In this document: piece by piece, positions 1 through 64,000 of the stretch
Layout of the letters: every line of letters starts with the position of its first letter
Numbering within the stretch: position 1 is the first letter of the stretch
Source of the DNA: Escherichia phage TH12
Length of the DNA stretch: 64,000 nucleotides
Sequence record: MT446390.1
Strand: one strand, 5' to 3'
Program-made: the position numbers and the translations under genes
The notes under the pieces: model-generated
Databases searched by the model: none
The model's input: the letters and a program-made list of their open reading frames with translations, nothing else
What the model was told of the DNA's origin: nothing

Positions 1-11
1 GTGGAACACTC

Positions 12-302
12 ATGATTCTTTATGCTAAAGTAAAATCTGTCGAGAATGGATACGAAAGCGATCAACGTGCAGCTAAAGCATTGATCGATGATTATGGCAT
101 TTTAACATATTTTGAAGTTGAAAAGGTTTACATTGACCGTTCGTCTTCACAGGTTAAATTACTCTGTGAAGATGATAAATTTAACACAGTTAACTTTGAT
201 TTCTTTATTGAAACAGAAAAAGGCCCTCTTGAATATGATATTTTCAAGAATCCTTTGAAATTACGTTGCATTGAATATAATTACATTAATATGGTACGGT
301 GA
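12..302 (+). CDS. hypothetical protein (96 aa); frame is open to the window edge so may be 5'-truncated
   Basis: ORF track; first ATG at 12, no upstream stop in frame. Confidence 0.4.
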   Translation: MILYAKVKSVENGYESDQRAAKALIDDYGILTYFEVEKVYIDRSSSQVKLLCEDDKFNTVNFDFFIETEKGPLEYDIFKNPLKLRCIEYNYINMVR

Positions 303-306
303 TTAA

Positions 307-822
307 ATGAATATTCGATTAGGCAGTACAATTCCTAAGGGCTACGTAATTGATGTCACTACCTATGAAAGTGATGGTGACAACTATAAAACCAAAACAT
401 TGTTTGAAGTGGAAGAGCATGAGCTCCAACAGTTTAAATATCTCTTGAAGAAATTTAAGAGCCGTCATTCTAGCACCAAAGCCGAACGTTATTGCGGTAA
501 TACACCATTCGGTCGTTGCTCGCTTATTATCTACGAATATCTGGTTGAAGGACTGTTCTCAGACCAACTCCAACCGGAATTCATTAAAAAGGTCTTTGGT
601 ATCGAAGTAGACCTTGGTGATAAATCTGAAGAAGACGAAGCCCGCGTATTCGACCTGTTCTTTGTGAAAGGCGATGAGATATCTCAAGGACTTATTGATA
701 TTCTTGGCTATGCTTCTGAATACTACGACTATGATTTCTTGCGTGTAGTTGAACGTGTTGAATTCGCTTATATTGAAGAAGAAATTGTTTTGCCGACTGT
801 TAAAATGATTGATTTGCTTTAA
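307..822 (+). CDS. hypothetical protein (171 aa)
   Basis: ORF, tight spacing to upstream gene. Confidence 0.5.
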   Translation: MNIRLGSTIPKGYVIDVTTYESDGDNYKTKTLFEVEEHELQQFKYLLKKFKSRHSSTKAERYCGNTPFGRCSLIIYEYLVEGLFSDQLQPEFIKKVFGIEVDLGDKSEEDEARVFDLFFVKGDEISQGLIDILGYASEYYDYDFLRVVERVEFAYIEEEIVLPTVKMIDLL

Positions 823-901
823 GAATTATGTGTTATTATTAATTCATACCCTCTATTACCAAAGGTGCTCTAAAGTGCCTTTCATAATAGAAAGTTATTA
901 A

Positions 902-976
902 GGCCCTGTAGCTCAATGGGAGAGCTGTCAGCTCATAACTGATAGGTAGCTGGATCGAAACCAGCCAGGGTCACCA
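902..976 (+). tRNA. tRNA, anticodon CAT (Met or Ile2); CCA encoded
   Basis: Manual cloverleaf: acceptor GGCCCTG/CAGGGTC, D-arm GCTC/GAGC, anticodon loop CTCATAA, T-arm GCTGG/CCAGC. Confidence 0.75.
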
Positions 977-979
977 ATC

Positions 980-1056
<77 letters not shown>

Positions 1057-1074
1057 ACTTTAAGTGAGGAAAAT

Positions 1075-1419
1075 ATGAAAGGCAATATTTATTTTGTAGT
1101 TCATGATTTAACGTTTTATTTTAATGAATATGATACAGTTATTTCTCATCGATTGATTAATTCACTTTATCAGCATGCCGATTACATCTATGTTCAAAAT
1201 GAATTCGGACATTGGAAGTTCATTAAAAACCGTTCAGGGTTAACTAGTTTTGAATACTTTGATCGTAAAGACCTTTTAAACGAAATCCCATTGCAACATC
1301 GGTTTCAGAAACGTGAATCATTATATTATTGCCGTCATATACCAAACGCCGAATGTGTTAATGAAGCGATTAATCTATGGCGTCGGCGTCGAGAGCAAAT
1401 TGATGATATGCCAAAATAA
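1075..1419 (+). CDS. hypothetical protein (114 aa)
   Basis: ATG at 1075 after GAGGAAAA; the track's TTG start at 1027 would overlap the tRNA. Confidence 0.5.
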   Translation: MKGNIYFVVHDLTFYFNEYDTVISHRLINSLYQHADYIYVQNEFGHWKFIKNRSGLTSFEYFDRKDLLNEIPLQHRFQKRESLYYCRHIPNAECVNEAINLWRRRREQIDDMPK

Positions 1420-1723
1420 GAAGCCGGGTCGCTACCGGCAAGTCGTCGGACTGATGTTCCCTGAGTAAGGACTGGTCTTAATAAATCTTTACGATTTGTT
1501 AATATCCCCTTACATCACAGCAGAAACGGCGCACAGAATTATCGATTCGAGGAAATATCTTTGCCGTAAGCCGAGTAGCGTTTTTGACGGAACGTTCGGA
1601 TATGGTCGAGATATGGCCTTTTAAAAATATTGAGTAGCGTCAACTGCTTAATAACCGGGTTCGAATCCCGGCGTTTCGTACAAACACTTGCCTTAGTAGG
1701 TGGAAACCCCGACAAGGTATATA

Positions 1724-1751
1724 GCCCCTTCCGAAAGGTTGGGGCTTTTTT
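1724..1751 (+). terminator. intrinsic terminator (GC stem, GAAA loop, T-run)
   Basis: GCCCCTTCC-GAAA-GGTTGGGGC followed by TTTTTT. Confidence 0.6.
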
Positions 1752-1752
1752 G

Positions 1753-1760
1753 TATAAATA
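1753..1760 (+). promoter_or_regulatory. T4-type late promoter TATAAATA
   Basis: Exact TATAAATA about 35 nt upstream of ATG 1796. Confidence 0.5.
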
Positions 1761-1795
1761 TAGTAAACAATAAACCTACTTTCTAAGGACCATCA

Positions 1796-2422
1796 ATGTA
1801 TACTTTTAATGAATTTTTAGCCGAAACGGAAGTAATCACCGAAGCCGGTGTACGTATGACAAAAGAGAAATGGCAAGCTGCTTACGATGCTATTTCTGGT
1901 ACAAAAACTAGTACAGAGTTTTTCAAAAACGTTCAAGCCATGTACGGTATCGACACTTCCAGCCAAAAAGAATATTACAGAGCTTCTAAAGCATTCAAAG
2001 ATATTGTTAGTGGTGGTGTTTCTGCTAAATCTGGTTCGCCTAAAGTAAAACCTGCTCCTACCATTCCTAAACCTGCGACCCCTAAAGCAATAGCAAAACC
2101 TGAGCCTAAGCCGGAAGTAAAAGCAACTCCTAAAGCTCCCGCTCTTAAGTTTGATACTTCTAGCCTGGAAAAAAAATATAAACAACTATCTTCGCTTGTT
2201 CGTGATATTGAATCCGATACATCTTCACTCGTTCGTGAATTCAACAGTCTTCGTAATGGCCAACATATCAACAACCTTGATACCCCAGACCTTTATCGTC
2301 TTTATTTGACTATCGAAGGTTTGAAGTATACTCAACCACTTCACGATGCGATTAAAGAAAAACTTCGTCAGGCAGGTCGTTTGGCCGCTGACGCTGCTCA
2401 GTATGCAAAAACTCGTAAGTAA
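1796..2422 (+). CDS. internal-protein-like capsid cargo (208 aa) with N-terminal capsid-targeting-like sequence MYTFNEFLAE and Pro/Lys-rich linker
   Basis: N-terminus resembles T4 IP capsid targeting sequence MKTYQEFIAE; late promoter upstream. Confidence 0.55.
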   Translation: MYTFNEFLAETEVITEAGVRMTKEKWQAAYDAISGTKTSTEFFKNVQAMYGIDTSSQKEYYRASKAFKDIVSGGVSAKSGSPKVKPAPTIPKPATPKAIAKPEPKPEVKATPKAPALKFDTSSLEKKYKQLSSLVRDIESDTSSLVREFNSLRNGQHINNLDTPDLYRLYLTIEGLKYTQPLHDAIKEKLRQAGRLAADAAQYAKTRK

Positions 2423-2427
2423 AGAAT

Positions 2428-2446
2428 GGGGACTTCGGTCCCCTTT
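2428..2446 (+). terminator. UUCG-tetraloop hairpin terminator
   Basis: GGGGAC-TTCG-GTCCCC then TTT. Confidence 0.5.
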
Positions 2447-2474
2447 AGGGGGTCTATAACTTACTGAAAAAGTT

Positions 2475-2503
2475 GTTTACTTCTTCCCTAGATGTGTTAC
2501 TAT
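2475..2503 (+). promoter_or_regulatory. T4-type early promoter (-35 GTTTAC, -10 TACTAT)
   Basis: GTTTAC, 17-nt spacer, TACTAT. Confidence 0.5.
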
Positions 2504-2531
2504 GGTCCTATTAAAACATGAGGAGAATAGT

Positions 2532-2837
2532 ATGAGTCTTTATACTGAACTGAATAAAAAATCTGAAGAATCTGCTGAAACTATTTTTAAAAACGTGCAA
2601 AAGCGTATTTTAGAAAAGATGTATAACACTGCAGCTAAAGGTGAAAAATCTTGCCGGTTCCCGATGAGGTGTTCTTCTGATTTATGCGCAAATACTATTG
2701 AATGGCTGGAAAGTGAAGGTCTTACGGTAGAGAAAAACCCGGCGATTTCTATTGACAGCGAATCATATATTAGTATTTCTTGGGATAAACCACGTACGAA
2801 TGAAGGATACTACAAGTTGTTAAGTTGGAAAAATTAA
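2532..2837 (+). CDS. hypothetical protein (101 aa)
   Basis: ATG after GAGGAG RBS. Confidence 0.55.
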   Translation: MSLYTELNKKSEESAETIFKNVQKRILEKMYNTAAKGEKSCRFPMRCSSDLCANTIEWLESEGLTVEKNPAISIDSESYISISWDKPRTNEGYYKLLSWKN

Positions 2838-2846
2838 AAATAATGA

Positions 2847-2875
2847 TGTACAAACACCAAGGATGGTGATACTAT
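2847..2875 (+). promoter_or_regulatory. early promoter-like (GTACAA -35, TACTAT -10) with CACC/GGTG hairpin in spacer
   Basis: Motif match to neighbouring early promoters. Confidence 0.45.
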
Positions 2876-2905
2876 AGACTTATCAACTACAGAGGAGTAA
2901 ACAAA

Positions 2906-3070
2906 ATGACTACTTTAATTATTTGGTTCGATGAAAATGAAGAAACATACTGTGTGAATATTGGTGAAAGTCCAATGCCTGAATTTGAATCCTCAGATAA
3001 AAACTCTGTTGTATCTTGGGCTGAAGGTTATAAAGCCGCTAAAGGTGACGTTGAAATAATTTACATCTAA
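2906..3070 (+). CDS. small hypothetical protein (54 aa), absent from ORF track
   Basis: ATG 11 nt after AGAGGAG; fills promoter-to-gene gap. Confidence 0.45.
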   Translation: MTTLIIWFDENEETYCVNIGESPMPEFESSDKNSVVSWAEGYKAAKGDVEIIYI

Positions 3071-3117
3071 GTACGTTTATGTTATAGTAATCACATCAAA
3101 TCAAGAGGAGAAACAAA

Positions 3118-3372
3118 ATGGCTAAAGTTAGTATTGATGTCGTTGATTACGAATACACCGAAGAAGTTATTCGCAACCGTCACCCTGAAGTTCGTATCGA
3201 TTCAGCCCAAGATTCCAAGTTCTGGACAACTGAGCTTAATCTGAGTGGTCCTTATGAAGCTGTTAAGAAGTTCATGGTTGAAGAATACTGTGAAGGCATG
3301 CACCCCGAAGACGCCAAGTTTTATGTCAATTTGATTAAAAATAATTTACAAACTCTTGAGAGCAGAGTATAA
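3118..3372 (+). CDS. hypothetical protein (84 aa)
   Basis: ATG after AGAGGAG RBS. Confidence 0.55.
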   Translation: MAKVSIDVVDYEYTEEVIRNRHPEVRIDSAQDSKFWTTELNLSGPYEAVKKFMVEEYCEGMHPEDAKFYVNLIKNNLQTLESRV

Positions 3373-3392
3373 TGCTCTCATTGGATAATAAA
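3349..3392 (+). repeat. 44-bp repeat copy 1 (hairpin GAGAGCA..TGCTCTC with TATAAT in loop)
   Basis: Near-identical to 32461-32504, one mismatch. Confidence 0.8.
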
Positions 3393-3414
3393 CCACCAAT
3401 TGAAAGGTAATAAT

Positions 3415-4008
3415 ATGAACACACTGAAGAAACTTGTTGAATTCATCCGCACTAAACTGGGTACTGCTATGGCTAAAAATCTGACTGTCGAAGAACAGTA
3501 TAACGCAGCTGCAGATAAGTTGATTACCCAAATCAAAGAACTAAAAACGGCTTCTGTTAAATCTATTAATGAAGAAAAACGTATTCGCGAACTTGTTATT
3601 GAAAAGAATAAGCAAGCCGCTTCTAAGGAACGTGAAATTCGTAAGCTCCTGGCTGAAGGACAAGATGTTACCATGCATGCTAAGCTTGGTCTTCTGTATC
3701 GTCGAACTGCCGAACAACTTAATACAAAAGCTGACGGGTATGCCGCTATGCGAATTGAAATTGCTCGTAAGGTGGTTGAACTTGATGATGCTCGTCAGAA
3801 TCTGGCAATCAAACTCGAATACATTCGTGAAACTCGAGCAGCCAATGCCCTTGGTATCTCTACGGCTGATGATGTAATTGAAATCGCTGCACTGACTAAG
3901 GTTGATATCGAAGACACTCTGACTCGTGTTGAAACGTTCAATGGTACTCCAGCCGGTGTCGAAACCACTTCTGCTGATGTACAAGAATATATTAACTCTT
4001 TGAAATAA
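3415..4008 (+). CDS. coiled-coil protein (197 aa), possible PspA/IM30-like
   Basis: Heptad-rich, charged sequence; family call from recollection only. Confidence 0.5.
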
Positions 4009-4016
4009 AATAATAC

Positions 4017-4038
4017 GGAGGACTCCGGTCCTCCTTTT
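4017..4038 (+). terminator. hairpin terminator GGAGGAC-TCCG-GTCCTCC + TTTT
   Basis: Perfect 7-bp GC-rich stem then T-run. Confidence 0.6.
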
Positions 4039-4057
4039 GGATAATAAAGGAGTTAAC

Positions 4058-4654
4058 ATGCGAAACCAAAATAATGATATTGACTCAATGTTCGAAGAGT
4101 TCCGAGATAAGGTAAATCCACCTACGTCTTTAGTTGATTCATTACGATATGTTGCAACCGGACGTAAATGGTACTGGTCGTCTTCTTATGAGACAACTGA
4201 ATATGCAAATAACCGAAAATCTTTATTAGCCCCAGGTATTATGATTCATGATATCGGAGCTATTGCTAAACTAGTTGCAGACCATGATATTAGATTCACT
4301 GATTTCGTTGCTCCTACGTGGTCTGTTTGTTGTTTAAACACCGAATGGGACTATATCAGTGAACGTTCAGATGATTACGTAGGCTTTAGAGACAAGCTTT
4401 TAAGGTCTAACATGTTTTATATTGATACAGAAGTTCTTGTCAATAATAAAAAATACTACTTCACTTTAATCGTCGATTCTGAAACTATGTATGAAGGCAA
4501 GCCTTTGCTTAAGAGAGTTGATGCTTTAAGTGCTATTGATGCGCTTTATGAAACTATGGTTGTTAGTCCTAATTTCACTAACAATTTAATCCTTGAGCAA
4601 TTTATTATGGAATGTAGAGAATATGTCAAAGCCAACCCTATACATGCCAAGTAA
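4058..4654 (+). CDS. hypothetical protein (198 aa)
   Basis: ATG after AAAGGAG. Confidence 0.55.
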   Translation: MRNQNNDIDSMFEEFRDKVNPPTSLVDSLRYVATGRKWYWSSSYETTEYANNRKSLLAPGIMIHDIGAIAKLVADHDIRFTDFVAPTWSVCCLNTEWDYISERSDDYVGFRDKLLRSNMFYIDTEVLVNNKKYYFTLIVDSETMYEGKPLLKRVDALSAIDALYETMVVSPNFTNNLILEQFIMECREYVKANPIHAK

Positions 4655-5015
4655 GCCCTGGGCGTATGAATACAAGCGTAAATTAATCCCAAATGAAGTA
4701 CTATTTGGCCCTATTTTAGCTTTAGCATTTTTAATCTTTATGATTATAGGAGCCGTTTTAGATTCTAGTGAAGTTATATCGTCTGATGCAGCATTTTCAT
4801 TAATGTTCGACGCACCACTTATTGTACCGTTTTTATTAATGCCTATTAACTGGATGGGATATTGGTACCAAGGACGTCATCACAGAGCCCGATTAAGAGA
4901 ATGGAAAGTTCAGTGCGCAAAAGCCCAAGCTCAGTATGATGAAGCTGTTAAAAAGTATGAATATGAAGAAGCTATGGAATTCGTTAAGGAAATAAGATGC
5001 AAAAGCCTTAACTGA
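4623..5015 (+). CDS. small membrane protein (about 130 aa, two hydrophobic helices); start uncertain
   Basis: ORF track; first in-frame ATG at 4623. Confidence 0.45.
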   Translation: MSKPTLYMPSKPWAYEYKRKLIPNEVLFGPILALAFLIFMIIGAVLDSSEVISSDAAFSLMFDAPLIVPFLLMPINWMGYWYQGRHHRARLREWKVQCAKAQAQYDEAVKKYEYEEAMEFVKEIRCKSLN

Positions 5016-5024
5016 ATTTATGCT

Positions 5025-5054
5025 GTTTACGCTTCTCAAATGATTAGTTATAAT
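5025..5054 (+). promoter_or_regulatory. early promoter (GTTTAC, 18 nt, TATAAT)
   Basis: Consensus-like -35 and -10. Confidence 0.55.
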
Positions 5055-5113
5055 GAACTCCTAGCTAAACGTGAAAATGAAACAATCGAAAACTTTATTA
5101 AGGAATGTAGAAA

Positions 5114-5419
5114 ATGAGTAAGATTATTGAAATTAAAGTACCAGAGTTTAATGATGCCAAATCCGCTTCAGATGCAATTTATAAACTTCTGAATCAAGCT
5201 GAACGTATCGAAGAAGAAGCAACAAAGATCGCAGACCAATATGCAGTATCATTTTCTGTAGGTGATTATGGTAGCGGCCGTACTTATTATCCTAAGGGTG
5301 AAATCGTATCCCAGTGGATGAAAGATGAAATTGAAAATAATGGTGGCGATGTTAAGCGTGAAGGTAATGGTTACGTTATTACTGAAGGTGCTTGGGTTTC
5401 GTCTTCTGCGTTGTGCTAA
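5114..5419 (+). CDS. small protein, paralog family member 1 (C-terminus GAWVSSSALC)
   Basis: ORF; shared C-terminal motif with the next two genes. Confidence 0.55.
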   Translation: MSKIIEIKVPEFNDAKSASDAIYKLLNQAERIEEEATKIADQYAVSFSVGDYGSGRTYYPKGEIVSQWMKDEIENNGGDVKREGNGYVITEGAWVSSSALC

Positions 5420-5428
5420 GGAATCATT

Positions 5429-5701
5429 ATGTCTAAAGAACAAACCGAACTGGCTGAAGCTGTAGCAAAAATCTATGCAGCTATTGAGGCTGCCAAAGAA
5501 ATTGCTAATAAACAAAACACAACATTCAACTTGTATCCAGCTTATGGCATGGGTGGAACCTATCATTCACCAGGACATCTTAAAGCCGATCTTGAACGTT
5601 GTACAAAAAACGGTTATGCTGAATGGGCCGACGTTTACCAATACGACTACAACTTGAGCCTTGAAGATGGTGGTTGGGTTGCATCTTCTCACACTTGTTA
5701 A
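5429..5701 (+). CDS. small protein, paralog family member 2 (C-terminus GGWVASSHTC)
   Basis: ORF; RBS AAGGAA. Confidence 0.55.
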   Translation: MSKEQTELAEAVAKIYAAIEAAKEIANKQNTTFNLYPAYGMGGTYHSPGHLKADLERCTKNGYAEWADVYQYDYNLSLEDGGWVASSHTC

Positions 5702-5710
5702 GGAAATCAT

Positions 5711-5908
5711 ATGTCTCGTGAATTAGATTGTGCTGTACGTACGGCCGTAGCTGCTCTAGAAAACCTGTTCCAGATTGCAACCGAAGAGCGTGAAGAAGTT
5801 ACATTGTGGATTGAAGATAATGCAGGTCTGAATCTCCAGGACGCAATCTCGTTATCAAATAATAGTATTACTGTTCAAGGCTGGGTATCATCTAGTTATT
5901 CTTGCTAA
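5711..5908 (+). CDS. small protein, paralog family member 3 (C-terminus QGWVSSSYSC)
   Basis: ORF; RBS AAGGAAA. Confidence 0.55.
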   Translation: MSRELDCAVRTAVAALENLFQIATEEREEVTLWIEDNAGLNLQDAISLSNNSITVQGWVSSSYSC

Positions 5909-5912
5909 AACA

Positions 5913-5942
5913 GTTTACAACAAGATAGGGCTATGTTATAGT
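5913..5942 (+). promoter_or_regulatory. early promoter with embedded stem-loop (GTTTAC ... TATAGT)
   Basis: Near-palindrome GATAGGGCTA / TAGTCCTATC around the -10. Confidence 0.5.
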
Positions 5943-5970
5943 AGTCCTATCAAATTAAATGGAGACAACA

Positions 5971-6210
5971 ATGGTTTATTACGAAAGTATAGGAACCGAA
6001 GTAGTTGCTAAAACTATTACTCGTGAAAAGTTTGCAAAGATATTCGATATGCGTTATAAAAAATCTGAACACAAAGGCATCCGATTCGAAGATGCGCACT
6101 GTACAATTTGCCCTTATAATGAAGACATAAACGGCACAATCGTTCCATTAGTAGAGGCTTCACATGACGACCTCTGGGATGAATATAATATCGCATGTCG
6201 CGAAATTTAA
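5971..6210 (+). CDS. hypothetical protein (79 aa)
   Basis: ATG after GGAGA. Confidence 0.5.
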   Translation: MVYYESIGTEVVAKTITREKFAKIFDMRYKKSEHKGIRFEDAHCTICPYNEDINGTIVPLVEASHDDLWDEYNIACREI

Positions 6211-6235
6211 GTAATCTAAATTCGAGGAAAATATT

Positions 6236-7192
6236 ATGATGTTAGTTATTGGTTCTCGTGCACTTCACTATCACGGTCTTATTGATTCTAGCGCTATCAA
6301 AAATAGTGACTGGGACTTTATTGCGGACCAAGGTTCTTGGAATGTATTCAAAAATCAAATGATGGGTGTATATGTTCACCAAGATAACCCTGATGTCCAA
6401 GTTTTCAAATGCTTCCATAATGGACGCGAAACTCATTTTGAAGCATATATTGTTCCGGCAATCACTAATGTCCGTGAATTAGTCGGTGAACTCACTCCTG
6501 AAGATTTCACGTCTTCTTATGACCTTTTAAAATACGCCAAGAAAAATTTGACTAAAGACCGTTTGAACGGGTTTTACTGGGCAACTCCTGAGATGTGTCT
6601 TGCAATTAAGATGTCTCATCGTTTCAAGAAAAATAATCCATTCTTTTTAAAGACTATGAACCATATTCAGTATCTTCGTGGTAAAGGTGTTACACTTAAC
6701 GATGAACTTACTGAAATTATGCTGAAACGCCAGAAAGAAACCTTGAACTATGCTCACCCAGTTCTTGACACTTCTAAAAGCGCATTCTTTAAAGATGACA
6801 TCTATACGTATGACCATGATACTATTCACGAAGCCATTGCACTAACAGACCGTCCAGCGTATACATTTTATATGAAAGATGGTTCTGAAGTCATGACCTC
6901 ACGCGAGAAGTTCGAATCATTACCAGAAATGGTCAAATTAGCCGGCGTATACGAAGAATCATGTGTACTAGCGTTAGAACGTTCTCAGATTCCTAATAAC
7001 TTTGAAATCCATCCACGTGATAGTTTTATGATGGCATTAGAAAAAGTCTGTACTTCAATCACGTCAGGCTGGTTCCGTGAATACGCTTGGGAAAACTACA
7101 GCAAAGTTGTAAGTATGTACCAAAGCTTAGGACATGACGATTATGTAAAACGTTTTAAACAAAATTTCCATATGGTAAAACCTTTCAAATAA
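6236..7192 (+). CDS. hypothetical protein (318 aa)
   Basis: Long ORF, GAGGAAAA RBS. Confidence 0.6.
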   Translation: MMLVIGSRALHYHGLIDSSAIKNSDWDFIADQGSWNVFKNQMMGVYVHQDNPDVQVFKCFHNGRETHFEAYIVPAITNVRELVGELTPEDFTSSYDLLKYAKKNLTKDRLNGFYWATPEMCLAIKMSHRFKKNNPFFLKTMNHIQYLRGKGVTLNDELTEIMLKRQKETLNYAHPVLDTSKSAFFKDDIYTYDHDTIHEAIALTDRPAYTFYMKDGSEVMTSREKFESLPEMVKLAGVYEESCVLALERSQIPNNFEIHPRDSFMMALEKVCTSITSGWFREYAWENYSKVVSMYQSLGHDDYVKRFKQNFHMVKPFK

Positions 7193-7204
7193 TTTCGCAA
7201 AACT

Positions 7205-7234
7205 GTTTACACAATTATAGGACTATGTTATAGT
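7205..7234 (+). promoter_or_regulatory. early promoter with palindrome ATAGGACTAT/TAGTCCTAT
   Basis: GTTTAC, 18 nt, TATAGT. Confidence 0.5.
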
Positions 7235-7262
7235 AGTCCTATTAAAACATGAGGAGAATATT

Positions 7263-7568
7263 ATGAAATTAGGCGAAACCAACCGAATTGGTCTTTTAAC
7301 TATATTTGTATCACTTTTTTACGTAGCTCTTTCTGTTGCAGTATTACAAAAGGCTTACGATATGGATGGTGTTCCTGGTTTTGTATTCTTATCACCATTT
7401 TTATTATTCGTCGGGGCTTTGTTATTATATGCCACGACTAGTTTTGACCATAACGTCTGGGTTAATTATAAATGTAAATTGTCTGAAGAAGAACACGCAG
7501 AAGCTCGTAAAAAAGCTATTGAATCTACCAATCTAGAAAATTTCATTAAAGAATGTCGAGGAAAATAA
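7263..7568 (+). CDS. small membrane protein (101 aa)
   Basis: GAGGAGAA RBS; two hydrophobic segments. Confidence 0.55.
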   Translation: MKLGETNRIGLLTIFVSLFYVALSVAVLQKAYDMDGVPGFVFLSPFLLFVGALLLYATTSFDHNVWVNYKCKLSEEEHAEARKKAIESTNLENFIKECRGK

Positions 7569-7569
7569 T

Positions 7570-8256
7570 ATGAATAGTTCTAAAGTGTTTAATAGTCAAG
7601 CTCGTGCAGTAGGTGGTTTTGCTCATAACGTACAAAATGACCAAATCAAAAATGAACCAATGTTCTTTAACTGTGATTTGAGTTTTGCTTGGGATAACGG
7701 CGGTCCTATTACTCGTAGCTTTATTGCCAATCTCCCAATTGATTGGACTAATCAACATGTTGTATTTGATTCTCGGGTTCATATGCTGATGCCTGGTTGG
7801 TATCCTGCTATTCCTGGATATCACCATGACGATGTTCCTCGCCCTGATATTCCAGTCGGCCAACACTTTATTACTGCAGGACAACCTGACTATGATAACC
7901 CTCGTTACCATTCTGAACATATTCTTGGTCTTGTTAACGCTGACGTGTGTCCTACTCATTTTGCAACAGGAACTGCAGAGTTCAGTCAGATTCCTGATGG
8001 CGAACTTATCTATCGCCAATGGCACAAAGAAGTCCTCGAAAAAATTGAAAAAGGTGAACTAGAGAAATGGGAAGCTCCAGACCGTACTCTTCTTCAGTTT
8101 GATTGGCAAACATGGCACACTGGTTCTCGTGCAATTAGTAATGGATGGCGTTGGTTCGGACGTGTATCTCGTAATACAGACCGAGTTAAAAAGATTACCA
8201 ATGAAATTCGTGTCAATGCCCAAGTTTATCTGGAATTCCCTATGGAAGGCTGGTAA
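7570..8256 (+). CDS. hypothetical protein (228 aa), His/Asp-rich
   Basis: ORF; GAGGAAAA RBS; no confident family. Confidence 0.55.
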   Translation: MNSSKVFNSQARAVGGFAHNVQNDQIKNEPMFFNCDLSFAWDNGGPITRSFIANLPIDWTNQHVVFDSRVHMLMPGWYPAIPGYHHDDVPRPDIPVGQHFITAGQPDYDNPRYHSEHILGLVNADVCPTHFATGTAEFSQIPDGELIYRQWHKEVLEKIEKGELEKWEAPDRTLLQFDWQTWHTGSRAISNGWRWFGRVSRNTDRVKKITNEIRVNAQVYLEFPMEGW

Positions 8257-8747
8257 TGATTAACAAAACATATTGGTCTAATATTGACGACGGCAATGAA
8301 GGTATTTCATACTATTCAGTAGATTGGACAGGATGTCCATCCTACTTAGTGAAACGTATTTGTCAAGAATTTAAAATCGACCAGCCAGCAGGTATTATCG
8401 TGAACAGATACATTAATGGATATCAACCTATCGATGAAGTAATACGAACAACTCAAGCTGATCTTGAAAAGTTTTTCAATAAGTGTCAATGGATAACAGG
8501 ATGGATTATATTTGTACCGTCGGTATGGTTTTTTAGTACTAAAGTAAGTGCCTTTGCCATACCAGATATTATCGCTATCTTATTAGCATCTACTATCGTA
8601 AGTATTATTGGTGGTATTATTGGTGGAGGTACTATAGGCATCATTATTAATCTTGTTAAAAGTAGTTTACAGGAACGTAAAGACAAGATAAAGGCCAAGA
8701 ATAATGAAGTTGAACGTTTTATTACCGAATGCAGGAATTTGAGATGA
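8256..8747 (+). CDS. membrane protein (163 aa)
   Basis: Stop/start overlap; hydrophobic Gly/Ile-rich core. Confidence 0.5.
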   Translation: MINKTYWSNIDDGNEGISYYSVDWTGCPSYLVKRICQEFKIDQPAGIIVNRYINGYQPIDEVIRTTQADLEKFFNKCQWITGWIIFVPSVWFFSTKVSAFAIPDIIAILLASTIVSIIGGIIGGGTIGIIINLVKSSLQERKDKIKAKNNEVERFITECRNLR

Positions 8748-8980
8748 GTATAGCAATTTACATTAAATCAGAATCATGTGATAGTTATCTGTACACATAT
8801 GATAAAGATGTGTCAGAAGAAAAAATCAAAGACGATCTTAATATGGACCTTGATTTGTTCAGTCCTATTGCAGATTACAAACTTGCGGTCTCTAATAGTG
8901 AAAGTCCATCTAAAGAAACGCGTATTGAAGAATTTATGTCCGAATTAATGGCCAAATCATGGGACCGAGATGATGAGTAA
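8744..8980 (+). CDS. hypothetical protein (78 aa)
   Basis: ATGA overlap with upstream stop. Confidence 0.4.
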   Translation: MSIAIYIKSESCDSYLYTYDKDVSEEKIKDDLNMDLDLFSPIADYKLAVSNSESPSKETRIEEFMSELMAKSWDRDDE

Positions 8981-9428
8981 GAAAAATAAAGTGAAAGAAC
9001 TATCAGCCGGTATTATCTTCATGACAAAAGATAAAGAATTATTCATGGGTCGTGTAACTGGTTCTCGTCCTAAAGGTGCATTAGCTCATCGGTGGGATAT
9101 TCCTAAAGGCCGTGTCGAACCTGGCGAATCTCCTATCGAAGCCGCTATTCGTGAATGCGAAGAAGAAACTGGGTTTACACAATATGACCCTGCCTTCCTG
9201 AAAGACCTAGGTGAACATCATTACTCAGATAATAAGAATATTCATCTGTTCCTATATACCATCCCTGTAGAGCACGAGCAATTCAGAAACAGTGTTTGTA
9301 ATTCATATCATACATTCCCGGACGGACGACAGATTCCTGAATTTGATGCATTCGCTTTAATTAAACCTTCTCAATGGGAATATGTAATGGGCAAATCATT
9401 ATATAAGGTGCTCACTACCATCCTATAA
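8970..9428 (+). CDS. nudE: Nudix hydrolase (T4 NudE-like)
   Basis: Nudix box GRVEPGESPIEAAIRECEEETGF; sits just upstream of e as in T4. Confidence 0.8.
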   Translation: MMSKKNKVKELSAGIIFMTKDKELFMGRVTGSRPKGALAHRWDIPKGRVEPGESPIEAAIRECEEETGFTQYDPAFLKDLGEHHYSDNKNIHLFLYTIPVEHEQFRNSVCNSYHTFPDGRQIPEFDAFALIKPSQWEYVMGKSLYKVLTTIL

Positions 9429-9462
9429 GTAATAAATACCTCCTATAAACGTGGGAGGTATT

Positions 9463-9951
9463 ATGAATATATTTGAAATGCTTCGTAATGACGAAGGTCT
9501 TAGACTGACTTTATACAAAGACACTGAAGGCTTTTGGACGATTGGCATAGGCCATTTAGTAACAAAGAACCCGTCTTTAGCCGTAGCTAAAGCTGAACTT
9601 GACAGAATGATCGGTCGTAAATGCAACGGTACAATTACCCTTGATGAGGCTGAAAAGCTATTTAATGAAGACGTCGATAAAGCCGTTCGCGGAATCTTGG
9701 GTAATGCTAAACTTAAACCGGTATATGATTCTTTAGACGCGGTTCGTCGATGTGCATTGGTCAATATGGTCTTCCAAATGGGTGTAGCAGGCGTTGCTGG
9801 TTTTACTAATTCTCTTCGTATGCTTCAACAGAAACGTTGGGATGAAGCGGCAGTAAATCTCGCCCAATCTAAATGGTATCGTCAGACACCTAATCGCGCG
9901 AAACGCGTAATCTCAACATTTAAAACAGGAACTTGGAAAGCGTATATATGA
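9463..9951 (+). CDS. e: T4-type lysozyme (endolysin)
   Basis: [15 protein letters not shown]...TGTW, near-identical to T4 lysozyme over full length. Confidence 0.95.
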
Positions 9952-10229
9952 AAACATATAGTGAATTTTTATCAGAATCTATTCTTAACGAAGCTACTGA
10001 CACATTTGCAACTAAGCTAGGTGCAGCTTTGGTTGAAGCCGAAAGTCTATTAGCACGTATTTCTGAACTTGCTAGTAAGATAGATACTCGCAAATTTGAA
10101 CGTACCAGCGATATCGCTAAGCTTGAAGCCTTGTTACGTATGTGCGATAAACCGGAAGAAATCGCTAAGAACGGCTCGCTGATGAAACAACGTCTTGAAA
10201 AATATATTTCAGGCGCTTCAGAAAAATAG
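9948..10229 (+). CDS. internal-protein-like (93 aa) with capsid-targeting-like N-terminus MKTYSEF
   Basis: CTS-like N-terminus; ATGA overlap with e stop. Confidence 0.5.
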
Positions 10230-10230
10230 T

Positions 10231-10260
10231 GTTTACTTCCTCCAAGGGTTTTGATACTAT
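10231..10260 (+). promoter_or_regulatory. early promoter (GTTTAC, 18 nt, TACTAT)
   Basis: Motif. Confidence 0.5.
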
Positions 10261-10287
10261 ACATTCATCAACTACTTGGAGGAAATT

Positions 10288-10701
10288 ATGACTCGTATCA
10301 ATTTAACACTTGTTTCTGAACTGACCGATCAACATCTTATGGCTGAGTATCGTGAATTACCACGCGTATTTAGTGCAGTCCGTAAACATGTCCAAAACGG
10401 TAAACGTGTAAAGGATTTTAAAATCTCTCCAACATTTATCTTAGGCACAGGTCACGTAACATTCTTTTACGACAAACTTGAATTTTTACGTTTACGACAA
10501 ATCGAGCTAATCGCTGAATGCTTGAAACGTGGTTTCAAAATCAAGGACACGACAGTCCAGGATATTTCCGACATCCCTGCCGAATTTCGTAATAATTATG
10601 TCCCGTCCGAAGCGTCCGTTGCGATAAGTCAAGCACGCTTAGATGAAAAAATTGCTCAACGTCCTACTTGGTACAAATACTATGGTAAATCAATTTACTA
10701 A
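10288..10701 (+). CDS. denV: endonuclease V (pyrimidine-dimer DNA glycosylase)
   Basis: [12 protein letters not shown]...TWYKYYGK, near-identical to T4 DenV. Confidence 0.95.
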
Positions 10702-10707
10702 GGAAAA

Positions 10708-10968
10708 ATGAAAATGTATCAAGAATTTATCATTGAAGCAGATGCCAAAGGTCCTAAATTTAAAGTTAAAGCTTTCATTGGTGATGCCGAAGACTTTGGC
10801 TCATTAAAACGTAATGGGTATTCTTTCTTAGGTGGCGATGGTAAAGAAATCAACACCTATGCAAAACGTAGTGAAATTGCTTATGTTGTAGTAAATCCTA
10901 AAGTAGATGTTGACGATATTGGATACGATTTTAACAACTTCGGAATTATTTCTGGCGGTAAAGCTTAA
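10708..10968 (+). CDS. internal-protein-like (86 aa) with CTS-like N-terminus MKMYQEFIIEA
   Basis: CTS-like N-terminus. Confidence 0.5.
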   Translation: MKMYQEFIIEADAKGPKFKVKAFIGDAEDFGSLKRNGYSFLGGDGKEINTYAKRSEIAYVVVNPKVDVDDIGYDFNNFGIISGGKA

Positions 10969-10972
10969 ATTG

Positions 10973-11001
10973 TTTACGCTTAAGTATTAATATGGTATAA
11001 T
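10973..11001 (+). promoter_or_regulatory. early promoter (GTTTAC, 17 nt, TATAAT)
   Basis: Consensus match. Confidence 0.55.
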
Positions 11002-11032
11002 TACTCTATCAAAACAAACAAGGAAACAAAAA

Positions 11033-11335
11033 ATGAAAACATATCAAGAATTTATTACTGAAGCGCGAGTGAGTGCAGGTAAATTAGAAGCCGCTATAAA
11101 TAAAAAGGCCCATTCATTTCATGATTTGTCCGATAAAGACCGTAAGAAACTTGTAAGCCTTTATATTGACAAAGAGCGTATTCTCGCTCTTCCTGGCGCT
11201 AATGAAGGTAAACAGGCCAAGCCTTTGAATGCTGTCGAAAAGAAAATTGATAACTTTGCTTCTAAATTCGGTATGTCTATGGATGACCTTCAGCAAGCGG
11301 CTATCGAAGCAGCTAAAGTAATTAAAGGTAAATAA
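11033..11335 (+). CDS. internal protein (IPII/IPIII-like, 100 aa) with CTS MKTYQEFITEA
   Basis: N-terminal region matches my recollection of T4 internal proteins. Confidence 0.7.
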   Translation: MKTYQEFITEARVSAGKLEAAINKKAHSFHDLSDKDRKKLVSLYIDKERILALPGANEGKQAKPLNAVEKKIDNFASKFGMSMDDLQQAAIEAAKVIKGK

Positions 11336-11337
11336 CA

Positions 11338-11367
11338 GTTTACTTTCTCCTAGAATTGTGATAGTAT
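11338..11367 (+). promoter_or_regulatory. early promoter (GTTTAC ... TAGTAT)
   Basis: Motif. Confidence 0.45.
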
Positions 11368-11448
11368 ATTCATAATTACTTAGAGGGGTAAATACAGAAA
11401 TGGACAATTCATGCGCCACGGAATGGCCCAACCTAAAAGAGAAACTAA

Positions 11449-11988
11449 ATGAGAACATTTTTAACTGGTCCTTATCTATCCCTGATGAATGCTTTTACAC
11501 ACCATTCTGATGTTAGAGTAGAAGAAATTTGTAAGAACGGTTATGCCCCACCATTTGAAGACGTACTCAAGCAGTACTGTACACTTCGTTTAGACGGCGG
11601 CAGACAATCAGGTAAATCGACTGCAGTAACTAATTTTGCTGTTAATTGGCTGTATGACGGTGGAACAGTTATTGTTCTTTCTAATACTTCAGCCTATGCT
11701 AAAATTTCTGCTGGCAACATTAAAAAAGAATTTTCTCGTTATTCTAGCGATGATATTCGATTCCGTTTATTTACCGATTCTGTCCGTAGTTTTATTGGCA
11801 ATGAAGGTTCTAAATTCCGTGGATTAACGCTTTCTCGTATTCTGTACATAATTGACGAGCCTATTAAAGCTCCTGATATGGATAAGATTTACAATGTCCA
11901 TATTAAAACAGTCCAACACTGTTGCAAAAGCAAATATTGCATCGGCGGTAATGCTCGTCCTCAATTTTTTGTGATTGGAATGCAATGA
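11449..11988 (+). CDS. P-loop NTPase-like protein (179 aa)
   Basis: Walker A-like GGRQSGKST. Confidence 0.5.
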   Translation: MRTFLTGPYLSLMNAFTHHSDVRVEEICKNGYAPPFEDVLKQYCTLRLDGGRQSGKSTAVTNFAVNWLYDGGTVIVLSNTSAYAKISAGNIKKEFSRYSSDDIRFRLFTDSVRSFIGNEGSKFRGLTLSRILYIIDEPIKAPDMDKIYNVHIKTVQHCCKSKYCIGGNARPQFFVIGMQ

Positions 11989-12293
11989 TGACCACTATTG
12001 AAGTTTTTGAATATTGTTATAACAGCCCAGTATGCAATAAAAGGGCTCTTGTAGAAAATTATGAGATTTACCATTTTAAACCTAAACGATATCGTTTGAC
12101 TAAAGGCCCGTTCGCAGGGCAGCAGGTTCTTTGTACTGCTCCTAATGCACGGTTTATGACTAGTATTCCGCATTTCAAAATGGAATTTATTGATGGGCCG
12201 TTTAAGGGATTAATCACTCAAAGTTTAATGGCGTTTAATTCTGACCCATTTTTGATTAAAGAAAAAACTTGGATAAATTTATTTTCTAATTGA
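11985..12293 (+). CDS. hypothetical protein (102 aa)
   Basis: ATGA overlap. Confidence 0.5.
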   Translation: MMTTIEVFEYCYNSPVCNKRALVENYEIYHFKPKRYRLTKGPFAGQQVLCTAPNARFMTSIPHFKMEFIDGPFKGLITQSLMAFNSDPFLIKEKTWINLFSN

Positions 12294-12299
12294 GGTTAT

Positions 12300-12662
12300 A
12301 TGAAAGCATATCAAATTCTTGAAGGCACACACAAAGGCACTATTTATTTTGAAGACGGTACTCAAGCCCGGATTATTGTCTCTAAGACTTTTAAAGAAGA
12401 CGCTATTGTAGACCCGGAAATTTTCTACGGTTTGAATGCCCGTGAAATTGAAATTGAACATCAACCTAAAGTTAAAATTGAAGGTGGTCAACACCTGAAC
12501 GTTAATGTTCTGCGTCGTGAAACTCTGGAAGATGCAGTTAAGCATCCAGAAAAATATCCGCAGTTGACCATCCGTGTATCCGGTTATGCAGTTCGCTTTA
12601 ACTCTCTGACTCCGGAACAGCAGCGTGACGTTATCGCTCGTACCTTTACTGAGAGTCTATAA
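12300..12662 (+). CDS. autonomous glycyl-radical cofactor (GrcA/YfiD-like)
   Basis: C-terminal [25 protein letters not shown] glycyl-radical motif. Confidence 0.8.
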
Positions 12663-12886
12663 TGGCTAAATTGATTATAGAAGGGTCTGAAGATGTTTTA
12701 AAATGTTTTGCCGCCTGGTTTAGTTGCTCAGGCGAGCAATCATTCATTGAAGCATTTAGAATGGGTGATATTACTGGAAACTATCCGACAACTGATATAA
12801 TTGTACGTGGATATGGCATTAATGAGCCTATCCAATTAGTCGAATATGACCTTGCCACTGATGAGGAAATTCCTTATGTCGATTGA
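12662..12886 (+). CDS. hypothetical protein (74 aa)
   Basis: Stop/start overlap. Confidence 0.45.
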   Translation: MAKLIIEGSEDVLKCFAAWFSCSGEQSFIEAFRMGDITGNYPTTDIIVRGYGINEPIQLVEYDLATDEEIPYVD

Positions 12887-13142
12887 AGACATCAAAGGCT
12901 ACAAGCCGCATACCGATGATAAAATCGGTAAAGTGAACGCTATTAAAGATGCAGAAGTCCGTCTTGGATTGTTGTTTGATGCTCTGATTGAAGAAGCATA
13001 TATCTTGAAAGAAAATGAAACAGAGCAACAAACCAAAGAAGATATGGATGCAGTACAGGCTCTTAAGTATGCTAAGCAACATCTAAAAGAAGCCAGCATG
13101 TGGGCCTGTCGTGCAGTATTTCGACCTGAGGAAAAATACTAA
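12876..13142 (+). CDS. hypothetical protein (88 aa)
   Basis: ATG after GAGGAAA. Confidence 0.4.
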
Positions 13143-13441
13143 TGGCTCAAATCCTATCAGGCTTTGGAACTCATTATGAAGCATCTAGACGCATAACTGA
13201 AAGCAATCCTTTTGGCCTTGTTCCGAAGCACAAGAAAATTCAAAGCCTTGATGACTTTGAGAACCGCCTATGGGCCCTCTTTAATGAGTACAAGGCATAT
13301 CTGAAAGAAGACGCTGACGATTGTCTTGAAGAAGATGAGATTGCGTATTACGAACAACGCCTTGAACAGCTCAAGAACTTCCATCAGGTTCGTGACGAAG
13401 TATCTAAAGCAGTTAAAAAGTTAATTCCTTTCAAAGAGTAG
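13142..13441 (+). CDS. hypothetical protein (99 aa)
   Basis: Stop/start overlap. Confidence 0.5.
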
Positions 13442-13469
13442 TTTACTTCTCCTCTAGTTGTGTTACTAT
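13441..13469 (+). promoter_or_regulatory. early promoter with inverted repeat CTCCTCTAGTTG/CAACTAGAGGAG bracketing the -10 and RBS
   Basis: GTTTAC, 17 nt, TACTAT; 12-bp inverted repeat. Confidence 0.5.
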
Positions 13470-13497
13470 AGACTTGTCAACTAGAGGAGAAATCAAA

Positions 13498-13956
13498 ATG
13501 ACTATCAATTCGGAAGTTTTTATCCGCCGTAATAAACTCCGTCGAATCTTTGAAACGGAGTTCCGCAAAATAAATGCCGGTATAAAAGATGCTGCAAAGT
13601 CTCTTGGACTACCAGGCTTTCATATCAAGTATTCTCAACATCTCTTAGATCGTGCCATCCAGAGAGAAATAGATGAGAATTACGTTTTTGAATTATTTCA
13701 TAAAGTAAAAAATCATGTTAAAGAAGTTGCAGAATTTTTATCAATGCCGGCACGTCCAGATGTTGATGAAGATTTTGTCGAAGGTGTCGAATATCGCCCA
13801 GGCCGTTTAGAAATAACTGATGGAAATCTTTGGTTAGGTCTTACAGTTTGTCGCGAAAATCCGGCATTCAAAATGAAGACTCTTCAATGTAGAATGGCTA
13901 TTATTAACAGTAAACGACTACCAGGAAAAGCTTCTAAAGCAGTGATTAAAATCTAG
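13498..13956 (+). CDS. regB: RegB site-specific endoribonuclease
   Basis: MTINSEVFIRRNKLRR...PGKASKAVIK matches T4 RegB. Confidence 0.9.
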   Translation: MTINSEVFIRRNKLRRIFETEFRKINAGIKDAAKSLGLPGFHIKYSQHLLDRAIQREIDENYVFELFHKVKNHVKEVAEFLSMPARPDVDEDFVEGVEYRPGRLEITDGNLWLGLTVCRENPAFKMKTLQCRMAIINSKRLPGKASKAVIKI

Positions 13957-13964
13957 AGGTAAAC

Positions 13965-14507
13965 ATGAGAAAAGCACTACTCGCTGGTCTATTTGCTCTT
14001 TCGTTATCAGCACATAGCTCCGAGCATACTTTTAGTAATGTCCAACTCGATAACTTGAATTATGCTTATCAGTTTGGGGAACAGTTTTCTAAGGACGGAA
14101 AATTTAAAACGCATGAAAATATGCATAAGAAAGGACTTGGATACATAATGGCCGCAATACTATGGCAAGAATCATCCGCAGGTATTAATCTTAAAGATAA
14201 GAAAGGTCACCATGCGTATGGAATGTTCCAAAACTATCTACCAACAATGAGGGCAAGAATTAACCAGCTTGGTTATAATATGACTGATGCCCAAATTAAG
14301 AAAATGCTATCTAAGCGGTCTAATTCAGCAAGATGGGCTTATATCGAATTTTCTTATTGGTTAAATATACATAACGGGGATATAAGAAAAGCTATATCCT
14401 CATATAATGCGGGATGGAAGACAAGTGCTGGAAGTAAATATGCTTCTGAAGTCCTAGAAAAGGCTAATTACCTTAAATCAAATAAACTACTGGAAATAAA
14501 AGAATGA
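13965..14507 (+). CDS. secreted lytic-transglycosylase-like protein (signal peptide; ES, GMFQ, YNAG motifs)
   Basis: N-terminal signal peptide plus SLT-like motif order. Confidence 0.55.
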   Translation: MRKALLAGLFALSLSAHSSEHTFSNVQLDNLNYAYQFGEQFSKDGKFKTHENMHKKGLGYIMAAILWQESSAGINLKDKKGHHAYGMFQNYLPTMRARINQLGYNMTDAQIKKMLSKRSNSARWAYIEFSYWLNIHNGDIRKAISSYNAGWKTSAGSKYASEVLEKANYLKSNKLLEIKE

Positions 14508-14851
14508 CCAAAATGTTGGCTTTAATAGTTAGCTTGGTTTCATTTAACGCTCTTGCTAATACTACATATACTGATGTAACGGAGTATACAAACAGAACGG
14601 CGTCTGATTATTGTGGTAAAAGTCAAGAGTGTAAAGTAGATTTTTCACAAAAATTGTTATATGCGTATAAAGACGGAGAAAAAGATGGGGCGTCTAGTAG
14701 GTTCAAGGCGTCTACTTTAATTAAAAGATACTATAAAAAATGGCAAATATTAGAATGCTCGGTGGCGGAACCTAAAGATAAGGCAGCATGCAATTCTATG
14801 GTGGACCGTCTAGTTGACTCTTATACTAGAGGACTTGTAGCAAGTGATTAA
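14504..14851 (+). CDS. secreted hypothetical protein (115 aa)
   Basis: Signal-peptide-like N-terminus. Confidence 0.5.
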   Translation: MTKMLALIVSLVSFNALANTTYTDVTEYTNRTASDYCGKSQECKVDFSQKLLYAYKDGEKDGASSRFKASTLIKRYYKKWQILECSVAEPKDKAACNSMVDRLVDSYTRGLVASD

Positions 14852-15311
14852 AAACTATATCAAGGGCGATATTGTCGCCCTGTTTTCTAAAGGTAATAAT
14901 ATTGCTCATGGGTGCAATTGTTTTCATACAATGGGTGCCGGTGTAGCAGGTCAATTGGCAAAGGCTTATCCAAAAATTTTAGAAGCCGATAAACTTCAAA
15001 CCGAATTCGGAGACGAGACTAAACTCGGGACTTATTCGGTTTATGAAAAATATTTTAAGACCCATAAAGCTTATTGCTTTAATCTTTATACACAGTTTGA
15101 GCCGGGACCTAATTTTGAGTACTCTGCTTTAATGAATTGTATAATAGAATTAAATGAATTCGGAAAAAATAAGATAACAAAGCCTGTAATTTATATGCCA
15201 AGAATTGGTGCAGGTATTGGTGGTGGAAACTGGGATGTCATCGAAGAGATTTTAGATACGTATTCCACTAAACTAGAAATTGTGATTGTTGATTGGGAAC
15301 CATTGTTATGA
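14844..15311 (+). CDS. macro-domain-like protein (ADP-ribose binding/hydrolase fold); GTG start
   Basis: Motifs resembling macro domain: GAGVAG and PRIGAGIGGG. Confidence 0.55.
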   Translation: MIKNYIKGDIVALFSKGNNIAHGCNCFHTMGAGVAGQLAKAYPKILEADKLQTEFGDETKLGTYSVYEKYFKTHKAYCFNLYTQFEPGPNFEYSALMNCIIELNEFGKNKITKPVIYMPRIGAGIGGGNWDVIEEILDTYSTKLEIVIVDWEPLL

Positions 15312-15514
15312 GCCAAACAAAAATTCTTACAGGTGCTAAATGCGAAAAATGCGAATGGCCTGTAGTTTTTGCTTTATGCAATGACGAAATGGCTTGTGAT
15401 TTTGATTATTGGTGTTACTGTTCGAACAAAGGTTGTAGCAATCATAAAGGTGAAGGGTTTTACTCAGGATTTTACCCTTACCCAGATTTCGTTAAAGAAG
15501 GTGAACCTAAATGA
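15308..15514 (+). CDS. Cys-rich small protein (68 aa), possible zinc-binding
   Basis: CEKCEW ... CYCSNKGC; ATGA overlap. Confidence 0.45.
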   Translation: MSQTKILTGAKCEKCEWPVVFALCNDEMACDFDYWCYCSNKGCSNHKGEGFYSGFYPYPDFVKEGEPK

Positions 15515-15693
15515 AATTGACTAAAGAAGAGAAAACTAAACTGTTCGAACTTATCCATGACCTATTGGATGAGCAAGCAGCCACTAATGCGTACGATGAA
15601 TATGCTCCTTTAACAGACGAAGAATATCAAGCATTGATGGAATCATTTGACAGGAAAGAACAAGAACTCATTGACTACGTGAATTCACTATAA
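15511..15693 (+). CDS. hypothetical acidic protein (60 aa)
   Basis: ATGA overlap. Confidence 0.45.
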   Translation: MKLTKEEKTKLFELIHDLLDEQAATNAYDEYAPLTDEEYQALMESFDRKEQELIDYVNSL

Positions 15694-15702
15694 GGGACTC
15701 TT

Positions 15703-16284
15703 ATGGCTAGTTTAATTTTTACCTATGCCGCTATGAACGCTGGTAAGTCTGCTTCATTACTTACTGCCGCACATAACTATAAAGAACGTGGCATGGGTGT
15801 ATTAGTTCTTAAACCGGCTATTGATACTCGCGATTCAAAAGGTGAAATAGTCTCCCGTATTGGTATTCGTCAGGATGCCAATATAATTACAAAAGACATG
15901 GATATCTTTGAATTTTATAAATGGGCTGCAGCACAAAAGGATATTCACTGTGTATTTGTTGACGAAGCTCAGTTCTTAACTACTGAAAAGGTGTATCAAC
16001 TTAGTCGTATTGTTGACGTATACAATGTGCCGGTAATGGCATACGGACTACGAACAGATTTTAAAGGTAATCTATTTGAAGGTTCTCAAGCATTAATGGC
16101 TATTGCCGATAAGCTTGTTGAACTTAAAGGTGTCTGTCATTGTGGTAAAAAGGCCACTATGGTAGCTAGAGTCACGGAAGACGGACTTCCAATTACAGAT
16201 GGCAGTCAAATTGAAATTGGTGATACCGATAGATACGTGTCATTATGCCGGAAGCATTGGAATGATTTGACAGGGTTGTTATAA
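15703..16284 (+). CDS. tk: thymidine kinase
   Basis: P-loop AAMNAGKSASLL and zinc-ribbon Cys pairs; matches T4 Tk. Confidence 0.95.
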   Translation: MASLIFTYAAMNAGKSASLLTAAHNYKERGMGVLVLKPAIDTRDSKGEIVSRIGIRQDANIITKDMDIFEFYKWAAAQKDIHCVFVDEAQFLTTEKVYQLSRIVDVYNVPVMAYGLRTDFKGNLFEGSQALMAIADKLVELKGVCHCGKKATMVARVTEDGLPITDGSQIEIGDTDRYVSLCRKHWNDLTGLL

Positions 16285-16290
16285 ATACTA
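16283..16290 (+). promoter_or_regulatory. late promoter TATAAATA
   Basis: Exact motif overlapping tk stop, about 22 nt upstream of ATG 16312. Confidence 0.4.
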
Positions 16291-16311
16291 ATATCTAACC
16301 AAGAGGTATAT

Positions 16312-16524
16312 ATGCAGCAATTAAACGAAAGACAACTTCGTAATCTTACTGTAACCCAATTGGATGAAATCCGAAGAGAATTAGGACATTCTATTTCTCA
16401 TTTAAACGAGGATATCCGTCAAACTGGTTCTAAAGCTGATTATACACGCAAGCGCAAGCTGGAAAAATACCTCACAGATGTTAAGGCCGTCCAAAGGCGA
16501 AAAATAAATACTGGCCAAAATTAA
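16312..16524 (+). CDS. hypothetical basic protein (70 aa)
   Basis: ORF. Confidence 0.5.
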
Positions 16525-16536
16525 CAGGAGGCCTAT

Positions 16537-16839
16537 ATGGCCTTAAGAGCGATAGCTGTCATGGCGATGCTGGGGTTTTTTGCAGCAACAACTCCTATCG
16601 TTGGTACTGCACATATTGACCCATATTTTGATAACTTTATGGAATCAGGGATTAAAAACGTATATACTTTGTTTGAAATTCAAAATGTCGAGAATTCTGA
16701 AAAATTCTATAAGTATATGGCAAAGCATTACAAAAATAGCCCCTGTGATGATGCATTTGAATGTCATGAACAAGGCATAAAAACTGCCAGACAATTTGCT
16801 GAGTTCATGAAAATAAAATTAGAGCCTACATCTATCTAA
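16537..16839 (+). CDS. secreted hypothetical protein (100 aa)
   Basis: Signal-peptide-like N-terminus. Confidence 0.5.
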   Translation: MALRAIAVMAMLGFFAATTPIVGTAHIDPYFDNFMESGIKNVYTLFEIQNVENSEKFYKYMAKHYKNSPCDDAFECHEQGIKTARQFAEFMKIKLEPTSI

Positions 16840-16846
16840 TTTACTA

Positions 16847-16873
16847 GCCCCTTCCTTATGGTTGGGGCTTTTT
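16847..16873 (+). terminator. intrinsic terminator, same GCCCC..GGGGC stem as 1724
   Basis: GCCCCTTCC-TTAT-GGTTGGGGC + TTTTT. Confidence 0.6.
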
Positions 16874-16884
16874 GGCATTTAACA

Positions 16885-16913
16885 GTTTACTTCTCCTTGA
16901 GATGTGTTATAGT
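16885..16913 (+). promoter_or_regulatory. early promoter (GTTTAC, 17 nt, TATAGT)
   Basis: Motif. Confidence 0.5.
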
Positions 16914-16940
16914 AGTCCTTACTTACTAGAGGAGAACGTT

Positions 16941-17120
16941 ATGACACGTAAAGAAAAGATTTCTAAGTTGATGTTTTTGATTGAAGAGTACGCTAATGCG
17001 GTATCTGATTGGGAAAATGCTCATGGTTGCGAAGATGGAGACATCGACATTAACAGGGCTATGAAAAAGATGGCCGACGCTCACACCGAATTGCAAATGT
17101 ATGTTAACGAGATTATGTGA
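16941..17120 (+). CDS. hypothetical protein (59 aa)
   Basis: ATG after GAGGAGAA; track start at 16872 would run through the promoter. Confidence 0.45.
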   Translation: MTRKEKISKLMFLIEEYANAVSDWENAHGCEDGDIDINRAMKKMADAHTELQMYVNEIM

Positions 17121-17127
17121 GGATATT

Positions 17128-17334
17128 ATGCTTTACGATTATACTGGAAAATCTGAAGACGGTGTACTTGAACTTTTACCTGAAAGCGCTGAAGATGATG
17201 ATATGGTGGTGATGTTTTGTAAAAATGGCCCTGGGGATAAGGGATGGATTTATCTTCGCCAAGAAAATGACCTAATTGTTTTAGACCCTAAACAAGTTGA
17301 AGAACTTTATCAACATTTAAAACACAATCGGTAG
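17128..17334 (+). CDS. hypothetical protein (68 aa)
   Basis: ATG after GAGGA. Confidence 0.45.
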   Translation: MLYDYTGKSEDGVLELLPESAEDDDMVVMFCKNGPGDKGWIYLRQENDLIVLDPKQVEELYQHLKHNR

Positions 17335-17363
17335 TTTACATCTTGGTAGGACTATGTTATAGT
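17334..17363 (+). promoter_or_regulatory. early promoter with palindrome GGTAGGACTA / TAGTCCTACC
   Basis: GTTTAC ... TATAGT. Confidence 0.5.
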
Positions 17364-17391
17364 AGTCCTACCAAAACAAACGGAGAACAAA

Positions 17392-17502
17392 ATGAAACTT
17401 TTGCTTATCGCTTATGTTGTAGTACAATACAATTATCCGATGTTTACTTATAACATGGTAAACGGCATAGTGAATCTTATTGAAACGAGTATGGTAAAAT
17501 GA
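17392..17502 (+). CDS. micro-ORF (36 aa, hydrophobic), absent from track
   Basis: ATG after GGAGAA; ATGA-coupled to next ORF. Confidence 0.3.
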   Translation: MKLLLIAYVVVQYNYPMFTYNMVNGIVNLIETSMVK

Positions 17503-17678
17503 CCCGTGAACAAGCTAATAAATTGATGGACCTTATCCATGACCTACGTGAAGCCGATTCAGATTTGAATGATGTAGCTTATCACGCGGTAAATGATAAC
17601 GGAGACTTTTATGAAAATCAGGTTGATGCTTGTCAGAATGATTTGGTGAATTTTGTTGAAACTTTAATTGGTGAATAA
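17499..17678 (+). CDS. small acidic protein (59 aa), absent from track
   Basis: ATGA overlap on both sides. Confidence 0.35.
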   Translation: MTREQANKLMDLIHDLREADSDLNDVAYHAVNDNGDFYENQVDACQNDLVNFVETLIGE

Positions 17679-17679
17679 T

Positions 17680-18210
17680 ATGAAAATTGTAATTGAAACA
17701 ACCGAGTTGTTTGGTGATTTATGTATCGAAAAACGTGGTTATGCTTACGTTCTGACACAAGAAGATGATTCTGTTACTATTCTTCCTATGGAACTGGACA
17801 AGATTTTGAAACTCAATCCACCGGGCCATGCATCTGTAATTAACATTGATGAAGACCTTCAAGTTCGTTTTTATCATGGACTTTATAGTGGGGTTAATAT
17901 CGAAACAGAAGATGAATGCCTTTCTATTAATAATTGGAAAACATTCGTCACTAAAGTGAAAGAATTCATTGAATCTGAAACAGCCAAAAAGGCCAAACTT
18001 CAATGGGCTAAATGCCGTAATGCTTTTATTACAAATCAGGACCGCCCTGACTATACAACGGTCCTAGGCGTTAATCCTTCTTATGAAGATGGCGATGTTG
18101 TAGTTATTCGTCAAATTGATGACCTTCGTCAACATATCGTTACATTAGACAAAGATGAAGCAGTTGCTCTTAAAGCTTATCTTGATTCTATTATCCCAAC
18201 TTTGAAATAA
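17680..18210 (+). CDS. hypothetical protein (176 aa)
   Basis: ATG directly after upstream stop. Confidence 0.55.
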   Translation: MKIVIETTELFGDLCIEKRGYAYVLTQEDDSVTILPMELDKILKLNPPGHASVINIDEDLQVRFYHGLYSGVNIETEDECLSINNWKTFVTKVKEFIESETAKKAKLQWAKCRNAFITNQDRPDYTTVLGVNPSYEDGDVVVIRQIDDLRQHIVTLDKDEAVALKAYLDSIIPTLK

Positions 18211-18219
18211 GGAATTATT

Positions 18220-18693
18220 ATGATTATCAATGAAAACTCTTGGCACTTTAAAATTTATGCCGCGTTCAATAGTACATGGAATCGTCCGAAAACGTTGTGT
18301 GCTTATTTTTGGAAAACGTTAATCCCAGTATTGTCTGTTTCAATTATTGGATTTGCGATTTTAGCAGCAGTCGTAATCATTGGCCAGGAAATTTTAACTA
18401 GATTCTTTGTTTTTAGCAGTCTATGGACATTAGTTCCGGCCTCAATTGGCGTAGGCATTTTAATGGTAGCAGTCATGTCTCTTATTGCTGTCGGGTTGGT
18501 AATTGGCCCGTCTTGGTTGTTAGACAAATATAACGACAGAAAATATTATAAAGAAGTTGAGCTCATTGCACAAAACCAAGAACGAATTAAAAATGGACTT
18601 GAGCCTATTGAACGTAAGAAATCATTAATAGGTGAATACCTTAAAGCTCGTAAAGAAAAAGTCTGTCCTACTCTTGAATATAAGGCTAAATGA
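18220..18693 (+). CDS. membrane protein (157 aa)
   Basis: Two long hydrophobic helices. Confidence 0.5.
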   Translation: MIINENSWHFKIYAAFNSTWNRPKTLCAYFWKTLIPVLSVSIIGFAILAAVVIIGQEILTRFFVFSSLWTLVPASIGVGILMVAVMSLIAVGLVIGPSWLLDKYNDRKYYKEVELIAQNQERIKNGLEPIERKKSLIGEYLKARKEKVCPTLEYKAK

Positions 18694-19679
18694 TGAAAAC
18701 AATTATGAAAGGCTACTTTGGTAGTCACCTTTATGGAACGTCTACTCCTGAATCTGACGTCGATTTTAAAGAAATTTATGTCCCTCATGCTCGTGATATC
18801 TTGACCGGTAACGTTAAAGAACACATGAGCAAGAACACGAATAACACATCTTCTAAGAACACAAAAGACGACGTGGACCATGAGTTGTATAGTCTCAAAT
18901 ATTTCTTTAAACTAGCTGTGGATGGTGAAACCGTCGCATTAGATATGCTTCACACTCCACAAAGTCTAGTAGTTAAATCTGATTTGCCTGATGTATGGAA
19001 GTATATTCAAGATAACAGATCTCGTTTCTATACCACTAACATGAAATCTTATTTAGGGTATGTCCGTAAGCAAGCTTCTAAATATGGCGTCAAGGGTTCT
19101 CGTCTGGCTGTTCTCCGCCAAGCCCTTAAACGTTCTAATGAATGGGGACGATACTTTGATAATGGCGCAGTAATTCGTTTATCACATATGAAGAACGTTC
19201 TGCCTGTAGGTGAATTTGCTTCATGGGTTGAAACTGAAAACGAGAAAACAGGTAAGCAAACATTCTATAGTCTGTTGGACCGTAAATTCCAAGACACGTT
19301 AACCAATAAAGAGTTCAATGCCATCCTGGTTAAACTTGAAGAGAACTACGGTGAACGTGCTCGTAAGGCAGAAGCCAATGAAGGTATTGATTGGAAAGCA
19401 TTGAGTCATGCATGCCGTGGTGGACTTCAGCTCTTAGAAATTTACAAAACCGGCGACCTGGTTTACCCGCTTCAGGATGCTCCATTTATTCTCGATGTTA
19501 AGCTTGGTAAACATACGTTTAAAACCGTACAGGAATTCTTAGAAGATATCGTTGACCAAGTTGAACATGCGGCAGAACAAGCTGCTAAGAACGGTATGCA
19601 GCAAAAAGTAGATATGAGTTTCTGGGATGACTTCCTTGAGCAAGTCTACTTAGAAAACCACAATTCATACTATAAATGA
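18690..19679 (+). CDS. nucleotidyltransferase-fold protein (329 aa; pol-beta-like GS..SDVD motif)
   Basis: YFGSHLYGTSTPESDVDF resembles the NTase signature. Confidence 0.5.
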   Translation: MMKTIMKGYFGSHLYGTSTPESDVDFKEIYVPHARDILTGNVKEHMSKNTNNTSSKNTKDDVDHELYSLKYFFKLAVDGETVALDMLHTPQSLVVKSDLPDVWKYIQDNRSRFYTTNMKSYLGYVRKQASKYGVKGSRLAVLRQALKRSNEWGRYFDNGAVIRLSHMKNVLPVGEFASWVETENEKTGKQTFYSLLDRKFQDTLTNKEFNAILVKLEENYGERARKAEANEGIDWKALSHACRGGLQLLEIYKTGDLVYPLQDAPFILDVKLGKHTFKTVQEFLEDIVDQVEHAAEQAAKNGMQQKVDMSFWDDFLEQVYLENHNSYYK

Positions 19680-19682
19680 TAA

Positions 19683-19699
19683 GGGCCTTCGGGCCCTTT
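19683..19699 (+). terminator. UUCG-tetraloop hairpin
   Basis: GGGCC-TTCG-GGCCC + TTT. Confidence 0.5.
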
Positions 19700-19726
19700 A
19701 GGGGGTCAAAATATTTTTAAAAAGTA

Positions 19727-19755
19727 GTGTACATGTTTTTAGGATATGTTATTAT
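19727..19755 (+). promoter_or_regulatory. early promoter (GTGTAC, 17 nt, TATTAT)
   Basis: Motif. Confidence 0.45.
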
Positions 19756-19794
19756 AGACCTATCAAAACGAAATGAGTAAATTTGGAGAATAAA

Positions 19795-20775
19795 ATGTTC
19801 AACGTTCAAATCAAAAAAGGTATCTATCGTAATAATGAAATCTCCGGTTCTTATGTTGCCACAAAGACATGGTTCCCAGCAAAGCTTAATCCTGAATGTT
19901 CCCACTTAGGTGACGGTAAAATTTTCGTTATGATTGATGGTTCTGAACGTGGAGTATGGGTCTTCAAATCAGACATCGTAATGGAAGGAGTTGAGACGAC
20001 ACCAGTTGCAGTTGTTGAAAGCACTGAAGATATGAAAACTCGTATCAACAAACGCTTTAAAGTAATGAACATGATGACGAATGGCATTATCGATGGCAAA
20101 ATTCGTTCACTCATTATTTCAGGTGCAGCTGGTATTGGTAAGACGTATTCTCTGGATAAAGCGCTTAATAATGCTAATGATAATGGTTTCATCAAATACA
20201 AAAGCATTAATGGTAAAATCTCTGGTATTGGCCTTTACGAACAACTTTGGCTCAACCGTGATGCAGACAGCGTTCTCTTAATCGACGATGTTGATGTATT
20301 CTCGGATATGGATATCTTGAACCTTCTTAAAGCAGCATTAGATACTGGTGATAAACGCAAAGTTTGCTGGAGCACTGCATCATCTTATCTTGATGATAAG
20401 GGTATCGATAAAGAATTTGAGTTTGAAGGTACTATTGTTTTCATTACAAACGTTGATATCGATAAAGAGTTAGAACGCGGTTCGAAACTTGCTCCGCACC
20501 TTCAAGCTTTAGTATCTCGTTCAGTGTATCTCGACCTTGGAGTACACTCTAATGAAGAGATTATGGTTCGAGTTGAAGATGTAATATTATCTACTGACAT
20601 GATGCAGAAACGTGGTCTGACGGATGCAGAAACGTATAAAGCATTGTCCTGGATGAAGGCTAACGTATCTCGTCTTCGCAATGTATCATTACGTACGGCT
20701 CTTTATGTAGCAGATTTTATTTCAACCGATAAAGATGGTTGGGAGGAAATCTCTGAAGTAACTTTACTGAAATAA
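19795..20775 (+). CDS. AAA+/P-loop ATPase (326 aa)
   Basis: Walker A GAAGIGKT, Walker B LLIDDVD. Confidence 0.6.
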   Translation: MFNVQIKKGIYRNNEISGSYVATKTWFPAKLNPECSHLGDGKIFVMIDGSERGVWVFKSDIVMEGVETTPVAVVESTEDMKTRINKRFKVMNMMTNGIIDGKIRSLIISGAAGIGKTYSLDKALNNANDNGFIKYKSINGKISGIGLYEQLWLNRDADSVLLIDDVDVFSDMDILNLLKAALDTGDKRKVCWSTASSYLDDKGIDKEFEFEGTIVFITNVDIDKELERGSKLAPHLQALVSRSVYLDLGVHSNEEIMVRVEDVILSTDMMQKRGLTDAETYKALSWMKANVSRLRNVSLRTALYVADFISTDKDGWEEISEVTLLK

Positions 20776-20791
20776 GCTTATAGGAAGTTCT

Positions 20792-20831
20792 GAGGTAAGC
20801 CATAAAGATGAATAATCATATGGCTTACCTC
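20792..20831 (+). repeat. 12-bp perfect inverted repeat with 16-nt loop
   Basis: GAGGTAAGCCAT ... ATGGCTTACCTC, just after the ATPase gene. Confidence 0.7.
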
Positions 20832-20907
20832 AAAGAAGGACACCAGGAACCTACTGAGGGCATAGAAATATTTAAAATAATGATGTACAAATCAAAGAGG
20901 ATATGTT

Positions 20908-21195
20908 ATGGATTTTATGCAAAAAAATAAAGCCGCAGTCGAACTCTATGCTCATCGTATGGTTAGTTCTACAATGCAATATAGCGAGGAAGTTCGCCAG
21001 GACTCTTCCTTGAAAGGAAAAACTAAAGCCTTAATTACCTTAGATCGTTTGCAAAAGAATGCCATAGAGATGCTCCAGTACGACAAGAGTGTATATAAGA
21101 AAGAACAGGAAGAGAAACTTAAATCTGAAAAGTTACAGAAAACCCCGAAGTCGGTTTGGTTCAGTGGAAAAAATACTGAAAAAAGTTTCTTTTAG
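20908..21195 (+). CDS. hypothetical protein (95 aa)
   Basis: ORF. Confidence 0.5.
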   Translation: MDFMQKNKAAVELYAHRMVSSTMQYSEEVRQDSSLKGKTKALITLDRLQKNAIEMLQYDKSVYKKEQEEKLKSEKLQKTPKSVWFSGKNTEKSFF

Positions 21196-21197
21196 TT

Positions 21198-21226
21198 GTT
21201 TACAAGGTCTATGGTTGTGTTATTAT
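21198..21226 (+). promoter_or_regulatory. early promoter (GTTTAC, 17 nt, TATTAT) with conserved leader TATAGACCTATCAACTACTGGAG
   Basis: Leader near-identical to that at 54610-54660. Confidence 0.55.
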
Positions 21227-21253
21227 AGACCTATCAACTACTGGAGGTAAAAC

Positions 21254-21781
21254 ATGAACGCTAAAGATATTTTCAACCTGGTAAATTATAACGACGGTAA
21301 ATTTAAATCTGAAGCACAGAGCAAGTTCTTTAATGACGTTGCTTATGGTAACGAGATTACCGTGGATGGAGGTCAGATTTTCAAATCTCGCTGGAATTGG
21401 ATTGCTATCATCGATTCAGTTGGAATTGTGGAAGTCTACAAAAACACTAACAAAAAACGTACATTATTCTGGTCTCGTGAAACTAACGAACAGTACAAAA
21501 AGGATAAAGCATCTCGTTTATCCAAAGTAACCCAGGAAGATATCGAGTTTATCAAGAAAGATATCGAGATGTACGAAAATTTAATAGCTGAAGACCAGGC
21601 AGTACTCGATAAGTTTGATGAAATTAAAGCTTCTCGTGAAATCCCTGACTTCATGAAAGAAACAGTAAACGAACGATACGCTCTCACTTCAGAACGTATT
21701 GCAAACTATACAAAACAGAAAGCAGAACGTATTAGTACTCTTCGGAAATTTGAAGAACGTTTAAAGACGGTTCACGCATAA
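21254..21781 (+). CDS. hypothetical protein (175 aa)
   Basis: ORF. Confidence 0.55.
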   Translation: MNAKDIFNLVNYNDGKFKSEAQSKFFNDVAYGNEITVDGGQIFKSRWNWIAIIDSVGIVEVYKNTNKKRTLFWSRETNEQYKKDKASRLSKVTQEDIEFIKKDIEMYENLIAEDQAVLDKFDEIKASREIPDFMKETVNERYALTSERIANYTKQKAERISTLRKFEERLKTVHA

Positions 21782-21843
21782 ACGCTTTACCCAAGGACGG
21801 GTTATAATGGTTTTGAGTTCCAATTCAATCTGAGGAAATAGTT

Positions 21844-22839
21844 ATGAGCATTATATCTGATGCGGTAAAACATGAAATTAACGGTTTATGTGCTTCACAG
21901 ATTAAAGTGTGGTTTAAAGACCATAACGATCGCAGAGCACTTAATTATGAGCAAATTGCTATCCAAGTTCATCAATTACTGACTAGTAAATTTGATTTTC
22001 ATATGCCATCTGAAATCTATACTAATCTGCCACGAGCACTTATTAAAGCGTGTAAAGGTTATGGAAAATCAATGGCTGATGGAATCTTCAGCGCGCTGAA
22101 TAAACTTAACGTTCTGTCGATGATTAACTCTAACAATATCCTGCGTAATCTAGGACGTACTGATTTGTTCGGACGTGAACAGTGTAAAATGCCTTTGAAA
22201 TGGATTGTTGCTCATCTTAACGAGAACCAAACACGTTTTATGGCCGTAACAGCACGTTTACAAATGGGCTTAGATCGTCAGATGAACTTTAAAACTCATC
22301 CATGTTATTCAGGTTCAACAGACTTTTATAAATGCGAGCTTCAAAAGGTCGGTGGCAAAACTGTCTTAGTAGTTCGTGTAACGTTTGAAGGACGACGTCA
22401 AGGATATTTTGACATAATCGGCTCTGGTCTTAAACATTGTGGATTTATCAACGAAGTTGATATCAAGCGAGACAGCGTTGGATACCGTATTGGGTATGTT
22501 TGTACTCTTAAAGAAGAGATTTCAGGACCAGCACCAGGACTAAAAGACGTTAGATATAAAGACGAGCTCGTTGAAGAAATAAAAGAAGTTGAATATGATA
22601 TCAACCAAGAAGATGCTCTTAAAGACCTTATTGACGAACTAAACCAAGACGTTATTCCGGTTCAGAAATTTGAATCAAAACATGCTGAGCAAATCAAATA
22701 CTTTGAAGCTTTGATTAACGAACTTAATGTAACTATTCAACAGACTGACGATGAAATCTCACGATTAGCAGGCTTAAATGGTAAAAATAAAACAGAACGA
22801 GCTAATCTTATTCAAGTAGTAAAACTTCTTAAGGAATGA
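21844..22839 (+). CDS. hypothetical protein (331 aa), C-terminal coiled coil
   Basis: ORF. Confidence 0.55.
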   Translation: MSIISDAVKHEINGLCASQIKVWFKDHNDRRALNYEQIAIQVHQLLTSKFDFHMPSEIYTNLPRALIKACKGYGKSMADGIFSALNKLNVLSMINSNNILRNLGRTDLFGREQCKMPLKWIVAHLNENQTRFMAVTARLQMGLDRQMNFKTHPCYSGSTDFYKCELQKVGGKTVLVVRVTFEGRRQGYFDIIGSGLKHCGFINEVDIKRDSVGYRIGYVCTLKEEISGPAPGLKDVRYKDELVEEIKEVEYDINQEDALKDLIDELNQDVIPVQKFESKHAEQIKYFEALINELNVTIQQTDDEISRLAGLNGKNKTERANLIQVVKLLKE

Positions 22840-22840
22840 T

Positions 22841-22869
22841 GTACAACCAAGGATGGTTGGAGTATAATA
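22841..22869 (+). promoter_or_regulatory. early promoter (TGTACAA ... TATAAT), duplicated at 23859
   Basis: Shared spacer CCAAGGATGGTTGGAG. Confidence 0.5.
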
Positions 22870-22894
22870 AATTTTTCAACATGAGGAATATAAA

Positions 22895-23854
22895 ATGGCT
22901 TTTATTACACGTAGAGAACTTATCAAAGAATTTACCTCGAACGCATATACTCCAGGACCTAATCCTATCCGTATGCCTGTAAAGACTCCTGAAGAGATTG
23001 AGGAAATCTGTTCGTATTATGGGATTACTTCTCGTATGTTTACTCAATTTGAATGTGTTACTAACACGCCCGTTAAAGAGTTCATTAAAAATGGTGAGTT
23101 CAGCCGTTTATTAGCCAAACAGAAACTTCGTAATTTTTGTATTGGCGGTTGTGGACAATATTTCGCTAAGCAGTTCCGGAATAACCTTAACAATCTGATG
23201 GCCATTGCTTCTCGTATTCGTCCTCAAGCAATTAACATGAAACATTTGAAATATACTTACGATAAGTTAGAAATCATGGTTATCAGTGAGAACGAGTTCA
23301 CTCTTACGTATAAACCTAAGAATGATAACGTTGCTCGTGTATTCCACCAAGCGCTAGAAGTGTTAGGCGATAATATCCATGAGATTAAAGCAATTTATTC
23401 TCGTGAGCTTAATATTATCGACCCTATCAAGAATAAGGGCCATATCGCTATCCAGGCTCGTGTATCTATTGGTAAAAAGGTTCCTGCGCCATGGTGGCAC
23501 AAAGACTCTGAATACTATCAAAATCTTAAAAAGGAAAATGCAACGTTCGAAGGCAATATCACAGCAACACCAGTCGGTAATGCAGAGGTTCTAAGCGCAT
23601 ATTCTCCGACACAACCCGGTATGTTTAAAGGTTTGCCAAATGTGTGCAAACTGTCGGCAGTAAAACTAAATGTTTCTAATGACCTTCTTCCGGCCGAAGA
23701 TTATCATTACAACCAAATCAAGGCTACTGTAGACCAACTGTCCGTTGAACTTGACAAAGCACAAGCTAAGCTTCGTGATGCTCAAAGTGTTGTAACGAAT
23801 CTCCAGTTGCAGTACTCTAAACTTTTTAATGCAATGAATGCATTAAAATCATAA
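22895..23854 (+). CDS. hypothetical protein (319 aa), C-terminal coiled coil
   Basis: ORF. Confidence 0.55.
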   Translation: MAFITRRELIKEFTSNAYTPGPNPIRMPVKTPEEIEEICSYYGITSRMFTQFECVTNTPVKEFIKNGEFSRLLAKQKLRNFCIGGCGQYFAKQFRNNLNNLMAIASRIRPQAINMKHLKYTYDKLEIMVISENEFTLTYKPKNDNVARVFHQALEVLGDNIHEIKAIYSRELNIIDPIKNKGHIAIQARVSIGKKVPAPWWHKDSEYYQNLKKENATFEGNITATPVGNAEVLSAYSPTQPGMFKGLPNVCKLSAVKLNVSNDLLPAEDYHYNQIKATVDQLSVELDKAQAKLRDAQSVVTNLQLQYSKLFNAMNALKS

Positions 23855-23858
23855 AACG

Positions 23859-23889
23859 GTTTACAACCAAGGATGGTTGGAGTATAATG
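23859..23889 (+). promoter_or_regulatory. early promoter (GTTTAC ... TATAAT), duplicate of 22841
   Basis: Shared spacer. Confidence 0.5.
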
Positions 23890-23916
23890 AATCTATCTTA
23901 ACGAGAGGAAAATATT

Positions 23917-24867
23917 ATGACACGTTCACATTACATTGAATACTTTGCCGGTCTTATCGCTAACGTTCATGCCCAGCGCGCTGTTGGTGCACTAGGATTT
24001 GATGTTCCACACCGAGATGTAGTAAGTGGTATTCTTCGCGATTTTGGTACATACACAGGTCAAGAAAATCATATCTGTAAAGATACTCAGAATGCGTATT
24101 CTCATTCATTAGGGACACTGCTTCAATGGTTCAAACGTTCTCGTTTATTATCTTCTACTGTAGCTCGCGATAACATTAAAAACTTTATGAAACCGAGCTT
24201 TATTAAATCTGTGACATCTAAAACCGATTTGGTTGAATTCACTATTGTTAATGATGTTAAAAAGACTCATTTGGCTGATTGGTTATCTACCATTCCTGAA
24301 ACTAAATTCGCTGATAAATTTGCTTGTGAATTCAATAACCAAGTGAATATGCTTTTTAAACATTCTCGTAAATTATTCACGGGCGGTGATGGTCGTACAA
24401 ATAAAGTTCATGTTAAAGATTGGGTTACTGCAGTATTCAAACCGACCGGTAATGGTAACGCATCATTATCAATTGATATCCAGGTTCCTTATTACTACTC
24501 ACGTAATCTCGGTACCATGAAAGCTGAAGAAATTAATAAGCATAACAAAACCGTTCGTTCATTGTCTTATAAACTTATTACATTGTTAGAGACTATGGAT
24601 GTTGTTGAAACGTTCGACGAATCCGAAGATAACGGTTCAATGTTATACAGTTCTCGCACCCGAATTAAGCTGAAGAACCCTAACGAGTATAAACTTAAGA
24701 CTATTAAAGAACCTAAAGTAGAAAAAGTTGACAACTTGAGCGAAGAACGTGAATATCTCAAATCTCGTCTGAAAGAAGTCGAAGCCCAGATTAAAGAACA
24801 GACTAAATCATTAAAAGCTCTGAATGCAAAAGCTGATGGTTTACGAAATGCTATTGAGGTTTTATAA
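23917..24867 (+). CDS. hypothetical protein (316 aa), C-terminal coiled coil
   Basis: ORF. Confidence 0.55.
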   Translation: MTRSHYIEYFAGLIANVHAQRAVGALGFDVPHRDVVSGILRDFGTYTGQENHICKDTQNAYSHSLGTLLQWFKRSRLLSSTVARDNIKNFMKPSFIKSVTSKTDLVEFTIVNDVKKTHLADWLSTIPETKFADKFACEFNNQVNMLFKHSRKLFTGGDGRTNKVHVKDWVTAVFKPTGNGNASLSIDIQVPYYYSRNLGTMKAEEINKHNKTVRSLSYKLITLLETMDVVETFDESEDNGSMLYSSRTRIKLKNPNEYKLKTIKEPKVEKVDNLSEEREYLKSRLKEVEAQIKEQTKSLKALNAKADGLRNAIEVL

Positions 24868-25172
24868 TGAAACTACGTCTTTTAGAGGATATTGATATGA
24901 GCACTAATCATGGCTTGGTTAAGTTTATTGACGATAGTTCAAAGATTGAATTTGTTCAGCGAGATAAAATCCACGGTGAAGAAGAGTTCGTTCCTCCGGC
25001 ATGGAACGAAATCATGAAAATGGTTGAACGACGTGAAAATGCTGCCAAATCGGCGGCAAAACATCCATGCCCGGAATGTGGAACTATCCAAGTCCAACTG
25101 GTTAACTGGACCACTGATAACTTGAAATTGAAATGCCGTAAATGCTTCCACAAATTTGAGAGAATATTATAA
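24867..25172 (+). CDS. zinc-ribbon protein (101 aa; CPECG ... CRKC)
   Basis: Two Cys pairs. Confidence 0.5.
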   Translation: MKLRLLEDIDMSTNHGLVKFIDDSSKIEFVQRDKIHGEEEFVPPAWNEIMKMVERRENAAKSAAKHPCPECGTIQVQLVNWTTDNLKLKCRKCFHKFERIL

Positions 25173-25585
25173 TGAGATATAGCCTTCGTTGTTTTATCGC
25201 AGCTTTAGTTTTTGCCGTTATTCCATTCATTTGGAACAGTCAGAATACTTACATGGAAACTAAAGTAATTCCTGTGGAGGTAGTGGAATTAATCTCAGGC
25301 CAATCTACAGGAAAATATTCTAAATTAGAATTTATTGCAGTCTATAAAGATGAGCAAGGACGAGTTTTTGACAGGCGTGTATCGCCATCGTTTTATACGC
25401 TTCTGAATAAAGGTGATACGATAGCTATAGAAATTCGTGAGATGGATATCAAACAAACTACTAAAGATAACTTGATTTGGTTCTTTGGTACAGTGTTGTT
25501 GGTTTCTATTTGTATCACAGGTTTTATTACATGTATTGTATTTGGCATTGCATATTTAATCGATGAAAGGAAAAATAATGTTTAA
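25172..25585 (+). CDS. membrane protein (137 aa)
   Basis: N- and C-terminal hydrophobic helices. Confidence 0.5.
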   Translation: MRYSLRCFIAALVFAVIPFIWNSQNTYMETKVIPVEVVELISGQSTGKYSKLEFIAVYKDEQGRVFDRRVSPSFYTLLNKGDTIAIEIREMDIKQTTKDNLIWFFGTVLLVSICITGFITCIVFGIAYLIDERKNNV

Positions 25586-25841
25586 AGTGTACGGGTATGA
25601 CTCTACTATTCATAAATGCATTTATTGCGATAATGCGAAACGACTGCTGACTGTTAAGAAACAGCCATTCGAATTCATTAACGTTATGCCAGAAAAAGGT
25701 GTATTCGATGATGAGAAAATTGCTGAGCTTCTGGTTAAGCTTGGACGTGAATCACAAGTTGGATTGACTATGCCTCAAGTGTTTGCTCCTGACGGAAGTC
25801 ACATTGGTGGATTTGACCAACTACGAGAATATTTTAAATGA
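25578..25841 (+). CDS. nrdC: glutaredoxin/thioredoxin (T4 NrdC-like)
   Basis: MFKVYGYDSTIHKCIYCDNAK ... matches T4 thioredoxin. Confidence 0.9.
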   Translation: MFKVYGYDSTIHKCIYCDNAKRLLTVKKQPFEFINVMPEKGVFDDEKIAELLVKLGRESQVGLTMPQVFAPDGSHIGGFDQLREYFK

Positions 25842-26134
25842 GTATTGATTTAACTTTCCCTGGCCCTTATGACCAGAACGAATTAGAAACTTTGTTATAT
25901 CAAGAAATGTGCTCTCGTGCTAAGAACGATATTCAGTATGCTATTGATAATCCATGGGGCGAATTTCGGGTAATGATGGGTAATAGAATCATCGGTGTCC
26001 AATGGCGATTCGTTGGCCTTGAGCCTGAGGACTATGAAGAAAACGAGCATGGTGACTGGATTCCTGTTGGTGAATACCACTGGGAATACGGTGGTCCTGA
26101 CTTCGAAGTTTCCTGTGCATGGGTAGAACAATAA
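25838..26134 (+). CDS. hypothetical protein (98 aa)
   Basis: ATGA overlap. Confidence 0.5.
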   Translation: MSIDLTFPGPYDQNELETLLYQEMCSRAKNDIQYAIDNPWGEFRVMMGNRIIGVQWRFVGLEPEDYEENEHGDWIPVGEYHWEYGGPDFEVSCAWVEQ

Positions 26135-26152
26135 ACTGCGAGAATATTTTAA

Positions 26153-26488
26153 ATGAACGATATTGATTTCGCCAAAGCATATAAATTTGTAGCAACTCTT
26201 CTCGGTCCTGACGCTCCTACTAAGCTTGAAGTTTTAAATTCTATTCCGACTTCATTGGTTCGAGATGCTGAAATATGGACATGGGACGACTCGGCTGTTT
26301 GTGAAGATCTGTACATTCTGATGAATGACATGATGGTTAAAAAGCCTGAAACAATGGTTACTATTACTGTTGAAGAATATAATCGCCTGCAAGCCATTGA
26401 AGAGCTTCTGTGGAACATTGAATGTGACCTGCCGTCAGGGCTAGAATCCTGGATTGATTATGAAGAGCTCAATAAACTCCGGGGTTAA
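26153..26488 (+). CDS. hypothetical protein (111 aa)
   Basis: ORF. Confidence 0.5.
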   Translation: MNDIDFAKAYKFVATLLGPDAPTKLEVLNSIPTSLVRDAEIWTWDDSAVCEDLYILMNDMMVKKPETMVTITVEEYNRLQAIEELLWNIECDLPSGLESWIDYEELNKLRG

Positions 26489-26616
26489 ACCGTGGTATTC
26501 TGCTCGATGGGAGACTGTCGAGCCAGACGTCGAAACGGTTTACAACGACGAAGAACCATGTTATGATGAACCTTCAATAAATGAATTAATTGATATGGAA
26601 ATGGGAAGAGATTATT

Positions 26617-26787
26617 ATGCAAGTTAAATTATTGTACCGTTTATTAAAAAATGGCAAGCATGATTGGTATTTGCTTATTAAAACCGATCCGAATTTTTTC
26701 TCTGGACAACCATTTACAGTTCGTCCTACTAAACGTCAGCTTCGCAAAGCTAAACGTTCTCATCGTAACTTTTATAGAGAATATTGA
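26617..26787 (+). CDS. small basic-tailed protein (56 aa; C-terminus VRPTKRQLRKAKR)
   Basis: Paralog of 55172-55384. Confidence 0.45.
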   Translation: MQVKLLYRLLKNGKHDWYLLIKTDPNFFSGQPFTVRPTKRQLRKAKRSHRNFYREY

Positions 26788-26788
26788 T

Positions 26789-27202
26789 ATGAATATTTCT
26801 GAAACTCGCGGTAAATGGTTCAAGATTGTTAAAGAAGACGAAGAACTACAAGACAAGTTTCCTGAATTAAAGAAAGGAACAATCATCAAGGTAATTGGTA
26901 CTACTACCGAAGATGGTTATGGCGACCATGGCATTATCGAAGTGATGTTGAACACAGGTGAGAAACTTTGCATCTATGACCGTGATACTTCTCTTTGGTG
27001 CTTCTGGGAATCCCATTCAATAGATGAACTCGAAGAAATTGACCAAGTAGTTTGTGATGGTGGACTTGGTGAATTCGAAGGTGAACGTATTTCTTATGCT
27101 TTAGCTAAATTAGCTGGTCAAGAAAATAATGACGGTTATGAAGGTAATCTGATGCAAGCCGCAGCGGAATACATTGAATATTTAGAAAGACGTTTAAGTT
27201 AA
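26789..27202 (+). CDS. hypothetical acidic protein (137 aa)
   Basis: ATG 2 nt after upstream stop. Confidence 0.5.
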   Translation: MNISETRGKWFKIVKEDEELQDKFPELKKGTIIKVIGTTTEDGYGDHGIIEVMLNTGEKLCIYDRDTSLWCFWESHSIDELEEIDQVVCDGGLGEFEGERISYALAKLAGQENNDGYEGNLMQAAAEYIEYLERRLS

Positions 27203-27237
27203 TAAATACCCTTATCTATTTAAGGTAAGGGTTTATT

Positions 27238-27711
27238 ATGTTATTATCTGGCAAATTATACAAAGAAGAAAAACAAAAATTTTATGATGCACAGAACGGT
27301 AAGTGTCCTATTTGCCACCGTGAATTAGACCCTGATGTTCAAGGTAACCATCTTGACCACGACCACGAGTTAAACGGGCCAAAAGCCGGTAGAGTTCGTG
27401 GATTACTCTGTAATCTGTGCAACGCAGCAGAAGGCCAAATGAAGCATAAGTTCAACCGTTCTGGTCTTAAAGGTCAAAACGTTGATTACCTCGAATGGCT
27501 TGAAGCTCTTCTTGCTTATTTGAAACAAGATTATTCTGATAATAATATCCATCCTAATTTTGTTCCAGACAAAACTAAAGAGTTCTCAAGACTAGGTAAA
27601 GAGGAAATGATGGCTGAGATGCTTCAAAGAGGATTTGAATATACTGAATCTGATACTAAAACACAATTAATAGCTTCATTCAAAAAGCAGCTTAGAAAGA
27701 GTTTAAAATGA
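27238..27711 (+). CDS. 49: endonuclease VII (Holliday-junction resolvase)
   Basis: MLLSGKLYKEEKQKFYDAQNGKCPIC ... near-identical to T4 gp49. Confidence 0.95.
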   Translation: MLLSGKLYKEEKQKFYDAQNGKCPICHRELDPDVQGNHLDHDHELNGPKAGRVRGLLCNLCNAAEGQMKHKFNRSGLKGQNVDYLEWLEALLAYLKQDYSDNNIHPNFVPDKTKEFSRLGKEEMMAEMLQRGFEYTESDTKTQLIASFKKQLRKSLK

Positions 27712-29525
27712 AAATTGAAAAAGAAATTGAAGGATTAATTTATAAAACTAATAAAGATCTTTTGAACGAGAATGCTAATAAAGATTCTCGTGTTTTTCCA
27801 ACTCAACGGGACCTTATGGCTGGTATTGTGTCTAAGCACATTGCCAAAAATATGGTCCCGTCTTTTATTATGAATGCGCATGAAAGCGGAATCATTCATA
27901 TGCATGATATTGATTATTCTCCTGCTCTTCCGTTTACTAATTGTTGTTTAGTCGATTTAAAGGGGATGCTTGAGAATGGATTTAAATTAGGCAATGCTCA
28001 AATTGAAACGCCTAAATCGATTGGTGTTGCTACTGCAATTATGGCACAAATTACTGCACAAGTTGCTTCCCATCAGTATGGCGGAACTACATTTGCGAAT
28101 GTCGATAAAGTTCTTTCTCCTTATGTTAAACGTACATACGCTAAACATGTTGAAGATGCAGAAAAATGGCAAATACCAGACATTCTGAATTATGCTCAAT
28201 CTAAAACAGAAAAAGACGTATACGATGCATTCCAAGCTTATGAATATGAGGTAAATACTCTTTTTAGTTCAAACGGTCAAACGCCTTTTGTAACAATTAC
28301 ATTTGGTACTGGAACTGATTGGACCGAACGAATGATTCAGAAAGCAATTCTGAAAAATCGGATTAAAGGTCTCGGTCGTGATGGAATAACTCCTATTTTT
28401 CCTAAACTTGTTATGTTTGTTGAAGAAGGTGTTAATCTTTATAAAGATGATCCGAACTATGATATTAAACAACTTGCGTTAGAATGTGCAAGCAAAAGAA
28501 TGTATCCTGACATTATTTCGGTTAAGAATAATAAAGCTATTACTGGTTCTTCAGTTCCAGTTTCTCCAATGGGTTGCCGTAGTTTCTTGAGTGTATGGAA
28601 AGATTCGACTGGTAATGAAATTCTTGATGGACGTAATAATCTCGGTGTTGTAACACTGAATCTTCCTCGCATCGCGTTAGATTCTTATATTGGAACACAG
28701 TTCAATGAACAGAAATTTGTTGAGCTATTTAATGAACGAATGGATCTGTGCTTTGAAGCCTTGATGTGTAGAATTAGTTCCTTAAAAGGAGTTAAAGCGA
28801 CTGTTGCTCCTATTCTTTACCAAGAAGGTGCATTCGGGGTTCGTCTTAAACCTGATGACGACATAATTGAGTTATTTAAAAACGGTAGAAGTTCAGTGTC
28901 TTTAGGATACATTGGTATTCACGAATTGAATATTCTTGTCGGACGTGATATTGGACAAGAAATTTTAACTAAAATGAATGCTCATCTTAAACAGTGGACC
29001 GAAAGAACTGGATTTGCTTTTAGCTTATATTCTACTCCTGCTGAAAACCTTTGTTATCGCTTCTGTAAACTTGATACAGAAAAATATGGAAGTGTAAAAG
29101 ATGTCACTGATAAAGGCTGGTACACTAACAGTTTCCATGTTTCAGTAGAAGAAAATATTACTCCGTTTGAAAAGATTTCTCGTGAAGCCCCATATCATTT
29201 CATTGCGACAGGCGGTCACATTTCTTATGTTGAACTTCCTGATATGAAAAATAACCTAAAAGGTCTTGAGGCTGTATGGGATTATGCTGCACAACATTTA
29301 GATTATTTTGGTGTTAATATGCCAGTAGATAAATGTTTTACATGTGGAAGTACTCATGAAATGACTCCTACTGAAAATGGATTTGTTTGTTCAGTTTGCG
29401 GAGAAACTGATCCTAAAAAGATGAACACTATAAGAAGGACCTGCGGTTATTTGGGAAATCCGAACGAGCGCGGATTTAATCTAGGCAAAAATAAAGAAAT
29501 CATGCATAGGGTTAAACACCAATGA
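27708..29525 (+). CDS. nrdD: anaerobic ribonucleotide reductase, uninterrupted
   Basis: 605 aa, C-terminal glycyl-radical motif RTCGYLG; matches T4 NrdD. Confidence 0.95.
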   Translation: MKIEKEIEGLIYKTNKDLLNENANKDSRVFPTQRDLMAGIVSKHIAKNMVPSFIMNAHESGIIHMHDIDYSPALPFTNCCLVDLKGMLENGFKLGNAQIETPKSIGVATAIMAQITAQVASHQYGGTTFANVDKVLSPYVKRTYAKHVEDAEKWQIPDILNYAQSKTEKDVYDAFQAYEYEVNTLFSSNGQTPFVTITFGTGTDWTERMIQKAILKNRIKGLGRDGITPIFPKLVMFVEEGVNLYKDDPNYDIKQLALECASKRMYPDIISVKNNKAITGSSVPVSPMGCRSFLSVWKDSTGNEILDGRNNLGVVTLNLPRIALDSYIGTQFNEQKFVELFNERMDLCFEALMCRISSLKGVKATVAPILYQEGAFGVRLKPDDDIIELFKNGRSSVSLGYIGIHELNILVGRDIGQEILTKMNAHLKQWTERTGFAFSLYSTPAENLCYRFCKLDTEKYGSVKDVTDKGWYTNSFHVSVEENITPFEKISREAPYHFIATGGHISYVELPDMKNNLKGLEAVWDYAAQHLDYFGVNMPVDKCFTCGSTHEMTPTENGFVCSVCGETDPKKMNTIRRTCGYLGNPNERGFNLGKNKEIMHRVKHQ

Positions 29526-29992
29526 ATTATGATAGATTTTATCCTTGCGATTTTGTGAATGGTCCTGGTTGTAGGGTCGTTCTTTTCGTTACGGGGTGTT
29601 TGCATAAATGCGAAGGGTGTTATAATAAATCAACATGGAATGCTAGAAATGGTATTCCATTCACTGGTGAAACACTAGAACAATTAATTGAATGTTTGAA
29701 TAATTATTATATAGAAGGATTAACTATAACCGGAGGAGACCCTCTCTATCCTGATAACCGAGATGTTATTCATTACATTGTTCAAACAGTAAAAAATCTT
29801 TATCCCAATAAAAGCATTTGGTTGTGGACAGGATATAAGTTTGAAGATATTAAACAGCTAGAAATGCTTAAATATGTTGATGTTATTATTGATGGGAAGT
29901 ATGAGAAAAATCTTCCGACCAAAAAGCTGTGGCGAGGATCAGATAATCAGCGACTTTGGTCAAATACCGATGGGGTGTGGAAACATGATTAA
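29522..29992 (+). CDS. nrdG: anaerobic RNR activating enzyme (radical SAM)
   Basis: CLHKCEGC CxxxCxxC motif; ATGA-coupled to nrdD. Confidence 0.9.
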   Translation: MNYDRFYPCDFVNGPGCRVVLFVTGCLHKCEGCYNKSTWNARNGIPFTGETLEQLIECLNNYYIEGLTITGGDPLYPDNRDVIHYIVQTVKNLYPNKSIWLWTGYKFEDIKQLEMLKYVDVIIDGKYEKNLPTKKLWRGSDNQRLWSNTDGVWKHD

Positions 29993-30103
29993 ATTGAATT
30001 ACATTATGGATACTATAAATGATATGATTTTTCATTTTGGTCCAGAATTTTATTCGCAATATGGTTTGCTTATCAATGCTTGGTTAATTAATTAAGGGTA
30101 AAT

Positions 30104-30319
30104 ATGTATAAATTTCGTAAAGGTTTAGCTGATTTTCTTACAACTGTAACGTTCTTTTTGTTTATGGCAGTTGGAGCTATTTTTCTTATTCCTTTTACTG
30201 GTGTATTTTTCGTGATTAGTTTAATTTCTCCAGAAAAGGGCTTATCTTCTAATGAGTTCAATGAGCGTCTGGATAAAATTACTAACAAACTGAATTCTGT
30301 TCTTGATAAAAAGGCTTAA
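30104..30319 (+). CDS. small membrane protein (71 aa)
   Basis: Hydrophobic helix. Confidence 0.5.
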   Translation: MYKFRKGLADFLTTVTFFLFMAVGAIFLIPFTGVFFVISLISPEKGLSSNEFNERLDKITNKLNSVLDKKA

Positions 30320-30321
30320 TT

Positions 30322-30639
30322 ATGATTAGTTTTGAGCGGTATGTAGTAGAGAGTTGGAATGGGTTTGATATGTTCGGTAATGACTATTATTTTTACGAAT
30401 GTAATCTAAATCCTAGTTTTTGGGCTGGACGTGAACGAGATCTCGAAGAAATTAATGCTCGCGCCGAATTGTTAGGTGAACTGCCTACAGTTTATTTTAC
30501 ATTTGATGAATCTGGATTTGTTATCCAGGTTTATTTTCCTGAAGAAAACTCTGGTGAGGATTCTGTTAATCCTCCTTATTGGGCTTATCAAGGAATTATT
30601 TCTCGTGGAACAAAACTCGAACTTAAAGAACAAGATTGA
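30322..30639 (+). CDS. hypothetical protein (105 aa)
   Basis: ORF. Confidence 0.5.
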   Translation: MISFERYVVESWNGFDMFGNDYYFYECNLNPSFWAGRERDLEEINARAELLGELPTVYFTFDESGFVIQVYFPEENSGEDSVNPPYWAYQGIISRGTKLELKEQD

Positions 30640-30928
30640 AATCTATGGCATCCCTGAAGAAGTTGGACGTTGTCCAGGATGTTATACTGTTACAAAACTT
30701 TTAAAGGAGCTCAATGCTCCTTATACATTTTATAAAGTCCTCACTAATAATGGTAAGATTGAATATGACCGTCCTTTAATCGTATCTCTTGCTAAACGTG
30801 CAGGATTCACTTCACTTAATATTCGTTATCCTGTCATATTTTTAAATGGTAAGAAACAAAAGAATATTGCAGAGTTTAAAAAGTCCTTGATTTCATTAGG
30901 ATACGACTCTGATATCATAGAAGATTGA
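30605..30928 (+). CDS. nrdH: glutaredoxin-like protein (NrdH-like; CPGC); start unresolved (GTG at 30605 or frameshift from upstream ORF)
   Basis: KIEIYGIPEEVGRCPGCY resembles NrdC N-terminus; no in-frame ATG near fold start. Confidence 0.45.
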   Translation: MEQNSNLKNKIEIYGIPEEVGRCPGCYTVTKLLKELNAPYTFYKVLTNNGKIEYDRPLIVSLAKRAGFTSLNIRYPVIFLNGKKQKNIAEFKKSLISLGYDSDIIED

Positions 30929-30951
30929 CCAGGTGCCGCCTGGTCTTCTTT
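30927..30951 (+). terminator. hairpin terminator GACCAGG-TGCCG-CCTGGTC + TTCTTT
   Basis: 7-bp stem then T-rich run. Confidence 0.5.
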
Positions 30952-31036
30952 ATCCCATTTCTAATATAATCTATTGGAACCCTCACTTCACTATCTCCTT
31001 GTGCCCCTCTCAAATCAAAAATATTTTCATAAAACA

Positions 31037-31065
31037 GTTTACATCCTCGATAGATATGTTAAGAT
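31037..31065 (+). promoter_or_regulatory. early promoter (GTTTAC, 17 nt, TAAGAT)
   Basis: Motif. Confidence 0.45.
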
Positions 31066-31093
31066 TAAACCATCTGCTATAGAGGAAAACAAA

Positions 31094-31276
31094 ATGACAA
31101 TTGAAGATAAAGAAATTAAGGTTGACCAGTACTATTCTGTCAACGGTAATGCAGTACAGATAACCAGAGTTTCAAGCCTGGATGTTTGGTACCGTTCAAT
31201 CAAATATCCAGAAATTGGTGAAATGCTTTGTGACCGTAGTATCTTCTGTTCAATTGCGAAGGAAATTAAGCCATGA
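31094..31276 (+). CDS. hypothetical protein (60 aa)
   Basis: ATG after AGAGGAAAA. Confidence 0.45.
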   Translation: MTIEDKEIKVDQYYSVNGNAVQITRVSSLDVWYRSIKYPEIGEMLCDRSIFCSIAKEIKP

Positions 31277-31521
31277 TTAGTTTAGATTCAAAGAAAGTTG
31301 TTCTAACCCTTAAAGTTAATGATGAGCGACCGGTATTCGTTACCATTTCCGATTTGCATGTTGAAATTGCTAATGGCGTTCGTACTTATCAAACGTCTAA
31401 AACTCAATGGGACTATATCCCAATGTTGACGCTTACTCAGCGTTTAGAATCAATCGGACTTAAAGACCTTTCAGTAAGTGAAGTGAATTTTATCAAACGC
31501 ATTGTATCAATCAACCTCTGA
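31273..31521 (+). CDS. hypothetical protein (82 aa)
   Basis: ATGA overlap. Confidence 0.5.
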   Translation: MISLDSKKVVLTLKVNDERPVFVTISDLHVEIANGVRTYQTSKTQWDYIPMLTLTQRLESIGLKDLSVSEVNFIKRIVSINL

Positions 31522-31528
31522 GGTACTT

Positions 31529-31822
31529 ATGGGTAAAACATATCGTCGTAAAGATTTGAAAGTTCGCGATTACGACTATTTTGGTAAGCGTAAAGCTCCT
31601 GATGGTGTTAGCCACAAAGACATGGTTGAAAACATCTTCCGCTCAGATAAATGGAAACGTATGAAAGGCGTTGATTCTGAAGTCAAGAATGAAATGAATC
31701 GACAACTCCGCAAAGAAGTTCGTAAGTTGAAAAAAGATGTTTACAGTAAAGAAGATTATGATTATAATACTTCTCATACTGAAGCCAAACGTAAAGCTAA
31801 CGAATGTTATCGTTACAGTTGA
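31529..31822 (+). CDS. basic hypothetical protein (97 aa)
   Basis: ATG after GAGGT. Confidence 0.45.
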   Translation: MGKTYRRKDLKVRDYDYFGKRKAPDGVSHKDMVENIFRSDKWKRMKGVDSEVKNEMNRQLRKEVRKLKKDVYSKEDYDYNTSHTEAKRKANECYRYS

Positions 31823-31829
31823 GGAAATT

Positions 31830-31964
31830 ATGAATATCAAACGAATGCTTTTTAAGCAGGGATTATATACTTTAAATGTTAATCCAAAGGGTGATACAAC
31901 TAAATGGTCTGTAAATGACTGGATTAAGTTCATCGATGAAAATGGGGCATGGAACACAAAATGA
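31830..31964 (+). CDS. small hypothetical protein (44 aa)
   Basis: ATG after GAGGAAA. Confidence 0.35.
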   Translation: MNIKRMLFKQGLYTLNVNPKGDTTKWSVNDWIKFIDENGAWNTK

Positions 31965-32161
31965 ATCCTGAAAATATTGTGTCATGGCAACTTCGTGAAG
32001 AACGTGCAGAATTCTTTGCCAATATGAAACTCAACGGTGTTGAGGATGAAGACTTTTTACGCTGGTTCTGGATTTACAAATACAAAGAATGCCAACATGC
32101 TGTGCTATTGACTTGCGCAATTATGTACGAAGGCTGGAAAGGCGCTAAAAAGTTCGGTTAA
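31961..32161 (+). CDS. hypothetical protein (66 aa)
   Basis: ATGA overlap. Confidence 0.45.
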   Translation: MNPENIVSWQLREERAEFFANMKLNGVEDEDFLRWFWIYKYKECQHAVLLTCAIMYEGWKGAKKFG

Positions 32162-32216
32162 TAGTTTATGATGGTAGGAAGATAACACTTCTTCCTACCA
32201 ATTTGAGGAGAATATC

Positions 32217-32456
32217 ATGGAACAAGAATTAGACATTATTACATCGAAAAAACGTCTTGAAGTTGTAGTGAATGGCTCAACTATTAAGTTTGTATATGAC
32301 ACTTTAACTGATGCTATTACCGTTAGTTGTGGTGGAAAGGCTTTTAGTCTAGATTCTACTGAAAACAAATACCCGTTCTATAAAGGTATCTTTGATATGG
32401 GTGTTGATATCAGTGTTCGTCAAGCAAACTATTTACATTATCTTATCACTAAATAA
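32217..32456 (+). CDS. hypothetical protein (79 aa)
   Basis: GAGGAGAA RBS. Confidence 0.5.
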   Translation: MEQELDIITSKKRLEVVVNGSTIKFVYDTLTDAITVSCGGKAFSLDSTENKYPFYKGIFDMGVDISVRQANYLHYLITK

Positions 32457-32460
32457 CGCA

Positions 32461-32504
32461 CAAACTCTTGAGAGCAGAGTATAATGTTCTCATTGGATAA
32501 TAAA
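32461..32504 (+). repeat. 44-bp repeat copy 2
   Basis: Near-identical to 3349-3392. Confidence 0.8.
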
Positions 32505-32522
32505 ATAACCGAGGAAAATAAT

Positions 32523-32855
32523 ATGTCTACTAAAATCAAAAACGTGGTGAACTCTTTCGCTTTCGATAAAGTTGTTAGTCTTCTAGAAAAAGGCGGTATT
32601 GTTACTCCTCAAGTTCTTGACGCATGGGAATTCCGTCTTTATGAAATCATGCAAAAACACGACCAGAAAATTGGACGTAATTCTATTCGCGAAATTCTAG
32701 TACAATATATTCTTTCTGAATTTGACGTTGCTGCATTTGGTGTTGAATCTAAAGCTTATCAGAAACATGAAATCTCTGAAAAGACTATCCGTCGTATGAA
32801 AAATCAACGTAAGAAAAAATTCGTTGACCTGAAAATTGTTAAGGCGGTAAAATGA
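32523..32855 (+). CDS. hypothetical protein (110 aa)
   Basis: ATG after GAGGAAAA. Confidence 0.5.
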   Translation: MSTKIKNVVNSFAFDKVVSLLEKGGIVTPQVLDAWEFRLYEIMQKHDQKIGRNSIREILVQYILSEFDVAAFGVESKAYQKHEISEKTIRRMKNQRKKKFVDLKIVKAVK

Positions 32856-33079
32856 GCGTATTAACAGAAACTTTGATTAATGACCTGCGTCTAGCTGGTT
32901 ACGAAGTTGGTACAAATAGTCTAGGTCTTCCTCAGATTGAAGGTCCTGGATTTATTCTAGAATATGAATTTAAACAATGGTGGCTATATGCTACGGTTGA
33001 CGATGCGTTGAATATTGATTTCGTTGACCAATTTGATTCGCTGGATGCTGCTCTTGAAGCAGCAAAGGAACTAGAATGA
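32852..33079 (+). CDS. hypothetical acidic protein (75 aa)
   Basis: ATGA overlap. Confidence 0.5.
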   Translation: MSVLTETLINDLRLAGYEVGTNSLGLPQIEGPGFILEYEFKQWWLYATVDDALNIDFVDQFDSLDAALEAAKELE

Positions 33080-33345
33080 AACTATCTCGAATCGCTATAA
33101 CTGAAGAAAAGCTGGGCGAATTTTACGTCGACAACTTTATGAAAGTTACGTATTTTCCATTTGTTAAAGGTGTCGGTTTTTGGGAAACTCATGTATCTCA
33201 ATTAAATGAAGGCGACTATAACGAAACACATGAGAACTTTTTAGATTTTCTTTATAACGCTGGTCTTACTGAGCTTTATATCGATATCCATGAGTTCAAA
33301 CGTTTAATGGAAAAAGTATTCCAGGCGTATTGTTTGCTCCGATAG
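33076..33345 (+). CDS. hypothetical protein (89 aa)
   Basis: ATGA overlap. Confidence 0.5.
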   Translation: MKLSRIAITEEKLGEFYVDNFMKVTYFPFVKGVGFWETHVSQLNEGDYNETHENFLDFLYNAGLTELYIDIHEFKRLMEKVFQAYCLLR

Positions 33346-33417
33346 TATCTCGTGCTTTAAGATAGGTCTCTAAATATTATGATATAATAGACCTATGAAT
33401 TGAGCCAAGAGGTACTT

Positions 33418-33975
33418 ATGACTGAACAAAAACCTAAAAATAACTATGTGAATAATAAAGAGCTTCTCGCCGCTATAATCGAGTGGAAAAAGGAGCTCTT
33501 AAATAATAAAGACCCAAACAAAATTATTCGTCAGAATGATACCATCGGTTTAGCAATTATGCTTATCGCCGAAGGCCTGTCCAAACGTTTCAACTTTTCA
33601 GGATATACCCAGTCTTGGAAGCAGGAGATGATTGCAGATGGGATTGAAGCCTCTATTAAGGGACTTCATAATTTCGACGAAACTAAGTACAATAACCCAC
33701 ATGCATACATAACTCGAGCTTGTTTTAATGCTTTTGTCCAACGTATCAAAAAAGAACGTAAGGAAGTTGCAAAGAAATATAGTTACTTCGTTCATAATGT
33801 CTACGACAGTCATGACGATGATATGGTAGCGTTGGTAGATGAAACGTTTATTCAAGACATCTACGATAAAATGACGCATTATGAAGAATCCGCTTATAAA
33901 GCTCCTGGGGCTGAAAAGAAGGAAGTTGTTAGCGATTCGCCTAGTTTGGATTTTTTATATGAGGATGACAATTGA
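33418..33975 (+). CDS. 55: late-transcription sigma factor gp55
   Basis: [24 protein letters not shown] ... near-identical to T4 gp55 (185 aa). Confidence 0.95.
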
Positions 33976-34174
33976 TATCTCTAACTACTTAGAAGAACCT
34001 TTTGACGAAGCAATCCCTTATTTGGTAAAACTGTTGGGTCGAGAATTTAAAATTAATTTTGACATCGACCCTTTGAACCCACATGACGTGTCATTTTCGA
34101 TAAATGGGACTCCAGTTGAGTACGAGTTCTGTATTGAAGAGGACGGACGTTTTTATTTTAATTTAATGAGATAA
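33965..34174 (+). CDS. hypothetical protein (about 70 aa); start uncertain
   Basis: ORF overlapping gene 55 end; poor RBS. Confidence 0.3.
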
Positions 34175-34175
34175 T

Positions 34176-34499
34176 ATGACTACCGAGATTATTGAAAATA
34201 AAGAAGCAGAAGATGCAGTAGCTAAAATGCTACAAGAAATCCAAAAGAAAAATGAAGCTGAAGCACGTAAAAAATCCGAAAAGATTCTTAAAAAGAATCG
34301 TTTTGAACTAAACCGTCTTTATGCTCATGCTCAAGAAGCAGCAATTCAAAACAACTTCGAAGCTTACGAATATGCTATTAAGAAATCTCGGGATATTCTA
34401 CGACAACCATATAATGAAAAGTTAATTAAAATCCAATGGGTTACTACTCGTCAGGCTATTGAGGACATCATTAATGGCACTACTTCAAACAAAGTTTAA
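34176..34499 (+). CDS. hypothetical protein (107 aa)
   Basis: ORF. Confidence 0.5.
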   Translation: MTTEIIENKEAEDAVAKMLQEIQKKNEAEARKKSEKILKKNRFELNRLYAHAQEAAIQNNFEAYEYAIKKSRDILRQPYNEKLIKIQWVTTRQAIEDIINGTTSNKV

Positions 34500-34680
34500 A
34501 CGTCTGAATTTGAACGCAGGGTTCACCCTTAAATTGGGAGGTCCTCTTTGTGTTAAAATTTCTGAAAAGGAATATCACGACGGTTCTATTACAGAAATTT
34601 GTCCGCCTATTGTAAAGGCAGACCCAAAACAACTCGTGTGGGTTGATTCATTTCAAGTTAAGAAATGGTGGAAACGATGA
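34474..34680 (+). CDS. hypothetical protein (68 aa)
   Basis: ORF. Confidence 0.35.
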   Translation: MALLQTKFKRLNLNAGFTLKLGGPLCVKISEKEYHDGSITEICPPIVKADPKQLVWVDSFQVKKWWKR

Positions 34681-34769
34681 TAACGTGGACAGGTGGCTAA
34701 TGAAAGACGAACACCCGGATTTTTAAGCTTATGAATGACAAATACGAAAAAGTTTAAGGGGTCATATGA

Positions 34770-34943
34770 ATGACGAATTTGACGGATTTTGATAAGATTA
34801 AATCTGACAAAAATGAGATGATACTTCAATTTGAAGCCGCTCGTATTAAAGCAGAAAATGAAGGTACTATTACCCGCAAGAAAATCAAGTTCACGTCTAG
34901 TCGCGAACCTCTGTACGGTGTGTTAATTGGAAAGGAAGCCTAG
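34770..34943 (+). CDS. small hypothetical protein (57 aa), absent from track
   Basis: ATG 9 nt after AAGGGG; stop inside terminator hairpin. Confidence 0.35.
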   Translation: MTNLTDFDKIKSDKNEMILQFEAARIKAENEGTITRKKIKFTSSREPLYGVLIGKEA

Positions 34944-34957
34944 TGCTTCCTTTTTTT
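34934..34957 (+). terminator. intrinsic terminator GGAAGC-CTAGT-GCTTCC + TTTTTTT
   Basis: Stem-loop plus 7-T run. Confidence 0.65.
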
Positions 34958-35004
34958 GCTTTATATTCTGGATGATAAAATGAACCAACTAATGAGGAAA
35001 ACAT

Positions 35005-35148
35005 ATGATTATATTTTTAGGTGTGACCATATTGATATTAGCCTTCTATCTATTCACTAGGGCGTGCTGGATAGGTTTCTTTAGTGCCCCAGATGGATTA
35101 ATTTCTGTGGTTTTATTTTGCATTGCGATAACGGCGTTAGACTTATGA
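35005..35148 (+). CDS. small membrane protein (47 aa), absent from track
   Basis: ATG after TGAGGAAA; ATGA-coupled to gene 47. Confidence 0.4.
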   Translation: MIIFLGVTILILAFYLFTRACWIGFFSAPDGLISVVLFCIAITALDL

Positions 35149-36164
35149 AAATTTTACATTTAGGTGACTTCCATATCGGCGTTAAACAGGACGACCCATG
35201 GGTTCAAGATATTCAACGGGATGGTATTCGTCAAGCAATTGAATACTCTAAGAAACACGGTATTAAAACTTGGATTCAGTACGGTGATTGGTTTGACGTC
35301 CGTAAAGCAATTACACATCGTACGATGGAATTCAATCGTGAAATAGTTGATATGATTTCTAAGGCAGGCATTCACGTTCATGTCACGATAGGAAACCATG
35401 ACATGGCGTTTAAGAATACAATAACACCTAACACTGTTTCTGAATTGTTAACTCAATTTGAAAACTTTACTATTTACGAACATCCAACTACTGTAGATTT
35501 TGACGGATGTCTGATCGATATCGTTCCGTGGATGTGTGAAGAAAATACAGGTGAAATCTTAGAGCACATCAAGACTTCTTCCGCAGCGTACTGTGTTGGG
35601 CACTGGGAACTGAACGGCTTTTATTTCTATAAAGGAATGAAGTCTCATGGGCTTGAACCTGATTTCTTAAAGACCTATAAACAAGTCTGGTCTGGCCACT
35701 TCCACACAATCTCTGAAGCTGCTAACGTCAAATATATTGGGACACCATGGACCCTTACTGCAGGTGATGAGAACGATCCGCGAGGATTCTGGGTATTTGA
35801 CACTGTTGTTGAACGTATGGAATTTATTCCCAATGAAACGACATGGCATCGACGAATCACTTATCCATTTAAAGGCAAAATCAATTATTCTGATTATACT
35901 AATCTAGCCGTACGTGTTATAGTATCAGAAATTGATTCAGAGTTGACTAAATTTGAATCTGAACTTGAAAAAGTAGTTCACTCTCTTCGTATGGTTTCTA
36001 AAGTTGATAACAGTGTTGAATCTGATGACGACCAGGAAATCGAGATTAAATCACTTCAAGATATCATTAAAGAATATATTGACGCGATTCCGGATATCTC
36101 AGACGAAGACAGAGAAGCGCTGGTCAAATATTCCAACGAACTTTATATTGAGGCAACACAATGA
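35145..36164 (+). CDS. 47: recombination nuclease subunit gp47 (Mre11/SbcD-like)
   Basis: MKILHLGDFH ... GNHD phosphoesterase motifs. Confidence 0.95.
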   Translation: MKILHLGDFHIGVKQDDPWVQDIQRDGIRQAIEYSKKHGIKTWIQYGDWFDVRKAITHRTMEFNREIVDMISKAGIHVHVTIGNHDMAFKNTITPNTVSELLTQFENFTIYEHPTTVDFDGCLIDIVPWMCEENTGEILEHIKTSSAAYCVGHWELNGFYFYKGMKSHGLEPDFLKTYKQVWSGHFHTISEAANVKYIGTPWTLTAGDENDPRGFWVFDTVVERMEFIPNETTWHRRITYPFKGKINYSDYTNLAVRVIVSEIDSELTKFESELEKVVHSLRMVSKVDNSVESDDDQEIEIKSLQDIIKEYIDAIPDISDEDREALVKYSNELYIEATQ

Positions 36165-36418
36165 CTTTAGATGAATTTAACAATGCTGGGCTTGGGCTTG
36201 AAGTTGAAATAGACGTTAAAGATGATGATGGATTCGAGAACACTATCAAGTATTGGATTGAGCCATTACGCGTTGAAGGCAATGAAGTTAAAGCCGTTCA
36301 TGTCTGTACCGACTGGGCTATTGAATTTAGCTTTAATATAATGGACAACGATACTCCTGGCTCTATTCTTAAAATGGCTGAAGCGTGTATTGAGGATGCG
36401 TATAATGACGAAGACTGA
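36161..36418 (+). CDS. hypothetical acidic protein (85 aa)
   Basis: ATGA overlap. Confidence 0.5.
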   Translation: MTLDEFNNAGLGLEVEIDVKDDDGFENTIKYWIEPLRVEGNEVKAVHVCTDWAIEFSFNIMDNDTPGSILKMAEACIEDAYNDED

Positions 36419-36644
36419 TTATGAAATCCATCGTCATGAATTTAGTATTGGTGATGGTTATATTGGTATCGTTGAATGGACTGAGAATTACGAGGAATCA
36501 ACTCCTCGTTTCTTTGGAACAATGTATGTTACCTGTGAGTACGCACCAGGTGTTGTTATGTATGCAGAACTAGATGAATATTTTGCTGATAGGGATGACA
36601 TGTTAAAATATGTAGAGGACTTCATTCGAAGAGAATACATATGA
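36405..36644 (+). CDS. hypothetical protein (79 aa)
   Basis: ATG 8 nt after GAGGA. Confidence 0.45.
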   Translation: MTKTDYEIHRHEFSIGDGYIGIVEWTENYEESTPRFFGTMYVTCEYAPGVVMYAELDEYFADRDDMLKYVEDFIRREYI

Positions 36645-38329
36645 AATCATTTAAATTAAATCGTGTTCGTTATCAAAACATCATGTCGGTAGGTGGGAAT
36701 CCTATTGATATCCAATTAGATAAAGTCCAAAAGACATTAATCACTGGTAAAAATGGTGGTGGTAAATCTACGATGTTAGAAGCCATTACTTTCGGACTTT
36801 TCGGTAAACCATTTCGTGATGTTAAGAAAGGACAAATCATTAATAGCACTAACAAGAAAGAGCTCTTAGTTGAGCTTTGGATGGAATTCGATGATAAAAA
36901 ATACTTCATTAAACGTGGCCAAAAGCCCAATATTTTCGAAATCTCCGTTGACGGTGTTCGTCTTGATGAATCTGCCAGCAGTCGCGACTTCCAAGAAGAA
37001 TTTGAACGTAGCATCGGAATGTCATACGCGTCTTTTAAACAGATCGTTGTGCTTGGGACGGCAGGGTATACCCCTTTCATGGCTCTTAGCACCCCTGCTC
37101 GCAGAAAACTTGTTGAAGACTTATTAGAAGTTGGAATACTTGCCGAAATGGATAAAATCAATAAGTCTCAAGTTCGAGAACTTAATTCCCAGGGACAAGT
37201 TCTCGATGCCAAGAAAGATGGTGTTATCCAACAAATTAAGATTTATAATGAGAATATCGAACGTCAAAAGAAATTATCTGGTGATAATGTAGCGCGTCTA
37301 CAGAATATGTATGACGACCTAGCCAAAGAAGCTCGTTCATTAAAAGCAGAAATTGAAGAAGCTAACGAGCGTCTACTTAATATCGTTCTTGACGAAGACC
37401 CTACTGAGGCATTCAACAAGATAGGACAAGAAGCATTCTTGATTAAATCTAAAATTGACTCATATAACAAAGTTATTAAGATGTATCATGATGGCGGTAC
37501 ATGTCCTACTTGCGCATCACAGTTGCACCAGGGTGACCCTATTGTCTCTAAGATTACCGATAAGCTTCATGAATGTAATCACTCATTCGAGCAACTTACC
37601 TGTCACAGAGATAACCTGAGTGTCCTAGTGGACGAATATAGAGCTAATGTTAAGACTAAACAGGACCTTGCATCTGATATTCGTACCAAGAAACAAGCAA
37701 TGATTGCCACTATTGATAAAGCTAAGAAAGTTAAAGCTGCAATAGAACAAGCCTCGGCGGAATTTATCGACCATGCCGATGAGATAGCTTTGCTTCAAAA
37801 AGAACTTGATAAAATCATTAAAACAAAATCGGATATCGTTCTTGAAAAATACCATCGTGGTATTATCACAGATATGTTAAAAGATTCTGGTATTAAAGGT
37901 GCTATCATTAAAAAATATGTGCCTCTGTTCAACAAGCAGATTAACCATTATCTTAAAATCATGGAAGCCGATTACGTGTTTTCTATTGATGAAGAATTCA
38001 ATGAATCTATAAAATCACGTGGTCGTGAAGAGTTCAGTTATGCTTCATTTAGTCAAGGTGAAAAGGCACGTATCGATATCGCATTGTTGTTTACATGGCG
38101 AGATATTGCTGAAAAGGTCTCTGGTGTTAGAATCAATACATTAATTATGGACGAAGTCATGGATTCCGCGACTGATTCTGAAGGTATTAAAGCTATTTCA
38201 ACAATTCTTAACTCTCTAACCGATGCAAACGTGTTTATAATTAGTCACAGAGACCATGACCCACAAGCTTATGGACAACATCTTCAAATGAGCAAAGTTG
38301 GACGATTTACTGTAATGACTGTTTCATAA
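36641..38329 (+). CDS. 46: recombination nuclease ATPase subunit gp46 (Rad50/SbcC-like)
   Basis: Walker A GKNGGGKST, zinc hook CPTC, coiled coils. Confidence 0.95.
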   Translation: MKSFKLNRVRYQNIMSVGGNPIDIQLDKVQKTLITGKNGGGKSTMLEAITFGLFGKPFRDVKKGQIINSTNKKELLVELWMEFDDKKYFIKRGQKPNIFEISVDGVRLDESASSRDFQEEFERSIGMSYASFKQIVVLGTAGYTPFMALSTPARRKLVEDLLEVGILAEMDKINKSQVRELNSQGQVLDAKKDGVIQQIKIYNENIERQKKLSGDNVARLQNMYDDLAKEARSLKAEIEEANERLLNIVLDEDPTEAFNKIGQEAFLIKSKIDSYNKVIKMYHDGGTCPTCASQLHQGDPIVSKITDKLHECNHSFEQLTCHRDNLSVLVDEYRANVKTKQDLASDIRTKKQAMIATIDKAKKVKAAIEQASAEFIDHADEIALLQKELDKIIKTKSDIVLEKYHRGIITDMLKDSGIKGAIIKKYVPLFNKQINHYLKIMEADYVFSIDEEFNESIKSRGREEFSYASFSQGEKARIDIALLFTWRDIAEKVSGVRINTLIMDEVMDSATDSEGIKAISTILNSLTDANVFIISHRDHDPQAYGQHLQMSKVGRFTVMTVS

Positions 38330-38383
38330 ACGCTTTAACACGATGTGGTTATAATGACCACATCAAATTAAATGGAGAACAAC

Positions 38384-38572
38384 ATGGAGTATTCAACCGG
38401 ACAACATCTTCTTGTTGTCCCTGAAATTAAAAAATATGTTTTGACCAATACGTTTTCAGGTGAAGAACATATTGTTACTGAACAAATGCTCAAATCTGCT
38501 TTTAAAGATGAGTATAATAAAATAATGTCTAATCGCAATTCCGCATGGACAGTTACTGACTTCTACGAATAA
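38384..38572 (+). CDS. hypothetical protein (62 aa)
   Basis: ATG after GGAGA. Confidence 0.45.
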   Translation: MEYSTGQHLLVVPEIKKYVLTNTFSGEEHIVTEQMLKSAFKDEYNKIMSNRNSAWTVTDFYE

Positions 38573-38584
38573 GAGAGAAATAAT

Positions 38585-39001
38585 ATGTTTACTACTGCTA
38601 AAGGTTTCACTGCTGCTGATCTGAAAGTTACTTCTATCCGTACTGACGCTAACCCGCATAACCATAATCGTGTTCGTAAAGCATGGGTCCTGCATTGTGA
38701 TGACGCAAGTGCTAAAAAGCTTCAATCTTTGCCACAAGAAACTCGTTTTATGATTTATGGTTTTATTGATAACGATGTATCTGATATGTGGATTCATCTG
38801 ATGCGTAAGCACTATAAAGATTCTATTGAAGCTGGTGGAAAAATCGTTCTTGATAAAGATGGTTCTGAGCGTCTGGAAGATTTCTACTGTGTTGATGCCG
38901 ACGAACAATTAATTGCAGCTGGCGAAATTGTTGCTTCTAAAATTCCAGAATATATTGAATCACTACCTGAAGCTATTAAAAAGCAGATGGTCGCTGCATA
39001 A
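38585..39001 (+). CDS. hypothetical protein (138 aa); position of T4 rpbA
   Basis: Position between 46 and 45 only; sequence not recognised. Confidence 0.4.
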   Translation: MFTTAKGFTAADLKVTSIRTDANPHNHNRVRKAWVLHCDDASAKKLQSLPQETRFMIYGFIDNDVSDMWIHLMRKHYKDSIEAGGKIVLDKDGSERLEDFYCVDADEQLIAAGEIVASKIPEYIESLPEAIKKQMVAA

Positions 39002-39043
39002 TAAATTTGTTATAAACTTTGAATTGTCTTGAAAGGAAATAAA

Positions 39044-39730
39044 ATGAAACTGTCTAAAGATACTATCGCTATTCTGAAAAACTTTGCCTCTATTAACTCC
39101 GGTATTCTGCTGAGTCAAGGTAAATTTATTATGACGCGTGCAGTTAATGGCACTACTTATGCGGAAGCAAATATCTCTGATGAAATTGATTTTGACGTAG
39201 CACTTTATGATTTGAATAGCTTCTTAAGCATTTTGAGTCTAGTGTCTGACGATGCTGAAATTTCAATGCACACTGACGGCAATATTAAAATTGCCGATAC
39301 GCGTTCCACAGTTTATTGGCCTGCTGCCGACAAGAGCACCATTGTTTTTCCTAATAAGCCAATTCAATTCCCAGTGGCTTCTGTGATTACTGAAATTAAA
39401 GCTGAAGACCTTCAACAATTGCTTCGAGTTTCACGTGGTCTTCAGATTGATACAATTGCTATTACAAATAAAGATGGTAAAATTGTTATCAATGGTTACA
39501 ATAAAGTTGAAGATTCTGGCTTGACTCGTCCTAAGTATTCTTTGACTCTTACCGATTATGATGGTTCTAACAACTTTAACTTCGTAATCAACATGGCTAA
39601 TATGAAAATCCAGCCAGGTAACTATAAAGTAATGTTGTGGGGAGCTGGTGATAAAGTTGCAGCCAAGTTTGAAAGCTCTCAAGTAAGTTATGTTATTGCA
39701 ATGGAAGCCGATTCTACTCACGACTTCTAA
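39044..39730 (+). CDS. 45: sliding clamp gp45
   Basis: MKLSKDTIAILKNFASINSG ... ALEADSTHDF, near-identical to T4 gp45 (228 aa). Confidence 0.95.
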   Translation: MKLSKDTIAILKNFASINSGILLSQGKFIMTRAVNGTTYAEANISDEIDFDVALYDLNSFLSILSLVSDDAEISMHTDGNIKIADTRSTVYWPAADKSTIVFPNKPIQFPVASVITEIKAEDLQQLLRVSRGLQIDTIAITNKDGKIVINGYNKVEDSGLTRPKYSLTLTDYDGSNNFNFVINMANMKIQPGNYKVMLWGAGDKVAAKFESSQVSYVIAMEADSTHDF

Positions 39731-39805
39731 GTCAAAGCTTTACGTTTAATGTAGTACGATTATGGAGGAGAAATCCTCCAGATTAATGATAATGAGGAAA
39801 ATTAC

Positions 39806-40768
39806 ATGATTACTATCAATTCCAAAGAACACATTCTAGAACAGAAATATCGTCCTTCTTCCATTGACGAATGTATTCTGCCTGCGTATGACCATGAAAT
39901 ATTCAAGTCTTTAGTATCTAAAGGAAAACTTCCTCATATTATTTTGCACTCTCCTTCTCCTGGTACAGGTAAAACAACCGTAGCAAAAGCATTATGTAAT
40001 GATATCAATGCCGAAATGATGTTCGTCAACGGTTCTGATTGTAAGATTGATTTTGTGCGTGGTCCGTTAACTGCATTCGCTCGTTCAGTCTCAATGGAAG
40101 GCAAGCCTAAAGTTATTGTTATTGACGAATTTGACCGTAGTGGCCTTGCCGAATCACAACGTCACCTTCGTACGTTTATGGAAGAATTCTCTAGTAACTG
40201 CTCTATTATTATCACTGCTAACAATATTGATGGAATTATTGAACCATTACGTAGTCGTTGTCGAGTTATCGAATTCGGTCGTCCGACTGAAGAAGATAAA
40301 ATCTCGATGATGAAGAAAATGATTCATCGTATGGTTGAAATCTGTAAGAACGAAAATATCGAAATCGCTGATATGAAAGTTGTTGCAGCTCTGGTTAAAA
40401 AGAACTTCCCAGACTTTCGTCGTACAATTGGCCAATTAGACCAGTACTCGTCTAAAGGTGTTCTTGATGCAGGTATTCTGTCTATCGTAACTAATGACCG
40501 TGGCACAGTCTCCGATGTTATCGAAGCAATGAAGAACAAAGATATCAAACAACTTCGTGCATTAGCTCCAAAATATGCTGCAGATTATTCATGGTTCATC
40601 GATAAATTAGTTTCAGAATGTTATGATCAAGTTGCACCTGGTAAAAGTATTATTTCGCTTTACGAAATTGCAGGCGAAAATAATAAGTTTCATGGACTAG
40701 CAAGTAATATTGAATTACATGTTATGTATATGCTTCTTCAACTGACCTGCGAACTGACTTGGAAATAA
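39806..40768 (+). CDS. 44: clamp loader large subunit gp44
   Basis: AAA+ motifs [15 protein letters not shown]. Confidence 0.95.
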
Positions 40769-40769
40769 T

Positions 40770-41333
40770 ATGAACTTATTCGATGATGACGTCCAGCTTA
40801 ACGAGCACCAAATTGCATGGAAGTCTAATGACGCTGATGCGATTCAAAAATGTGCTGATATGTTTAAAGAAAAACCTGAGAATGAATTCTTTAAAATCAT
40901 TAATGCTATTAATGAAAAGAAATCTATGTCAATTGCTCAGGTCGACTACTCAAAATTTATGGTTGAGAACTCATTATCACAGTTTCCAGAATGTATGCCA
41001 GCCGTTTACATGATGAACTTAGTCGGTTCTGAATTAAGTGATGAAGCGCACTTCAACTATATGATGGCGGCAATTCCACGTGGTCGTCGATTCTCTAAAT
41101 GGGCTAAACTAGTCGAAGACACTTCAGAGTTACTAGTTATCAAACTGTTGATGAAACATTACACAATCAACATGAATGATGCTACCGAGTATAAGCGGCT
41201 CCTTGAAAAAAATAACAAGTTGCCAATAGTCCTTAAAGAACTGAAGGCCATGGTCACTGATGAATTTCTCAAAGAAGTTACTAAAAACGTAAAAGAACAA
41301 AAACAATTTAAAAAATTAGCATTGGAATGGTAA
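40770..41333 (+). CDS. 62: clamp loader small subunit gp62
   Basis: Position and size (187 aa) downstream of gene 44. Confidence 0.85.
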
Positions 41334-41335
41334 AA

Positions 41336-41704
41336 ATGATTGAAATTAAATTGAAGAACCCTGAAGATTTTCTGAAAGTCAAAGAGACTCTAACCCGTAT
41401 GGGCATCGCTAATAACAAAGATAAAGTCCTTTATCAGTCCTGTCATATCCTCCAAAAGCAAGGTAAATATTACATCGTCCACTTTAAAGAAATGCTGCGT
41501 ATGGACGGACGTCAGGTTGATATTGATGGTGAAGACTATCAGCGACGTGATTCGATTGCTCAGCTGCTTGAAGACTGGGGATTGATTGTTATTGAAGACT
41601 CTGCTCGTGAAGATCTGTTTGGCCTGACTAATAACTTCCGTGTTATCTCTTTTAAACAGAAAGATGACTGGACTTTGAAAGCAAAATACACAATTGGTAA
41701 TTAA
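41336..41704 (+). CDS. regA: translational repressor RegA
   Basis: MIEIKLKNPEDFLKVKETLTRMGIANNKDK ... matches T4 RegA (122 aa). Confidence 0.95.
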   Translation: MIEIKLKNPEDFLKVKETLTRMGIANNKDKVLYQSCHILQKQGKYYIVHFKEMLRMDGRQVDIDGEDYQRRDSIAQLLEDWGLIVIEDSAREDLFGLTNNFRVISFKQKDDWTLKAKYTIGN

Positions 41705-41709
41705 AGCAA

Positions 41710-41728
41710 TGGGACTTCGGTCCCATTT
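41710..41728 (+). terminator. UUCG-tetraloop hairpin
   Basis: TGGGAC-TTCG-GTCCCA + TTT. Confidence 0.5.
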
Positions 41729-41785
41729 GGAGTATAATAAGTTCATCAACAAACAAAAGACAATAACTCGTCTAAAGGAAATTAA

Positions 41786-44497
41786 ATGAAAGAATTTTAC
41801 TTAACGGTTGAACAGATTGGTGATTCAATTTTTGAACGTTACATCGATTCTAATGGCCGTGAACGTACTCGTGAAGTAGAATATAAACCATCGTTGTTTG
41901 CACATTGTCCAGAAAGTCAGGCTACTAAATATTTCGATATCTACGGTAAACCTTGTACTCGTAAGTTGTTCGCTAATATGCGTGATGCCTCCCAATGGAT
42001 TAAACGCATGGAAGATATCGGACTTGAAGCACTTGGCATGGACGATTTCAAATTGGCGTATTTGTCTGACACTTATAACTATGAAATCAAATACGACCAT
42101 ACAAAAATTCGTGTGGCTAACTTCGACATCGAAGTAACATCTCCGGATGGGTTCCCTGAGCCGTCACAAGCAAAACATCCGATTGATGCTATCACCCATT
42201 ATGACTCAATTGACGACAGGTTCTACGTATTTGATCTATTGAATTCTCCGTATGGTAATGTAGAAGAATGGTCTATCGAAATTGCGGCTAAGCTTCAAGA
42301 ACAAGGCGGTGATGAAGTTCCATCTGAAATTATCGATAAAATCATTTATATGCCATTCGATAACGAAAAAGAATTGTTGATGGAATATCTCAACTTCTGG
42401 CAACAGAAAACTCCTGTCATTTTGACTGGATGGAACGTTGAGTCATTTGATATTCCATATGTGTATAACCGAATCAAGAATATTTTTGGCGAATCTACTG
42501 CGAAACGTTTATCACCACATCGTAAAACTCGTGTTAAAGTTATCGAAAACATGTATGGTTCTCGTGAAATCATTACATTGTTCGGTATCTCTGTTCTTGA
42601 TTACATTGACCTTTACAAAAAATTCTCTTTTACCAATCAACCGTCGTATTCTCTGGATTACATTTCAGAATTTGAATTGAACGTTGGTAAACTGAAATAT
42701 GACGGCCCTATTTCTAAGCTTCGTGAAAGCAATCACCAACGATATATAAGCTATAACATCATCGACGTGTATCGTGTATTGCAAATTGATGCTAAGCGCC
42801 AGTTCATCAACTTGAGTTTGGACATGGGTTATTATGCTAAGATACAGATTCAATCTGTGTTTAGCCCAATTAAAACATGGGATGCTATTATTTTTAATAG
42901 CCTTAAAGAGCAGAACAAGGTGATTCCACAAGGTCGTTCTCACCCGGTTCAACCTTATCCTGGCGCTTTTGTTAAGGAACCTATTCCAAATCGATACAAA
43001 TATGTAATGAGTTTCGACCTTACATCTCTGTATCCAAGTATTATTCGCCAAGTGAATATTAGCCCAGAAACAATAGCAGGAACGTTTAAAGTAGCTCCAT
43101 TGCATGATTATATTAACGCAATCGCTGAACGTCCTTCAGATGTGTACAGTTGCTCCCCTAACGGCATGATGTATTATAAAGACCGTGATGGTGTAGTTCC
43201 AACTGAAATCACTAAGGTCTTTAATCAACGTAAAGAACATAAAGGTTACATGCTTGCAGCTCAACGTAATGGTGAAATAATTAAAGAGGCATTGCATAAT
43301 CCTAATCTTTCTGTTGACGAACCATTAGATGTTGATTATCGTTTCGACTTCACTGATGAGATTAAAGAAAAGATTAAAAAGTTGTCTGCTAAATCTCTTA
43401 ATGAAATGTTGTTTAGAGCTCAACGTACTGAAGTTGCAGGTATGACTGCACAGATTAACCGTAAATTGCTCATCAACTCACTTTATGGTGCACTTGGCAA
43501 CGTTTGGTTCCGTTATTATGATTTGCGTAATGCTACTGCAATCACAACATTTGGTCAAATGGCTTTACAATGGATTGAACGTAAAGTTAATGAATATCTG
43601 AACGAAGTTTGTGGTACAGAAGGTGAAGCTTTCGTTCTTTATGGTGATACAGACTCTATTTACGTATCTGCAGATAAAATTATTGATAAGGTTGGTGAAT
43701 CTAAATTCCGTGATACCAACCATTGGGTAGACTTCTTAGATAAGTTCGCACGTGAACGTATGGAACCAGCTATTGATAAAGGTTTCCGTGAAATGTGTGA
43801 ATACATGAACAATAAACAACACTTAATGTTCATGGACCGAGAAGCTATCGCTGGTCCTCCGCTTGGTTCTAAAGGTATTGGCGGATTCTGGACTGGTAAG
43901 AAACGTTATGCATTAAACGTGTGGGATATGGAAGGAACCAGATACGCTGAGCCTAAACTCAAAATCATGGGTCTCGAAACACAGAAATCTTCGACCCCTA
44001 AAGCAGTACAGAAAGCTCTTAAAGAATGTATTCGCCGTATGCTTCAAGAAGGTGAAGAATCATTACAAGAATATTTTAAAGAGTTTGAAAAAGAATTCCG
44101 TCAATTGAATTATATTAGCATCGCGTCGGTATCTTCTGCGAATAACATTGCTAAATATGACGTTGGTGGATTCCCTGGTCCTAAATGTCCGTTCCATATT
44201 CGTGGAATTCTGACATATAACCGAGCTATCAAAGGTAATATTGATGCTCCACAAGTTGTAGAAGGCGAAAAGGTATACGTTCTGCCTTTACGTGATGGAA
44301 ACCCGTTCGGTGATAAATGTATCGCATGGCCTTCTGGTACTGAAATCACAGATTTAATTAAAGACGACGTACTTCATTGGATGGACTACACTGTTCTCCT
44401 TGAGAAGACATTTATTAAACCACTTGAAGGATTCACATCAGCAGCGAAACTCGATTACGAGAAGAAAGCATCTCTGTTCGATATGTTCGATTTTTGA
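41786..44497 (+). CDS. 43: DNA polymerase gp43 (family B), RB69-type
   Basis: 903 aa; exo motif FDIEV, pol motifs SLYPS and YGDTDS; matches recalled RB69 gp43. Confidence 0.98.
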   Translation: MKEFYLTVEQIGDSIFERYIDSNGRERTREVEYKPSLFAHCPESQATKYFDIYGKPCTRKLFANMRDASQWIKRMEDIGLEALGMDDFKLAYLSDTYNYEIKYDHTKIRVANFDIEVTSPDGFPEPSQAKHPIDAITHYDSIDDRFYVFDLLNSPYGNVEEWSIEIAAKLQEQGGDEVPSEIIDKIIYMPFDNEKELLMEYLNFWQQKTPVILTGWNVESFDIPYVYNRIKNIFGESTAKRLSPHRKTRVKVIENMYGSREIITLFGISVLDYIDLYKKFSFTNQPSYSLDYISEFELNVGKLKYDGPISKLRESNHQRYISYNIIDVYRVLQIDAKRQFINLSLDMGYYAKIQIQSVFSPIKTWDAIIFNSLKEQNKVIPQGRSHPVQPYPGAFVKEPIPNRYKYVMSFDLTSLYPSIIRQVNISPETIAGTFKVAPLHDYINAIAERPSDVYSCSPNGMMYYKDRDGVVPTEITKVFNQRKEHKGYMLAAQRNGEIIKEALHNPNLSVDEPLDVDYRFDFTDEIKEKIKKLSAKSLNEMLFRAQRTEVAGMTAQINRKLLINSLYGALGNVWFRYYDLRNATAITTFGQMALQWIERKVNEYLNEVCGTEGEAFVLYGDTDSIYVSADKIIDKVGESKFRDTNHWVDFLDKFARERMEPAIDKGFREMCEYMNNKQHLMFMDREAIAGPPLGSKGIGGFWTGKKRYALNVWDMEGTRYAEPKLKIMGLETQKSSTPKAVQKALKECIRRMLQEGEESLQEYFKEFEKEFRQLNYISIASVSSANNIAKYDVGGFPGPKCPFHIRGILTYNRAIKGNIDAPQVVEGEKVYVLPLRDGNPFGDKCIAWPSGTEITDLIKDDVLHWMDYTVLLEKTFIKPLEGFTSAAKLDYEKKASLFDMFDF

Positions 44498-44537
44498 TAT
44501 AATGCCATGGACGGTAAACTAATTAAATGAGAGAAAT

Positions 44538-45173
44538 ATGAAAACTACACCAATCACTATCGCTATTGACGCAATCGTAAAACAAGCTTCATCTCTTGCC
44601 ACTATGGCTAAAGTAATTAGTCAAAACTCTGCCCGATATAATGCTATTCTTGAAACTCTTCGTCGCCCTGGACTGAGTAATTATGAAAGCCGAGTAATTA
44701 TTACAGGTGTTGGTAAGAACGCTAATATCGCAACTAAAGCTTCCGAGACTTTTGCTTCACTAGGTATTCCTAGCATGTATTTGAACACCGGGCATTATTC
44801 TCATGGCGACGCAGGGTTTATTGCACCTAATGATGTATTAGTTCACATCAGTCGTTCTGGTAAGACTGAAGAAATGATAGGTGTTGCTAAACATCTTCGT
44901 ATGATTCGTCCTCAGGTTAAACAGATTCTGTTACATTGTAACCCTGACATTCCGCAAGAATACGAAGCTCTTTTTGATTATACGTTCTGTACAGGCATCG
45001 CGGTAGAGGTTGATGAGAATTCTCTGGCTCCGACCATGTCCACTACATTGTTGTTAGCGCTTATCGATACGTTTGCTATCAACCTTTCGTCTGAACGTGG
45101 ATTTACCTCTAATGACTTCCTTAAGTTCCACCCTGGTGGTGCACTAGGTGCCATGTTACGAGGCGAACAATGA
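44538..45173 (+). CDS. SIS-domain sugar-phosphate isomerase (arabinose-5-phosphate isomerase-like)
   Basis: SIS motifs ITGVGKN and SRSGKTEE. Confidence 0.7.
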   Translation: MKTTPITIAIDAIVKQASSLATMAKVISQNSARYNAILETLRRPGLSNYESRVIITGVGKNANIATKASETFASLGIPSMYLNTGHYSHGDAGFIAPNDVLVHISRSGKTEEMIGVAKHLRMIRPQVKQILLHCNPDIPQEYEALFDYTFCTGIAVEVDENSLAPTMSTTLLLALIDTFAINLSSERGFTSNDFLKFHPGGALGAMLRGEQ

Positions 45174-45313
45174 AAGCAATAACAATAGGACTTTTACTAT
45201 TGATGCTTGTCATGACTATCTACTGGAGCTTAACGGCTCCAGTAATGATTCCGACTCTTATAATCGGATGGATTATGATTGGACTACAAACAAAGTATGA
45301 ATGCTTTAACTAG
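45170..45313 (+). CDS. small membrane protein (47 aa), absent from track
   Basis: ATGA-coupled to isomerase gene; hydrophobic throughout. Confidence 0.35.
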   Translation: MKAITIGLLLLMLVMTIYWSLTAPVMIPTLIIGWIMIGLQTKYECFN

Positions 45314-45326
45314 AATAGTGTACAAT
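45299..45326 (+). promoter_or_regulatory. candidate MotA-dependent middle promoter
   Basis: gaaTGCTTTA, 12 nt, TACAAT, about 30 nt upstream of ATG 45355. Confidence 0.35.
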
Positions 45327-45354
45327 ACACCTACTTACCAATGAGGACCACAAC

Positions 45355-47040
45355 ATGAAAAAAGCTGTTATTCTTGGTGCTGGACTGGCAACTCGTTTGT
45401 ATCCAATAACGCACCATATTCCTAAGGTGCTTGTTAACTATAAACAAGACACTATTCTGAGCAATTTGTATACAATTTATTCTGACCTTGGTGCAGATGA
45501 AATTATTGTAGTAGTTCATTCAAAATTTGTTGAAACTGTTCGAGCTTATTGTGAGCAAGAAGGGTTCAATGTGACTATTCGTACAGTTGATGAAGCGTAT
45601 GGTTCTGCTTATGCTCTTGCTAAATTATACAAAGATTTAGATGGCCATAATGTAATTGTTAACTGGTGTGATATTATTCCTGATTTTGGTTCATGGTCTT
45701 GGAATGTTAACGCAATCTATGTTAAGGGTGACGAATGTCGATATAATTTCGACGGTGAAAATATCACTAGCGTAGGTTCAACAGGTGGTAATGTTGTAGG
45801 AATTTATCAGTTCAAAGACTGGGAATTCTATATGGGTTCTACTGATGAGGAAATTCATGAATACTGCAAAGGACGTGATTTCGTAGAATTCCTTTACGGC
45901 AGCGCATTCAATAAATCAGAGCTTATGAATCTAATTGATTTAGGTGATATGCCTAAACTTGAAAAAGCTCATGAAGTTCGTGAACTTAATCGTAGTTTTA
46001 ATGCAGTTGAAATTGGTGAAGAAACTGTAACTAAATTCGCATTAACCGAACAGGGCCGAGCTCTTCAGAAAGATGAGATTTCATGGTATCTTAAAGTGAA
46101 ATCAGATTCAGTTCCTCAGTTAGTTTCTGTTAATGAAAATAACTTTGAAATGGAACGCATTAAAGGTAAGCCGGCATTTGAATATATTAAATCCAAATCG
46201 AGTCTTGCTCGTCCACAAATTGTTGATGCAATTTTAGATGCACTGAAATTCAGCACAGACACTTATTTTGTAAGTCCTGAAACTGTTCGTCGTGATTTCA
46301 CTAAAGAATTCTATACGAAAGTTATTGATCGTTGTGAAAGCATTCAACCATTGATTGATTCATTTGGTAAAATCACACATGTGAACTACACTAAGATTGG
46401 ACGTCTGAAGCCAATGCTGAAACAAGCTTTAGAACACCTTATTCGTTATCATAACCGTTCTCAGGGACAGTACTCTGTTATTCATGGTGACCCGAACTTC
46501 AGTAATACTATGATTACTGATAACGGCGAAGTCAAGTTTATCGACCCTCGTGGATATTTTGGCGAAACCAAGATTTACGGGCCAAAATTGTACGATGAAG
46601 CTAAAGTGCTTTATGCTGTTTCAGGTTATGATGAATTCAATGCTAATCCGACCTGGGGACAGTTTACTATTGATGAAACAACTTGTAATGTGACTATTAA
46701 CATCAATCCATTAATTTACAAATATGGAAAGATGAGTTCGTTTAACGAGTATCATCATTTGGCGGTGGCAATTATCTGGATTGCATTAGGTGGTTATTTC
46801 AAGAATAATCCACTTAAAGCGGTAGCCGCATATTATAAAGGTATGGAACTTCTGACTAAGCAATTACGCAACATGGGCCGTGTACTTCAAGACGGCTCTA
46901 TTAGTTATGACGTAGCAGAACCTGTAACGGCTACTCTGATTACAAAAAATCCTGGTAAATGGGTACTAACTGATAAAGAAACTGGTGTTTCCTATCGTCC
47001 AATCGGTGGCGATATCACTCATCAATGGGAACGAATCTAA
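45355..47040 (+). CDS. bifunctional sugar-1-phosphate nucleotidyltransferase / anomeric sugar kinase fusion (MurU-AmgK-like)
   Basis: N-terminus GAGLATRLYP; C-terminus HGDPNFSNTMI ... FIDPRGYFG. Confidence 0.65.
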   Translation: MKKAVILGAGLATRLYPITHHIPKVLVNYKQDTILSNLYTIYSDLGADEIIVVVHSKFVETVRAYCEQEGFNVTIRTVDEAYGSAYALAKLYKDLDGHNVIVNWCDIIPDFGSWSWNVNAIYVKGDECRYNFDGENITSVGSTGGNVVGIYQFKDWEFYMGSTDEEIHEYCKGRDFVEFLYGSAFNKSELMNLIDLGDMPKLEKAHEVRELNRSFNAVEIGEETVTKFALTEQGRALQKDEISWYLKVKSDSVPQLVSVNENNFEMERIKGKPAFEYIKSKSSLARPQIVDAILDALKFSTDTYFVSPETVRRDFTKEFYTKVIDRCESIQPLIDSFGKITHVNYTKIGRLKPMLKQALEHLIRYHNRSQGQYSVIHGDPNFSNTMITDNGEVKFIDPRGYFGETKIYGPKLYDEAKVLYAVSGYDEFNANPTWGQFTIDETTCNVTININPLIYKYGKMSSFNEYHHLAVAIIWIALGGYFKNNPLKAVAAYYKGMELLTKQLRNMGRVLQDGSISYDVAEPVTATLITKNPGKWVLTDKETGVSYRPIGGDITHQWERI

Positions 47041-47426
47041 TGCACCGTGTAGAAAACATGCTTAATCTTTGTTTTGATGTCGATGATTGTATAACAGAGT
47101 GGAATAACAATCGTGATTACGTGAACTTCAAACCAGACGTCGAAATGGTGTCTGCCATTAATGCCCTGTATGATGCAGGGCATACCATAACGCTTTACAC
47201 TGCTCGTGGTATGAAGTCAGTAGGTCCTGGTCGTATAGCAATTGACATTCTCCCAAGTCTGATTCAGAACTTGGCAAACATTGGCTTGAAGTACCATAAT
47301 TTGCTAACACATAAACCAGTATATGATTGGATTATCGACGACAAAGCTATGCGTCCTGACGAATTCAAAGCTCTTATGAATAAAGGCGAATTCGAAACAT
47401 TTAAATCGTATAAACCGAATCTATAA
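47040..47426 (+). CDS. HAD-superfamily phosphatase-like protein
   Basis: HAD motif I FDVDDCIT near N-terminus; start may be 47025 or 47058. Confidence 0.55.
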   Translation: MHRVENMLNLCFDVDDCITEWNNNRDYVNFKPDVEMVSAINALYDAGHTITLYTARGMKSVGPGRIAIDILPSLIQNLANIGLKYHNLLTHKPVYDWIIDDKAMRPDEFKALMNKGEFETFKSYKPNL

Positions 47427-47484
47427 TAATTTAAGTAAGACCTGCAAAAAAACCATCGCATCAATTAACGCGAGATGCAAAAAA

Positions 47485-48645
47485 ATGAATACTTTTAAAA
47501 TCGGAACGAATTTTGATTTAGCTCTTCTTGATAAAATCGTAGAGCTCAATAAAACCTATCCTAATAGCTTGATAAACGAAGTATATGGCTCTACAAGAGA
47601 AATGGCTTTTGTAGCAGCCAGACCTGATTTTAGGCTTCCTGACGTTGACAAAAAGATGTTAGAAGACTACGTTAAACGTTGTAACGAATTAGGTATTTGC
47701 TTTAACTATACACTCAACACGATAAATCCTGGTTCAAAAAGAGAACTAGTTGAGTGGAAGAAGAAAGCTATTCAGGATTATGTTCAGTATCTTTGGTCAA
47801 TAGGCGTATGGCGTATTACTATCGCTAACCCTGTTGTTATGGAAATTGTTCGTGAAGTCAATAAAGATATTGAGATTGAAGTTTCAACAATTCTACATGT
47901 CGATGCGGTAACTCAAATCAAATACTTACATGACCAATATAACATCAAAAAGGTCTGTTGCGGAATTCATAAGAACCGTTCAGTTTCTTTCCTGAAGCGT
48001 GCAGCAGAGTTTTGCAATAAGAACAATATAATATTTGAAGTTCTTGTAAATGAGTTCTGTTCTAATGCTGGTAAAGGGTATACAACACATTGTAGTTATC
48101 GTGACTCTTGCTATATTTTCCATAGTACTGATGTTACAGCTGATGATGCTAAATCCTTAAATGGATATCCAATGCAACACTGCATTAAAGCTCGTGATAC
48201 AGACCCATTTAACTGGTTGAGAACTCGTTTTGTTCGTCCTCAAGATTTGAAACTTTATAATGATATTGGTATCACTCAATTCAAAGTTTCAGGACGTACA
48301 GGTAGCACAGACTACATTTTGAAAGTTCTTGAAGCATACGCTTCTGAAAAGTTTGAAGGTAATTTGTTAGAACTGTGGAAGCCTTTAGAGACTATTTTCA
48401 CTCTTGAAAATGAGACTGAGTTTTCACATACAGTAAATATTGAAACCTCTTTGTTAGATGGCTTTTTAGAAAAAAGGTGGTTCAGACATCCAGATTTTGA
48501 TTGTGCTAATGAAATCTGTGGGTCAACGTGTACATATTGTGAAAGGTATTATAAACGTCAATTATCTAAAAACGGGTTAGCAGAAAACTCCATATCTATT
48601 ATTGATATAACTAACTCTGATGACGCTTTGAGGTACCCGGAATGA
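47485..48645 (+). CDS. Cys-rich putative Fe-S enzyme (386 aa); weak peptidase-U32-like features
   Basis: YTLNT motif, C-terminal CxxxCxxC; family call is tentative. Confidence 0.35.
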   Translation: MNTFKIGTNFDLALLDKIVELNKTYPNSLINEVYGSTREMAFVAARPDFRLPDVDKKMLEDYVKRCNELGICFNYTLNTINPGSKRELVEWKKKAIQDYVQYLWSIGVWRITIANPVVMEIVREVNKDIEIEVSTILHVDAVTQIKYLHDQYNIKKVCCGIHKNRSVSFLKRAAEFCNKNNIIFEVLVNEFCSNAGKGYTTHCSYRDSCYIFHSTDVTADDAKSLNGYPMQHCIKARDTDPFNWLRTRFVRPQDLKLYNDIGITQFKVSGRTGSTDYILKVLEAYASEKFEGNLLELWKPLETIFTLENETEFSHTVNIETSLLDGFLEKRWFRHPDFDCANEICGSTCTYCERYYKRQLSKNGLAENSISIIDITNSDDALRYPE

Positions 48646-48881
48646 TTTCTAGAAAAAGTTTTAATTATAAACTTAACGAAGAGATTTTGACTATGAAACT
48701 GAACACTAACGAACAAATTCTTAAAAAGGCCCTTATGGGCCTGTTTGAAACCAAAGCGGCTAAAGTGATTAAAGAACCTGTTCAATTGGAATACTACACT
48801 GATGCATTCCTTCATAGTGTTCTTGGAAGTATAGATTCTGAAGCTTTACGTTATATCAACATTGTCAAGAAATTCAAATAA
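48642..48881 (+). CDS. hypothetical protein (79 aa)
   Basis: ATGA overlap. Confidence 0.45.
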   Translation: MISRKSFNYKLNEEILTMKLNTNEQILKKALMGLFETKAAKVIKEPVQLEYYTDAFLHSVLGSIDSEALRYINIVKKFK

Positions 48882-48923
48882 GCTTTATGAATTGAGTATA
48901 TAATAAATTGTATTGAGGTAAAT

Positions 48924-49640
48924 ATGGGAAAACATAACACAATGAAATATATCAAAGCCGCAGATTTTCAAACCGCATTTAAAGCAGTCAATCGTGAAAT
49001 TTTAGAAAACCCCGAATTCGTAACTGATTCTCGTATTGGACGTTGTAATGAAATTGGGTCTATGACAGTAGTTGTTGACACTCCATCATCATTCAAAATG
49101 ACCGACCCACGTATTAACCGCATCTCTTATGAATATGCCGAAGACTTCTGGAAGTTTATGATTTCTGGTGGTACCAACGCAGAAGAAGCGTTTAAGGCAT
49201 ATCCTAATGTCGCTAAATTTATTTCTAAACCAAAATCAGATGTTTTGCCGGCGAACTTCAACACTTTCTATGGTCCTCGCATTGCGGCCCAATTACCAAC
49301 TCTTCTAAAAGAACTTAAAGAAAAACCTAACTCTCGAAGAGTTGTGTTCCAAATTCTAGAAAGTTCTGATCAGGCTTTGCTTGATTCGGACGAAACACTT
49401 GAATATCCATGTACTGACTCAGTAACTTATTATATTCGTGATGGTAAGCTTTATACCCACTGTCATATGCGTTCTCAGAACTGTGCTGTTGTTATGCAGT
49501 TGGATTTTTATCTCCAAGGAAAATTACTTCATTATATCGCTAACGAATGTGGTGTAGAAGTTGGTGATTATACTCATACCATGGTAAGTGCCCATGTGTT
49601 TGAACGTGATTTTGATTATGTTAAAGGATTCCTTGACTAA
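48924..49640 (+). CDS. 42: thymidylate-synthase-fold pyrimidine hydroxymethylase (dCMP hydroxymethylase, gp42 position), divergent
   Basis: NSRR, YPCTD, MRSQN..D motifs; position between 43 and uvsX. Confidence 0.6.
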   Translation: MGKHNTMKYIKAADFQTAFKAVNREILENPEFVTDSRIGRCNEIGSMTVVVDTPSSFKMTDPRINRISYEYAEDFWKFMISGGTNAEEAFKAYPNVAKFISKPKSDVLPANFNTFYGPRIAAQLPTLLKELKEKPNSRRVVFQILESSDQALLDSDETLEYPCTDSVTYYIRDGKLYTHCHMRSQNCAVVMQLDFYLQGKLLHYIANECGVEVGDYTHTMVSAHVFERDFDYVKGFLD

Positions 49641-50539
49641 TGGCTATTTTCCGCGTACCAATCTTGAGTATGCGGTCTTATGAAACTGGACAGTATGCTA
49701 TCCTTAAGGATGGCAACTTCCAACTTCATTTGCACCGTGCTAATCCGGGTGATGTGATTACATATCCACGTAATGCATCTGATATTAAAGAATGCGAACG
49801 TCTTTTCCCAGAATTTAAGTTTGTTCCATTATGGTATAAAGATAACGCGTATAACACTCGTAAATATTTCTGGACTGAAAATGAATTTGTGGTTGATTCA
49901 TTAATTGATTATTATGATTGTGATTTTCTAATCACAGATATCACTGGTTATGGCGGCGCTTTTGATGTGGAATTCAATTTCAATATCACTGCAGACCCTA
50001 ATAAACCACGTTTTTATATTGATGAATTCTTAAAAACCGACATGTTGTCTGTTAATCGTTCACTTCAAACTACTGTGTTGAATGAACGTCAAAAAGGAGT
50101 GCTGGTTAACGCAGGTGCAGATGGTAATAAGATTATCGTAACGCAGAAAGTTATACGTCCTTCCATCATGCAGCGTCTTGTAGGTGATTTGGCTCCTATT
50201 CATCTAGATGGTATTTTTCATCCATTTCGAATTAGTGACCCATGTTATCGTTTTGAACAAGTGGTTGAATGTGCAATTCAATTAGGTCAACCGCTTTATA
50301 TAACCGATCCAAATAATAGCTTCGACAGAAATAAGTATCCTGAAGAAGCGCTGATTCGAATTTTTAAACCAACTAAAACTGAGTACTATCAAATTCTTAA
50401 AGGACGTCCGAAAATTCAATATTTCGAAAATCCTGAAGAAGTATTCCATCCAGGTCTTGGTGAGTTCATCTACTTTAATGCTTTAATTTCTTCGCCGTAT
50501 AATATACCTAAATACGAAGATGTCGTAATCGAGGAATAA
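49640..50539 (+). CDS. hypothetical protein (299 aa) at the T4 beta-gt position; candidate DNA glycosyltransferase
   Basis: Position only; no resemblance to T4 beta-gt. Confidence 0.35.
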   Translation: MAIFRVPILSMRSYETGQYAILKDGNFQLHLHRANPGDVITYPRNASDIKECERLFPEFKFVPLWYKDNAYNTRKYFWTENEFVVDSLIDYYDCDFLITDITGYGGAFDVEFNFNITADPNKPRFYIDEFLKTDMLSVNRSLQTTVLNERQKGVLVNAGADGNKIIVTQKVIRPSIMQRLVGDLAPIHLDGIFHPFRISDPCYRFEQVVECAIQLGQPLYITDPNNSFDRNKYPEEALIRIFKPTKTEYYQILKGRPKIQYFENPEEVFHPGLGEFIYFNALISSPYNIPKYEDVVIEE

Positions 50540-50540
50540 A

Positions 50541-51089
50541 ATGGCTAAAATTATTTTAGTAGACGGCCCAGATAATGCTGGTAAAACAACTTTCATTAAT
50601 GACATAATGGAAATTAGTGAAAGATATGTAAAGATTGATTTCCCTAAACGAACAGTTGATGGACGTTTCGATGTTAAGTCTCGAAATGAAGTTGGTTGTT
50701 TCGAAACGATGTTGAATTATTTAGACCCTACTAAGATTTATCTGTTAGACCGTGGATATATTAGTAACTGGGTTTATGGACGTATTCGACAAGATGCGGA
50801 CTCGGTTCTTGACGTTTATGAACAGGACTATGTTCGTCTTTGCCAAAACCATGATGTGTTCACAATTATTTTAACACGTAACGAAATGACTGAAAGTTTT
50901 GAAGACGACCTTATTACTTTGTCTTCATTCGGTTTTAATACAGTCGTTTCACATTTTGAAGAGTTTGCAATTCATAACAAAATCCAAACATATCAATTAC
51001 TTAATCATGATGGTGCTAACAAAGTTATAGGATTTAATGCAAGCGAACGTAATTGTTTGATTACAGAAATCATCAAATGGGCTCGTTAA
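50541..51089 (+). CDS. P-loop kinase-like protein (182 aa)
   Basis: Walker A DGPDNAGKTT at N-terminus. Confidence 0.5.
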   Translation: MAKIILVDGPDNAGKTTFINDIMEISERYVKIDFPKRTVDGRFDVKSRNEVGCFETMLNYLDPTKIYLLDRGYISNWVYGRIRQDADSVLDVYEQDYVRLCQNHDVFTIILTRNEMTESFEDDLITLSSFGFNTVVSHFEEFAIHNKIQTYQLLNHDGANKVIGFNASERNCLITEIIKWAR

Positions 51090-51187
51090 GAGCCATTTAA
51101 AGTTTTAAATGCTGTATAACCCTTAGTATATAATCGTCTTATCTTTTAAACATGAGTAAAATATAATGATGCCTATGGAAAAATACA

Positions 51188-52360
51188 ATGTCTGATTTAA
51201 AATCTCGTCTGATTAAAGCTTCTACTTCTAAAATGACTGCGGACTTGACTAAGTCTAAGCTGTTTAATAATCGTGATGAAGTCCCTACTCGTATTCCGAT
51301 GTTGAATATCGCACTAGGTGGTGCTCTGAATGCAGGATTGCAATCAGGCTTGACTATTTTTGCTGCACCTTCTAAACACTTTAAAACGCTGTTTGGACTA
51401 ACTATGGTTGCAGCGTATATGAAGAAATATAAAGATGCAATCTGTTTGTTTTATGACTCAGAATTTGGTGCTTCAGAATCTTATTTTCGTTCAATGGGTG
51501 TTGATTTAGACCGTGTAGTTCATACTCCGATTCAATCTGTCGAACAACTTAAAGTTGATATGACTAATCAGCTTGACGCGATTGAACGCGGTGATAAAGT
51601 TATTATCTTTATCGATTCAATCGGTAATACTGCATCTAAGAAAGAAACCGAAGATGCATTGAATGAGAAAGTCGTAGGTGATATGTCTCGTGCTAAGGCA
51701 CTTAAATCTCTGTTCCGTATTGTGACTCCTTATCTGACTATTAAAGATATTCCATGTGTTGCAATCAACCATACAGCAATGGAAATCGGCGGATTGTATC
51801 CTAAAGAGATTATGGGCGGTGGTACAGGTATTCTTTATTCTGCCAACACGGTATTTTTTATCTCTAAACGTCAGGTTAAAGAAGGTACAGAATTGACCGG
51901 TTATGACTTCACGTTGAAAGCGGAAAAATCTCGTACAGTTAAAGAGAAATCTACTTTCCCGATCACGGTTAATTTTGATGGCGGTATTGACCCATTCAGT
52001 GGCTTGTTAGAAATGGCAACTGAAATTGGTTTTGTAGTTAAGCCTAAAGCCGGGTGGTATGCTCGTGAATTCCTTGACGAAGAAACAGGCGAAATGATTC
52101 GTGAAGAGAAATCATGGCGTGCTAAAGCTACTGATTGTGTAGAATTCTGGGGACCTTTGTTTAAACATAAGCCTTTCCGAGATGCAATTGAAACTAAATA
52201 TAAACTAGGTGCTATCTCTTCTATTAAAGAAGTTGATGACGCTGTTAACGACCTTATTAATTGCAAAGCAACAACTAAAGTTCCGGTTAAAGCTTCTGAT
52301 GCTCCGTCTGCAGCAGATATAGAAAACGACCTTGACGAAATGGAAGATTTCGATGAATAA
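51188..52360 (+). CDS. uvsX: RecA-like recombinase UvsX
   Basis: MSDLKSRLIKASTSK ... matches T4 UvsX (390 aa). Confidence 0.95.
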   Translation: MSDLKSRLIKASTSKMTADLTKSKLFNNRDEVPTRIPMLNIALGGALNAGLQSGLTIFAAPSKHFKTLFGLTMVAAYMKKYKDAICLFYDSEFGASESYFRSMGVDLDRVVHTPIQSVEQLKVDMTNQLDAIERGDKVIIFIDSIGNTASKKETEDALNEKVVGDMSRAKALKSLFRIVTPYLTIKDIPCVAINHTAMEIGGLYPKEIMGGGTGILYSANTVFFISKRQVKEGTELTGYDFTLKAEKSRTVKEKSTFPITVNFDGGIDPFSGLLEMATEIGFVVKPKAGWYAREFLDEETGEMIREEKSWRAKATDCVEFWGPLFKHKPFRDAIETKYKLGAISSIKEVDDAVNDLINCKATTKVPVKASDAPSAADIENDLDEMEDFDE

Positions 52361-52694
52361 TCTCGATGATTTAAATCTAGAAATCGTTGATGAATCCCCT
52401 TCTTCGGAAGGGGAAGACATTCGCAAAGAACGAGTGTTTAATGAATCTCTTAAAATTATCCGTTCAGCAATGGAAAATGTCATTCAAGAGATTCTGATTA
52501 CACTTGAAGACGGTTCTCATCATATAGTCTATATTACAAAACTAGACTGGGTTGATGGTAAAATCGTAATGGACTTTGCAGTTCTTGACCAGGACAGAAA
52601 AGCAGAACTTGCACCACATGTTGAAAAATGTGTTACAATGCAGGTACAACAAGCTTTTAATGAACGAACCAAGAAAAAATTTAAATTCTTTTAA
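52353..52694 (+). CDS. 40: gp40-like protein (by position)
   Basis: Position between uvsX and 41; overlaps uvsX stop. Confidence 0.45.
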   Translation: MNNLDDLNLEIVDESPSSEGEDIRKERVFNESLKIIRSAMENVIQEILITLEDGSHHIVYITKLDWVDGKIVMDFAVLDQDRKAELAPHVEKCVTMQVQQAFNERTKKKFKFF

Positions 52695-52703
52695 GGAGTT
52701 ATC

Positions 52704-54146
52704 GTGGTAGAAATTATTTTGTCTCATCTCGTATATGACCAGGCTTATTTTTCTAAGGTCTGGCCTTATATGGATTCTGATTACTTTGAGCGTGGACCGG
52801 CAAAAAATGTCTTTAAAATTATAAAGAACCACGTTAACGAATATAACGCAATGCCATCCATTAATGCATTAAAGGTGGCTTTAGATAACAGTTCTTTAAC
52901 TGAAGCCGAATATAAAGGAACTTCAGACTTAATTGAAAAATTGGCTGATACTCCTGAAGACCACGAATGGTTGGTTAAAGAAACTGAGAAATATGTCCAG
53001 CAAAAAGCGATGTATAATGCTACATCCAAAATCATTGAGATTCAGTCTAATGCTGAACTACCTCCAGAACAACGTAACAAGAAAATGCCTGATGTAGGAG
53101 CTATTCCTGATATTATGCGTCAAGCACTTTCAATTTCGTTCGATAGTTATGTTGGACATGACTGGATGGAAGACTACGAAGCACGCTGGCTTTCTTATCT
53201 AAATAAAGCACGTAAGGTCCCGTTCAAATTAAACATTTTGAATAAAATAACCAAAGGTGGTGCAGAAACAGGTACACTAAACGTTTTAATGGCCGGTGTT
53301 AACGTCGGTAAATCTTTAGGCCTTTGTTCACTTGCTGCAGATTATCTTCAAACAGGTCATAATGTTCTTTATATTTCCATGGAAATGGCTGAAGAAGTTT
53401 GTGCTAAGCGTATAGATGCAAACATGCTTGACGTATCACTCGATGATATCGATGATGGTAACGTATCTTATGCTGAATATAAAGCCAAGATGGAAAAATG
53501 GCGTTCAAAAACAACATTAGGACGTTTAGTAGTTAAACAGTATCCTACTGGTGGAGCTAATGCTAATACATTCCGTGCGTTGCTTAATGAGTTAAAACTT
53601 AAGAAGAACTTTGTGCCATCTGTAATCATGGTTGATTACTTAGGTATTTGTGGGTCTTGTCGTATCAGAGTTTACACTGAAAATAGCTACACATTAGTTA
53701 AAGCTATCGCAGAAGAACTTCGTGCATTAGCAGTAGAATCTGAAACAGTTCTATGGACTGCAGCTCAAGTAGGACGTGCAGCATGGGATGCTTCAGACAT
53801 GAACATGAGTGATATCGCAGAATCAGCAGGTTTACCAGCAACGGCAGATTTCATGTTGGCCGTAATTGAAACCGAAGAACTTGCACAAGCTGAACAACAA
53901 CTTATCAAACAAATCAAATCACGATACGGTGATAAGAATAAGTGGAACAAGTTCTTGATGGGTGTACGTAAAGGCAATCAGAAATGGGTTGAGATTGAGC
54001 AAGAAGGCATGAACACACCTAACACAGTAAATGAAAACGCAGGTGCTCAGATGCGTCAGGCAGAGGTGAATCGTACGGAACGCGTAGGTAAAGCCAAAGC
54101 AACACGTGCTGACCTAGATAGCTTAGCCAATGAGTTAAAATTTTAA
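52704..54146 (+). CDS. 41: replicative DNA helicase gp41; GTG start
   Basis: MVEIILSHLVYDQAYFSKVW ... Walker A GVNVGKS; AAGGAG 8 nt upstream of GTG. Confidence 0.95.
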   Translation: MVEIILSHLVYDQAYFSKVWPYMDSDYFERGPAKNVFKIIKNHVNEYNAMPSINALKVALDNSSLTEAEYKGTSDLIEKLADTPEDHEWLVKETEKYVQQKAMYNATSKIIEIQSNAELPPEQRNKKMPDVGAIPDIMRQALSISFDSYVGHDWMEDYEARWLSYLNKARKVPFKLNILNKITKGGAETGTLNVLMAGVNVGKSLGLCSLAADYLQTGHNVLYISMEMAEEVCAKRIDANMLDVSLDDIDDGNVSYAEYKAKMEKWRSKTTLGRLVVKQYPTGGANANTFRALLNELKLKKNFVPSVIMVDYLGICGSCRIRVYTENSYTLVKAIAEELRALAVESETVLWTAAQVGRAAWDASDMNMSDIAESAGLPATADFMLAVIETEELAQAEQQLIKQIKSRYGDKNKWNKFLMGVRKGNQKWVEIEQEGMNTPNTVNENAGAQMRQAEVNRTERVGKAKATRADLDSLANELKF

Positions 54147-54152
54147 TAAAAA

Positions 54153-54171
54153 GGAGACTTCGGTCTCCTTT
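54153..54171 (+). terminator. UUCG-tetraloop hairpin
   Basis: GGAGAC-TTCG-GTCTCC + TTT. Confidence 0.5.
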
Positions 54172-54234
54172 CGGGGTTTACATCTTCCTCTAGGCATGAT
54201 ATGATGAACTTACACCAACCAAGAGGAAAACATT

Positions 54235-54609
54235 ATGAATATGTCTCAAGCAATTTTTACTGCAATCACAGAAAACACAACTGTTGAAGTAGTTTCTCCA
54301 CTGGCAACCTACGTTATTCTTGCCCCTAAAACTATTGTATCTCGTATGGAAAACATGGGCAAACGTATCGTACAAATTGTCGGAGCCGGAAATCAAAAAC
54401 TTGATTATCTGCGAACCATCAAAGCTTATGAACATTTCCAACTCGAAAAAGGTTCTCCTATCCGGGTAGAACTCGTAAATGGTGATATCGTTCGAGCAAT
54501 GTTCCATCATTTCTATGCATTGAATGACCCATCTAAAGCGGTTCGTTTAATTGCATACGACGCAAACCAAAACGAAATCAACGCAGATATATCTAAATTA
54601 CGTTTTTAA
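54235..54609 (+). CDS. hypothetical protein (124 aa)
   Basis: AGAGGAAAA RBS. Confidence 0.5.
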   Translation: MNMSQAIFTAITENTTVEVVSPLATYVILAPKTIVSRMENMGKRIVQIVGAGNQKLDYLRTIKAYEHFQLEKGSPIRVELVNGDIVRAMFHHFYALNDPSKAVRLIAYDANQNEINADISKLRF

Positions 54610-54638
54610 GTTTACTTCTCCGGTAGTTGTGTTATTAT
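54610..54638 (+). promoter_or_regulatory. early promoter with inverted repeat CTCCGGTAGTTG/CAACTACTGGAG
   Basis: GTTTAC, 17 nt, TATTAT. Confidence 0.55.
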
Positions 54639-54664
54639 AGACCTATCAACTACTGGAGAACAAA

Positions 54665-54982
54665 ATGAAAACCATCGATTGTAAAGCAGAATTTAAGATT
54701 TTTTATCACGGTTCAAGTAGTTCAGCTAACATCGAAAACATGCTTTGTCCTCCTGAAGAAACAGGAGTTCTGTCTGAAACTGGACGTAAGAAAAACTTGG
54801 ATCGTGTATTCTTTACTGAAGATATCGGTTTAGCAAAGATTTATGCAGGACGAGCAGCACGCTCTTATGGAGGTGAACCACGTCTCTATCGAGTAATTTC
54901 TCCGGTAGACGTAGTTCAAATGAATAATACTAAAGGTGCTACAGTTTATCACGCTGAATGGGCCTTCTGTGAGGAAATATGA
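54665..54982 (+). CDS. hypothetical protein (105 aa)
   Basis: ORF. Confidence 0.5.
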   Translation: MKTIDCKAEFKIFYHGSSSSANIENMLCPPEETGVLSETGRKKNLDRVFFTEDIGLAKIYAGRAARSYGGEPRLYRVISPVDVVQMNNTKGATVYHAEWAFCEEI

Positions 54983-55170
54983 GCAAATTAACTAAAGTTA
55001 CTTTTATCGGTTGGTTTAAAAGCGGCGAGATGTTCACTAAAGATATCATGTTATCAGGTGATCGCGAAGAAATCGAGTGGGTTGCGGTACAACTTGCTGA
55101 AGTGAACAAAGCATTAGTTAAAGCATTTGTTAATGACGAGAAAGTTTTTGAAGCTGATTTCAGAGGATAA
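54979..55170 (+). CDS. hypothetical protein (63 aa)
   Basis: ATGA overlap. Confidence 0.45.
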   Translation: MSKLTKVTFIGWFKSGEMFTKDIMLSGDREEIEWVAVQLAEVNKALVKAFVNDEKVFEADFRG

Positions 55171-55171
55171 T

Positions 55172-55384
55172 ATGTATTCAACTGTGTTTAAACCATCGAC
55201 ATACGAATTTGCATCAACTACACAATGGAAAGCTCTTATTCTGGAAGGATGGGAACTAATGATGGACTGCGAAGCATCTGAAAAGTTTCCACACGGCAAA
55301 GTGGACTTCGTTAAATTTGCTGTACGTCCGACTAAACGACAAATTCGTCAAGAAAAACGCAAATTTCGCAAAAGTTTAAAATAG
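55172..55384 (+). CDS. small basic-tailed protein (70 aa; VRPTKRQIRQEKRK)
   Basis: Paralog of 26617-26787. Confidence 0.45.
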   Translation: MYSTVFKPSTYEFASTTQWKALILEGWELMMDCEASEKFPHGKVDFVKFAVRPTKRQIRQEKRKFRKSLK

Positions 55385-55386
55385 CT

Positions 55387-55416
55387 GTTTACAAGCACTA
55401 CATAATGTGTTACTAT
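55387..55416 (+). promoter_or_regulatory. early promoter (GTTTAC, 18 nt, TACTAT)
   Basis: Motif. Confidence 0.5.
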
Positions 55417-55444
55417 CTTTCTATCAACTACAGAGGAAATTGAA

Positions 55445-55813
55445 ATGAAAAAATTAATCACTTTAGCAATGGTATTTGGATTAACCGGATGTGGTGCCCA
55501 TGGCTTTATCCCTAATAATGTTGGCCAATTGATTTATAACCCGAATGTTAAACAGTACAACCAACCTAAAGTTGAAGTGGAAGACCCGGTTACTGTAGGT
55601 AATCGAATGATTCAAGCTGATGCCCATGCTCAACGTTATCGTGATTCTGATACTGTAGCATTGTCAAAAGAACAACGCGTTAAAGAACATTGTCTACAGG
55701 CTACTGAAATCGCATTCATTCGCTATGTTGAAACAACTGGTAAAGAGCCTTCCCAGAAACAAATCGCGAATAACTACGTCCAGTGTATTGAACGTTTAAA
55801 CAAATTTAATTAA
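55445..55813 (+). CDS. predicted lipoprotein (122 aa; lipobox LTGC)
   Basis: Signal peptide ending in lipobox Cys. Confidence 0.55.
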   Translation: MKKLITLAMVFGLTGCGAHGFIPNNVGQLIYNPNVKQYNQPKVEVEDPVTVGNRMIQADAHAQRYRDSDTVALSKEQRVKEHCLQATEIAFIRYVETTGKEPSQKQIANNYVQCIERLNKFN

Positions 55814-55874
55814 TTGGTTTACGCCAAAGTTAAAACAAGATACTATAAACATAACAAATCAAGAGGAAATTAAC

Positions 55875-56123
55875 ATGGAATTATTCGTAGCTAGTTCAGT
55901 AGCAGTTTTAATCGCAGGTATTGGTTCAATCATCATTTACATGTTGCCTTGGGTAATCGCACTTATTCGTGGCACAAAAAGCACAACAGCAATCTTCTTT
56001 GTATCTTTACTCTTTAACTGGACGATGATTGGTTGGATTGGAACTTTAATTTGGTCTATCGTTGCCGAAAAGAAATCTGCTCAGCAGCCTCAACAAGTAA
56101 TTATTATTCGCGAAAAAGAATAA
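55875..56123 (+). CDS. two-helix inner-membrane protein (82 aa); Imm-like size and topology
   Basis: Two hydrophobic helices. Confidence 0.45.
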   Translation: MELFVASSVAVLIAGIGSIIIYMLPWVIALIRGTKSTTAIFFVSLLFNWTMIGWIGTLIWSIVAEKKSAQQPQQVIIIREKE

Positions 56124-56127
56124 ACTT

Positions 56128-56158
56128 GTTTACATTATAGATGGACTATGGTATAGTA
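56128..56158 (+). promoter_or_regulatory. early promoter with palindrome
   Basis: GTTTAC ... TATAGT. Confidence 0.45.
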
Positions 56159-56186
56159 GTCCTATCAAATCAACTAAGGAGTTAAA

Positions 56187-56480
56187 ATGAAAAAGTTATC
56201 ATTGGCAGCAATCTTACTCGCAGTATCATGTGCACCAGCTCCAGTTACAGCAGGTTATGATAAAGACCTCTGTGAGTGGTCAATGACTGCAAATCAAGAA
56301 GATGTTGAACAACAAATCTTCTCTGATATCGTGAACATCACTAAACGAGACCGTCCTAATATGGTTAATAAAGTTGTTGAACAACTTAAGTCTGGCGGTA
56401 TCATGCAGTACAACTATGTTTTGTATTGTGACCCTAATTTCGATAACAAAGATATCGTAACCGAAATCACAGGTGAGTAA
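56187..56480 (+). CDS. sp: periplasmic Spackle-like protein (97 aa)
   Basis: Signal peptide then GYDKDLCEWSMTA, matching my recollection of T4 Sp. Confidence 0.6.
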   Translation: MKKLSLAAILLAVSCAPAPVTAGYDKDLCEWSMTANQEDVEQQIFSDIVNITKRDRPNMVNKVVEQLKSGGIMQYNYVLYCDPNFDNKDIVTEITGE

Positions 56481-56481
56481 T

Positions 56482-57132
56482 ATGATTTATTATATGCACA
56501 AAAATGCACCATTTAAATATGGTAAATTTCCTAATGCACAATGTTATAATATAACGCCGAATGAAAATAATAACGGATACCATATTGGTGTAATTTTTGT
56601 AATTGTTAAAGATAATGAAATCGTTGCCTGGGCAGATTTTAAAGGTACAACATATGATGTTAATCCTGTGCCTTTCACATATTACAATATAATGGATTTG
56701 GCATATGATTATAATTGGTTTACTCATGATACTCTGGCACATGTTGAAGGCGTAGGATTTGATATCTCTTATTCTAGTTATTCATTATGTCCTATGAGCC
56801 GAGCTCACGGTAAAGATGTATCATATCTTTCAATTCGGAAACGTGTAAACTTCAAACGTAGTACAGAGTATGTTGGTGGACTCTTTGTTAAAGATAATAA
56901 AATAACTCGTATTAGTTATCCTTTAAGTGTAGGTCAAAAAGATGTTGATGTTGATTTAGACTTAACTGAAAGTAACATTAATCGTATTGCTTCTGTATAT
57001 TTTGATATCGATGAAAAAATTGTAGTGTGTGGATACGAATTACCACCTGAAGAAAAGGTTGAAGCAATTGAAGTCGAATTAGAAATTTCTGTTGATGACC
57101 AAATATTTAATGCATTTATGAATCGAGGTTAA
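56482..57132 (+). CDS. hypothetical protein (216 aa)
   Basis: ATG 2 nt after upstream stop. Confidence 0.5.
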   Translation: MIYYMHKNAPFKYGKFPNAQCYNITPNENNNGYHIGVIFVIVKDNEIVAWADFKGTTYDVNPVPFTYYNIMDLAYDYNWFTHDTLAHVEGVGFDISYSSYSLCPMSRAHGKDVSYLSIRKRVNFKRSTEYVGGLFVKDNKITRISYPLSVGQKDVDVDLDLTESNINRIASVYFDIDEKIVVCGYELPPEEKVEAIEVELEISVDDQIFNAFMNRG

Positions 57133-57133
57133 A

Positions 57134-57331
57134 ATGACTACTGCAATTTGCACTGGTTCTAAAATTAGTGTTTTTACAAGTTTTGAAGATTATGAAGTTG
57201 TTTCAAAACACCAATACAATATTAGCGTAAAAGCTAATGATGGTGTAATTTGGAATATTCCACACTATGAAGACACTACATATGAAGTCACAGATGCGAA
57301 CGGTGATAAAGCGATCTTTGTGATTGATTAA
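57134..57331 (+). CDS. hypothetical protein (65 aa)
   Basis: ORF. Confidence 0.45.
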   Translation: MTTAICTGSKISVFTSFEDYEVVSKHQYNISVKANDGVIWNIPHYEDTTYEVTDANGDKAIFVID

Positions 57332-57350
57332 ATATACTCAGGAGGTACCT

Positions 57351-57818
57351 ATGGGTATTATTAACACTGCAATAGATTCTGTTTACGCATATAAGTTTAT
57401 TCGACTAATGCAAAAACCTTTTACCGAATGGAAAGCGTACGAAGCCAAAATAATCGACGAACGTGGAAGTGTTCTTAAACGTCCTTCTACTCCCGAAGAG
57501 AAAGCGGCTTATACACCTTTTCATGCTTCAGTTCGTTCAATGAAGCGAATGATGAGTACTGTTCCAGGTCTTAATGGAATGGCCTCAATGATGTCTGCCT
57601 GGAGTGCTGTAGCTTCACGCTATAACATTACAGAAGAACAGCAGAAAGAAATATTTAAAGAACTCCCTTTATTTGAGGATATGGTGGCTGGTGATTCAGG
57701 TGGCAGTCCTCAAGCTATTGCATCAGGAACTACTACAGGTGCAATTGTAAATAAAGGTCCAGAACAAATTCCTTCCAAGAAAAGAAAGCGAATTAAAGTA
57801 AATATTAATAAGTTGTGA
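57351..57818 (+). CDS. hypothetical protein (155 aa)
   Basis: ATG after AGGAGG. Confidence 0.5.
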   Translation: MGIINTAIDSVYAYKFIRLMQKPFTEWKAYEAKIIDERGSVLKRPSTPEEKAAYTPFHASVRSMKRMMSTVPGLNGMASMMSAWSAVASRYNITEEQQKEIFKELPLFEDMVAGDSGGSPQAIASGTTTGAIVNKGPEQIPSKKRKRIKVNINKL

Positions 57819-57857
57819 TAAGATGGCCTTATTAATTTAAGGCCTCTGGAGAATACT

Positions 57858-58880
57858 ATGGCTGAATGGATAGATAATGAATTTGCTTATCGTGCGTTTT
57901 CTCACCTCCCTCGTTTTAGACAAATCAATAATTCAAGCACATTTAAATTAACATTTCGTTGTCCAGTTTGTGGCGACTCTCAGACAGATGCAATGAAAGC
58001 CCGCGGATGGTATTATGGCGGTACTCCAGGTAATGTGCATTGCTATAACTGTCAATATCATAATACAATTTCTGGATACTTAAAAGAGTACGATGAAGAG
58101 CTTTATCGCGAGTATCTAATGGAAGTTCGTAAAGAAAAAGCTAGAATGGAACCAAAGATTGAAAAGGTTCCTGAAGCTAAGCCGGAGCCAGAGAAAAAGA
58201 CTATAAATTCTTTGCCGTCTTGTTCTCGTCTGGACAAGTTGCCTGAAGAGCATCCTATTGTGAAATATGTTAAGTCTCGGTGTATTCCTAAAGAATCATG
58301 GAACAGATTATGGTTCACATTAGAATGGCCCAAATTGGTCAACAAGATTCAACCTGGTACGTATAAGAAAGAGATTCCTGAACCGCGTTTAGTGATTCCT
58401 ATTTTTAATAAAGATGGGAAGGCCGAGTCATTCCAAGGACGTGCACTTCGTAAAGATGCTCCTCAGAAATATATCACTATTAAAGCGTTTGAGTCTGCAA
58501 CAAAAATTTATGGTGTTGAACGTGTTAAGGAAGGAGACGTCTGGGTAATGGAAGGTCCTATTGATAGTTTATTCATACCCAATGCAATCGCTATTACAGG
58601 CGGCTCAATAGATTTAGATGTGGTACCATTTAAAGAACGTCGGGTATGGGTAATGGATAATGAACCTAGGCATCCAGATACTATAGCTCGTATGAAGCGA
58701 TTAGTTGATGCAGGCGAACGTGTCATGTTCTGGGACCGAGCTCCATGGAGATCAAAGGATGTGAATGATATGGTAATGAAAGAAAATGCAACACCACAAG
58801 AAATTTTAGAATATATGAAACAGAATATTTCAAGTGGGTTGCATGCTAAAATGAGATTATCTCGTTATTCGAAGATTTAA
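57858..58880 (+). CDS. 61: DNA primase gp61
   Basis: WIDNEFAYRAFSHLPRF ... zinc ribbon CPVCGDS / CYNC; matches T4 gp61. Confidence 0.95.
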   Translation: MAEWIDNEFAYRAFSHLPRFRQINNSSTFKLTFRCPVCGDSQTDAMKARGWYYGGTPGNVHCYNCQYHNTISGYLKEYDEELYREYLMEVRKEKARMEPKIEKVPEAKPEPEKKTINSLPSCSRLDKLPEEHPIVKYVKSRCIPKESWNRLWFTLEWPKLVNKIQPGTYKKEIPEPRLVIPIFNKDGKAESFQGRALRKDAPQKYITIKAFESATKIYGVERVKEGDVWVMEGPIDSLFIPNAIAITGGSIDLDVVPFKERRVWVMDNEPRHPDTIARMKRLVDAGERVMFWDRAPWRSKDVNDMVMKENATPQEILEYMKQNISSGLHAKMRLSRYSKI

Positions 58881-59074
58881 ACAAGCCCTATAATAGCAAA
58901 GGCCAAATCAACTACAGTATCCAATGGAACAGAAGGAACTATAATACCATTAGCAACTAACAATGGTGCAATCCCGAAGTTCCATGAAATAATGCCACCT
59001 ACAACTATTGCAGCGATAGCAGTTTTCTTTTTATTGCCTTTAATAGCGTTGATTAACGATGGAAGTTTAAACAT
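58877..59074 (-). CDS. small hydrophobic membrane protein (65 aa) on the opposite strand
   Basis: AAGGAG 5 nt upstream of ATG on minus strand; sits in an otherwise empty gap. Confidence 0.5.
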   Translation of the reverse strand: MFKLPSLINAIKGNKKKTAIAAIVVGGIISWNFGIAPLLVANGIIVPSVPLDTVVDLAFAIIGLV

Positions 59075-59163
59075 AATATCTCCTTAGTTACCTATTATTT
59101 ATTACGCTTTATAAAATTAATGTTAGAATTAAACTCTCTTACACTGAATTGAAAGGAAAAATA

Positions 59164-59685
59164 ATGGCGCACTTTAACGAATGTTCACAACTTATTTCTG
59201 GTGTTGATAAAGCAGAAGAAGCTTATTTTAATGCTCTGATTCACGAAGATAAAGACCCACTGCAGGTAATGCTTGATATGCAGAAATCTTTACAGGTTCG
59301 TTTGGCAAATGACAAGCCTGAACATAACAAACATCCTGATGAATTGGCTACTGCCGGTGATGTTGTTGATTGGCTGCGTAATCAGAAAGATTATATTGAT
59401 GATGAATTCCGTGAACTGTTGACTTCACTTGGCGGTATGAGCAATGGTGAAAAAGCCGCCAGCAGTGTATGGAAGCCGTGGAAAGCACAACATGCCGAAT
59501 ATCGTAATCGTCGTATCGATGAACTGTCTCCTGAAGACCAGCTTGAAATTAAATTCGAGATGATTGATATCCTCCACTTTGTTCTGAACATGTTCCAAGG
59601 CCTTGGACTTACTGCAGAAGAAATCTTTAAACTTTACTACTTGAAAAACCAACACAACTTTGAACGCCAGGATAATGGTTACTAA
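59164..59685 (+). CDS. 56: dCTP pyrophosphatase gp56-like
   Basis: MAHFNECSQLISGVD... recalled as T4 gp56-like; position. Confidence 0.6.
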   Translation: MAHFNECSQLISGVDKAEEAYFNALIHEDKDPLQVMLDMQKSLQVRLANDKPEHNKHPDELATAGDVVDWLRNQKDYIDDEFRELLTSLGGMSNGEKAASSVWKPWKAQHAEYRNRRIDELSPEDQLEIKFEMIDILHFVLNMFQGLGLTAEEIFKLYYLKNQHNFERQDNGY

Positions 59686-59690
59686 TTAAG

Positions 59691-59698
59691 TTATAAAT
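59691..59698 (+). promoter_or_regulatory. late promoter TATAAATA
   Basis: Exact motif about 33 nt upstream of soc. Confidence 0.55.
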
Positions 59699-59730
59699 AC
59701 ACCTGTAATTAAACAACAAAGGAGTTAATT

Positions 59731-59967
59731 ATGGGTGGTTACGTTAATATCAAAACCTTTACACATCCGGCTGGCGAAGGCAAAGAAGTTAAAGGTATGG
59801 AAGTTTCTGTACCGTTTGAGATTTATTCAAACGAACATCGAATTGCAGATTCCCATTACCAAATCTTTCCATCAGAAAAGGCAGCTTATTCTGATGTCGT
59901 TTCTGATGCAGCAACTTGGAAAACTAAGAACGCTGCAATGTTTACCCCTACACCAGTAAGTGGTTAA
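59731..59967 (+). CDS. soc: small outer capsid protein Soc
   Basis: MGGYVNIKTFTHPAGEGKEVKG ... matches recalled RB69 Soc. Confidence 0.9.
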   Translation: MGGYVNIKTFTHPAGEGKEVKGMEVSVPFEIYSNEHRIADSHYQIFPSEKAAYSDVVSDAATWKTKNAAMFTPTPVSG

Positions 59968-59976
59968 ATAATTTAA

Positions 59977-60001
59977 GGAATCCTTCGGGATTCCTTTTTT
60001 C
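59977..60001 (+). terminator. UUCG-tetraloop terminator
   Basis: GGAATCC-TTCG-GGATTCC + TTTTTT. Confidence 0.65.
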
Positions 60002-60010
60002 GTTTCTAGA

Positions 60011-60040
60011 GTTTACAACCACTAAAAACTGTGTTAAGAT
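60011..60040 (+). promoter_or_regulatory. early promoter (GTTTAC, 18 nt, TAAGAT)
   Basis: Motif. Confidence 0.45.
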
Positions 60041-60068
60041 ATTCTTACTTACTCAAGAGGAGAACAAT

Positions 60069-60296
60069 ATGTTAAATCGTTGGATTAAACCTAATAACAC
60101 ATTAGGTGCTTTGATTGCTCAAGAAGTTTCGTTGAAATACGGTCTTGGATATTACGATGATGTAGTCGTACACTCATTCATGATGGATGGTGAAGACGTC
60201 AAATTTAATGCCGAAATCCGTTGGGATGATGGTGGTGTTCGTTTTGTTCGAGGAACAATTAATGCTTACGATGCTGAAGAAGTTTTTTGCTGTTAA
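60069..60296 (+). CDS. hypothetical protein (75 aa)
   Basis: AGAGGAGAA RBS. Confidence 0.5.
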   Translation: MLNRWIKPNNTLGALIAQEVSLKYGLGYYDDVVVHSFMMDGEDVKFNAEIRWDDGGVRFVRGTINAYDAEEVFCC

Positions 60297-60309
60297 ACCA
60301 GGCGAAGGT

Positions 60310-60498
60310 ATGATGCCTATTCCTGATACACACGAAAAAAGTTGGGAATACATTGGTGACGGCATGATGGAAGAAGTTGTTCGTCCTAAGTCTGCTTTAA
60401 ACTCTTCAAGTTATAATCATTCATACGTATCGTCTTGGCCTGGTGATTCCGGGTCAAGTTATTCTGATTGTGGTTCAAGCTCAGGGAGCTGCGAATGA
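60310..60498 (+). CDS. Ser/Gly-rich small protein (about 62 aa); start uncertain
   Basis: ORF. Confidence 0.35.
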   Translation: MMPIPDTHEKSWEYIGDGMMEEVVRPKSALNSSSYNHSYVSSWPGDSGSSYSDCGSSSGSCE

Positions 60499-60674
60499 AC
60501 AAGATAGTTAAATGGTTTAAAAGCTGGGACGATGGTGTCGGTCCAGAAGATTGGCTGGATGTTCTTGAAGAGAATATGGCTAAAGAATTCCAGAAACATG
60601 AAGAAAAGCTCGTCGAAGATGAAGGCGAACGTATTGTAAAACTTTATATGGGTGAACCATCGAGGAAATTATAA
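60495..60674 (+). CDS. hypothetical protein (59 aa)
   Basis: ATGA overlap. Confidence 0.4.
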   Translation: MNKIVKWFKSWDDGVGPEDWLDVLEENMAKEFQKHEEKLVEDEGERIVKLYMGEPSRKL

Positions 60675-61138
60675 TGGATGCTATGCTATTTAAAATGTAT
60701 TTGCTTGAAGCCAAGTCATTTAAACATATACCGGTGGAAGATAAGACTCCACTAGAAATAGCTATTCTCATTAACAAAAGTCTAAATAATCCGCAATATA
60801 TCGTAGAAGAATTCTGTAAATTGCAGATTCCTAAAGGTTACAAAATTCGTGTAGAGCGAGTTGGAGCTATTACTCGTTCTAAAAATTCTCCGTTTAGTCT
60901 TGAAGAAGGCATAAAGGACTTAGGTTATGAATCTACGGAAAATGCAGTTTATGTGAATCCTGAAAAGCGTTTAGACTTGTTTGAAAAGCGAGACCATAAG
61001 TATTTTGCCAAAAAATACTTTATTACATCATTAGCAGATTTAGTCCATTTGCAACGAGCTATTTGGAAATTTTTTAAGACAAAAGGTGTAGCACTAGAAA
61101 CATTCTCTGAACCAGCTAGTTTTTATCTAGGTGAATAA
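60674..61138 (+). CDS. hypothetical protein (154 aa); position of T4 mrh
   Basis: Position only. Confidence 0.45.
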   Translation: MDAMLFKMYLLEAKSFKHIPVEDKTPLEIAILINKSLNNPQYIVEEFCKLQIPKGYKIRVERVGAITRSKNSPFSLEEGIKDLGYESTENAVYVNPEKRLDLFEKRDHKYFAKKYFITSLADLVHLQRAIWKFFKTKGVALETFSEPASFYLGE

Positions 61139-61139
61139 T

Positions 61140-61319
61140 ATGGACCTTATGAGTATGTTTGACGAGCCTGAAGTTGAGGCTCCTAAAGTGCATCGTAGTG
61201 AACTTGTTGATGAACTAGATAGTATTATACAACGACACGGCTTTAGTTTACCTGTTGAAGCCCTGAAAGACCTTGCATCTTATTATGACGACCCTCCACC
61301 ATGGAGTCCTTGGAAATGA
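61140..61319 (+). CDS. hypothetical acidic protein (59 aa)
   Basis: ORF. Confidence 0.4.
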   Translation: MDLMSMFDEPEVEAPKVHRSELVDELDSIIQRHGFSLPVEALKDLASYYDDPPPWSPWK

Positions 61320-61480
61320 AAGAGAAATTTAAAGAGAAATTCTTACTAGAAATCAAGGAAAAAGACTTTGAGACATGGTACCGAATGGTGAAAGGGTTGA
61401 CATTGCTTTTTAAAGCATCCTTATTCATGTTAGAACAACCCGGTCCTGATGGTCCTTTAGTAGGAAAGCTTAAAAAGTAG
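61316..61480 (+). CDS. small hypothetical protein (54 aa), absent from track
   Basis: ATGA overlap with upstream stop. Confidence 0.35.
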   Translation: MKEKFKEKFLLEIKEKDFETWYRMVKGLTLLFKASLFMLEQPGPDGPLVGKLKK

Positions 61481-61509
61481 TTTACATTCCCTCCTCTCGT
61501 GTTATGATA
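61480..61509 (+). promoter_or_regulatory. early promoter (GTTTAC, 18 nt, TATGAT)
   Basis: Motif. Confidence 0.45.
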
Positions 61510-61535
61510 GGCTTATCTTTAAATGGAGGTCTATC

Positions 61536-62117
61536 ATGACATGTCAATCTGAACTTCAAGAACGCGAATACCTAACAAATCTGATTGATAGCAAATTCAC
61601 CCGCCAAGAACAAAACATTCTCTGGGCTTGCACTGATTCTAAGGAAGACCCAGATTTCCACTATGAATTAGACCATCTTGTCCGTAAGCATATGACTTCT
61701 ACAGTACCAGTAGAACTCTACCGTGGTGTAACTCCAGAAGAAGTAGAACGTCTTTCCCTTCTTTCTGTTGGATGCCATTGGTCTCCTGGACGCGCGACAT
61801 CATTCACAACTGATTTCAGTACAGCTCGTCAATTCTCTGGGAGATGGGAATATCAAACGTACACTATTCTTAGTCTTCGAAATGCTCCATTCATTTTTGA
61901 TTACTACCAAAACATGGTTAACATTATACTCGCTGGAAAGAATCCTAAGCATGTTATGGAAGAAACGCGTGTTGACGTCCTAGATATGATTGAATCTGAA
62001 CAAGAATACATGGTCTCAGGTATCTCTAGATTTGAGATTGTGGAAATTGAAGACTTAGAATATGACCCTTTATCTCGGTTATACAAAATCATTCATTTGA
62101 AAATGTTGAATTTTTAG
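61536..62117 (+). CDS. modB: ADP-ribosyltransferase (ModB-like by position)
   Basis: R-S-E type ART motifs (YRG ... TTDFSTA); tandem paralog of next gene. Confidence 0.55.
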   Translation: MTCQSELQEREYLTNLIDSKFTRQEQNILWACTDSKEDPDFHYELDHLVRKHMTSTVPVELYRGVTPEEVERLSLLSVGCHWSPGRATSFTTDFSTARQFSGRWEYQTYTILSLRNAPFIFDYYQNMVNIILAGKNPKHVMEETRVDVLDMIESEQEYMVSGISRFEIVEIEDLEYDPLSRLYKIIHLKMLNF

Positions 62118-62146
62118 TGTACAAACTCTTCCGATGATGATATTAT
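62118..62146 (+). promoter_or_regulatory. early promoter (GTGTAC, 17 nt, TATTAT)
   Basis: Motif. Confidence 0.45.
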
Positions 62147-62174
62147 ACTTTTATCAACCACAGGAGAAACCTAA

Positions 62175-62783
62175 ATGTTTATGCCGTATAACGAGTGTGA
62201 AATTGAAGAAATGGTTCGTCGTGCTCAAAACCCCGAATATCAAGATGTATTGCAGTACGAAATTGATAGTCAATTCAGCGACATTGAACAAAGTGTACTG
62301 TGGCAGTGTATGGAAAACAAGCCAGATAGCATCCAACAGGAGTTAAGTTCAATCGTTCGTAGAAATTGGACGTCTTCTGTTCCTGAGACAATGTATCGTG
62401 GAATCTCTAAGAAAACTATGGCCACACTTGATGATAAAGGCATTGGTAGTATTATTAAATTTGACAGAGTAATGAGCTTCAGCCCAGTGTTCGGTGTAGC
62501 ACGTAACTTTGCTTCGTATAATTTTTACGGAACATTTAATATGTTCTGCATCAAAGATGCACCATTTGCTTTCAACTTCCGTGAACATATGCTTAATATG
62601 ATTCTGGCTGCGCCATCTTGCGAGTTCAATGGAGCTTTCCCTGAAGCAACAAGACGGTCTAATGCTAGACTTATATCTGACGAATGCGAATTTATGCTCC
62701 CTATAGGGACTACACTGCGTGTAGATTCTATTATTCAAGATGGACGTTATACAATCTGGAATCTGTCTATTGTCAGTTACTGA
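62175..62783 (+). CDS. modA: ADP-ribosyltransferase (ModA-like by position)
   Basis: YRG ... SFSPVFGVARNF; paralog of 61536. Confidence 0.55.
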   Translation: MFMPYNECEIEEMVRRAQNPEYQDVLQYEIDSQFSDIEQSVLWQCMENKPDSIQQELSSIVRRNWTSSVPETMYRGISKKTMATLDDKGIGSIIKFDRVMSFSPVFGVARNFASYNFYGTFNMFCIKDAPFAFNFREHMLNMILAAPSCEFNGAFPEATRRSNARLISDECEFMLPIGTTLRVDSIIQDGRYTIWNLSIVSY

Positions 62784-62858
62784 CTGAATTAGAATAACCG
62801 GATGGAACTCAGAACCATTATAACACATAAAAAATTAAAGCATTTTATGAAAAAAAGA

Positions 62859-62887
62859 GTGTACACTACCTGAGGGCATGATATTAT
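62859..62887 (+). promoter_or_regulatory. early promoter (GTGTAC, 17 nt, TATTAT)
   Basis: Motif. Confidence 0.45.
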
Positions 62888-62937
62888 AGACTTATCAGCT
62901 AAATGACCTTAACGTCCGTAAGACAGAGGAAAATATT

Positions 62938-63684
62938 ATGTTATCAAATAATAAAATTAACAAAATCAATCGTCGTCTTGACCACACCAGAGCTTCTGCG
63001 AAGAGACGCTCTAAGGATTTTAACTTAGACTTTAATTACCTTAAAAACATTCTTGATCAAAAGGTCTGCGCTTACTCAGGTGAATCTTTCAATAACTCTG
63101 TTGAAGGTGAGAAATTATCCTTAGAACGTTTTAATAACGATATCGGCTACATTAAAGGTAATGTTATCCCAGTTAAGAAAAAATATAACACGGCTCGTTC
63201 TGATTTAACATTAGAAGAACTTATTGAGAAACGTGATGCCATTGCAAGACGTATCGCTAATCCTTCTGCCCGTAAAGTAGAGAAACTTAATCTCGACGAG
63301 AAGAAATGGGCCCAAATCAAAAAGGTTTATGGTACTATTTTAAAAATCCGAGCAAAACGTGAAAATCGTGTTAAGCATATGGCGAACATGTTGAAAAATC
63401 AACCTTTATCTAACGAATCTAAACTTAGAATTGTTGCTTTGAAAGCACGCATTAATGGCTCACATCAAGCAGAAGGCCATGAACTTACTAAACTCAACGT
63501 TCTTCTTAAAGGCTCTGACTGGAAAACTAAAACTAAATTAACCGATGCTGAATCGCTTTTCGATACATATGATAAAGTTATCCAAGGTCTGCAACGTTTT
63601 GAAAAGATTGGTTTCATTGGTAAATTAAAATTGAAACGTGGCTTACCACTTAGCGCATCATTATTCCAACTGATTAAAGGTTAA
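62938..63684 (+). CDS. hypothetical basic protein (248 aa); position of T4 srd
   Basis: Position only. Confidence 0.45.
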   Translation: MLSNNKINKINRRLDHTRASAKRRSKDFNLDFNYLKNILDQKVCAYSGESFNNSVEGEKLSLERFNNDIGYIKGNVIPVKKKYNTARSDLTLEELIEKRDAIARRIANPSARKVEKLNLDEKKWAQIKKVYGTILKIRAKRENRVKHMANMLKNQPLSNESKLRIVALKARINGSHQAEGHELTKLNVLLKGSDWKTKTKLTDAESLFDTYDKVIQGLQRFEKIGFIGKLKLKRGLPLSASLFQLIKG

Positions 63685-63686
63685 TT

Positions 63687-63998
63687 ATGGTTTATGTATA
63701 TGCAATAGTTTATCGAGATATGGAAGGATTTACTGTCCCGGTTCCACTTGATGAGCATCGTCCTGCAGTATTTTTTAGAAAGGATATTGCAGATAAAGTT
63801 TTCGATACTTTGAAAACACAGTATAAAACAGATTTAAAAATGGGAGTTCTAAGAATGGTCGAAACTCCGCGTAAGTTCTGGTTTAATAAGCTTGAAATGA
63901 AACACGTTAAACTAGATGCGGAGACGCAAAGATTGTATCAACGAATCCTGGACACAGGCCGTATTGTTAGTATTCCAATTGCAGGGACTTTACGATGA
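63687..63998 (+). CDS. hypothetical protein (103 aa); next gene starts at ATG 63995 and runs off the window
   Basis: ORF; ATGA overlap at 63995. Confidence 0.5.
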   Translation: MVYVYAIVYRDMEGFTVPVPLDEHRPAVFFRKDIADKVFDTLKTQYKTDLKMGVLRMVETPRKFWFNKLEMKHVKLDAETQRLYQRILDTGRIVSIPIAGTLR

Positions 63999-64000
63999 TA

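Follow-up and report, generated by a model that had tools for sequence, protein, structure and literature searches.

We propose that the block of genes at positions 44538-51089 (+ strand) of the window, the 64,000-nucleotide stretch of Escherichia phage TH12 (MT446390.1) analyzed here, encodes a cytosine hypermodification module whose product would be mono- or di-arabinofuranosyl-5-hydroxycytosine replacing cytosine, a reading to which we assign a probability of about 0.85. This type of cluster, with which RB69-type phages substitute arabinose-bearing 5-hydroxycytosine for every cytosine of their DNA, has already been characterized in papers of 2025-2026, and the arabinofuranosyl-5-hydroxycytosine pathway is the subject of Lee et al. 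(NAR 2026; PMC13326640), He et al. (Nat Chem Biol 2026) and Mahler et al. (Cell Host Microbe 2025). The original prediction took the enzyme assignments to be unsettled, but Thomas et al. (2018) had named ORF055c and ORF53_52c as candidates, and these three papers resolved most of the steps.

Organization and conservation of the locus

The block is tightly packed between the DNA polymerase gene on one side and uvsX on the other, in a Mosigvirus (RB69-like) phage, and neighboring genes overlap or abut at 45170/45173, 47025/47040, 48642/48645, 49640/49640 and 50539/50541. The seven ORFs named in the original prediction as a contiguous same-strand block in this interval are all found as described, while two small ORFs of 47 and 79 aa had been overlooked (Table 1). 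The block is not a chance feature, since 151 phage records (Mosigvirus genomes) match it over its full length at 97-99% identity and it is collinear, gene for gene, with RB69 gp45-gp55. The earlier assignment to the DNA-arabosylation locus of RB69-type phages is right. The HY126 Afh cluster likewise has the same genes in the same order. Amino acid identity to RB69 is 89-99% for the genes compared, the exception being the 47-aa ORF, for which the RB69 annotation is shorter. In TH12 the 299-aa and 561-aa genes are intact, whereas sequencing errors break both up in the RB69 record; nothing else of substance differs.

Table 1. Genes of the block and related features elsewhere in the window, with functional names as predicted.
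Feature	Coordinates	Strand	Remarks
Putative SIS-domain D-arabinose-5-phosphate isomerase	44538..45173	+	211 aa; RB69 gp55 equivalent
Hydrophobic mini-protein	45170..45313	+	47 aa; RB69 gp54 equivalent
Predicted bifunctional kinase/nucleotidyltransferase	45355..47040	+	561 aa; RB69 gp52:53, HY126 AfhE equivalent
HAD-type phosphatase	47025..47426	+	133 aa; RB69 gp51, HY126 AfhF equivalent
Peptidase_U32-family protein	47485..48645	+	386 aa; RB69 gp50
Small ORF	48642..48881	+	79 aa; RB69 gp49, phrog_8601
Predicted 5-hydroxy-dCMP synthase, thymidylate-synthase fold	48924..49640	+	238 aa; RB69 gp48
GT-B (GT4-like) glycosyltransferase, putative first arabinosyltransferase	49640..50539	+	299 aa; RB69 gp46:47
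Thymidylate-kinase-like P-loop kinase	50541..51089	+	182 aa; RB69 gp45
gp56-like dCTPase candidate, outside the block	59149..59685	+	dUTPase_2
nrdD + nrdG (anaerobic ribonucleotide reductase + activase)	27708..29992	+	Pfam

The start codon of the 47-aa ORF overlaps the stop codon of the SIS gene in the sequence ATGA, and the position of the ORF is kept across genera (Klebsiella KLB31, Serratia LC53, JS98 orf44), the Serratia counterpart being annotated as transmembrane. It matches no Pfam family, and an Imm domain was excluded. The module had been described as standing in place of imm, but imm has been relocated, with a homologue at about 55800-56120 (phmmer against T4 Imm, E 4e-31). T4-type glucosyltransferases are, as predicted, absent at the locus, and the interval between genes 55 and 47 (33975 to 35118) holds no ORF of at least 120 aa and hence no alpha-gt-sized gene.

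Proposed base hydroxylation, arabinose supply and transfer

The enzyme classes originally read off the block are correct: an isomerase with a SIS domain, a nucleotidyltransferase fused to a kinase, a phosphatase of the HAD type, a transferase where T4 has beta-gt, and a P-loop kinase. The gene described as a divergent member of the hydroxymethylase family does belong to the thymidylate synthase (TS) family (Pfam Thymidylat_synt, 57 bits), but rather than hydroxymethylation we predict flavin- and O2-dependent hydroxylation of dCMP at C5, as shown for a near-identical protein. The TH12 protein is ~97% identical to the crystallized HY126 enzyme (PDB 9iqc/9ir2, E 2.9e-160; 9iqu, 6e-157), and relative to E. 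coli ThyA and T4 gp42 it keeps C146 and carries L143E, D169N and N177D, and also E58F and Y209F. RB69 gp48 forms 5hodCMP using O2, needs reduced flavin and is enough on its own in air; together with a dNMP kinase it causes E. coli DNA to acquire 5hodC whose 18O label derives from O2 (Lee et al., 2026; PMC13326640). We propose that the TH12 enzyme would hydroxylate dCMP at C5, that the phage dNMP kinase and host enzymes would carry the product to the 5-hydroxy triphosphate for incorporation, and that the gp56-like candidate (Pfam dUTPase_2, 29 bits, a partial match) would clear dCTP so that the modified nucleotide alone is incorporated. A dCTPase of RB69, p028, is listed by Lee et al. (2026; PMC13326640).

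The original prediction had instead taken hydroxymethylcytosine (hmC) as the acceptor. In that route a dCMP hydroxymethylase supplies the base, and arabinose-5-phosphate is converted to free arabinose, phosphorylated at C1, activated and transferred to hmC. The membership of the gene in the thymidylate synthase/hydroxymethylase family is compatible with this, arabinosyl-hmC was reported in RB69 by Thomas et al. (2018), and Table 1 of Lee et al. (2026; PMC13326640) still describes the steps of the phosphatase and the kinase along these lines. Nevertheless, we consider the hmC route very improbable: it is refuted for RB69 by the published structure, in which NMR and MS place the arabinose in ether linkage straight to C5, the hmC assignment has been called erroneous in a later paper (PMC13390438), and the TH12 protein, close as it is to the flavin-bound HY126 enzyme, has D169N where T4 gp42 keeps D169. 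The substitutions L143E/D169N/N177D, the identity to 9iqc and the work on RB69 gp48 all point to 5-hydroxycytosine with a C5 ether link. The order of the sugar steps is also not the one first supposed, in which the phosphatase acts before the kinase on the way through free pentose. According to He et al. (2026), as relayed by Lee et al. (2026; PMC13326640), arabinose-5-phosphate is converted to the 1,5-bisphosphate by the kinase of HY126 AfhE, the HAD enzyme AfhF strips the 5-phosphate from the bisphosphate, and the resulting 1-phosphate yields UDP-arabinofuranose, with free pentose absent from the route.

The arabinose would enter this route through the SIS protein, a putative arabinose-5-phosphate isomerase that we assign by homology and that would act on ribulose-5-phosphate; its function is computational in Lee et al. 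(2026; PMC13326640) as well. It has a single SIS domain of the KdsD/KpsF type (Pfam SIS, 38.8 bits) and no CBS domains, scores 79-111 bits with the NCBIfam KpsF/KdsD/GutQ models, under their equivalog cut-offs, matches phrog_5670 ("arabinose 5-phosphate isomerase") at E about 1e-116 to 2e-116 and is 96% identical to RB69 gp55. For the following kinase, phosphatase and nucleotidyltransferase steps, which the literature shows for near-identical proteins, we predict the same chemistry in TH12. Specifically, the C-terminal domain of the 561-aa enzyme (weak Pfam APH/fructosamine/choline-kinase matches, residues ~308-409) would make arabinose-1,5-bisphosphate, the HAD phosphatase would remove the 5-phosphate to give arabinose-1-phosphate, and the N-terminal domain (Pfam NTP_transferase, 37 bits, residues 3-99) would combine this with UTP to form UDP-arabinofuranose. 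The 561-aa enzyme also resembles archaeal GlmU, AglF and MurU in NCBIfam and PDB 1jyk (2.6e-5), and the phosphatase matches PDB 9iqw (E 7.8e-88), 1xpj (5e-10) and the NCBIfam EcbF-BcbF capsule biosynthesis phosphatase (49 bits). The TH12 hydroxylase and phosphatase are both near-identical to HY126 structures (9iqc and 9iqw).

The 299-aa GT-B enzyme would place the first arabinose on the 5-hydroxyl, and a second transferase of the RB69 gp3 type would attach the second sugar. A search of the window ORFs with the first-transferase profile gave no match beyond the 299-aa gene. Single transferases showed no activity on 5hoC DNA, and the first arabosyl transfer may take place at either the nucleotide or the DNA level (Lee et al., 2026; PMC13326640). 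The P-loop kinase matches phrog_761 ("thymidylate kinase", 3e-44) and, weakly, an NCBIfam dTMP-kinase P-loop model; by homology it may handle the modified nucleotide. Homologues accompany the glycosyltransferase in JS98, Maestro and the loci L026 and L027.

The likeness to hmC glucosylation in T4 (gp42, alpha-gt, beta-gt, gp56, gp1) is one of logic and genome position. Ahead of replication, dCMP is modified by an enzyme of the TS fold and dCTP is cleared by a dCTPase; the gene for a GT-B enzyme that attaches sugar from a UDP-sugar lies next to the TS-fold gene, in the interval from gene 43 to uvsX. The differences are that TH12 would use flavin and O2 for hydroxylation (D169N, E58F) where T4 uses folate for hydroxymethylation, that phage enzymes would make its sugar, arabinofuranose, where T4 draws on host UDP-glucose, and that the interval from gene 55 to gene 47 lacks an alpha-gt gene. 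In its four-step logic and its folds the sugar branch matches the bacterial NDP-heptose pathway, in which the GmhA isomerase, the HldE kinase/nucleotidyltransferase and the GmhB bisphosphate phosphatase likewise combine a SIS isomerase, an anomeric kinase acting on a sugar phosphate, a HAD enzyme removing the distal phosphate and a nucleotidyltransferase, with kinase and transferase fused in HldE as in the 561-aa enzyme. The TH12 pathway differs in using a pentose rather than a heptose, an APH/choline-kinase rather than a ribokinase type, and in serving DNA modification rather than LPS. A GmhB-like Foldseek match of the HAD phosphatase is given by Lee et al. (2026; PMC13326640).

The U32-family protein and a possible anaerobic route

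Lee et al. (2026; PMC13326640) assign no pathway role to the U32 gene or to the 79-aa ORF. The Cys-rich Fe-S candidate of the original prediction, which was given no role there, is a U32-family protein. It scores 42.2 bits with Pfam Peptidase_U32 (cut-off 22.4 bits), and its model (pLDDT 92.5) is a TIM barrel that, among PDB entries, most resembles 5d88, a U32 protein. It has 10 invariant Cys and one invariant His (C158, C177, C192, C203, C209, H213, C233, C340, C345, C349 and C352). The phage protein belongs to a distinct subfamily: it shares only 15-23% identity with its E. coli paralogues, and with an E limit of 0.001 the subfamily profile retrieves just 1,696 cluster representatives. It is also the most conserved protein of the module, at 79-84% identity versus 36-86% for the others.

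We put forward the hypothesis, at roughly even odds, that the U32 protein serves as an additional hydroxylase, one that needs no O2 and takes the oxygen for 5-hydroxycytosine from prephenate, which would permit synthesis of this base in anoxic hosts. The cellular proteins RlhA (ho5C2501, 23S rRNA), TrhP (ho5U34, tRNA) and UbiU/UbiV (ubiquinone) share the U32 domain and TIM barrel; they carry out, or are needed for, hydroxylation that depends on prephenate and not on O2, and two of them act in this way on pyrimidine C5, although direct hydroxylase activity of RlhA and TrhP lacks biochemical proof. The chemistry of RlhA, cytosine C5 hydroxylation, is exactly the reaction required here. The RlhA pair C169/C176 aligns with the phage Cys pair in the motif C-x5/6-C-Y-I-x-H, and the C-terminal Cys cluster is also shared, but the canonical four-Cys spacing is altered in the phage protein, where two alignments disagree in register, and its presumed substrate is a deoxynucleotide or DNA. 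RlhA is the top profile match among the E. coli paralogues (hhalign E 2.8e-5, 202 columns), and this, with the essential-looking Cys cluster, is also what one would expect if the protein modified host or phage RNA, at sites such as 23S rRNA C2501 or tRNA U34, to tune translation independently of DNA modification. We regard such a role as quite unlikely, given that the DUF3656 and long C-terminal region of RlhA are absent (386 versus 653 aa) and that in all phages examined the gene sits among dNMP and sugar-nucleotide genes, its relatives having as neighbors dCMP deaminase, thymidylate and deoxynucleoside kinases (Thymidylate_kin-type in L013, L016, L017, L022 and L023), NT5C, and GT and TAGT DNA glycosyltransferases. 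The same nucleotide-metabolism context speaks against a collagenase-like peptidase, as the family name and the "peptidase" or "collagenase" labels of many GenBank records have it; every U32 member whose function has been dissected takes part in hydroxylation, and no catalytic peptidase mechanism is known for the family, making this the least credible role of all.

Beyond family membership, the second-hydroxylase hypothesis draws on the chorismate mutase neighbor, the conservation of U32 and the displacement pattern between U32 and the TS-type enzyme. A bona fide chorismate mutase adjoins U32 in at least six other phage lineages; CM_2 proteins above the Pfam cut-off lie beside it in Winkler-, Kanagawa-, Marfa- and Bragavirus and in Shewanella phage Thanatos, where the pair is located elsewhere in the cluster. 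Chorismate mutase occurs in 51 phage records and adjoins a TS and/or U32 gene in every one listed (40 of the 51). In most other genera U32 is thus accompanied by a chorismate mutase of its own, and this pairing with an enzyme that makes prephenate recalls the genetic evidence that the cellular U32 enzymes depend on prephenate. As to displacement, the glycosyltransferase family is found with the TS-type hydroxylase only (JS98, Maestro, L026, L027), with both enzymes (the TH12 window), and with U32 only in uncultivated phages (L017, in the order GT, SIS, AfhE-like, U32; L018; L021-L024), where a ThyA-family ORF is absent within the 7-8 kb visible per side, several of these metagenomic loci being mutually related and L021-L024 representing one architecture. 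Against the hypothesis, Dhakaviruses infect the same host species and do without U32, the TS homologue is enough on its own in air, and UbiU is only a weak match to the subfamily profile.

These patterns also bear on whether the U32 protein is a reductase, either supplying the reduced flavin that the TS-type hydroxylase requires or reducing a sugar or heterocycle. The TIM barrel, for which flavoenzymes such as MTHFR appear among the secondary Foldseek matches, the many invariant Cys suited to electron transfer and the label "sugar or heterocycle reductase" in Table 1 of Lee et al. (2026; PMC13326640) would fit. We nevertheless think it unlikely, as U32 relatives adjoin the glycosyltransferase family where no TS-type hydroxylase lies within 7-8 kb, jumbo phages with the TS-type enzyme and without U32 have an adjoining Flavodoxin_2 protein (51 bits) as the obvious flavin reductase, a flavin reductase role is known for no U32 member, and the co-inherited chorismate mutase is left unexplained.

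In TH12, the slot held by chorismate mutase in other genera is occupied by the 79-aa ORF, and no recognizable chorismate mutase is found in the window. The ORF matches no Pfam or NCBIfam family, aligns with the phage chorismate mutase profile at an hhalign probability of only 0.09, and evolves under relaxed constraint, with 20 nt / 9 aa differences from RB69 versus 38 nt / 6 aa in the U32 gene. If the partner has been replaced by this unrelated or decayed ORF, host PheA/TyrA would have to supply prephenate to the proposed U32 hydroxylase. Our searches found no mention of U32 as an anaerobic route to 5-hydroxycytosine in the literature covered, which among the three pathway papers comprised Lee et al. 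(2026; PMC13326640); the other two, by He et al. (2026) and by Mahler et al. (2025), may already deal with gp50.

The pairing of an O2-dependent with an O2-independent enzyme for one product, as proposed here, is known from TrhO/TrhP, UbiI-H-F/UbiU-V and NrdAB/NrdDG. Here the viruses infect facultative anaerobes, and the pairing is deduced only from which genes are present and how they displace one another. As context, the window encodes NrdD (Pfam NRDD, 572 bits, and Gly_radical) and NrdG (Fer4_12, 165 bits, and Radical_SAM), and the phage is thereby equipped for O2-free dNTP synthesis.

Gene content and identity of the locus

The window comes from a T4-like Mosigvirus, and its 6.5 kb block (44538-51089) is, over its full length, 97-99% identical to 151 phage records (the top match being Escherichia phage CCU7, 99.3%) and collinear with RB69 genes 45 to 55. 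All seven ORFs that the original prediction had named are present on the + strand with starts and stops that overlap or abut, the enzyme classes read from the sequence are confirmed by domain searches, and two small ORFs of 47 and 79 aa had been overlooked. The statement that the interval between genes 55 and 47 has no gene of alpha-gt size also holds (0 ORFs of at least 120 aa at 33975-35118). The block does not replace imm, as had been claimed: imm is present in the window downstream of gene 41, and in T4 and JS98 (an E. coli Dhakavirus) it adjoins gene 43. A scan of 44300-51300 gave fewer promoter-like sites than shuffled sequences (20 versus 26), and terminators were at chance level.

Features of the TH12 window and of the comparison loci (all other sequences), with the basis of each assignment
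Sequence	Feature	Position	Strand	Basis
TH12	SIS-domain protein, KdsD/KpsF type	44538-45173	+	Domain search
TH12	47-aa hydrophobic ORF	45170-45313	+	Conserved
TH12	Fused N-terminal sugar-1-phosphate nucleotidyltransferase and APH/choline-kinase-like domain	45355-47040	+	Intact 561-aa ORF
TH12	Small HAD phosphatase, capsule EcbF/BcbF type	47025-47426	+	PDB 9iqw, E 8e-88
TH12	U32 protein	47485-48645	+	Pfam
TH12	79-aa ORF	48642-48881	+	
TH12	Thymidylate-synthase-fold protein	48924-49640	+	PDB 9iqc/9ir2/9iqu, E 1e-157 to 1e-160
TH12	GT-B transferase, 299 aa	49640-50539	+	
TH12	Thymidylate-kinase-like P-loop protein	50541-51089	+	Domain search
TH12	nrdD and nrdG	27708-29992	+	
TH12	imm	~55800-56120	+	
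TH12	AdfA, 219-aa ORF	56473-57132	+	Pfam, 391 bits
TH12	248-aa ORF without family	62938-63684	+	
L025 (RB69, NC_004928)	Transferase, split p046/p047	3098-3998		
L025	Bifunctional enzyme, split p052/p053	6595-8281		
L026, L027	5hoC-type TS homologue	4944-5840, 6303-7004		
L026, L027	Flavodoxin_2 protein	1-123, 5739-6293		L027, 51 bits
L017	DAHP_synth_1 protein and epimerase	9145-10804		
L018	U32 relative and TET-associated glycosyltransferase	8001-10000		
L018	Region cited with the mutase and dUTPase/DCD genes	13073-14179		
L013, L014, L022, L024	Radical-SAM gene	1-249, 12160-13185, 4980-6011, 4972-6000		
L014	Second U32 paralogue	13227-14360		
L001, L002, L008	79-aa/CM position	6158-6502, 6158-6397, 6783-7022		
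L011, L009, L012	79-aa/CM position	3658-3903, 7134-7391, 3899-4285		

The 47-aa ORF (gp54 in RB69), the start of which overlaps the isomerase stop, is strongly hydrophobic, belongs to no family and is found at an equivalent place in Dhakaviruses and in phages of Klebsiella and Serratia; a putative membrane mini-protein is an odd element inside a cytoplasmic nucleotide-sugar operon. That it is a relocated Imm domain was considered and rejected, as there is no Pfam support and the true imm lies elsewhere. The window also encodes a full-length AdfA anti-DarT factor, a counter-defence against DNA ADP-ribosylation. In the RB69 RefSeq record the transferase and bifunctional enzyme genes are each split in two, and the HAD and U32 proteins are labelled 'phosphoheptose isomerase' and 'peptidase'. 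The intact 299-aa and 561-aa ORFs of the window agree with the published view and support the reading of these splits and labels as probable sequencing and annotation errors.

A known arabosyl-5-hydroxycytosine pathway

The locus belongs to a system that is already known and has experimental support. Arabinose was reported on RB69 DNA by Thomas et al. (2018), who had already singled out ORF055c and ORF53_52c in this region, and the sugar was shown by MS and NMR to be ether-linked straight to C5, the base being 5-hydroxycytosine, 5hoC (Lee et al., NAR 2026, PMC13326640; preprint June 2025). Arabosylated 5-hydroxycytosine has been found by LC-MS and NMR in the virion DNA of RB69, NP, and others, and from the 97-99% identity we infer that TH12 virion DNA carries it as well. 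RB69 gp48, a thymidylate synthase (TS) homologue that binds flavin, forms 5-hydroxy-dCMP in vivo, taking the oxygen from 18O2; D169N is a predictive signature of the hydroxylase (Lee et al., 2026). The TS homologue in the window is ~97% identical to PDB 9iqc and, aligned with E. coli ThyA and T4 gp42, has C146, E143, N169, and D177 (L143E, D169N, N177D), while T4 keeps D169. Besides D169N, all 5hoC-type TS homologues examined (those of the window and of two jumbo-phage contigs, L026 and L027) have E58F and Y209F in E. coli ThyA numbering; these changes are in keeping with folate chemistry having been lost and could make the signature more specific.

Genes for a route to UDP-arabinofuranose are predicted in the window from domain matches to the SIS isomerase, the fused kinase/nucleotidyltransferase, and the HAD phosphatase, and the GT-B glycosyltransferase gene adjoins the hydroxylase gene. 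The pathway drawn in the original prediction stands in outline, and three of its elements need correction. The acceptor is 5-hydroxycytosine rather than hydroxymethylcytosine, as follows from the MS and NMR data on RB69 (Lee et al., 2026) and from D169N in the window protein. The kinase and phosphatase steps had been ordered through a free pentose; as He et al. (Nat Chem Biol 2026) are summarized by Lee et al., AfhE of phage HY126 combines the activities of an arabinose-5-P kinase and a UDP-arabinose pyrophosphorylase, and AfhF, a Mg-dependent phosphatase, turns the 1,5-bisphosphate into the 1-phosphate. Finally, the view that the enzyme assignments still had to be made was already outdated (Thomas et al., 2018; Lee et al., 2026; He et al., 2026).

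The system differs from the glucosyl-hydroxymethylcytosine system of T4 in that the window is without a folate-dependent dCMP hydroxymethylase of the gp42 type, the sole ThyA-family ORF found in it with the TS-family profile carrying N169 and F58. In T4, alpha-gt lies in the interval from gene 55 to gene 47 and beta-gt beside gene 42; the window has no such alpha-gt, and at the beta-gt position it has a GT4-like GT-B enzyme that matched no sequence in the PDB, not even T4 beta-gt. Sequence searches gave no close solved structure for the U32, 561-aa, and 299-aa proteins. For a second arabosyltransferase of the RB69 gp3 type, which would form the disaccharide, no second window ORF matches the GT profile, a weak test as the profile is that of the first-transferase family. 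The cluster is published as the explanation for the resistance of RB69-type phages to many restriction enzymes and CRISPR nucleases, and for their absent recombination with T4.

The U32 protein and a chorismate mutase partner in other phages

The 386-aa protein that had been described as Cys-rich (gp50 in RB69) is a member of the Peptidase_U32 family (Pfam 42.2 bits, cut-off 22.4), the characterised members of which are not peptidases. We propose, with a probability of about 0.5, that its subfamily consists of phage prephenate-dependent, O2-independent pyrimidine C5 hydroxylases that act on DNA precursors or DNA, with at least 470 clusters at 50% identity (471 at E up to 1e-30), a size that extends the question well past RB69-type phages. 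The block is an already known locus in which a specific and testable explanation of U32, as an oxygen-independent hydroxylase, is apparently unreported: a literature search found no paper linking U32, prephenate, or chorismate mutase (CM) with phage hydroxycytosine, He et al. (2026) and Mahler et al. (2025) being outside that search.

Three precedents from the family bear on this proposal. RlhA is required for 5-hydroxycytidine 2501 of 23S rRNA, and hence for cytosine C5 hydroxylation, which is the reaction this phage needs; it depends on Fe-S biogenesis and prephenate and needs two U32-motif Cys and two C-terminal Cys. TrhP provides a prephenate-dependent, O2-independent route to tRNA 5-hydroxyuridine alongside the O2-dependent TrhO, and UbiU with UbiV hydroxylates ubiquinone precursors without O2, the oxygen donor being prephenate. 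The model of the phage protein (pLDDT 92.5) has as its closest PDB structure 5d88, the sole solved U32 protein (TM 0.69 on the target), and an hhalign comparison pairs it with RlhA (E 2.8e-5). Among 42 subfamily members, the most distant of which has 46% identity, C158, C177, C192, C203, C209, H213, and C233 do not vary, nor does the C-terminal cluster C340-x4-C345-x3-C349-x2-C352, and the profile alignment places C203-x5-C209-Y-I-F-H onto C169-x6-C176-Y-I-S-H of RlhA. Compared with the 4Fe-4S ligands of UbiU (C169, C176, C193, C232), the spacing of the candidate ligands in the phage protein (C192, C203, C209, H213, C233) departs from the canonical motif, and the MAFFT and hhalign registers disagree. 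Of all the module proteins, U32 varies least from genus to genus, with 83, 84, and 79% identity to the proteins of LC53, KLB31, and Thanatos-2, as against 48-67% for the transferase and 39-71% for the kinase, and it differs from its RB69 counterpart by 38 nucleotides and only 6 amino acids.

Prephenate is the product of chorismate mutase. In six phages (Serratia LC53, Enterobacter Entb_45, Klebsiella KLB31 and F48, Proteus Pm5461, and Shewanella Thanatos-2) the small ORF beside U32 is a type II chorismate mutase (Pfam CM_2, 32.8-46.8 bits, gathering threshold 27) that keeps the invariant polar residues R10, R27, K38, E51, S73, and Q77, which we take to be the AroQ catalytic set. CM adjoins U32 in at least six phage lineages other than this one, and these neighbours would lend indirect support to a dependence of U32 on prephenate. 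The pair lies elsewhere in the cluster of Thanatos-2, which argues that the two genes move together. By tblastn, CM is found in 51 records of T4-like phages of Enterobacterales and Shewanella, and in every one of the matches listed (40 of 51) it is beside the TS gene, the U32 gene, or both. No CM-like ORF was found anywhere in the window by profile search; the sole match to the phage CM profile, a 248-aa ORF without family, is non-significant (E 0.014) and probably noise. The 79-aa ORF was rejected as a chorismate mutase, with no Pfam match even at E 10 and an hhalign probability of 0.09 against the six phage CMs, and we treat it as a presumably unrelated or decayed gene that Mosigviruses have at the position of CM in other genera; its 9 amino acid changes from 20 nucleotide changes relative to RB69 indicate relaxed constraint. 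Klebsiella phage Clarke_MM3 has no ORF at this position.

In the mechanism that we propose, the U32 protein of RB69-type phages would serve as the anaerobic twin of the flavin- and O2-dependent 5-hydroxy-dCMP synthase. In most genera it would be supplied by the phage CM, an enzyme that, we infer, escapes host feedback control, and in the present phage, lacking CM, it would rely on host PheA/TyrA for prephenate. In many uncultivated phages, U32 would be the sole hydroxylase that feeds the same family of DNA glycosyltransferases.

Proposed exchange of hydroxylases across phages and the possible role of oxygen

The U32 cassette is accessory: neither JS98 nor the Acinetobacter phage Maestro has U32 or CM, and both have AfhE and AfhF together with TS, the transferase, and the kinase, Maestro with the isomerase and JS98 with an unverified 166-aa ORF at its position. 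We examined nine distinct metagenomic phage loci with U32 relatives (49-57% identity; 7-8 kb visible on each side). In six of them, four of which share one architecture and are probably related, U32 neighbours a homologue of the 299-aa transferase (profile E 1e-37 to 7e-27), and no ThyA-family ORF was found within 7-8 kb on each side, even at E 10. The order in one (L017) is transferase, SIS isomerase, AfhE-like enzyme, U32. In the remaining loci, U32 lies beside dCMP deaminase, thymidylate or deoxynucleoside kinases, and 5'-nucleotidase. The two jumbo-phage contigs have the same transferase family, a D169N TS homologue, Flavodoxin_2, and kinase, and no U32. Loci with this transferase family thus have U32, the TS-type hydroxylase, or both together, as would be expected of two enzymes that furnish one and the same hydroxyl handle.

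These arrangements also bear on whether U32 is instead a reductase, such as one that serves the TS-type hydroxylase by reducing its flavin. That reading has in its favour the one appearance of the protein in Lee et al. (2026, PMC13326640), a table entry as "sugar or heterocycle reductase", and it is weakened by U32-only loci in which no TS-type hydroxylase was found within 7-8 kb, by TS-only loci that have Flavodoxin_2 neighbours of their own, and by the linkage of U32 with CM. The Flavodoxin_2 protein directly adjoins the 5hoC-type TS homologue in both jumbo-phage contigs and is likely a dedicated flavin reductase of that hydroxylase; the Mosigvirus cluster has no Flavodoxin_2 gene.

The importance of an oxygen-independent hydroxylase would lie in the physiology of these phages. 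Their hosts are gut Enterobacterales, they encode an anaerobic ribonucleotide reductase, and they break down dCTP, and the only known source of the 5-hydroxyl needs O2, so that without an oxygen-free route they would not be expected to replicate in their natural anoxic habitat. The window itself encodes nrdD and nrdG, the anaerobic ribonucleotide reductase and its activase, and the phage is thereby equipped for dNTP synthesis without oxygen. By rough arithmetic, ~62,000 cytosines per genome and a burst of ~100 require several million hydroxylations per infected cell, a demand that would explain why a phage has its own CM. Acinetobacter and Rhizobium are aerobes; none of their phages is among the matches listed for U32 (221 hits), and the TS-type hydroxylase is found in 57 Acinetobacter and 22 Rhizobium phage records. 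A strict rule of host aerobiosis fits these phages but fails for the Dhakaviruses of E. coli (JS98), which are without U32, and U32 is therefore accessory rather than obligatory in phages of facultative anaerobes.

If the proposed function is correct, prephenate-dependent hydroxylation, a chemistry of recent discovery, would extend beyond RNA and quinones to DNA, in the first role of a U32 protein in DNA modification and the first viral use of prephenate as an organic oxygen donor. Glycosylated 5-hydroxypyrimidine DNA would be predicted in many uncultivated phages of anaerobes, and, for phage therapy and engineering, the modification state, and hence sensitivity to defence systems, may vary with oxygen and with the hydroxylase that is carried.

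Other genes lie near U32 in the metagenomic loci. In L018, a TET-associated glycosyltransferase gene (33.9 bits, Pfam threshold 27.5) comes immediately after the U32 relative, with UDP-galactopyranose mutase and dUTPase/DCD genes nearby, and the arrangement resembles a distinct glycosyl-hydroxypyrimidine system that relies on U32. In L017, the genes directly after U32 encode a 248-aa DAHP_synth_1 protein of the KDO8P/DAHP synthase family (150 bits) and an NAD-dependent epimerase; the former may make another sugar from arabinose-5-P or feed the shikimate pathway towards prephenate. The locus L014 has a second, very divergent U32 paralogue. In four loci (L013, L014, L022, L024) a radical-SAM gene, often with SPASM, lies a few genes from the U32 relative and is a possible maturase or electron partner.

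Follow-up and report, generated by a model that had tools for sequence, protein, structure and literature searches.

The window analysed here was a stretch of 64,000 nucleotides from Escherichia phage TH12 (MT446390.1), which is a Mosigvirus. Positions 45355-47040 were exactly filled by one open reading frame on the + strand, running from an ATG to a TAA and encoding 561 amino acids; the GG of its Shine-Dalgarno sequence was invariant in an upstream alignment of four phages. The sequence-only reading had described a sugar-1-phosphate nucleotidyltransferase and a kinase joined in a single polypeptide, and this was borne out. The same frame carried both domains and all of the quoted motifs, namely GAGLATRLYP at residues 8-17 (45376-45405), HGDPNFSN at residues 377-384 (46483-46506) and FIDPRGYFG at residues 395-403 (46537-46563). 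The two-domain fusion was far beyond chance, given the 323 database homologues of the protein at E ≤ 1e-3 (top match E = 0, coverage 88-100 %), a Pfam NTP_transferase match above its cut-off and the confidence of the AlphaFold model (pLDDT 92.9, pTM 0.89). Features of the locus are collected in Table 1.

Table 1. Features of the fusion gene and its surroundings (coordinates of the window)
Feature	Coordinates	Strand	Basis or remark
SIS-domain arabinose-5-phosphate isomerase (KdsD/GutQ-like, without CBS)	44538..45173	+	RB69 gp55 ortholog
47-aa hydrophobic ORF	45170..45313	+	RB69 ORF054c counterpart; phrog_3610 2.2e-26
Candidate MotA-dependent (T4-type middle) promoter	45302..45326	+	TGCTTTA-N12-TACAAT, 28 nt before ATG
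Shine-Dalgarno GAGG	45343..45346	+	8 nt 5' of the start codon of the 561-aa gene
561-aa bifunctional gene	45355..47040	+	RB69 ORF053c+052c (gp52:53) ortholog; HY126 AfhE counterpart
Sugar-1-phosphate nucleotidyltransferase domain, aa 1-210	45355..45984	+	Pfam PF00483, invariant residues, Foldseek
APH/choline-kinase-fold (protein-kinase-like) sugar kinase domain, aa 215-500	45997..46854	+	motifs, fold
~57-aa C-terminal extension, aa 505-561	46867..47037	+	conserved core TKxPxKW-L-D-ET
Small HAD-type phosphatase	47025..47426	+	motif I FDVDD; RB69 gp51 ortholog; HY126 AfhF counterpart
Peptidase_U32-family protein	47485..48645	+	RB69 gp50; Pfam 7.3e-11, phrog_5757
Thymidylate-synthase homologue	48924..49640	+	RB69 gp48 ortholog; Pfam Thymidylat_synt 1.9e-15, RB69p048 position
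299-aa protein	49640..50539	+	RB69 gp46:47 counterpart; phrog_3891 4.2e-155; synteny with RB69, Bas47, EcS1, Thanatos
182-aa nucleotide (thymidylate-like) kinase	50541..51089	+	RB69 gp45 counterpart

The gene belonged to a cluster located between gene 43 and uvsX, with the SIS isomerase on its 5' side and the HAD phosphatase, a ThyA-like protein and a glycosyltransferase on its 3' side. Synteny of isomerase, phosphatase, ThyA homologue and glycosyltransferase was shared by the window, RB69, Bas47, EcS1, Thanatos and Ac42. The isomerase matched Pfam SIS (9.6e-10), the NCBIfam models KpsF/GutQ (8.5e-32) and KdsD (3.4e-30) and phrog_5670 (2.1e-116), and is predicted to yield D-arabinose-5-phosphate from ribulose-5-phosphate (PMC13326640). 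Its stop codon was overlapped by the start of the 47-aa frame (ATGA), the EcS1 counterpart of which matched Pfam Phage_T4_Y02C. The phosphatase started at 47025 or at 47040, either position overlapping the end of the fusion gene, and its match to NCBIfam TIGR01689 (capsule biosynthesis phosphatase, 4.3e-13) agreed with the annotation of RB69p051 and with PMC13326640. RB69 gp48, orthologous to the thymidylate-synthase homologue, was experimentally shown to be a 5-hydroxy-dCMP synthase, and RB69 gp46:47, the counterpart of the 299-aa protein, is the predicted first DNA arabinosyltransferase (both PMC13326640). The 182-aa kinase had syntenic counterparts in NHEP29, Bas47 and RB69 that carried the annotation 'thymidylate kinase'. 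The U32 protein gave a weak match to NCBIfam UbiU (8.9e-4) and none in a sequence search of the PDB; in relatives, it was paired with a chorismate mutase. The positional counterparts of a 79-aa frame (48642-48881) were chorismate mutases in EcS1 and Thanatos. A diverged chorismate mutase was not supported for the TH12 frame, which displayed neither a Pfam match nor BLASTP similarity.

The MotA box previously suspected just upstream of the gene held at the sequence level as a candidate promoter. TGCTTTA (45302-45308), within the final codons of the 47-aa frame, was followed by a 12-nt spacer and TACAAT (45321-45326). Arrangements of the form TGCTTNA-N11-13-TANNNT occurred 16 times in the 64-kb window against 3.4 expected, a count that none of 100 shuffles reached. 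EcS1, whose protein was 72 % identical, displayed the same promoter-like arrangement at the equivalent place. No sigma-70-type -35/-10 pair was found on the + strand in 45174-45354. Judged from these motifs, a MotA-dependent middle promoter probably drives transcription of the fusion gene along with the replication genes.

The fusion gene is already known from RB69, HY126 and related phages, and as such holds no new biology. RB69 gp52:53 likewise counted 561 residues, had its two domains in the same arrangement and was flanked by the same genes. Once frame-corrected, RB69 ORF053c+ORF052c was identical to the TH12 protein at 557 of 561 residues (substitutions V59A, S139N, Q233H and I454V), and the two genes differed by 29 mismatches and one indel in 1686 nt; one extra C was deleted from the RB69 GenBank entry before comparison. 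The split into ORF053c and ORF052c in that record is a one-base sequencing error (also PMC6024577), and RB69ORF053c fell in the same 90 %-identity cluster as the 561-aa protein. The best nucleotide match of the gene was found in phage NHEP29 (99.1 %). In Bas47, bas47_0151 (98.4 % nucleotide identity) was annotated 'putative enzyme involved in UDP-arabinose biosynthesis', and the Thanatos ortholog TH1_060, which is essential for propagation of that phage (PMC12838424), was 54 % identical at the protein level. A role of the fusion gene in pentose activation, as proposed earlier for this DNA, was upheld by the literature: Thomas et al. 2018 (PMC6024577) showed RB69 ORF53_52c to be one protein of 561 aa and named it a UDP-arabinose candidate, and Lee et al. 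2026 (NAR, PMC13326640) classed the halves of gp52:53 as MurU-like and APH-like. By the statement of PMC13326640, the protein is also the counterpart of HY126 AfhE, which is cited there as a kinase of D-arabinose-5-phosphate and a pyrophosphorylase of UDP-D-arabinose (He et al. 2026), the phosphatase being AfhF (He et al. 2026, Nat Chem Biol).

The N-terminal half was confirmed as a sugar-1-phosphate nucleotidyltransferase of Rossmann-like alpha/beta fold by its sequence motifs and its predicted structure, in agreement with the earlier assignment. Pfam PF00483 (NTP_transferase) scored 37.0 bits against a cut-off of 21.2 bits (3.7e-9), covering residues 3-99 only. The segment LGAGLATRLYPIT (residues 7-19), followed by PK24, represented the G-x-G-x-(T)-R-L-x-P-x-T loop and lysine of nucleotidyltransferases and aligned with AAGLGTRLRPLT...PK of LicC. 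Residues G10, R14, K24, D106, D195, G197, D198 and K201 were invariant in 41 of 41 diverse homologues, down to 29 % identity. D106 ended the strand 99-104 while D195 and D198 followed the strand 192-195; from their position in the model, these three invariant residues are putative Mg ligands. In Foldseek, RmlA, MurU, HddC, LicC and GalU matched the N-terminal half at a probability of 1.0 and target-normalised TM scores of 0.5-0.68. Among PDB sequences, a profile search placed HddC first (4.4e-13) and then LicC (1.3e-11), and a single-sequence search gave LicC as best match (2.6e-5). No solved AfhE-like structure was retrieved by PDB sequence searches, the profile returning only nucleotidyltransferases and a noise-level ULK1. 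The reaction that AfhE of HY126 is reported to catalyse in PMC13326640 is of the corresponding type, NTP and sugar-1-phosphate giving NDP-sugar and pyrophosphate.

These results also bear on whether the 561-aa protein might itself be a glycosyltransferase, placing a pentose on cytosine by means of a GT-A-like N-terminal domain. RB69 ORF053c matched the CDD superfamily 'glycosyltransferase family A' (quoted in PMC6024577), and TH1_060 was kept as a glycosyltransferase candidate by the authors of PMC12838424; the same authors, however, observed no transfer by TH1_060 to DNA, dCMP or dCTP. LGAGLATRLYPIT and K24 form a P-loop-like nucleotidyltransferase motif and not a GT-A DxD site, the best 50 Foldseek matches of the full-length model were all pyrophosphorylases aligned to the N-terminal domain, and the cluster has separate GT-B-type arabinosyltransferases (PMC13326640). 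A transferase acting on cytosine is accordingly considered very improbable.

For the C-terminal half, residues 205-561 were modelled separately because the top 50 Foldseek matches of the full-length model covered the N-terminal domain only. A bilobal kinase fold was obtained, so that the structure prediction proposed for each half yielded both a nucleotidyltransferase and a kinase. The catalytic loop H377-G-D379-PNFS-N384 corresponded to H-x-D-x4-N (Brenner motif) and was followed by I-D397-PRG, with the metal-binding aspartate. K227, E241, G378, D379, N384, D397 and R399 were invariant across the 41 homologues and H377 was at least 90 % conserved; in the full-length model, K227 was located in strand 3 (224-229) and E241 in helix C (232-247). 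No curated Pfam threshold was reached by this half (Seadorna_VP7 18.9, Fructosamin_kin 18.3, EcKL 17.6 and APH 15.3 bits), while some homologues of the fusion protein matched PF01636. By its modelled structure, the kinase half is placed in the APH fold superfamily and outside every curated Pfam family, being recognisable by structure only. The APH/choline-kinase-like character claimed for it was therefore supported by invariant motifs and fold matches, though below Pfam thresholds.

LicA and choline kinases ranked among the top fold matches of the C-terminal half, and LicA and LicC of S. pneumoniae display the same pair of folds, with the kinase likewise acting before the nucleotidyltransferase. 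They differ in being separate proteins that act on a non-sugar substrate with CTP as nucleotide. A LicA/LicC-like enzyme activating phosphocholine or phosphoethanolamine, unrelated to DNA modification, is hardly credible here: the gene was fixed between isomerase and sugar phosphatase in the 5-hydroxycytosine arabinosylation cluster of every phage examined, distant homologues were fused to SIS and HAD domains, and phage DNA carries arabinose (PMC6024577, PMC13326640). Both the choline-activation and the glycosyltransferase readings were rejected on fold, motif and cluster-context evidence.

The 561-aa protein is very probably the bifunctional enzyme of the phage UDP-D-arabinofuranose pathway, supplying the donor for arabinosylation of 5-hydroxycytosine in DNA, as suggested by its domains, its neighbours and its characterised relatives. 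Host ribulose-5-phosphate would be converted to D-arabinose-5-phosphate by the upstream SIS isomerase. The C-terminal APH-fold kinase would then phosphorylate the anomeric C1-OH with ATP to give arabinofuranose-1,5-bisphosphate, from which the downstream HAD phosphatase would take off the 5-phosphate. The N-terminal nucleotidyltransferase would combine arabinofuranose-1-phosphate with UTP to yield UDP-arabinofuranose and pyrophosphate, and this donor would be used by arabinosyltransferases whose genes lie both close by and in other parts of the genome. We infer that substrates and step order in the TH12 ortholog are those of the characterised phages. Purified TH1_060 formed no nucleotide sugar with xylose-1-phosphate, a result uninformative for arabinose (PMC12838424).

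An AmgK-like order, as the sequence-only reading implied, in which the HAD phosphatase frees D-arabinose from arabinose-5-phosphate, the kinase acts on the free sugar and arabinofuranose-1-phosphate is then activated, was kept as an alternative in Table 1 of PMC13326640 and appears unlikely. According to the same source, AfhE and AfhF of HY126 converted arabinose-5-phosphate in vitro to arabinofuranose-1,5-bisphosphate and then to arabinofuranose-1-phosphate. Free arabinose is mostly pyranose, so that a furanose locked by its 5-phosphate would be the more sensible kinase substrate, and the invariant basic residues R213, R326, R399, K417 and K488 of the kinase half would suit an anionic one. 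The top profile match of the transferase half, HddC, also belongs to a heptose pathway of the bisphosphate type.

UTP specificity could not be read from the sequence of the transferase half, since CTP (LicC) or GTP (HddC) is the substrate of the enzymes nearest to it in sequence, and the base-specifying residue could not be assigned. Formation of another nucleotide sugar, such as CDP-, GDP- or dTDP-arabinose or the derivative of another pentose, is nevertheless decidedly improbable. The UTP or dTTP enzymes MurU, GalU and RmlA were equally good structural matches, UDP-arabinofuranose was used in vitro by the transferases gp76 and gp77 of phage DLP3 (PMC13326640), and it is as a UDP-D-arabinose pyrophosphorylase that AfhE is reported in PMC13326640.

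AmgK belongs among the APH-fold anomeric kinases. The parallel drawn earlier with the bacterial AmgK and MurU pair stood at the level of folds, MurU structures being among the top fold matches of the N-terminal half (4y7u, E 2.7e-8), and fell for family membership and for salvage. The NCBIfam MurU models NF045761 and NF045697 scored 23.4 bits (cut-off 250) and 17.5 bits (cut-off 370), and no AmgK model matched the 561-aa protein at E ≤ 0.01 in the NCBIfam search. In Pseudomonas MurNAc/GlcNAc salvage, AmgK and MurU are two separate proteins that recycle a free amino sugar, whereas the phage route would start de novo from ribulose-5-phosphate. ADP- and GDP-heptose synthesis would be the closer parallel, since the kinase substrate of HY126 AfhE is reported, in the account of PMC13326640, as D-arabinose-5-phosphate and not a free sugar. 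The HldE and HddA/GmhB/HddC pathways follow the same logic, with the SIS isomerase GmhA, an anomeric kinase that turns a sugar phosphate into a 1,n-bisphosphate, the HAD phosphatase GmhB and a nucleotidyltransferase, and HldE also carries kinase and transferase in one chain. Their substrates are heptoses and not a pentose; moreover, HldE combines a ribokinase-fold kinase with a cytidylyltransferase-fold transferase and HddA is a GHMP kinase. Neither ribokinase (PfkB), cytidylyltransferase-like (PF01467) nor GHMP kinase domains were detected in the 561-aa protein with Pfam and NCBIfam. Likeness to the heptose enzymes is analogous and not homologous, the HddC-type transferase excepted. Methylthioribose kinase MtnK (~16 % identity) lacks a fused transferase and serves methionine salvage.

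All 75 phage-type homologues were fused, which answered the earlier proposal to check whether relatives are split or fused. An apparent stand-alone kinase of 312 aa (P0130) began 8 nt from a contig end and was uninformative for a split. P0202 and P0237 were rejected as split versions; they were real stand-alone kinases, but the adjoining transferase displayed a different fold. The homologues also included proteins of ~900-1000 aa with HAD, SIS, nucleotidyltransferase and kinase domains in one chain, which constitutes domain-fusion (Rosetta-stone) evidence; these four-domain proteins came from cellular organisms, one giant-virus-like contig and one eukaryotic transcriptome. The C-terminal extension was present in only 75 of the 251 collected homologues, the phage-type ones. 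It had no Pfam match (residues 505-561), and its pLDDT, 66-84 when the full-length protein was modelled, was 86-91 when the C-terminal part was modelled alone. As a tentative and rather doubtful joint proposal, a widespread and mostly unannotated pathway leading from ribulose-5-phosphate to NDP-D-arabinofuranose may be built around the nucleotidyltransferase-kinase core, and the phage lineage may have gained the extension as a module, which could serve as a docking site for the separate HAD phosphatase or for the isomerase; the bisphosphate would thereby be channelled and not released. Neither the cellular four-domain route nor the docking module figured in PMC6024577 and PMC13326640, apart from a Butyrivibrio nucleotidyltransferase-kinase-SIS fusion noted in 2018 (PMC6024577).

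The enzyme would supply the activated sugar for arabinosyl-5-hydroxycytosine, the DNA hypermodification of Mosigvirus and related phages, which confers resistance to restriction enzymes and altered sensitivity to other defence systems. With its compact two-step chemistry, it could also serve glyco-engineering as a source of UDP-D-arabinofuranose, which is rare among nucleotide sugars. Its practical value lies in the annotation of mislabelled fusion genes and of the neighbouring phosphatase: about 150 near-identical GenBank genes mostly went under 'hypothetical protein', 'GlmU' or 'NTP transferase', with 'phosphoheptose isomerase' given for the phosphatase.

The fusion gene proved to be real, and the sequence-only reading of it as a nucleotidyltransferase-kinase fusion was essentially right. 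It was an exact ATG-to-TAA ORF with a GAGG eight nt 5' of its ATG, and its product displayed the motifs on which that reading relied: GAGLATRLYP (aa 8-17), HGDPNFSN (aa 377-384) and FIDPRGYFG (aa 395-403). Pfam NTP_transferase matched aa 3-99 above its cut-off (3.7e-9); the kinase half gave only sub-threshold Pfam matches (Fructosamin_kin, EcKL, APH, RIO1) at aa ~350-410. A database search returned 323 homologues, with query coverages of 70-100 % in the top 120, mostly at least 88 %. Within an alignment of 41 homologues, with identities as low as 29 %, the invariant residues included G10, R14, K24, W104, D106, D195, G197, D198 and K201 in the transferase half and, among others, K227, E241, G378, D379, N384 and D397-P-R-G400 in the kinase half, H377 being conserved in at least 90 % of the sequences. 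The former would correspond to the nucleotide-binding loop and lysine and to acidic residues at metal-ligand positions of sugar-1-P nucleotidyltransferases, the latter to the strand-3 lysine, helix-C glutamate, catalytic loop and metal-binding aspartate of APH/choline kinases; these roles were assigned from position in the predicted secondary structure rather than by superposition.

The full-length AlphaFold2 model based on the 41-homologue alignment reached a pLDDT of 92.9 and a pTM of 0.89. Its top 50 Foldseek matches in the PDB were exclusively sugar-1-P nucleotidyltransferases (E ~1e-8, probability 1.0), including RmlA, MurU (4y7u), HddC (5xhw), LicC (1jyk), GalU and GDP-mannose pyrophosphorylases. 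Since the N-terminal domain masked the remainder, aa 205-561 were modelled separately (pLDDT 92.8); the best match was APH(2'')-IIa (3ham, E 8.5e-8), followed by other APHs, choline/ethanolamine kinases, macrolide kinases and LicA. Against PDB sequences, the alignment profile retrieved HddC, a heptose-1-P guanylyltransferase, first (4.4e-13) and LicC second (1.3e-11), and no kinase was recovered by sequence. Both proposed folds, nucleotidyltransferase in the N half and APH/choline kinase in the C half, were thus confirmed by the Foldseek and profile matches. Within its fold the kinase half is divergent, and no curated Pfam family covers it.

Earlier publications already describe the gene, its fusion of two domains, the assignment of each domain and a role in UDP-arabinose synthesis. 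The RefSeq record of phage RB69 still splits the region into frameshifted ORFs, ORF053c (221 aa) and ORF052c. Compared with RB69 28094-29780, the fusion gene displayed 29 mismatches and lacked one C, present in RB69 at gene position 655; once this C was removed, 557 of 561 residues were identical. The extra C had been recognised as an error by Thomas et al. 2018 (PMC6024577); on re-sequencing the region and expressing the gene, they obtained one ~64-kDa product ('ORF53_52c'), which they put forward as a candidate for UDP-arabinose biosynthesis. RB69 DNA carries beta-D-Araf-(1-3)-alpha-D-Araf (Araf, arabinofuranose) on 5-hydroxycytosine, not hydroxymethylcytosine, and gp48, the adjoining ThyA homologue, makes 5-hydroxy-dCMP (Lee et al. 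2026, PMC13326640). By structure search, the same authors described the RB69 fusion protein, gp52:53, as MurU-like in its N-terminal and APH/choline-kinase-like in its C-terminal domain; the top structure matches obtained here independently were the same. According to Lee et al. 2026 (PMC13326640), He et al. reported AfhE, the HY126 counterpart, to act as a D-arabinose-5-P kinase and a UDP-D-arabinose pyrophosphorylase. TH1_060, the ortholog from phage Thanatos (54 % identical in the homologue search), was essential for phage propagation, and xylose-1-P was not accepted by it in vitro (PMC12838424). GenBank records of relatives label the gene 'hypothetical protein', 'bifunctional protein GlmU' and, once, 'dCMP deaminase'. 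The 342 positions of phrog_21938 match aa 211-517, and this family was probably derived from split ORF calls.

The surrounding region contained a T4-type replication module, with a G+C content of 35-39 % all along. The 1686-nt query matched 176 phage records, 150 of them at 95-99 % identity and nearly all from Escherichia or Shigella Mosigvirus; identity was 99.1 % with NHEP29 (the best match), 98.4 % with the BASEL phage AlbertHofmann (Bas47) and 98.2 % with RB69. Gene order in the cluster was identical in these three phages and rearranged in EcS1, Thanatos and Ac42. The ATG of the 47-aa ORF overlapped the isomerase stop codon (ATGA), and its EcS1 counterpart matched Pfam Phage_T4_Y02C. The phosphatase has two candidate ATG starts, one at 47025, overlapping the fusion gene by 16 nt, and one at 47040, as in RB69p051, overlapping its stop codon by one nt (TAATG); judging from these overlaps, either would imply translational coupling. 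The phosphatase is often labelled 'phosphoheptose isomerase' (PHROG 1238, many GenBank records).

Features of the fusion gene, its cluster and related loci
Feature	Position	Remarks
Family-B DNA polymerase	41786-44497	903 aa; followed by a series of + strand genes
SIS isomerase	44538-45173	KpsF/GutQ 8.5e-32; KdsD 3.4e-30
47-aa ORF	45170-45313	strongly hydrophobic; phrog_3610; between isomerase and fusion gene
Candidate MotA box, TGCTTTA	45302-45308	within last codons of 47-aa ORF
Candidate -10 element, TACAAT	45321-45326	28 nt 5' of fusion-gene ATG
NT-kinase fusion gene	45355-47040 (+)	561 aa
Internal MotA-box/-10-like match	46607-46632	
C-terminal extension	46867-47037	aa 505-561
HAD phosphatase	47025 or 47040 to 47426	FDVDD motif; TIGR01689 4.3e-13
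U32-family protein	47485-48645	Peptidase_U32; within arabinosyl-5-hydroxycytosine cluster
U32 C-terminal cysteine cluster	48560-48640	
79-aa ORF	48642-48881	
ThyA homologue	48924-49640	
Glycosyltransferase candidate	49640-50539	gp46:47-type
Nucleotide kinase	50541-51089	
390-aa ORF	51188-52360	occupies uvsX position; in Bas47, a RecA-like recombination protein
Four-domain protein P0084	L005 6001-8781	HAD-SIS-NT-kinase
Genuine stand-alone kinase homologues	L007 1845-2783; L008 3631-4557; L009 1797-2723	308-312 aa
U32/chorismate mutase loci of relatives	L001 8089-9605; L002 10428-11818	

In the most likely order of steps, the isomerase would convert ribulose-5-P to D-arabinose-5-P, the C-terminal kinase would phosphorylate this to Araf-1,5-P2, the HAD phosphatase would yield Araf-1-P and the N-terminal transferase UDP-Araf, to be consumed by arabinosyltransferases. 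This logic is shared with ADP/GDP-heptose synthesis, which proceeds through GmhA, HldE or HddA, GmhB, and HldE or HddC. HldE is likewise a kinase-transferase fusion, but of different folds; AmgK/MurU, the pair to which the fusion had been likened, and LicA/LicC have both folds in common with the phage protein, but each pair is made up of two proteins and takes non-phosphorylated substrates. Alternatively, the phosphatase would act first and the kinase take free arabinose, an order that Lee et al. (PMC13326640) still keep in their Table 1.

Domain HMMs made from the alignment sorted 251 collected homologues into 208 NT-kinase fusions of all forms and 38 kinase-only proteins, many of which were fragments. 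Among the fusions, 75 carried the extra C-terminal ~57 aa, 33 at least 150 extra N-terminal residues and six a C-terminal cupin (~780-790 aa). The 33 N-terminally extended homologues (P0084, P0092, P0137 and about 30 others) were four-domain HAD-SIS-NT-kinase proteins of ~900-1000 aa according to Pfam, with the entire branch from ribulose-5-P to NDP-sugar on one chain; such fusions would tie the three phage sugar-branch genes into one functional unit. P0084 lay on a 103-kb contig that looks like a giant virus, adjoining MutS-HNH, RNA polymerase Rpb2 and Autophagy_act_C genes, and P0092 came from a eukaryotic transcriptome set. One apparent stand-alone kinase lay at a contig end, and two others were genuine; kinase and transferase are therefore separate in some distant systems, and no split form was seen in the phage lineage among the 251 homologues. 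The stand-alone kinases adjoined a cupin (MannoseP_isomer)-CTP_transf_like fusion and an epimerase-HAD fusion, so that the NT is replaced by a different fold and the four-step logic is unchanged. The C-terminal extension, modelled with moderate-to-good confidence, was confined to the phage-type subset, all close phage relatives; it displayed a conserved core TKxPxKW-L-D-ET and had no Pfam match.

T4 middle promoters combine a MotA box, (a/t)(a/t)(a/t)TGCTTtA, with a TAnnnT -10 element ~12 bp downstream. The MotA box suggested earlier upstream of the fusion gene agreed with this layout, a 12-nt spacer separating it from its -10 element. The window contained 16 copies of the pattern (3.4 expected), 11 of them on the coding strand; no sigma-70 -35/-10 pair was found on the + strand at this site, and the site was kept in EcS1, different promoter-like sequences occupying the equivalent place in Thanatos and Ac42. 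From its sequence, it is a good candidate for a T4-type middle promoter. The internal match, annotated as 'T4 middle promoter' in the SA35RD record, may reflect coding constraint only, because the codons that it covers encode the near-invariant motif KVLYAVSGYD.

The U32 gene was directly followed by a gene for a chorismate mutase of type II in EcS1 (CM_2, 5.3e-12) and Thanatos (CM_2, 2e-8); the positional counterpart in the window, the 79-aa ORF, displayed no similarity to CM_2. The U32 proteins RlhA, TrhP and UbiU/UbiV are hydroxylases that depend on prephenate but not on O2, and by analogy the U32/chorismate mutase pair could therefore provide an anaerobic route to 5-hydroxycytosine beside the O2/flavin-dependent ThyA homologue. 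UbiU/UbiV-type proteins bind Fe-S. The translated U32 C-terminus displayed a cysteine cluster, DFDCANEICGSTCTYCERYY (C-x4-C-x3-C-x2-C), with more cysteines at FCSNAGKGYTTHCSYRDSC, which is suggestive of Fe-S binding. RB69 gp50 was termed a 'sugar or heterocycle reductase' by Lee et al. 2026 (PMC13326640), whose paper mentions neither U32 nor prephenate nor chorismate.

Follow-up and report, generated by a model that had tools for sequence, protein, structure and literature searches.

A U32-family protein in the DNA-modification cluster of an RB69-like phage: a proposed prephenate-dependent, O2-independent pyrimidine C5 hydroxylase

The DNA-modification cluster of Escherichia phage TH12 (MT446390.1) contains a gene for a U32-family protein, the product of which is proposed to form 5-hydroxy-dCMP as a prephenate-dependent, O2-independent C5 hydroxylase (estimated probability about 0.55, in the absence of any biochemistry). 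The analysis covered a window of 64,000 nucleotides, which is the whole stretch of DNA considered here. The phage is an RB69-like Mosigvirus, and the protein is the ortholog of RB69 gp50 (RB69p050).

The prey of RB69-type phages are gut bacteria, for which oxygen is largely absent. The RB69-type 5-hydroxycytosine pathway was solved only in 2025-2026, and it depends on an oxygen-requiring flavoenzyme (PMC13326640). A full-text literature search, the coverage of which was incomplete, found nothing relevant that linked U32 proteins, prephenate or chorismate mutase to RB69-type phages; in the same search RB69p050 was met only under the descriptions 'homologs among peptidases' and 'sugar or heterocycle reductase'.

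Family, fold and conserved residues

The U32 open reading frame is real; it starts with ATG and encodes 386 amino acids. The gene and the regions of its product that are discussed below are as follows.

47485..48645, + strand: U32-family protein, proposed prephenate-dependent, O2-independent pyrimidine C5 hydroxylase (Fe-S binding inferred)
48037..48183, + strand: U32 signature and Cys region, residues 185-233 (E185/E190, C192, C203, C209, C233), probable [4Fe-4S] site
48502..48540, + strand: four-Cys motif C340-x4-C345-x3-C349-x2-C352, proposed second metal or Fe-S site
48613..48642, + strand: acidic C-terminal tail (...SDDALRYPE), from the alignment and the predicted model

The first-pass annotation had made a weak call to the U32 family, to which anaerobic pyrimidine C5 hydroxylases belong, and had proposed a search with the Pfam model, and the call was borne out. 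Pfam PF01136 (Peptidase_U32) matched residues 94-286 at 42.2 bits, well above the GA cut-off of 22.4 (E=7.3e-11), and hhalign aligned residues 10-335 over 286 columns with a profile of E. coli UbiU, UbiV, RlhA and TrhP (E=1.3e-10, probability 96.9%). The predicted model met the criterion for a U32-type TIM-barrel fold. Membership of the family is confirmed by sequence, profile and fold. The best single E. coli U32 match in pairwise hhalign comparisons was RlhA, a cytidine C5 hydroxylase. A search of the PDB with the single U32 sequence returned no matches, and a search with a profile returned chance matches only (BIM1, E=0.012). Judged by its sequence, the phage protein represents a virus-specific subfamily of U32 proteins, for which Fe-S binding is inferred.

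Conservation was assessed in an alignment of 40 homologs. The YTLNT motif that had been noted in the first pass is present at residues 75-79 (context FNYTLNTINPG), and it sits in a block of invariant or nearly invariant residues (F73, N74, Y75, T76, N78 and P82). The protein has 13 cysteines (66, 72, 158, 159, 177, 192, 203, 209, 233, 340, 345, 349 and 352), ten of which (158, 177, 192, 203, 209, 233, 340, 345, 349 and 352) are invariant in homologs that are 46-88% identical. In nearly every comparison, conservation within the cluster was also highest for the U32 protein, at 82-86% identity, whereas the neighbouring proteins had 37-89%.

Several of these residues correspond to functional positions in characterized U32 proteins. 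By hhalign, C203 and C209 align with C169 and C176 of RlhA and with C170 and C177 of TrhP, C233 aligns with C232 of UbiU, and E161 of RlhA aligns with either E190 (pairwise) or E185 (four-sequence profile). RlhA E161, C169 and C176 and TrhP E162, C170 and C177 are essential (PMC6599085), and ligand roles have been assigned to the aligned cysteines in UbiU (PMC6747719). C203, C209, C233 and the aligned glutamate are all invariant or nearly so among the 40 homologs. The criterion of a Glu plus two-Cys signature is met, albeit with CX5C rather than CX6C spacing. The reference motifs were CX6CX15CX3/4C and the UbiU-type CX6CX16CX38C; three positions of the canonical four-Cys motif are matched in the phage protein (C203, C209 and C233), and no cysteine counterpart was found in the hhalign alignments for the position occupied by UbiU C193 and RlhA C192. 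The missing fourth ligand could be replaced by the invariant C192, C177 or C158, although these ligand sets are inferred from sequence.

The C-terminal C-x3-C-x2-C cluster described in the first pass is present (C345, C349 and C352), but the description was incomplete: C340 extends it to a four-Cys motif, CX4CX3CX2C, which was found in 40 of 40 aligned homologs and lies outside the U32 core, the core aligning to residues 10-335. The acidic tail that follows shows conservation within the T4-like clade only and is disordered in the model (pLDDT <50 for residues 374-386).

Gene neighbourhood, chorismate mutase and phage distribution

The genes on either side of the U32 gene were assigned as follows.

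44538..45173, + strand: arabinose-5-phosphate isomerase with a SIS domain (domain match; PMC13326640)
45355..47040, + strand: bifunctional sugar kinase/nucleotidyltransferase, AfhE-like
47025..47426, + strand: HAD-like sugar phosphatase, gp51/AfhF-like
48642..48881, + strand: 79-aa open reading frame of the RB69p049 family, overlapping the U32 stop by 4 nt
48924..49640, + strand: thymidylate-synthase-like 5-hydroxy-dCMP synthase, gp48 ortholog (Pfam Thymidylat_synt)
49640..50539, + strand: DNA arabinosyltransferase 1, gp46:47 ortholog (distant-homolog HMM, E=1.8e-27)
50541..51089, + strand: thymidylate-kinase-like nucleotide kinase, gp45 ortholog

The U32 gene therefore lies between sugar-activation genes and the neighbour at 48924-49640, as the first-pass annotation had described; however, this neighbour, taken there for a hydroxymethylase, is a hydroxylase. 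Its gene starts approximately 280 nt downstream of the U32 gene, and its product is 98.7% identical to RB69 gp48. RB69 gp48 has been demonstrated to be an O2- and flavin-dependent 5-hydroxy-dCMP synthase that incorporates 18O2, and gp48 together with a kinase suffices for 5-hydroxycytosine in the DNA of aerobic E. coli (PMC13326640). The phage can therefore do without the U32 protein, at least in air, and the question becomes why there are two hydroxylases.

A sigma-70-like promoter match (TTTAAA-16-TATAAT, 47400..47427, + strand) was seen just 5' of the U32 gene. This is weak evidence, and the match could be due to chance, as the promoter scan returned fewer matches than shuffled controls. 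Inspection by eye of the region upstream of the gene (47380-47484) revealed no FNR-type site (TTGAT-N4-ATCAA).

Chorismate mutase makes prephenate. In known U32 hydroxylases, prephenate is the oxygen donor or a required cofactor (PMC10990095; PMC6599085). In phages LC53 and Entb_45, a chorismate mutase gene is located directly 3' of the U32 gene, the two overlapping by 4 nt, and the encoded enzyme is bona fide (Pfam CM_2, 41-45 bits against a GA cut-off of 27). A tblastn search with this mutase returned 56 phage records, and with one exception these were T4-like phages of Enterobacterales or Shewanella. At the loci inspected, the mutase gene lies no more than a few hundred bases from the U32 gene and the thymidylate-synthase-like gene, and it abuts the U32 gene in several genera; the rearranged cluster of Shewanella phage Thanatos-1 still has the U32 and mutase genes together.

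The linkage extends to a set of 40 distant loci, which come from metagenome bins and from large phages of unrelated kinds; the U32 homologs there are only 44-55% identical. A mutase gene adjoins the U32 gene or lies within ~2 kb of it at 10 of 31 and 4 of 9 of these loci (14/40). At four sequence-distinct loci the mutase is fused to a DAHP synthase, the Pfam score of which was 112-125 bits in the two fusions that were scanned. Although recurrent, the linkage is only an indirect proxy for prephenate use, which is itself inferred.

No chorismate mutase gene was found in the 64-kb window, where the sole match was weak and fragmented (open reading frame at +62890) and is probably noise; the Mosigvirus lineage, to which this phage belongs, has lost the mutase. 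The slot held here by the 79-aa open reading frame is filled in other genera by the same small open reading frame, a chorismate mutase, or both. The possibility that the small protein is a degenerate mutase was examined and rejected: there was no CM_2, other Pfam or NCBIfam match, the hhalign probability was 0.1%, and hmmsearch --max returned nothing. In Yersinia phage TG1 the two coexist, the homolog of the 79-aa protein being encoded between the U32 gene and a true mutase gene.

Homologs of the RB69 cassette also accompany the U32 gene at the distant loci. HMMs built from these loci matched the window at glycosyltransferase 1 joined with a fused kinase family (E=1.8e-27), at the AfhE-like protein (5e-71) and at the arabinose-5-phosphate isomerase (3e-28), and the loci further encode a Tmk-like kinase, a HAD phosphatase and a MazG-like pyrophosphatase. 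A thymidylate-synthase-family gene was detected by HMM within 8-10 kb of the U32 gene at none of the 40 loci, greater distances not being covered; E. coli ThyA served as the positive control and was found at 1.7e-9. A collection-wide scan for gp48-type enzymes returned only T4-like contigs and no 'U32-only' contigs, although this negative result is weak as the scan relied on two short motifs.

The two hydroxylases are distributed differently among phages. Genes for gp48-type hydroxylases were found in 57 Acinetobacter and 20 Rhizobium phage records and in Agrobacterium phages; no U32 gene was detected among the phages of these strict aerobes. Enterobacterial phages often have both genes. Among the bins and genomes with the U32-only form are those of Phocaeicola, Romboutsia, Erysipelotrichales and Gastranaerophilaceae, and some of the distant loci were thus binned with anaerobes. 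The E. coli Dhakaviruses have the gp48 pathway without the U32 protein, which rules out any strict need for it in phages of facultative anaerobes; the U32 protein is therefore not obligatory in such phages. The aerobe/anaerobe pattern itself rests on few independent lineages.

Proposed reaction and alternative explanations

The suggestion in the first-pass annotation of a nucleic-acid-modifying redox role is supported by the alignment of essential residues and by the chorismate mutase linkage, without any experiment on the protein. The inferred substrate is the C5 position of a cytosine ring, most likely that of dCMP, and the product would be 5-hydroxy-dCMP, as for gp48. Phage kinases and polymerase would then place 5-hydroxycytosine in DNA, where it would be decorated by the arabinosyltransferases. 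In a mechanism modelled on the one published for UbiUV, a [4Fe-4S] cluster may be held by C203, C209, C233 and probably C192, the decarboxylation of prephenate would supply the hydroxyl oxygen and leave phenylpyruvate, and the C-terminal CX4CX3CX2C site might pass two electrons from the pyrimidine to an unidentified acceptor. Oxygen independence and the physiological role are likewise inferred, with only the distribution among phages bearing on the former: the phage would carry an aerobic (gp48) and an anaerobic (U32) hydroxylase side by side, a pairing that would parallel UbiI/H/F with UbiU/V and TrhO with TrhP in the host.

It is also possible, if unlikely, that the protein is a prephenate-dependent hydroxylase that acts on a polymer, either on residual cytosines in new phage DNA or on host or phage RNA (5-hydroxycytidine in rRNA or 5-hydroxyuridine in tRNA). 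The chorismate mutase linkage fits this equally well, RlhA is the best pairwise match, and the characterized pyrimidine-directed U32 proteins act on RNA (PMC6599085). However, the phage protein is a bare barrel with a small Cys motif; RlhA (653 aa) and TrhP (453 aa) have C-terminal domains that it lacks, including the extra domains with which these enzymes bind RNA. Its homologs adjoin genes for nucleotide-level enzymes (dCMP deaminase, MazG-like pyrophosphatase, kinases, NT5C and dNK), and its own gene is within a DNA-modification cassette, by glycosyltransferases that need a 5-hydroxyl acceptor. Furthermore, T-even phages remove dCTP from the pool, and a nucleotide-level route would therefore be needed for replication.

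A role as a reductase of a sugar or heterocycle in the arabinosylation pathway is improbable. 'Sugar or heterocycle reductase' is the tentative label given in Table 1 of Lee et al. 2026, which offers no argument for it and never discusses the gene in the text; the pathway published there, from ribulose-5-phosphate to UDP-arabinofuranose, has no reduction step (PMC13326640). A TIM barrel with probable Fe-S sites, encoded between sugar-activation genes and the hydroxylase gene, would be compatible with such a role. It would nevertheless leave the recurrent linkage to chorismate mutase and DAHP synthase unexplained, and Acinetobacter phages make poly-arabinosylated 5-hydroxycytosine without a U32 gene.

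It is very doubtful that the protein is a genuine collagenase-like (PrtC-type) U32 peptidase that processes phage or host proteins. The many records annotated 'peptidase' or 'collagenase-like protease', and the name 'peptidase' given to PHROG 5757, are inherited from the family name, the closest characterized relatives are hydroxylation factors, and ten invariant cysteines, mutase linkage and a nucleotide-metabolism context do not suit a protease. A radical-SAM-type enzyme was rejected: although the C345-x3-C349-x2-C352 spacing is classic, the invariant C340 completes the site, so that no iron is open to SAM, the motif is C-terminal and beyond the barrel, the fold matches U32 rather than the radical-SAM partial barrel, and neither the Radical_SAM model, also proposed as a check in the first pass, nor the SPASM model gave a match at E<=0.1.

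If the protein is the proposed prephenate-dependent hydroxylase of dCMP, it would be the first of its kind to be encoded by a virus and the first U32 enzyme to act on a DNA precursor, and it would represent an ancestral O2-free route to DNA containing 5-hydroxycytosine (or 5-hydroxyuracil); this wider claim is tentative, and stands at slightly worse than even odds. Were it true, this would be the sole route in a large and unstudied group of phages of strict anaerobes, some of which have fusions of DAHP synthase and chorismate mutase that would rewire the host shikimate pathway toward the oxygen-atom donor. Enteric T4-like phages, with a later-acquired O2/flavin enzyme beside the U32 protein, would be able to hypermodify their DNA across the whole oxygen range, which would explain continued hypermodification, and hence replication and escape from restriction and CRISPR, in the gut. 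The behaviour of phage-therapy candidates from this genus in air may not match that in the gut. The use of prephenate as an oxygen donor, described for RNA and quinones, would also take in DNA precursors and viruses, and it would be predicted that a sizeable group of anaerobe phages whose DNA contains glycosylated 5-hydroxypyrimidines has stayed hidden. Hydroxylation in vitro has yet to be demonstrated for any U32 protein (PMC10990095); a compact, soluble, single-chain enzyme with a simple substrate could allow the reaction to be reconstituted.

Comparison with known systems

The hydroxylases RB69 gp48, DLP3 gp80 and that of HY126 are encoded in the same cluster and have the product that is proposed for the U32 protein. 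Their fold and chemistry are unrelated to those of U32 proteins (flavin and O2), and gp48 has been proven experimentally whereas gp50 has not. At the level of structure, Mk0906 from Methanopyrus kandleri (PDB 5d88) is a U32 protein of 247 aa with 14% identity to the phage protein.

TrhP (YegQ), which carries out the prephenate-dependent formation of ho5U34 in tRNA, has the U32 domain and the essential E/C/C triad in common with the phage protein. It differs in its tRNA uridine substrate, in having a C-terminal U32_C domain and in giving a weaker match (E=0.0033). TrhP has an O2-dependent partner, TrhO, that forms the same product (PMC6599085), and a like logic is proposed for gp50 and gp48, although the aerobic partner of TrhP is a rhodanese protein and that of gp50 would be a thymidylate-synthase homolog.

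UbiU-UbiV are U32 Fe-S proteins that act on a small molecule, for which prephenate is the proven oxygen donor (PMC10990095). Each subunit holds one [4Fe-4S] cluster (PMC6747719), and the aerobic counterparts are the flavin monooxygenases UbiI/H/F. UbiU C169, C176 and C232 align with C203, C209 and C233 of the phage protein; however, the NCBIfam UbiU model scored only 18.5 bits on the phage protein against a cut-off of 440. UbiU-UbiV form a heterodimer that works with the lipid-binding UbiT on a lipid substrate, whereas the phage protein consists of one chain, within which both metal sites may be accommodated.

RlhA (YdcP), which forms 5-hydroxycytidine at C2501 of E. coli 23S rRNA, shares the U32 domain with the phage protein (E=2.7e-5 over 203 columns), with approximately 20% identity. 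RlhA has 653 aa with extra C-terminal domains, an rRNA substrate and the canonical CX6CX15CX3C motif (Cys 169, 176, 192 and 196), whereas the phage protein has 386 aa, CX5C spacing, neither the third nor the fourth canonical cysteine, and an added C-terminal CX4CX3CX2C motif. Despite these differences, E161, C169 and C176 of RlhA align with the invariant E190, C203 and C209, and the chemistry of RlhA is that proposed for the phage protein, namely the prephenate-dependent hydroxylation of cytosine at C5 (PMC6599085).

The arabinosylation cluster and its U32 gene

Genes for the clamp loader, RegA, DNA polymerase, UvsX and gp41 mark the window as a T4-like replication module, which shares 98-99% identity with RB69-like Mosigviruses (Escherichia phages CCU7 and p000v, for example). 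The cytosine-arabinosylation cluster known from RB69 lies between the polymerase gene and uvsX.

Genes of the cluster in the window
44538-45173, arabinose-5-phosphate isomerase
45355-47040, bifunctional kinase/nucleotidyltransferase
47025-47426, HAD-like phosphatase
47485-48645 (+), U32-family protein, the target ORF
48642-48881 (+), 79-aa ORF
48924-49640, thymidylate-synthase homolog (gp48 ortholog)
49640-50539, arabinosyltransferase 1
50541-51089, thymidylate-kinase-like kinase

The modified base in RB69 DNA is arabinosylated 5-hydroxycytosine, not hydroxymethylcytosine, and 5-hydroxy-dCMP is made by the thymidylate-synthase homolog gp48 with flavin and O2, 18O2 being incorporated (PMC13326640). 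The first-pass annotation had placed the target between sugar-activation genes and a 'hydroxymethylase'; the position holds, but the enzyme is misnamed, being a gp48 ortholog (98.7% identical to RB69 gp48) that makes 5-hydroxy-dCMP. Compared with its counterparts in phages of Serratia, Enterobacter, Yersinia, Proteus and Shewanella, U32 is 82-86% identical, against 37-89% for its neighbours, and in nearly all comparisons no other cluster protein is as well conserved.

Over 200 genomes annotate the U32 gene as a 'peptidase'. Earlier work listed it with the RB69-specific modification genes, and it has been labelled, without discussion, a 'sugar or heterocycle reductase' (PMC13326640).

The start of the gene varies between strains. 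The poly-A tract before the start codon (47475-47487) is A6 in RB69 and A7 in the window (GAGATGCAAAAAA(A)ATG). An upstream ATG is in frame in RB69, giving a 389-aa ortholog (MQKMNT...), and out of frame in the window, so that translation must begin at the second ATG (386 aa). A further upstream A-run (47446-47452) ranges from A5 to A7 depending on the strain. A short inverted repeat (TCGCATCAATTAACGCGA, 47456-47473) between a promoter-like site and the start codon was picked up on the minus strand by a terminator scan; its significance is unknown.

Family assignment and cysteine content

The ORF, its YTLNT motif (residues 75-79) and its C-terminal C-x3-C-x2-C cluster (C345, C349, C352) were all found as first described, and the tentative U32 call proved right: Pfam Peptidase_U32 matched above its gathering score (E=7.3e-11, 42.2 bits; gathering score 22.4), and the target-family profile matched one built from the four E. 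coli sequences UbiU, UbiV, RlhA and TrhP (E=1.3e-10, probability 96.9%, 286 columns, residues 10-335). The top single-sequence match (E=2.7e-5) was RlhA, which hydroxylates rRNA cytidine at C5; matches to TrhP, UbiU and UbiV were weaker. A sequence search of PDB chains with the target gave no match.

Ten cysteines were invariant in an alignment of 40 homologs (46-88% identity): C158, C177, C192, C203, C209, C233 and a C340-x4-C345-x3-C349-x2-C352 motif outside the U32 core. Two cysteines essential in RlhA and TrhP (PMC6599085) align with C203 and C209, their essential Glu with E190 or E185, and the UbiU ligand C232 (PMC6747719) with C233. The remaining canonical position has no Cys in the target; on alignment alone, with no model distances, invariant C192 would be the obvious substitute. 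The C-terminal motif was rejected as a radical-SAM site by Pfam scan, radical SAM models having been among the checks proposed for the protein. The UbiU-UbiV heterodimer holds one [4Fe-4S] per subunit (PMC6747719), and by analogy the target may be a compact equivalent with two sites on one chain, metal binding being inferred.

The C-terminal tail of T4-like members (48613-48642, residues 377-386) is acidic, disordered and ends in (D/S)Dxx RYPE; most distant homologs have no such tail, and it could serve to dock a partner protein.

Chorismate mutase and the distant relatives

In Serratia phage LC53 and Enterobacter phage Entb_45, an AroQ chorismate mutase gene directly follows U32 with a 4-nt overlap (Pfam CM_2 44.6 and 40.9 bits; GA 27). 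A tblastn search with that mutase found 56 phage records, all but one from T4-like phages of Enterobacterales or Shewanella, and at the loci inspected no more than a few hundred bases separated the mutase from U32 and the thymidylate-synthase homolog. Shewanella phage Thanatos-1 has a different gene order in the cluster, and its U32 and mutase genes still overlap. Chorismate mutase produces prephenate, and we know of no other functional tie between it and a U32 protein. TrhP- and RlhA-dependent hydroxylation needs prephenate (PMC6599085), which has been proven to donate the oxygen in the case of UbiU/UbiV (PMC10990095).

Most other U32-bearing T4-like genera have the mutase between U32 and the thymidylate-synthase homolog; it is gone from Mosigvirus, only a 42-nt spacer (48882-48923) remaining in the window, as judged against two homologous loci (L001 6158-6502, L002 6158-6397). 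The 79-aa ORF was rejected as a chorismate mutase (no CM_2 match; hhalign probability 0.1%). As its homolog in Yersinia phage TG1 lies between U32 and the mutase, Mosigviruses lost the mutase and retained the small ORF. Their prephenate would come from host PheA and TyrA. The ORF overlaps the U32 stop codon, belongs to PHROG 8601, a small-ORF family of unknown function, and evolves far faster than U32 (72-100% vs 99-100% identity in sampled RB69-like Mosigvirus records).

A protein search found 263 relatives, which fall into the T4-like clade (76-88% identity) and a second, large clade of metagenomic proteins of ~360 aa (46-58%). The distant sample was made up of 31 metagenome and viral-contig loci, many of them on 127-466 kb contigs with a DnaE-type polymerase, and nine loci from genome bins and genomes. 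When their neighbour clusters were tested against the window, an RB69-type cassette was recovered.

Cassette families at distant loci
Glycosyltransferase 1 with fused kinase family, HMM E=1.8e-27 to the window gene
Tmk-like kinase
AfhE-like bifunctional enzyme, E=5e-71 vs the window
Arabinose-5-phosphate isomerase, E=3e-28 vs the window
HAD hydrolase
MazG-like pyrophosphatase

Thymidylate-synthase family members were absent by HMM within 8-10 kb of U32 in all 40 loci; the same HMM picked up the control, E. coli ThyA, at E=1.7e-9 in the same database. These loci thus have an acceptor-using glycosyltransferase and a sugar donor route with no known hydroxyl-making enzyme nearby, for which U32 is the obvious candidate. 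Other neighbours include dCMP deaminase, ThyX, UDG, NT5C and deoxynucleoside kinase.

A chorismate mutase adjoined U32 or lay within ~2 kb at 10 of the 31 and 4 of the 9 loci. A fusion is seen on phage-like contigs at L043, L044/L045, L054 and L063, where the mutase forms the C-terminal part of a DAHP synthase (in L045 and L054, DAHP_synth_1 112-125 bits, CM_2 39-65 bits), suggesting that the phage raises shikimate-pathway flux toward prephenate.

DAHP synthase-chorismate mutase fusions directly next to U32
L043, 8399-9430
L045, 7290-8357
L054, 11076-12194
L063, 6922-7956

A stand-alone DAHP_synth_1-family gene, for which Kdo8P synthase is a possible alternative identity, lies 3' of U32 at two further loci (L015, L033). 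U32 closes a conserved run in the genome of a Phocaeicola faecalis isolate (L068 3044-7137) and in two metagenome contigs (L004 5135-9098; L005): first GP88 (PF17338), next a SAM methyltransferase, which L068 has as a fusion with guanylate kinase, and then a ~265-aa unknown protein. The run may hydroxylate, then O-methylate, a nucleotide. The genes after U32 in L004 are NT5C, an NMN transporter, dNK, radical SAM-SPASM, a second faint U32-like gene and nucleoside deoxyribosyltransferase. Several distant loci (L003 1-1454, L016 681-2839, L004 12160-14360) have in common, a few genes from U32, a radical SAM-SPASM gene with a ~380-400-aa protein after it, the latter a faint U32 match in L004 and glycosyltransferase-like in L016.

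Proposed function and relation to oxygen

These observations suggest, at slightly better than even odds (about 0.55), that U32 supplies 5-hydroxy-dCMP by a C5 hydroxylation that depends on prephenate and not on O2; the evidence is purely comparative and the activity inferred. The main alternative keeps this chemistry and makes a polymer the substrate; a mononucleotide is favoured because the neighbours are nucleotide enzymes and RNA-binding domains are absent. Neither the prephenate-dependent proposal nor the mutase linkage was found for this gene in the literature searched, coverage of which was incomplete. The gene would add a virus-encoded U32 subfamily, single-chain and with an additional Cys motif of inferred function; a DNA precursor as substrate, and a prephenate supply of the phage's own in many lineages, are likewise inferred.

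Among the 373 phage records with gp48-type hydroxylases are 57 from Acinetobacter and 20 from Rhizobium phages, together with Agrobacterium phages. U32 occurs in 221 records, each at least 80% identical, with only Enterobacterales and Shewanella as hosts among the matches listed. The cluster of Acinetobacter phage Konradin contains neither U32 nor a mutase, and both are likewise missing from the published DLP3 cluster (PMC13326640). The U32-only form is held by bins and genomes including Phocaeicola faecalis, Romboutsia, Erysipelotrichales and Gastranaerophilaceae. Phages of aerobes therefore have the O2 enzyme alone, anaerobe-associated elements U32 alone, and phages of facultative anaerobes both.

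E. coli Dhakaviruses have no U32. One of them, Escherichia phage dhaeg (L010), has a gp48-type hydroxylase, AfhE-like enzyme, phosphatase and glycosyltransferase, with a Tmk-like kinase in the slot held by U32 in Mosigviruses; chorismate mutase is also absent and arabinose-5-phosphate isomerase was undetected.

The three-way pattern, drawn from few independent lineages, is that predicted for an oxygen-independent isoenzyme and is supportive, not decisive. RB69-type phages also carry nrdD, the anaerobic ribonucleotide reductase. The proposed pairing of gp48 with U32 would parallel the aerobic/anaerobic pairing of host UbiI/H/F with UbiU/V (PMC10990095) and of TrhO with TrhP (PMC6599085).
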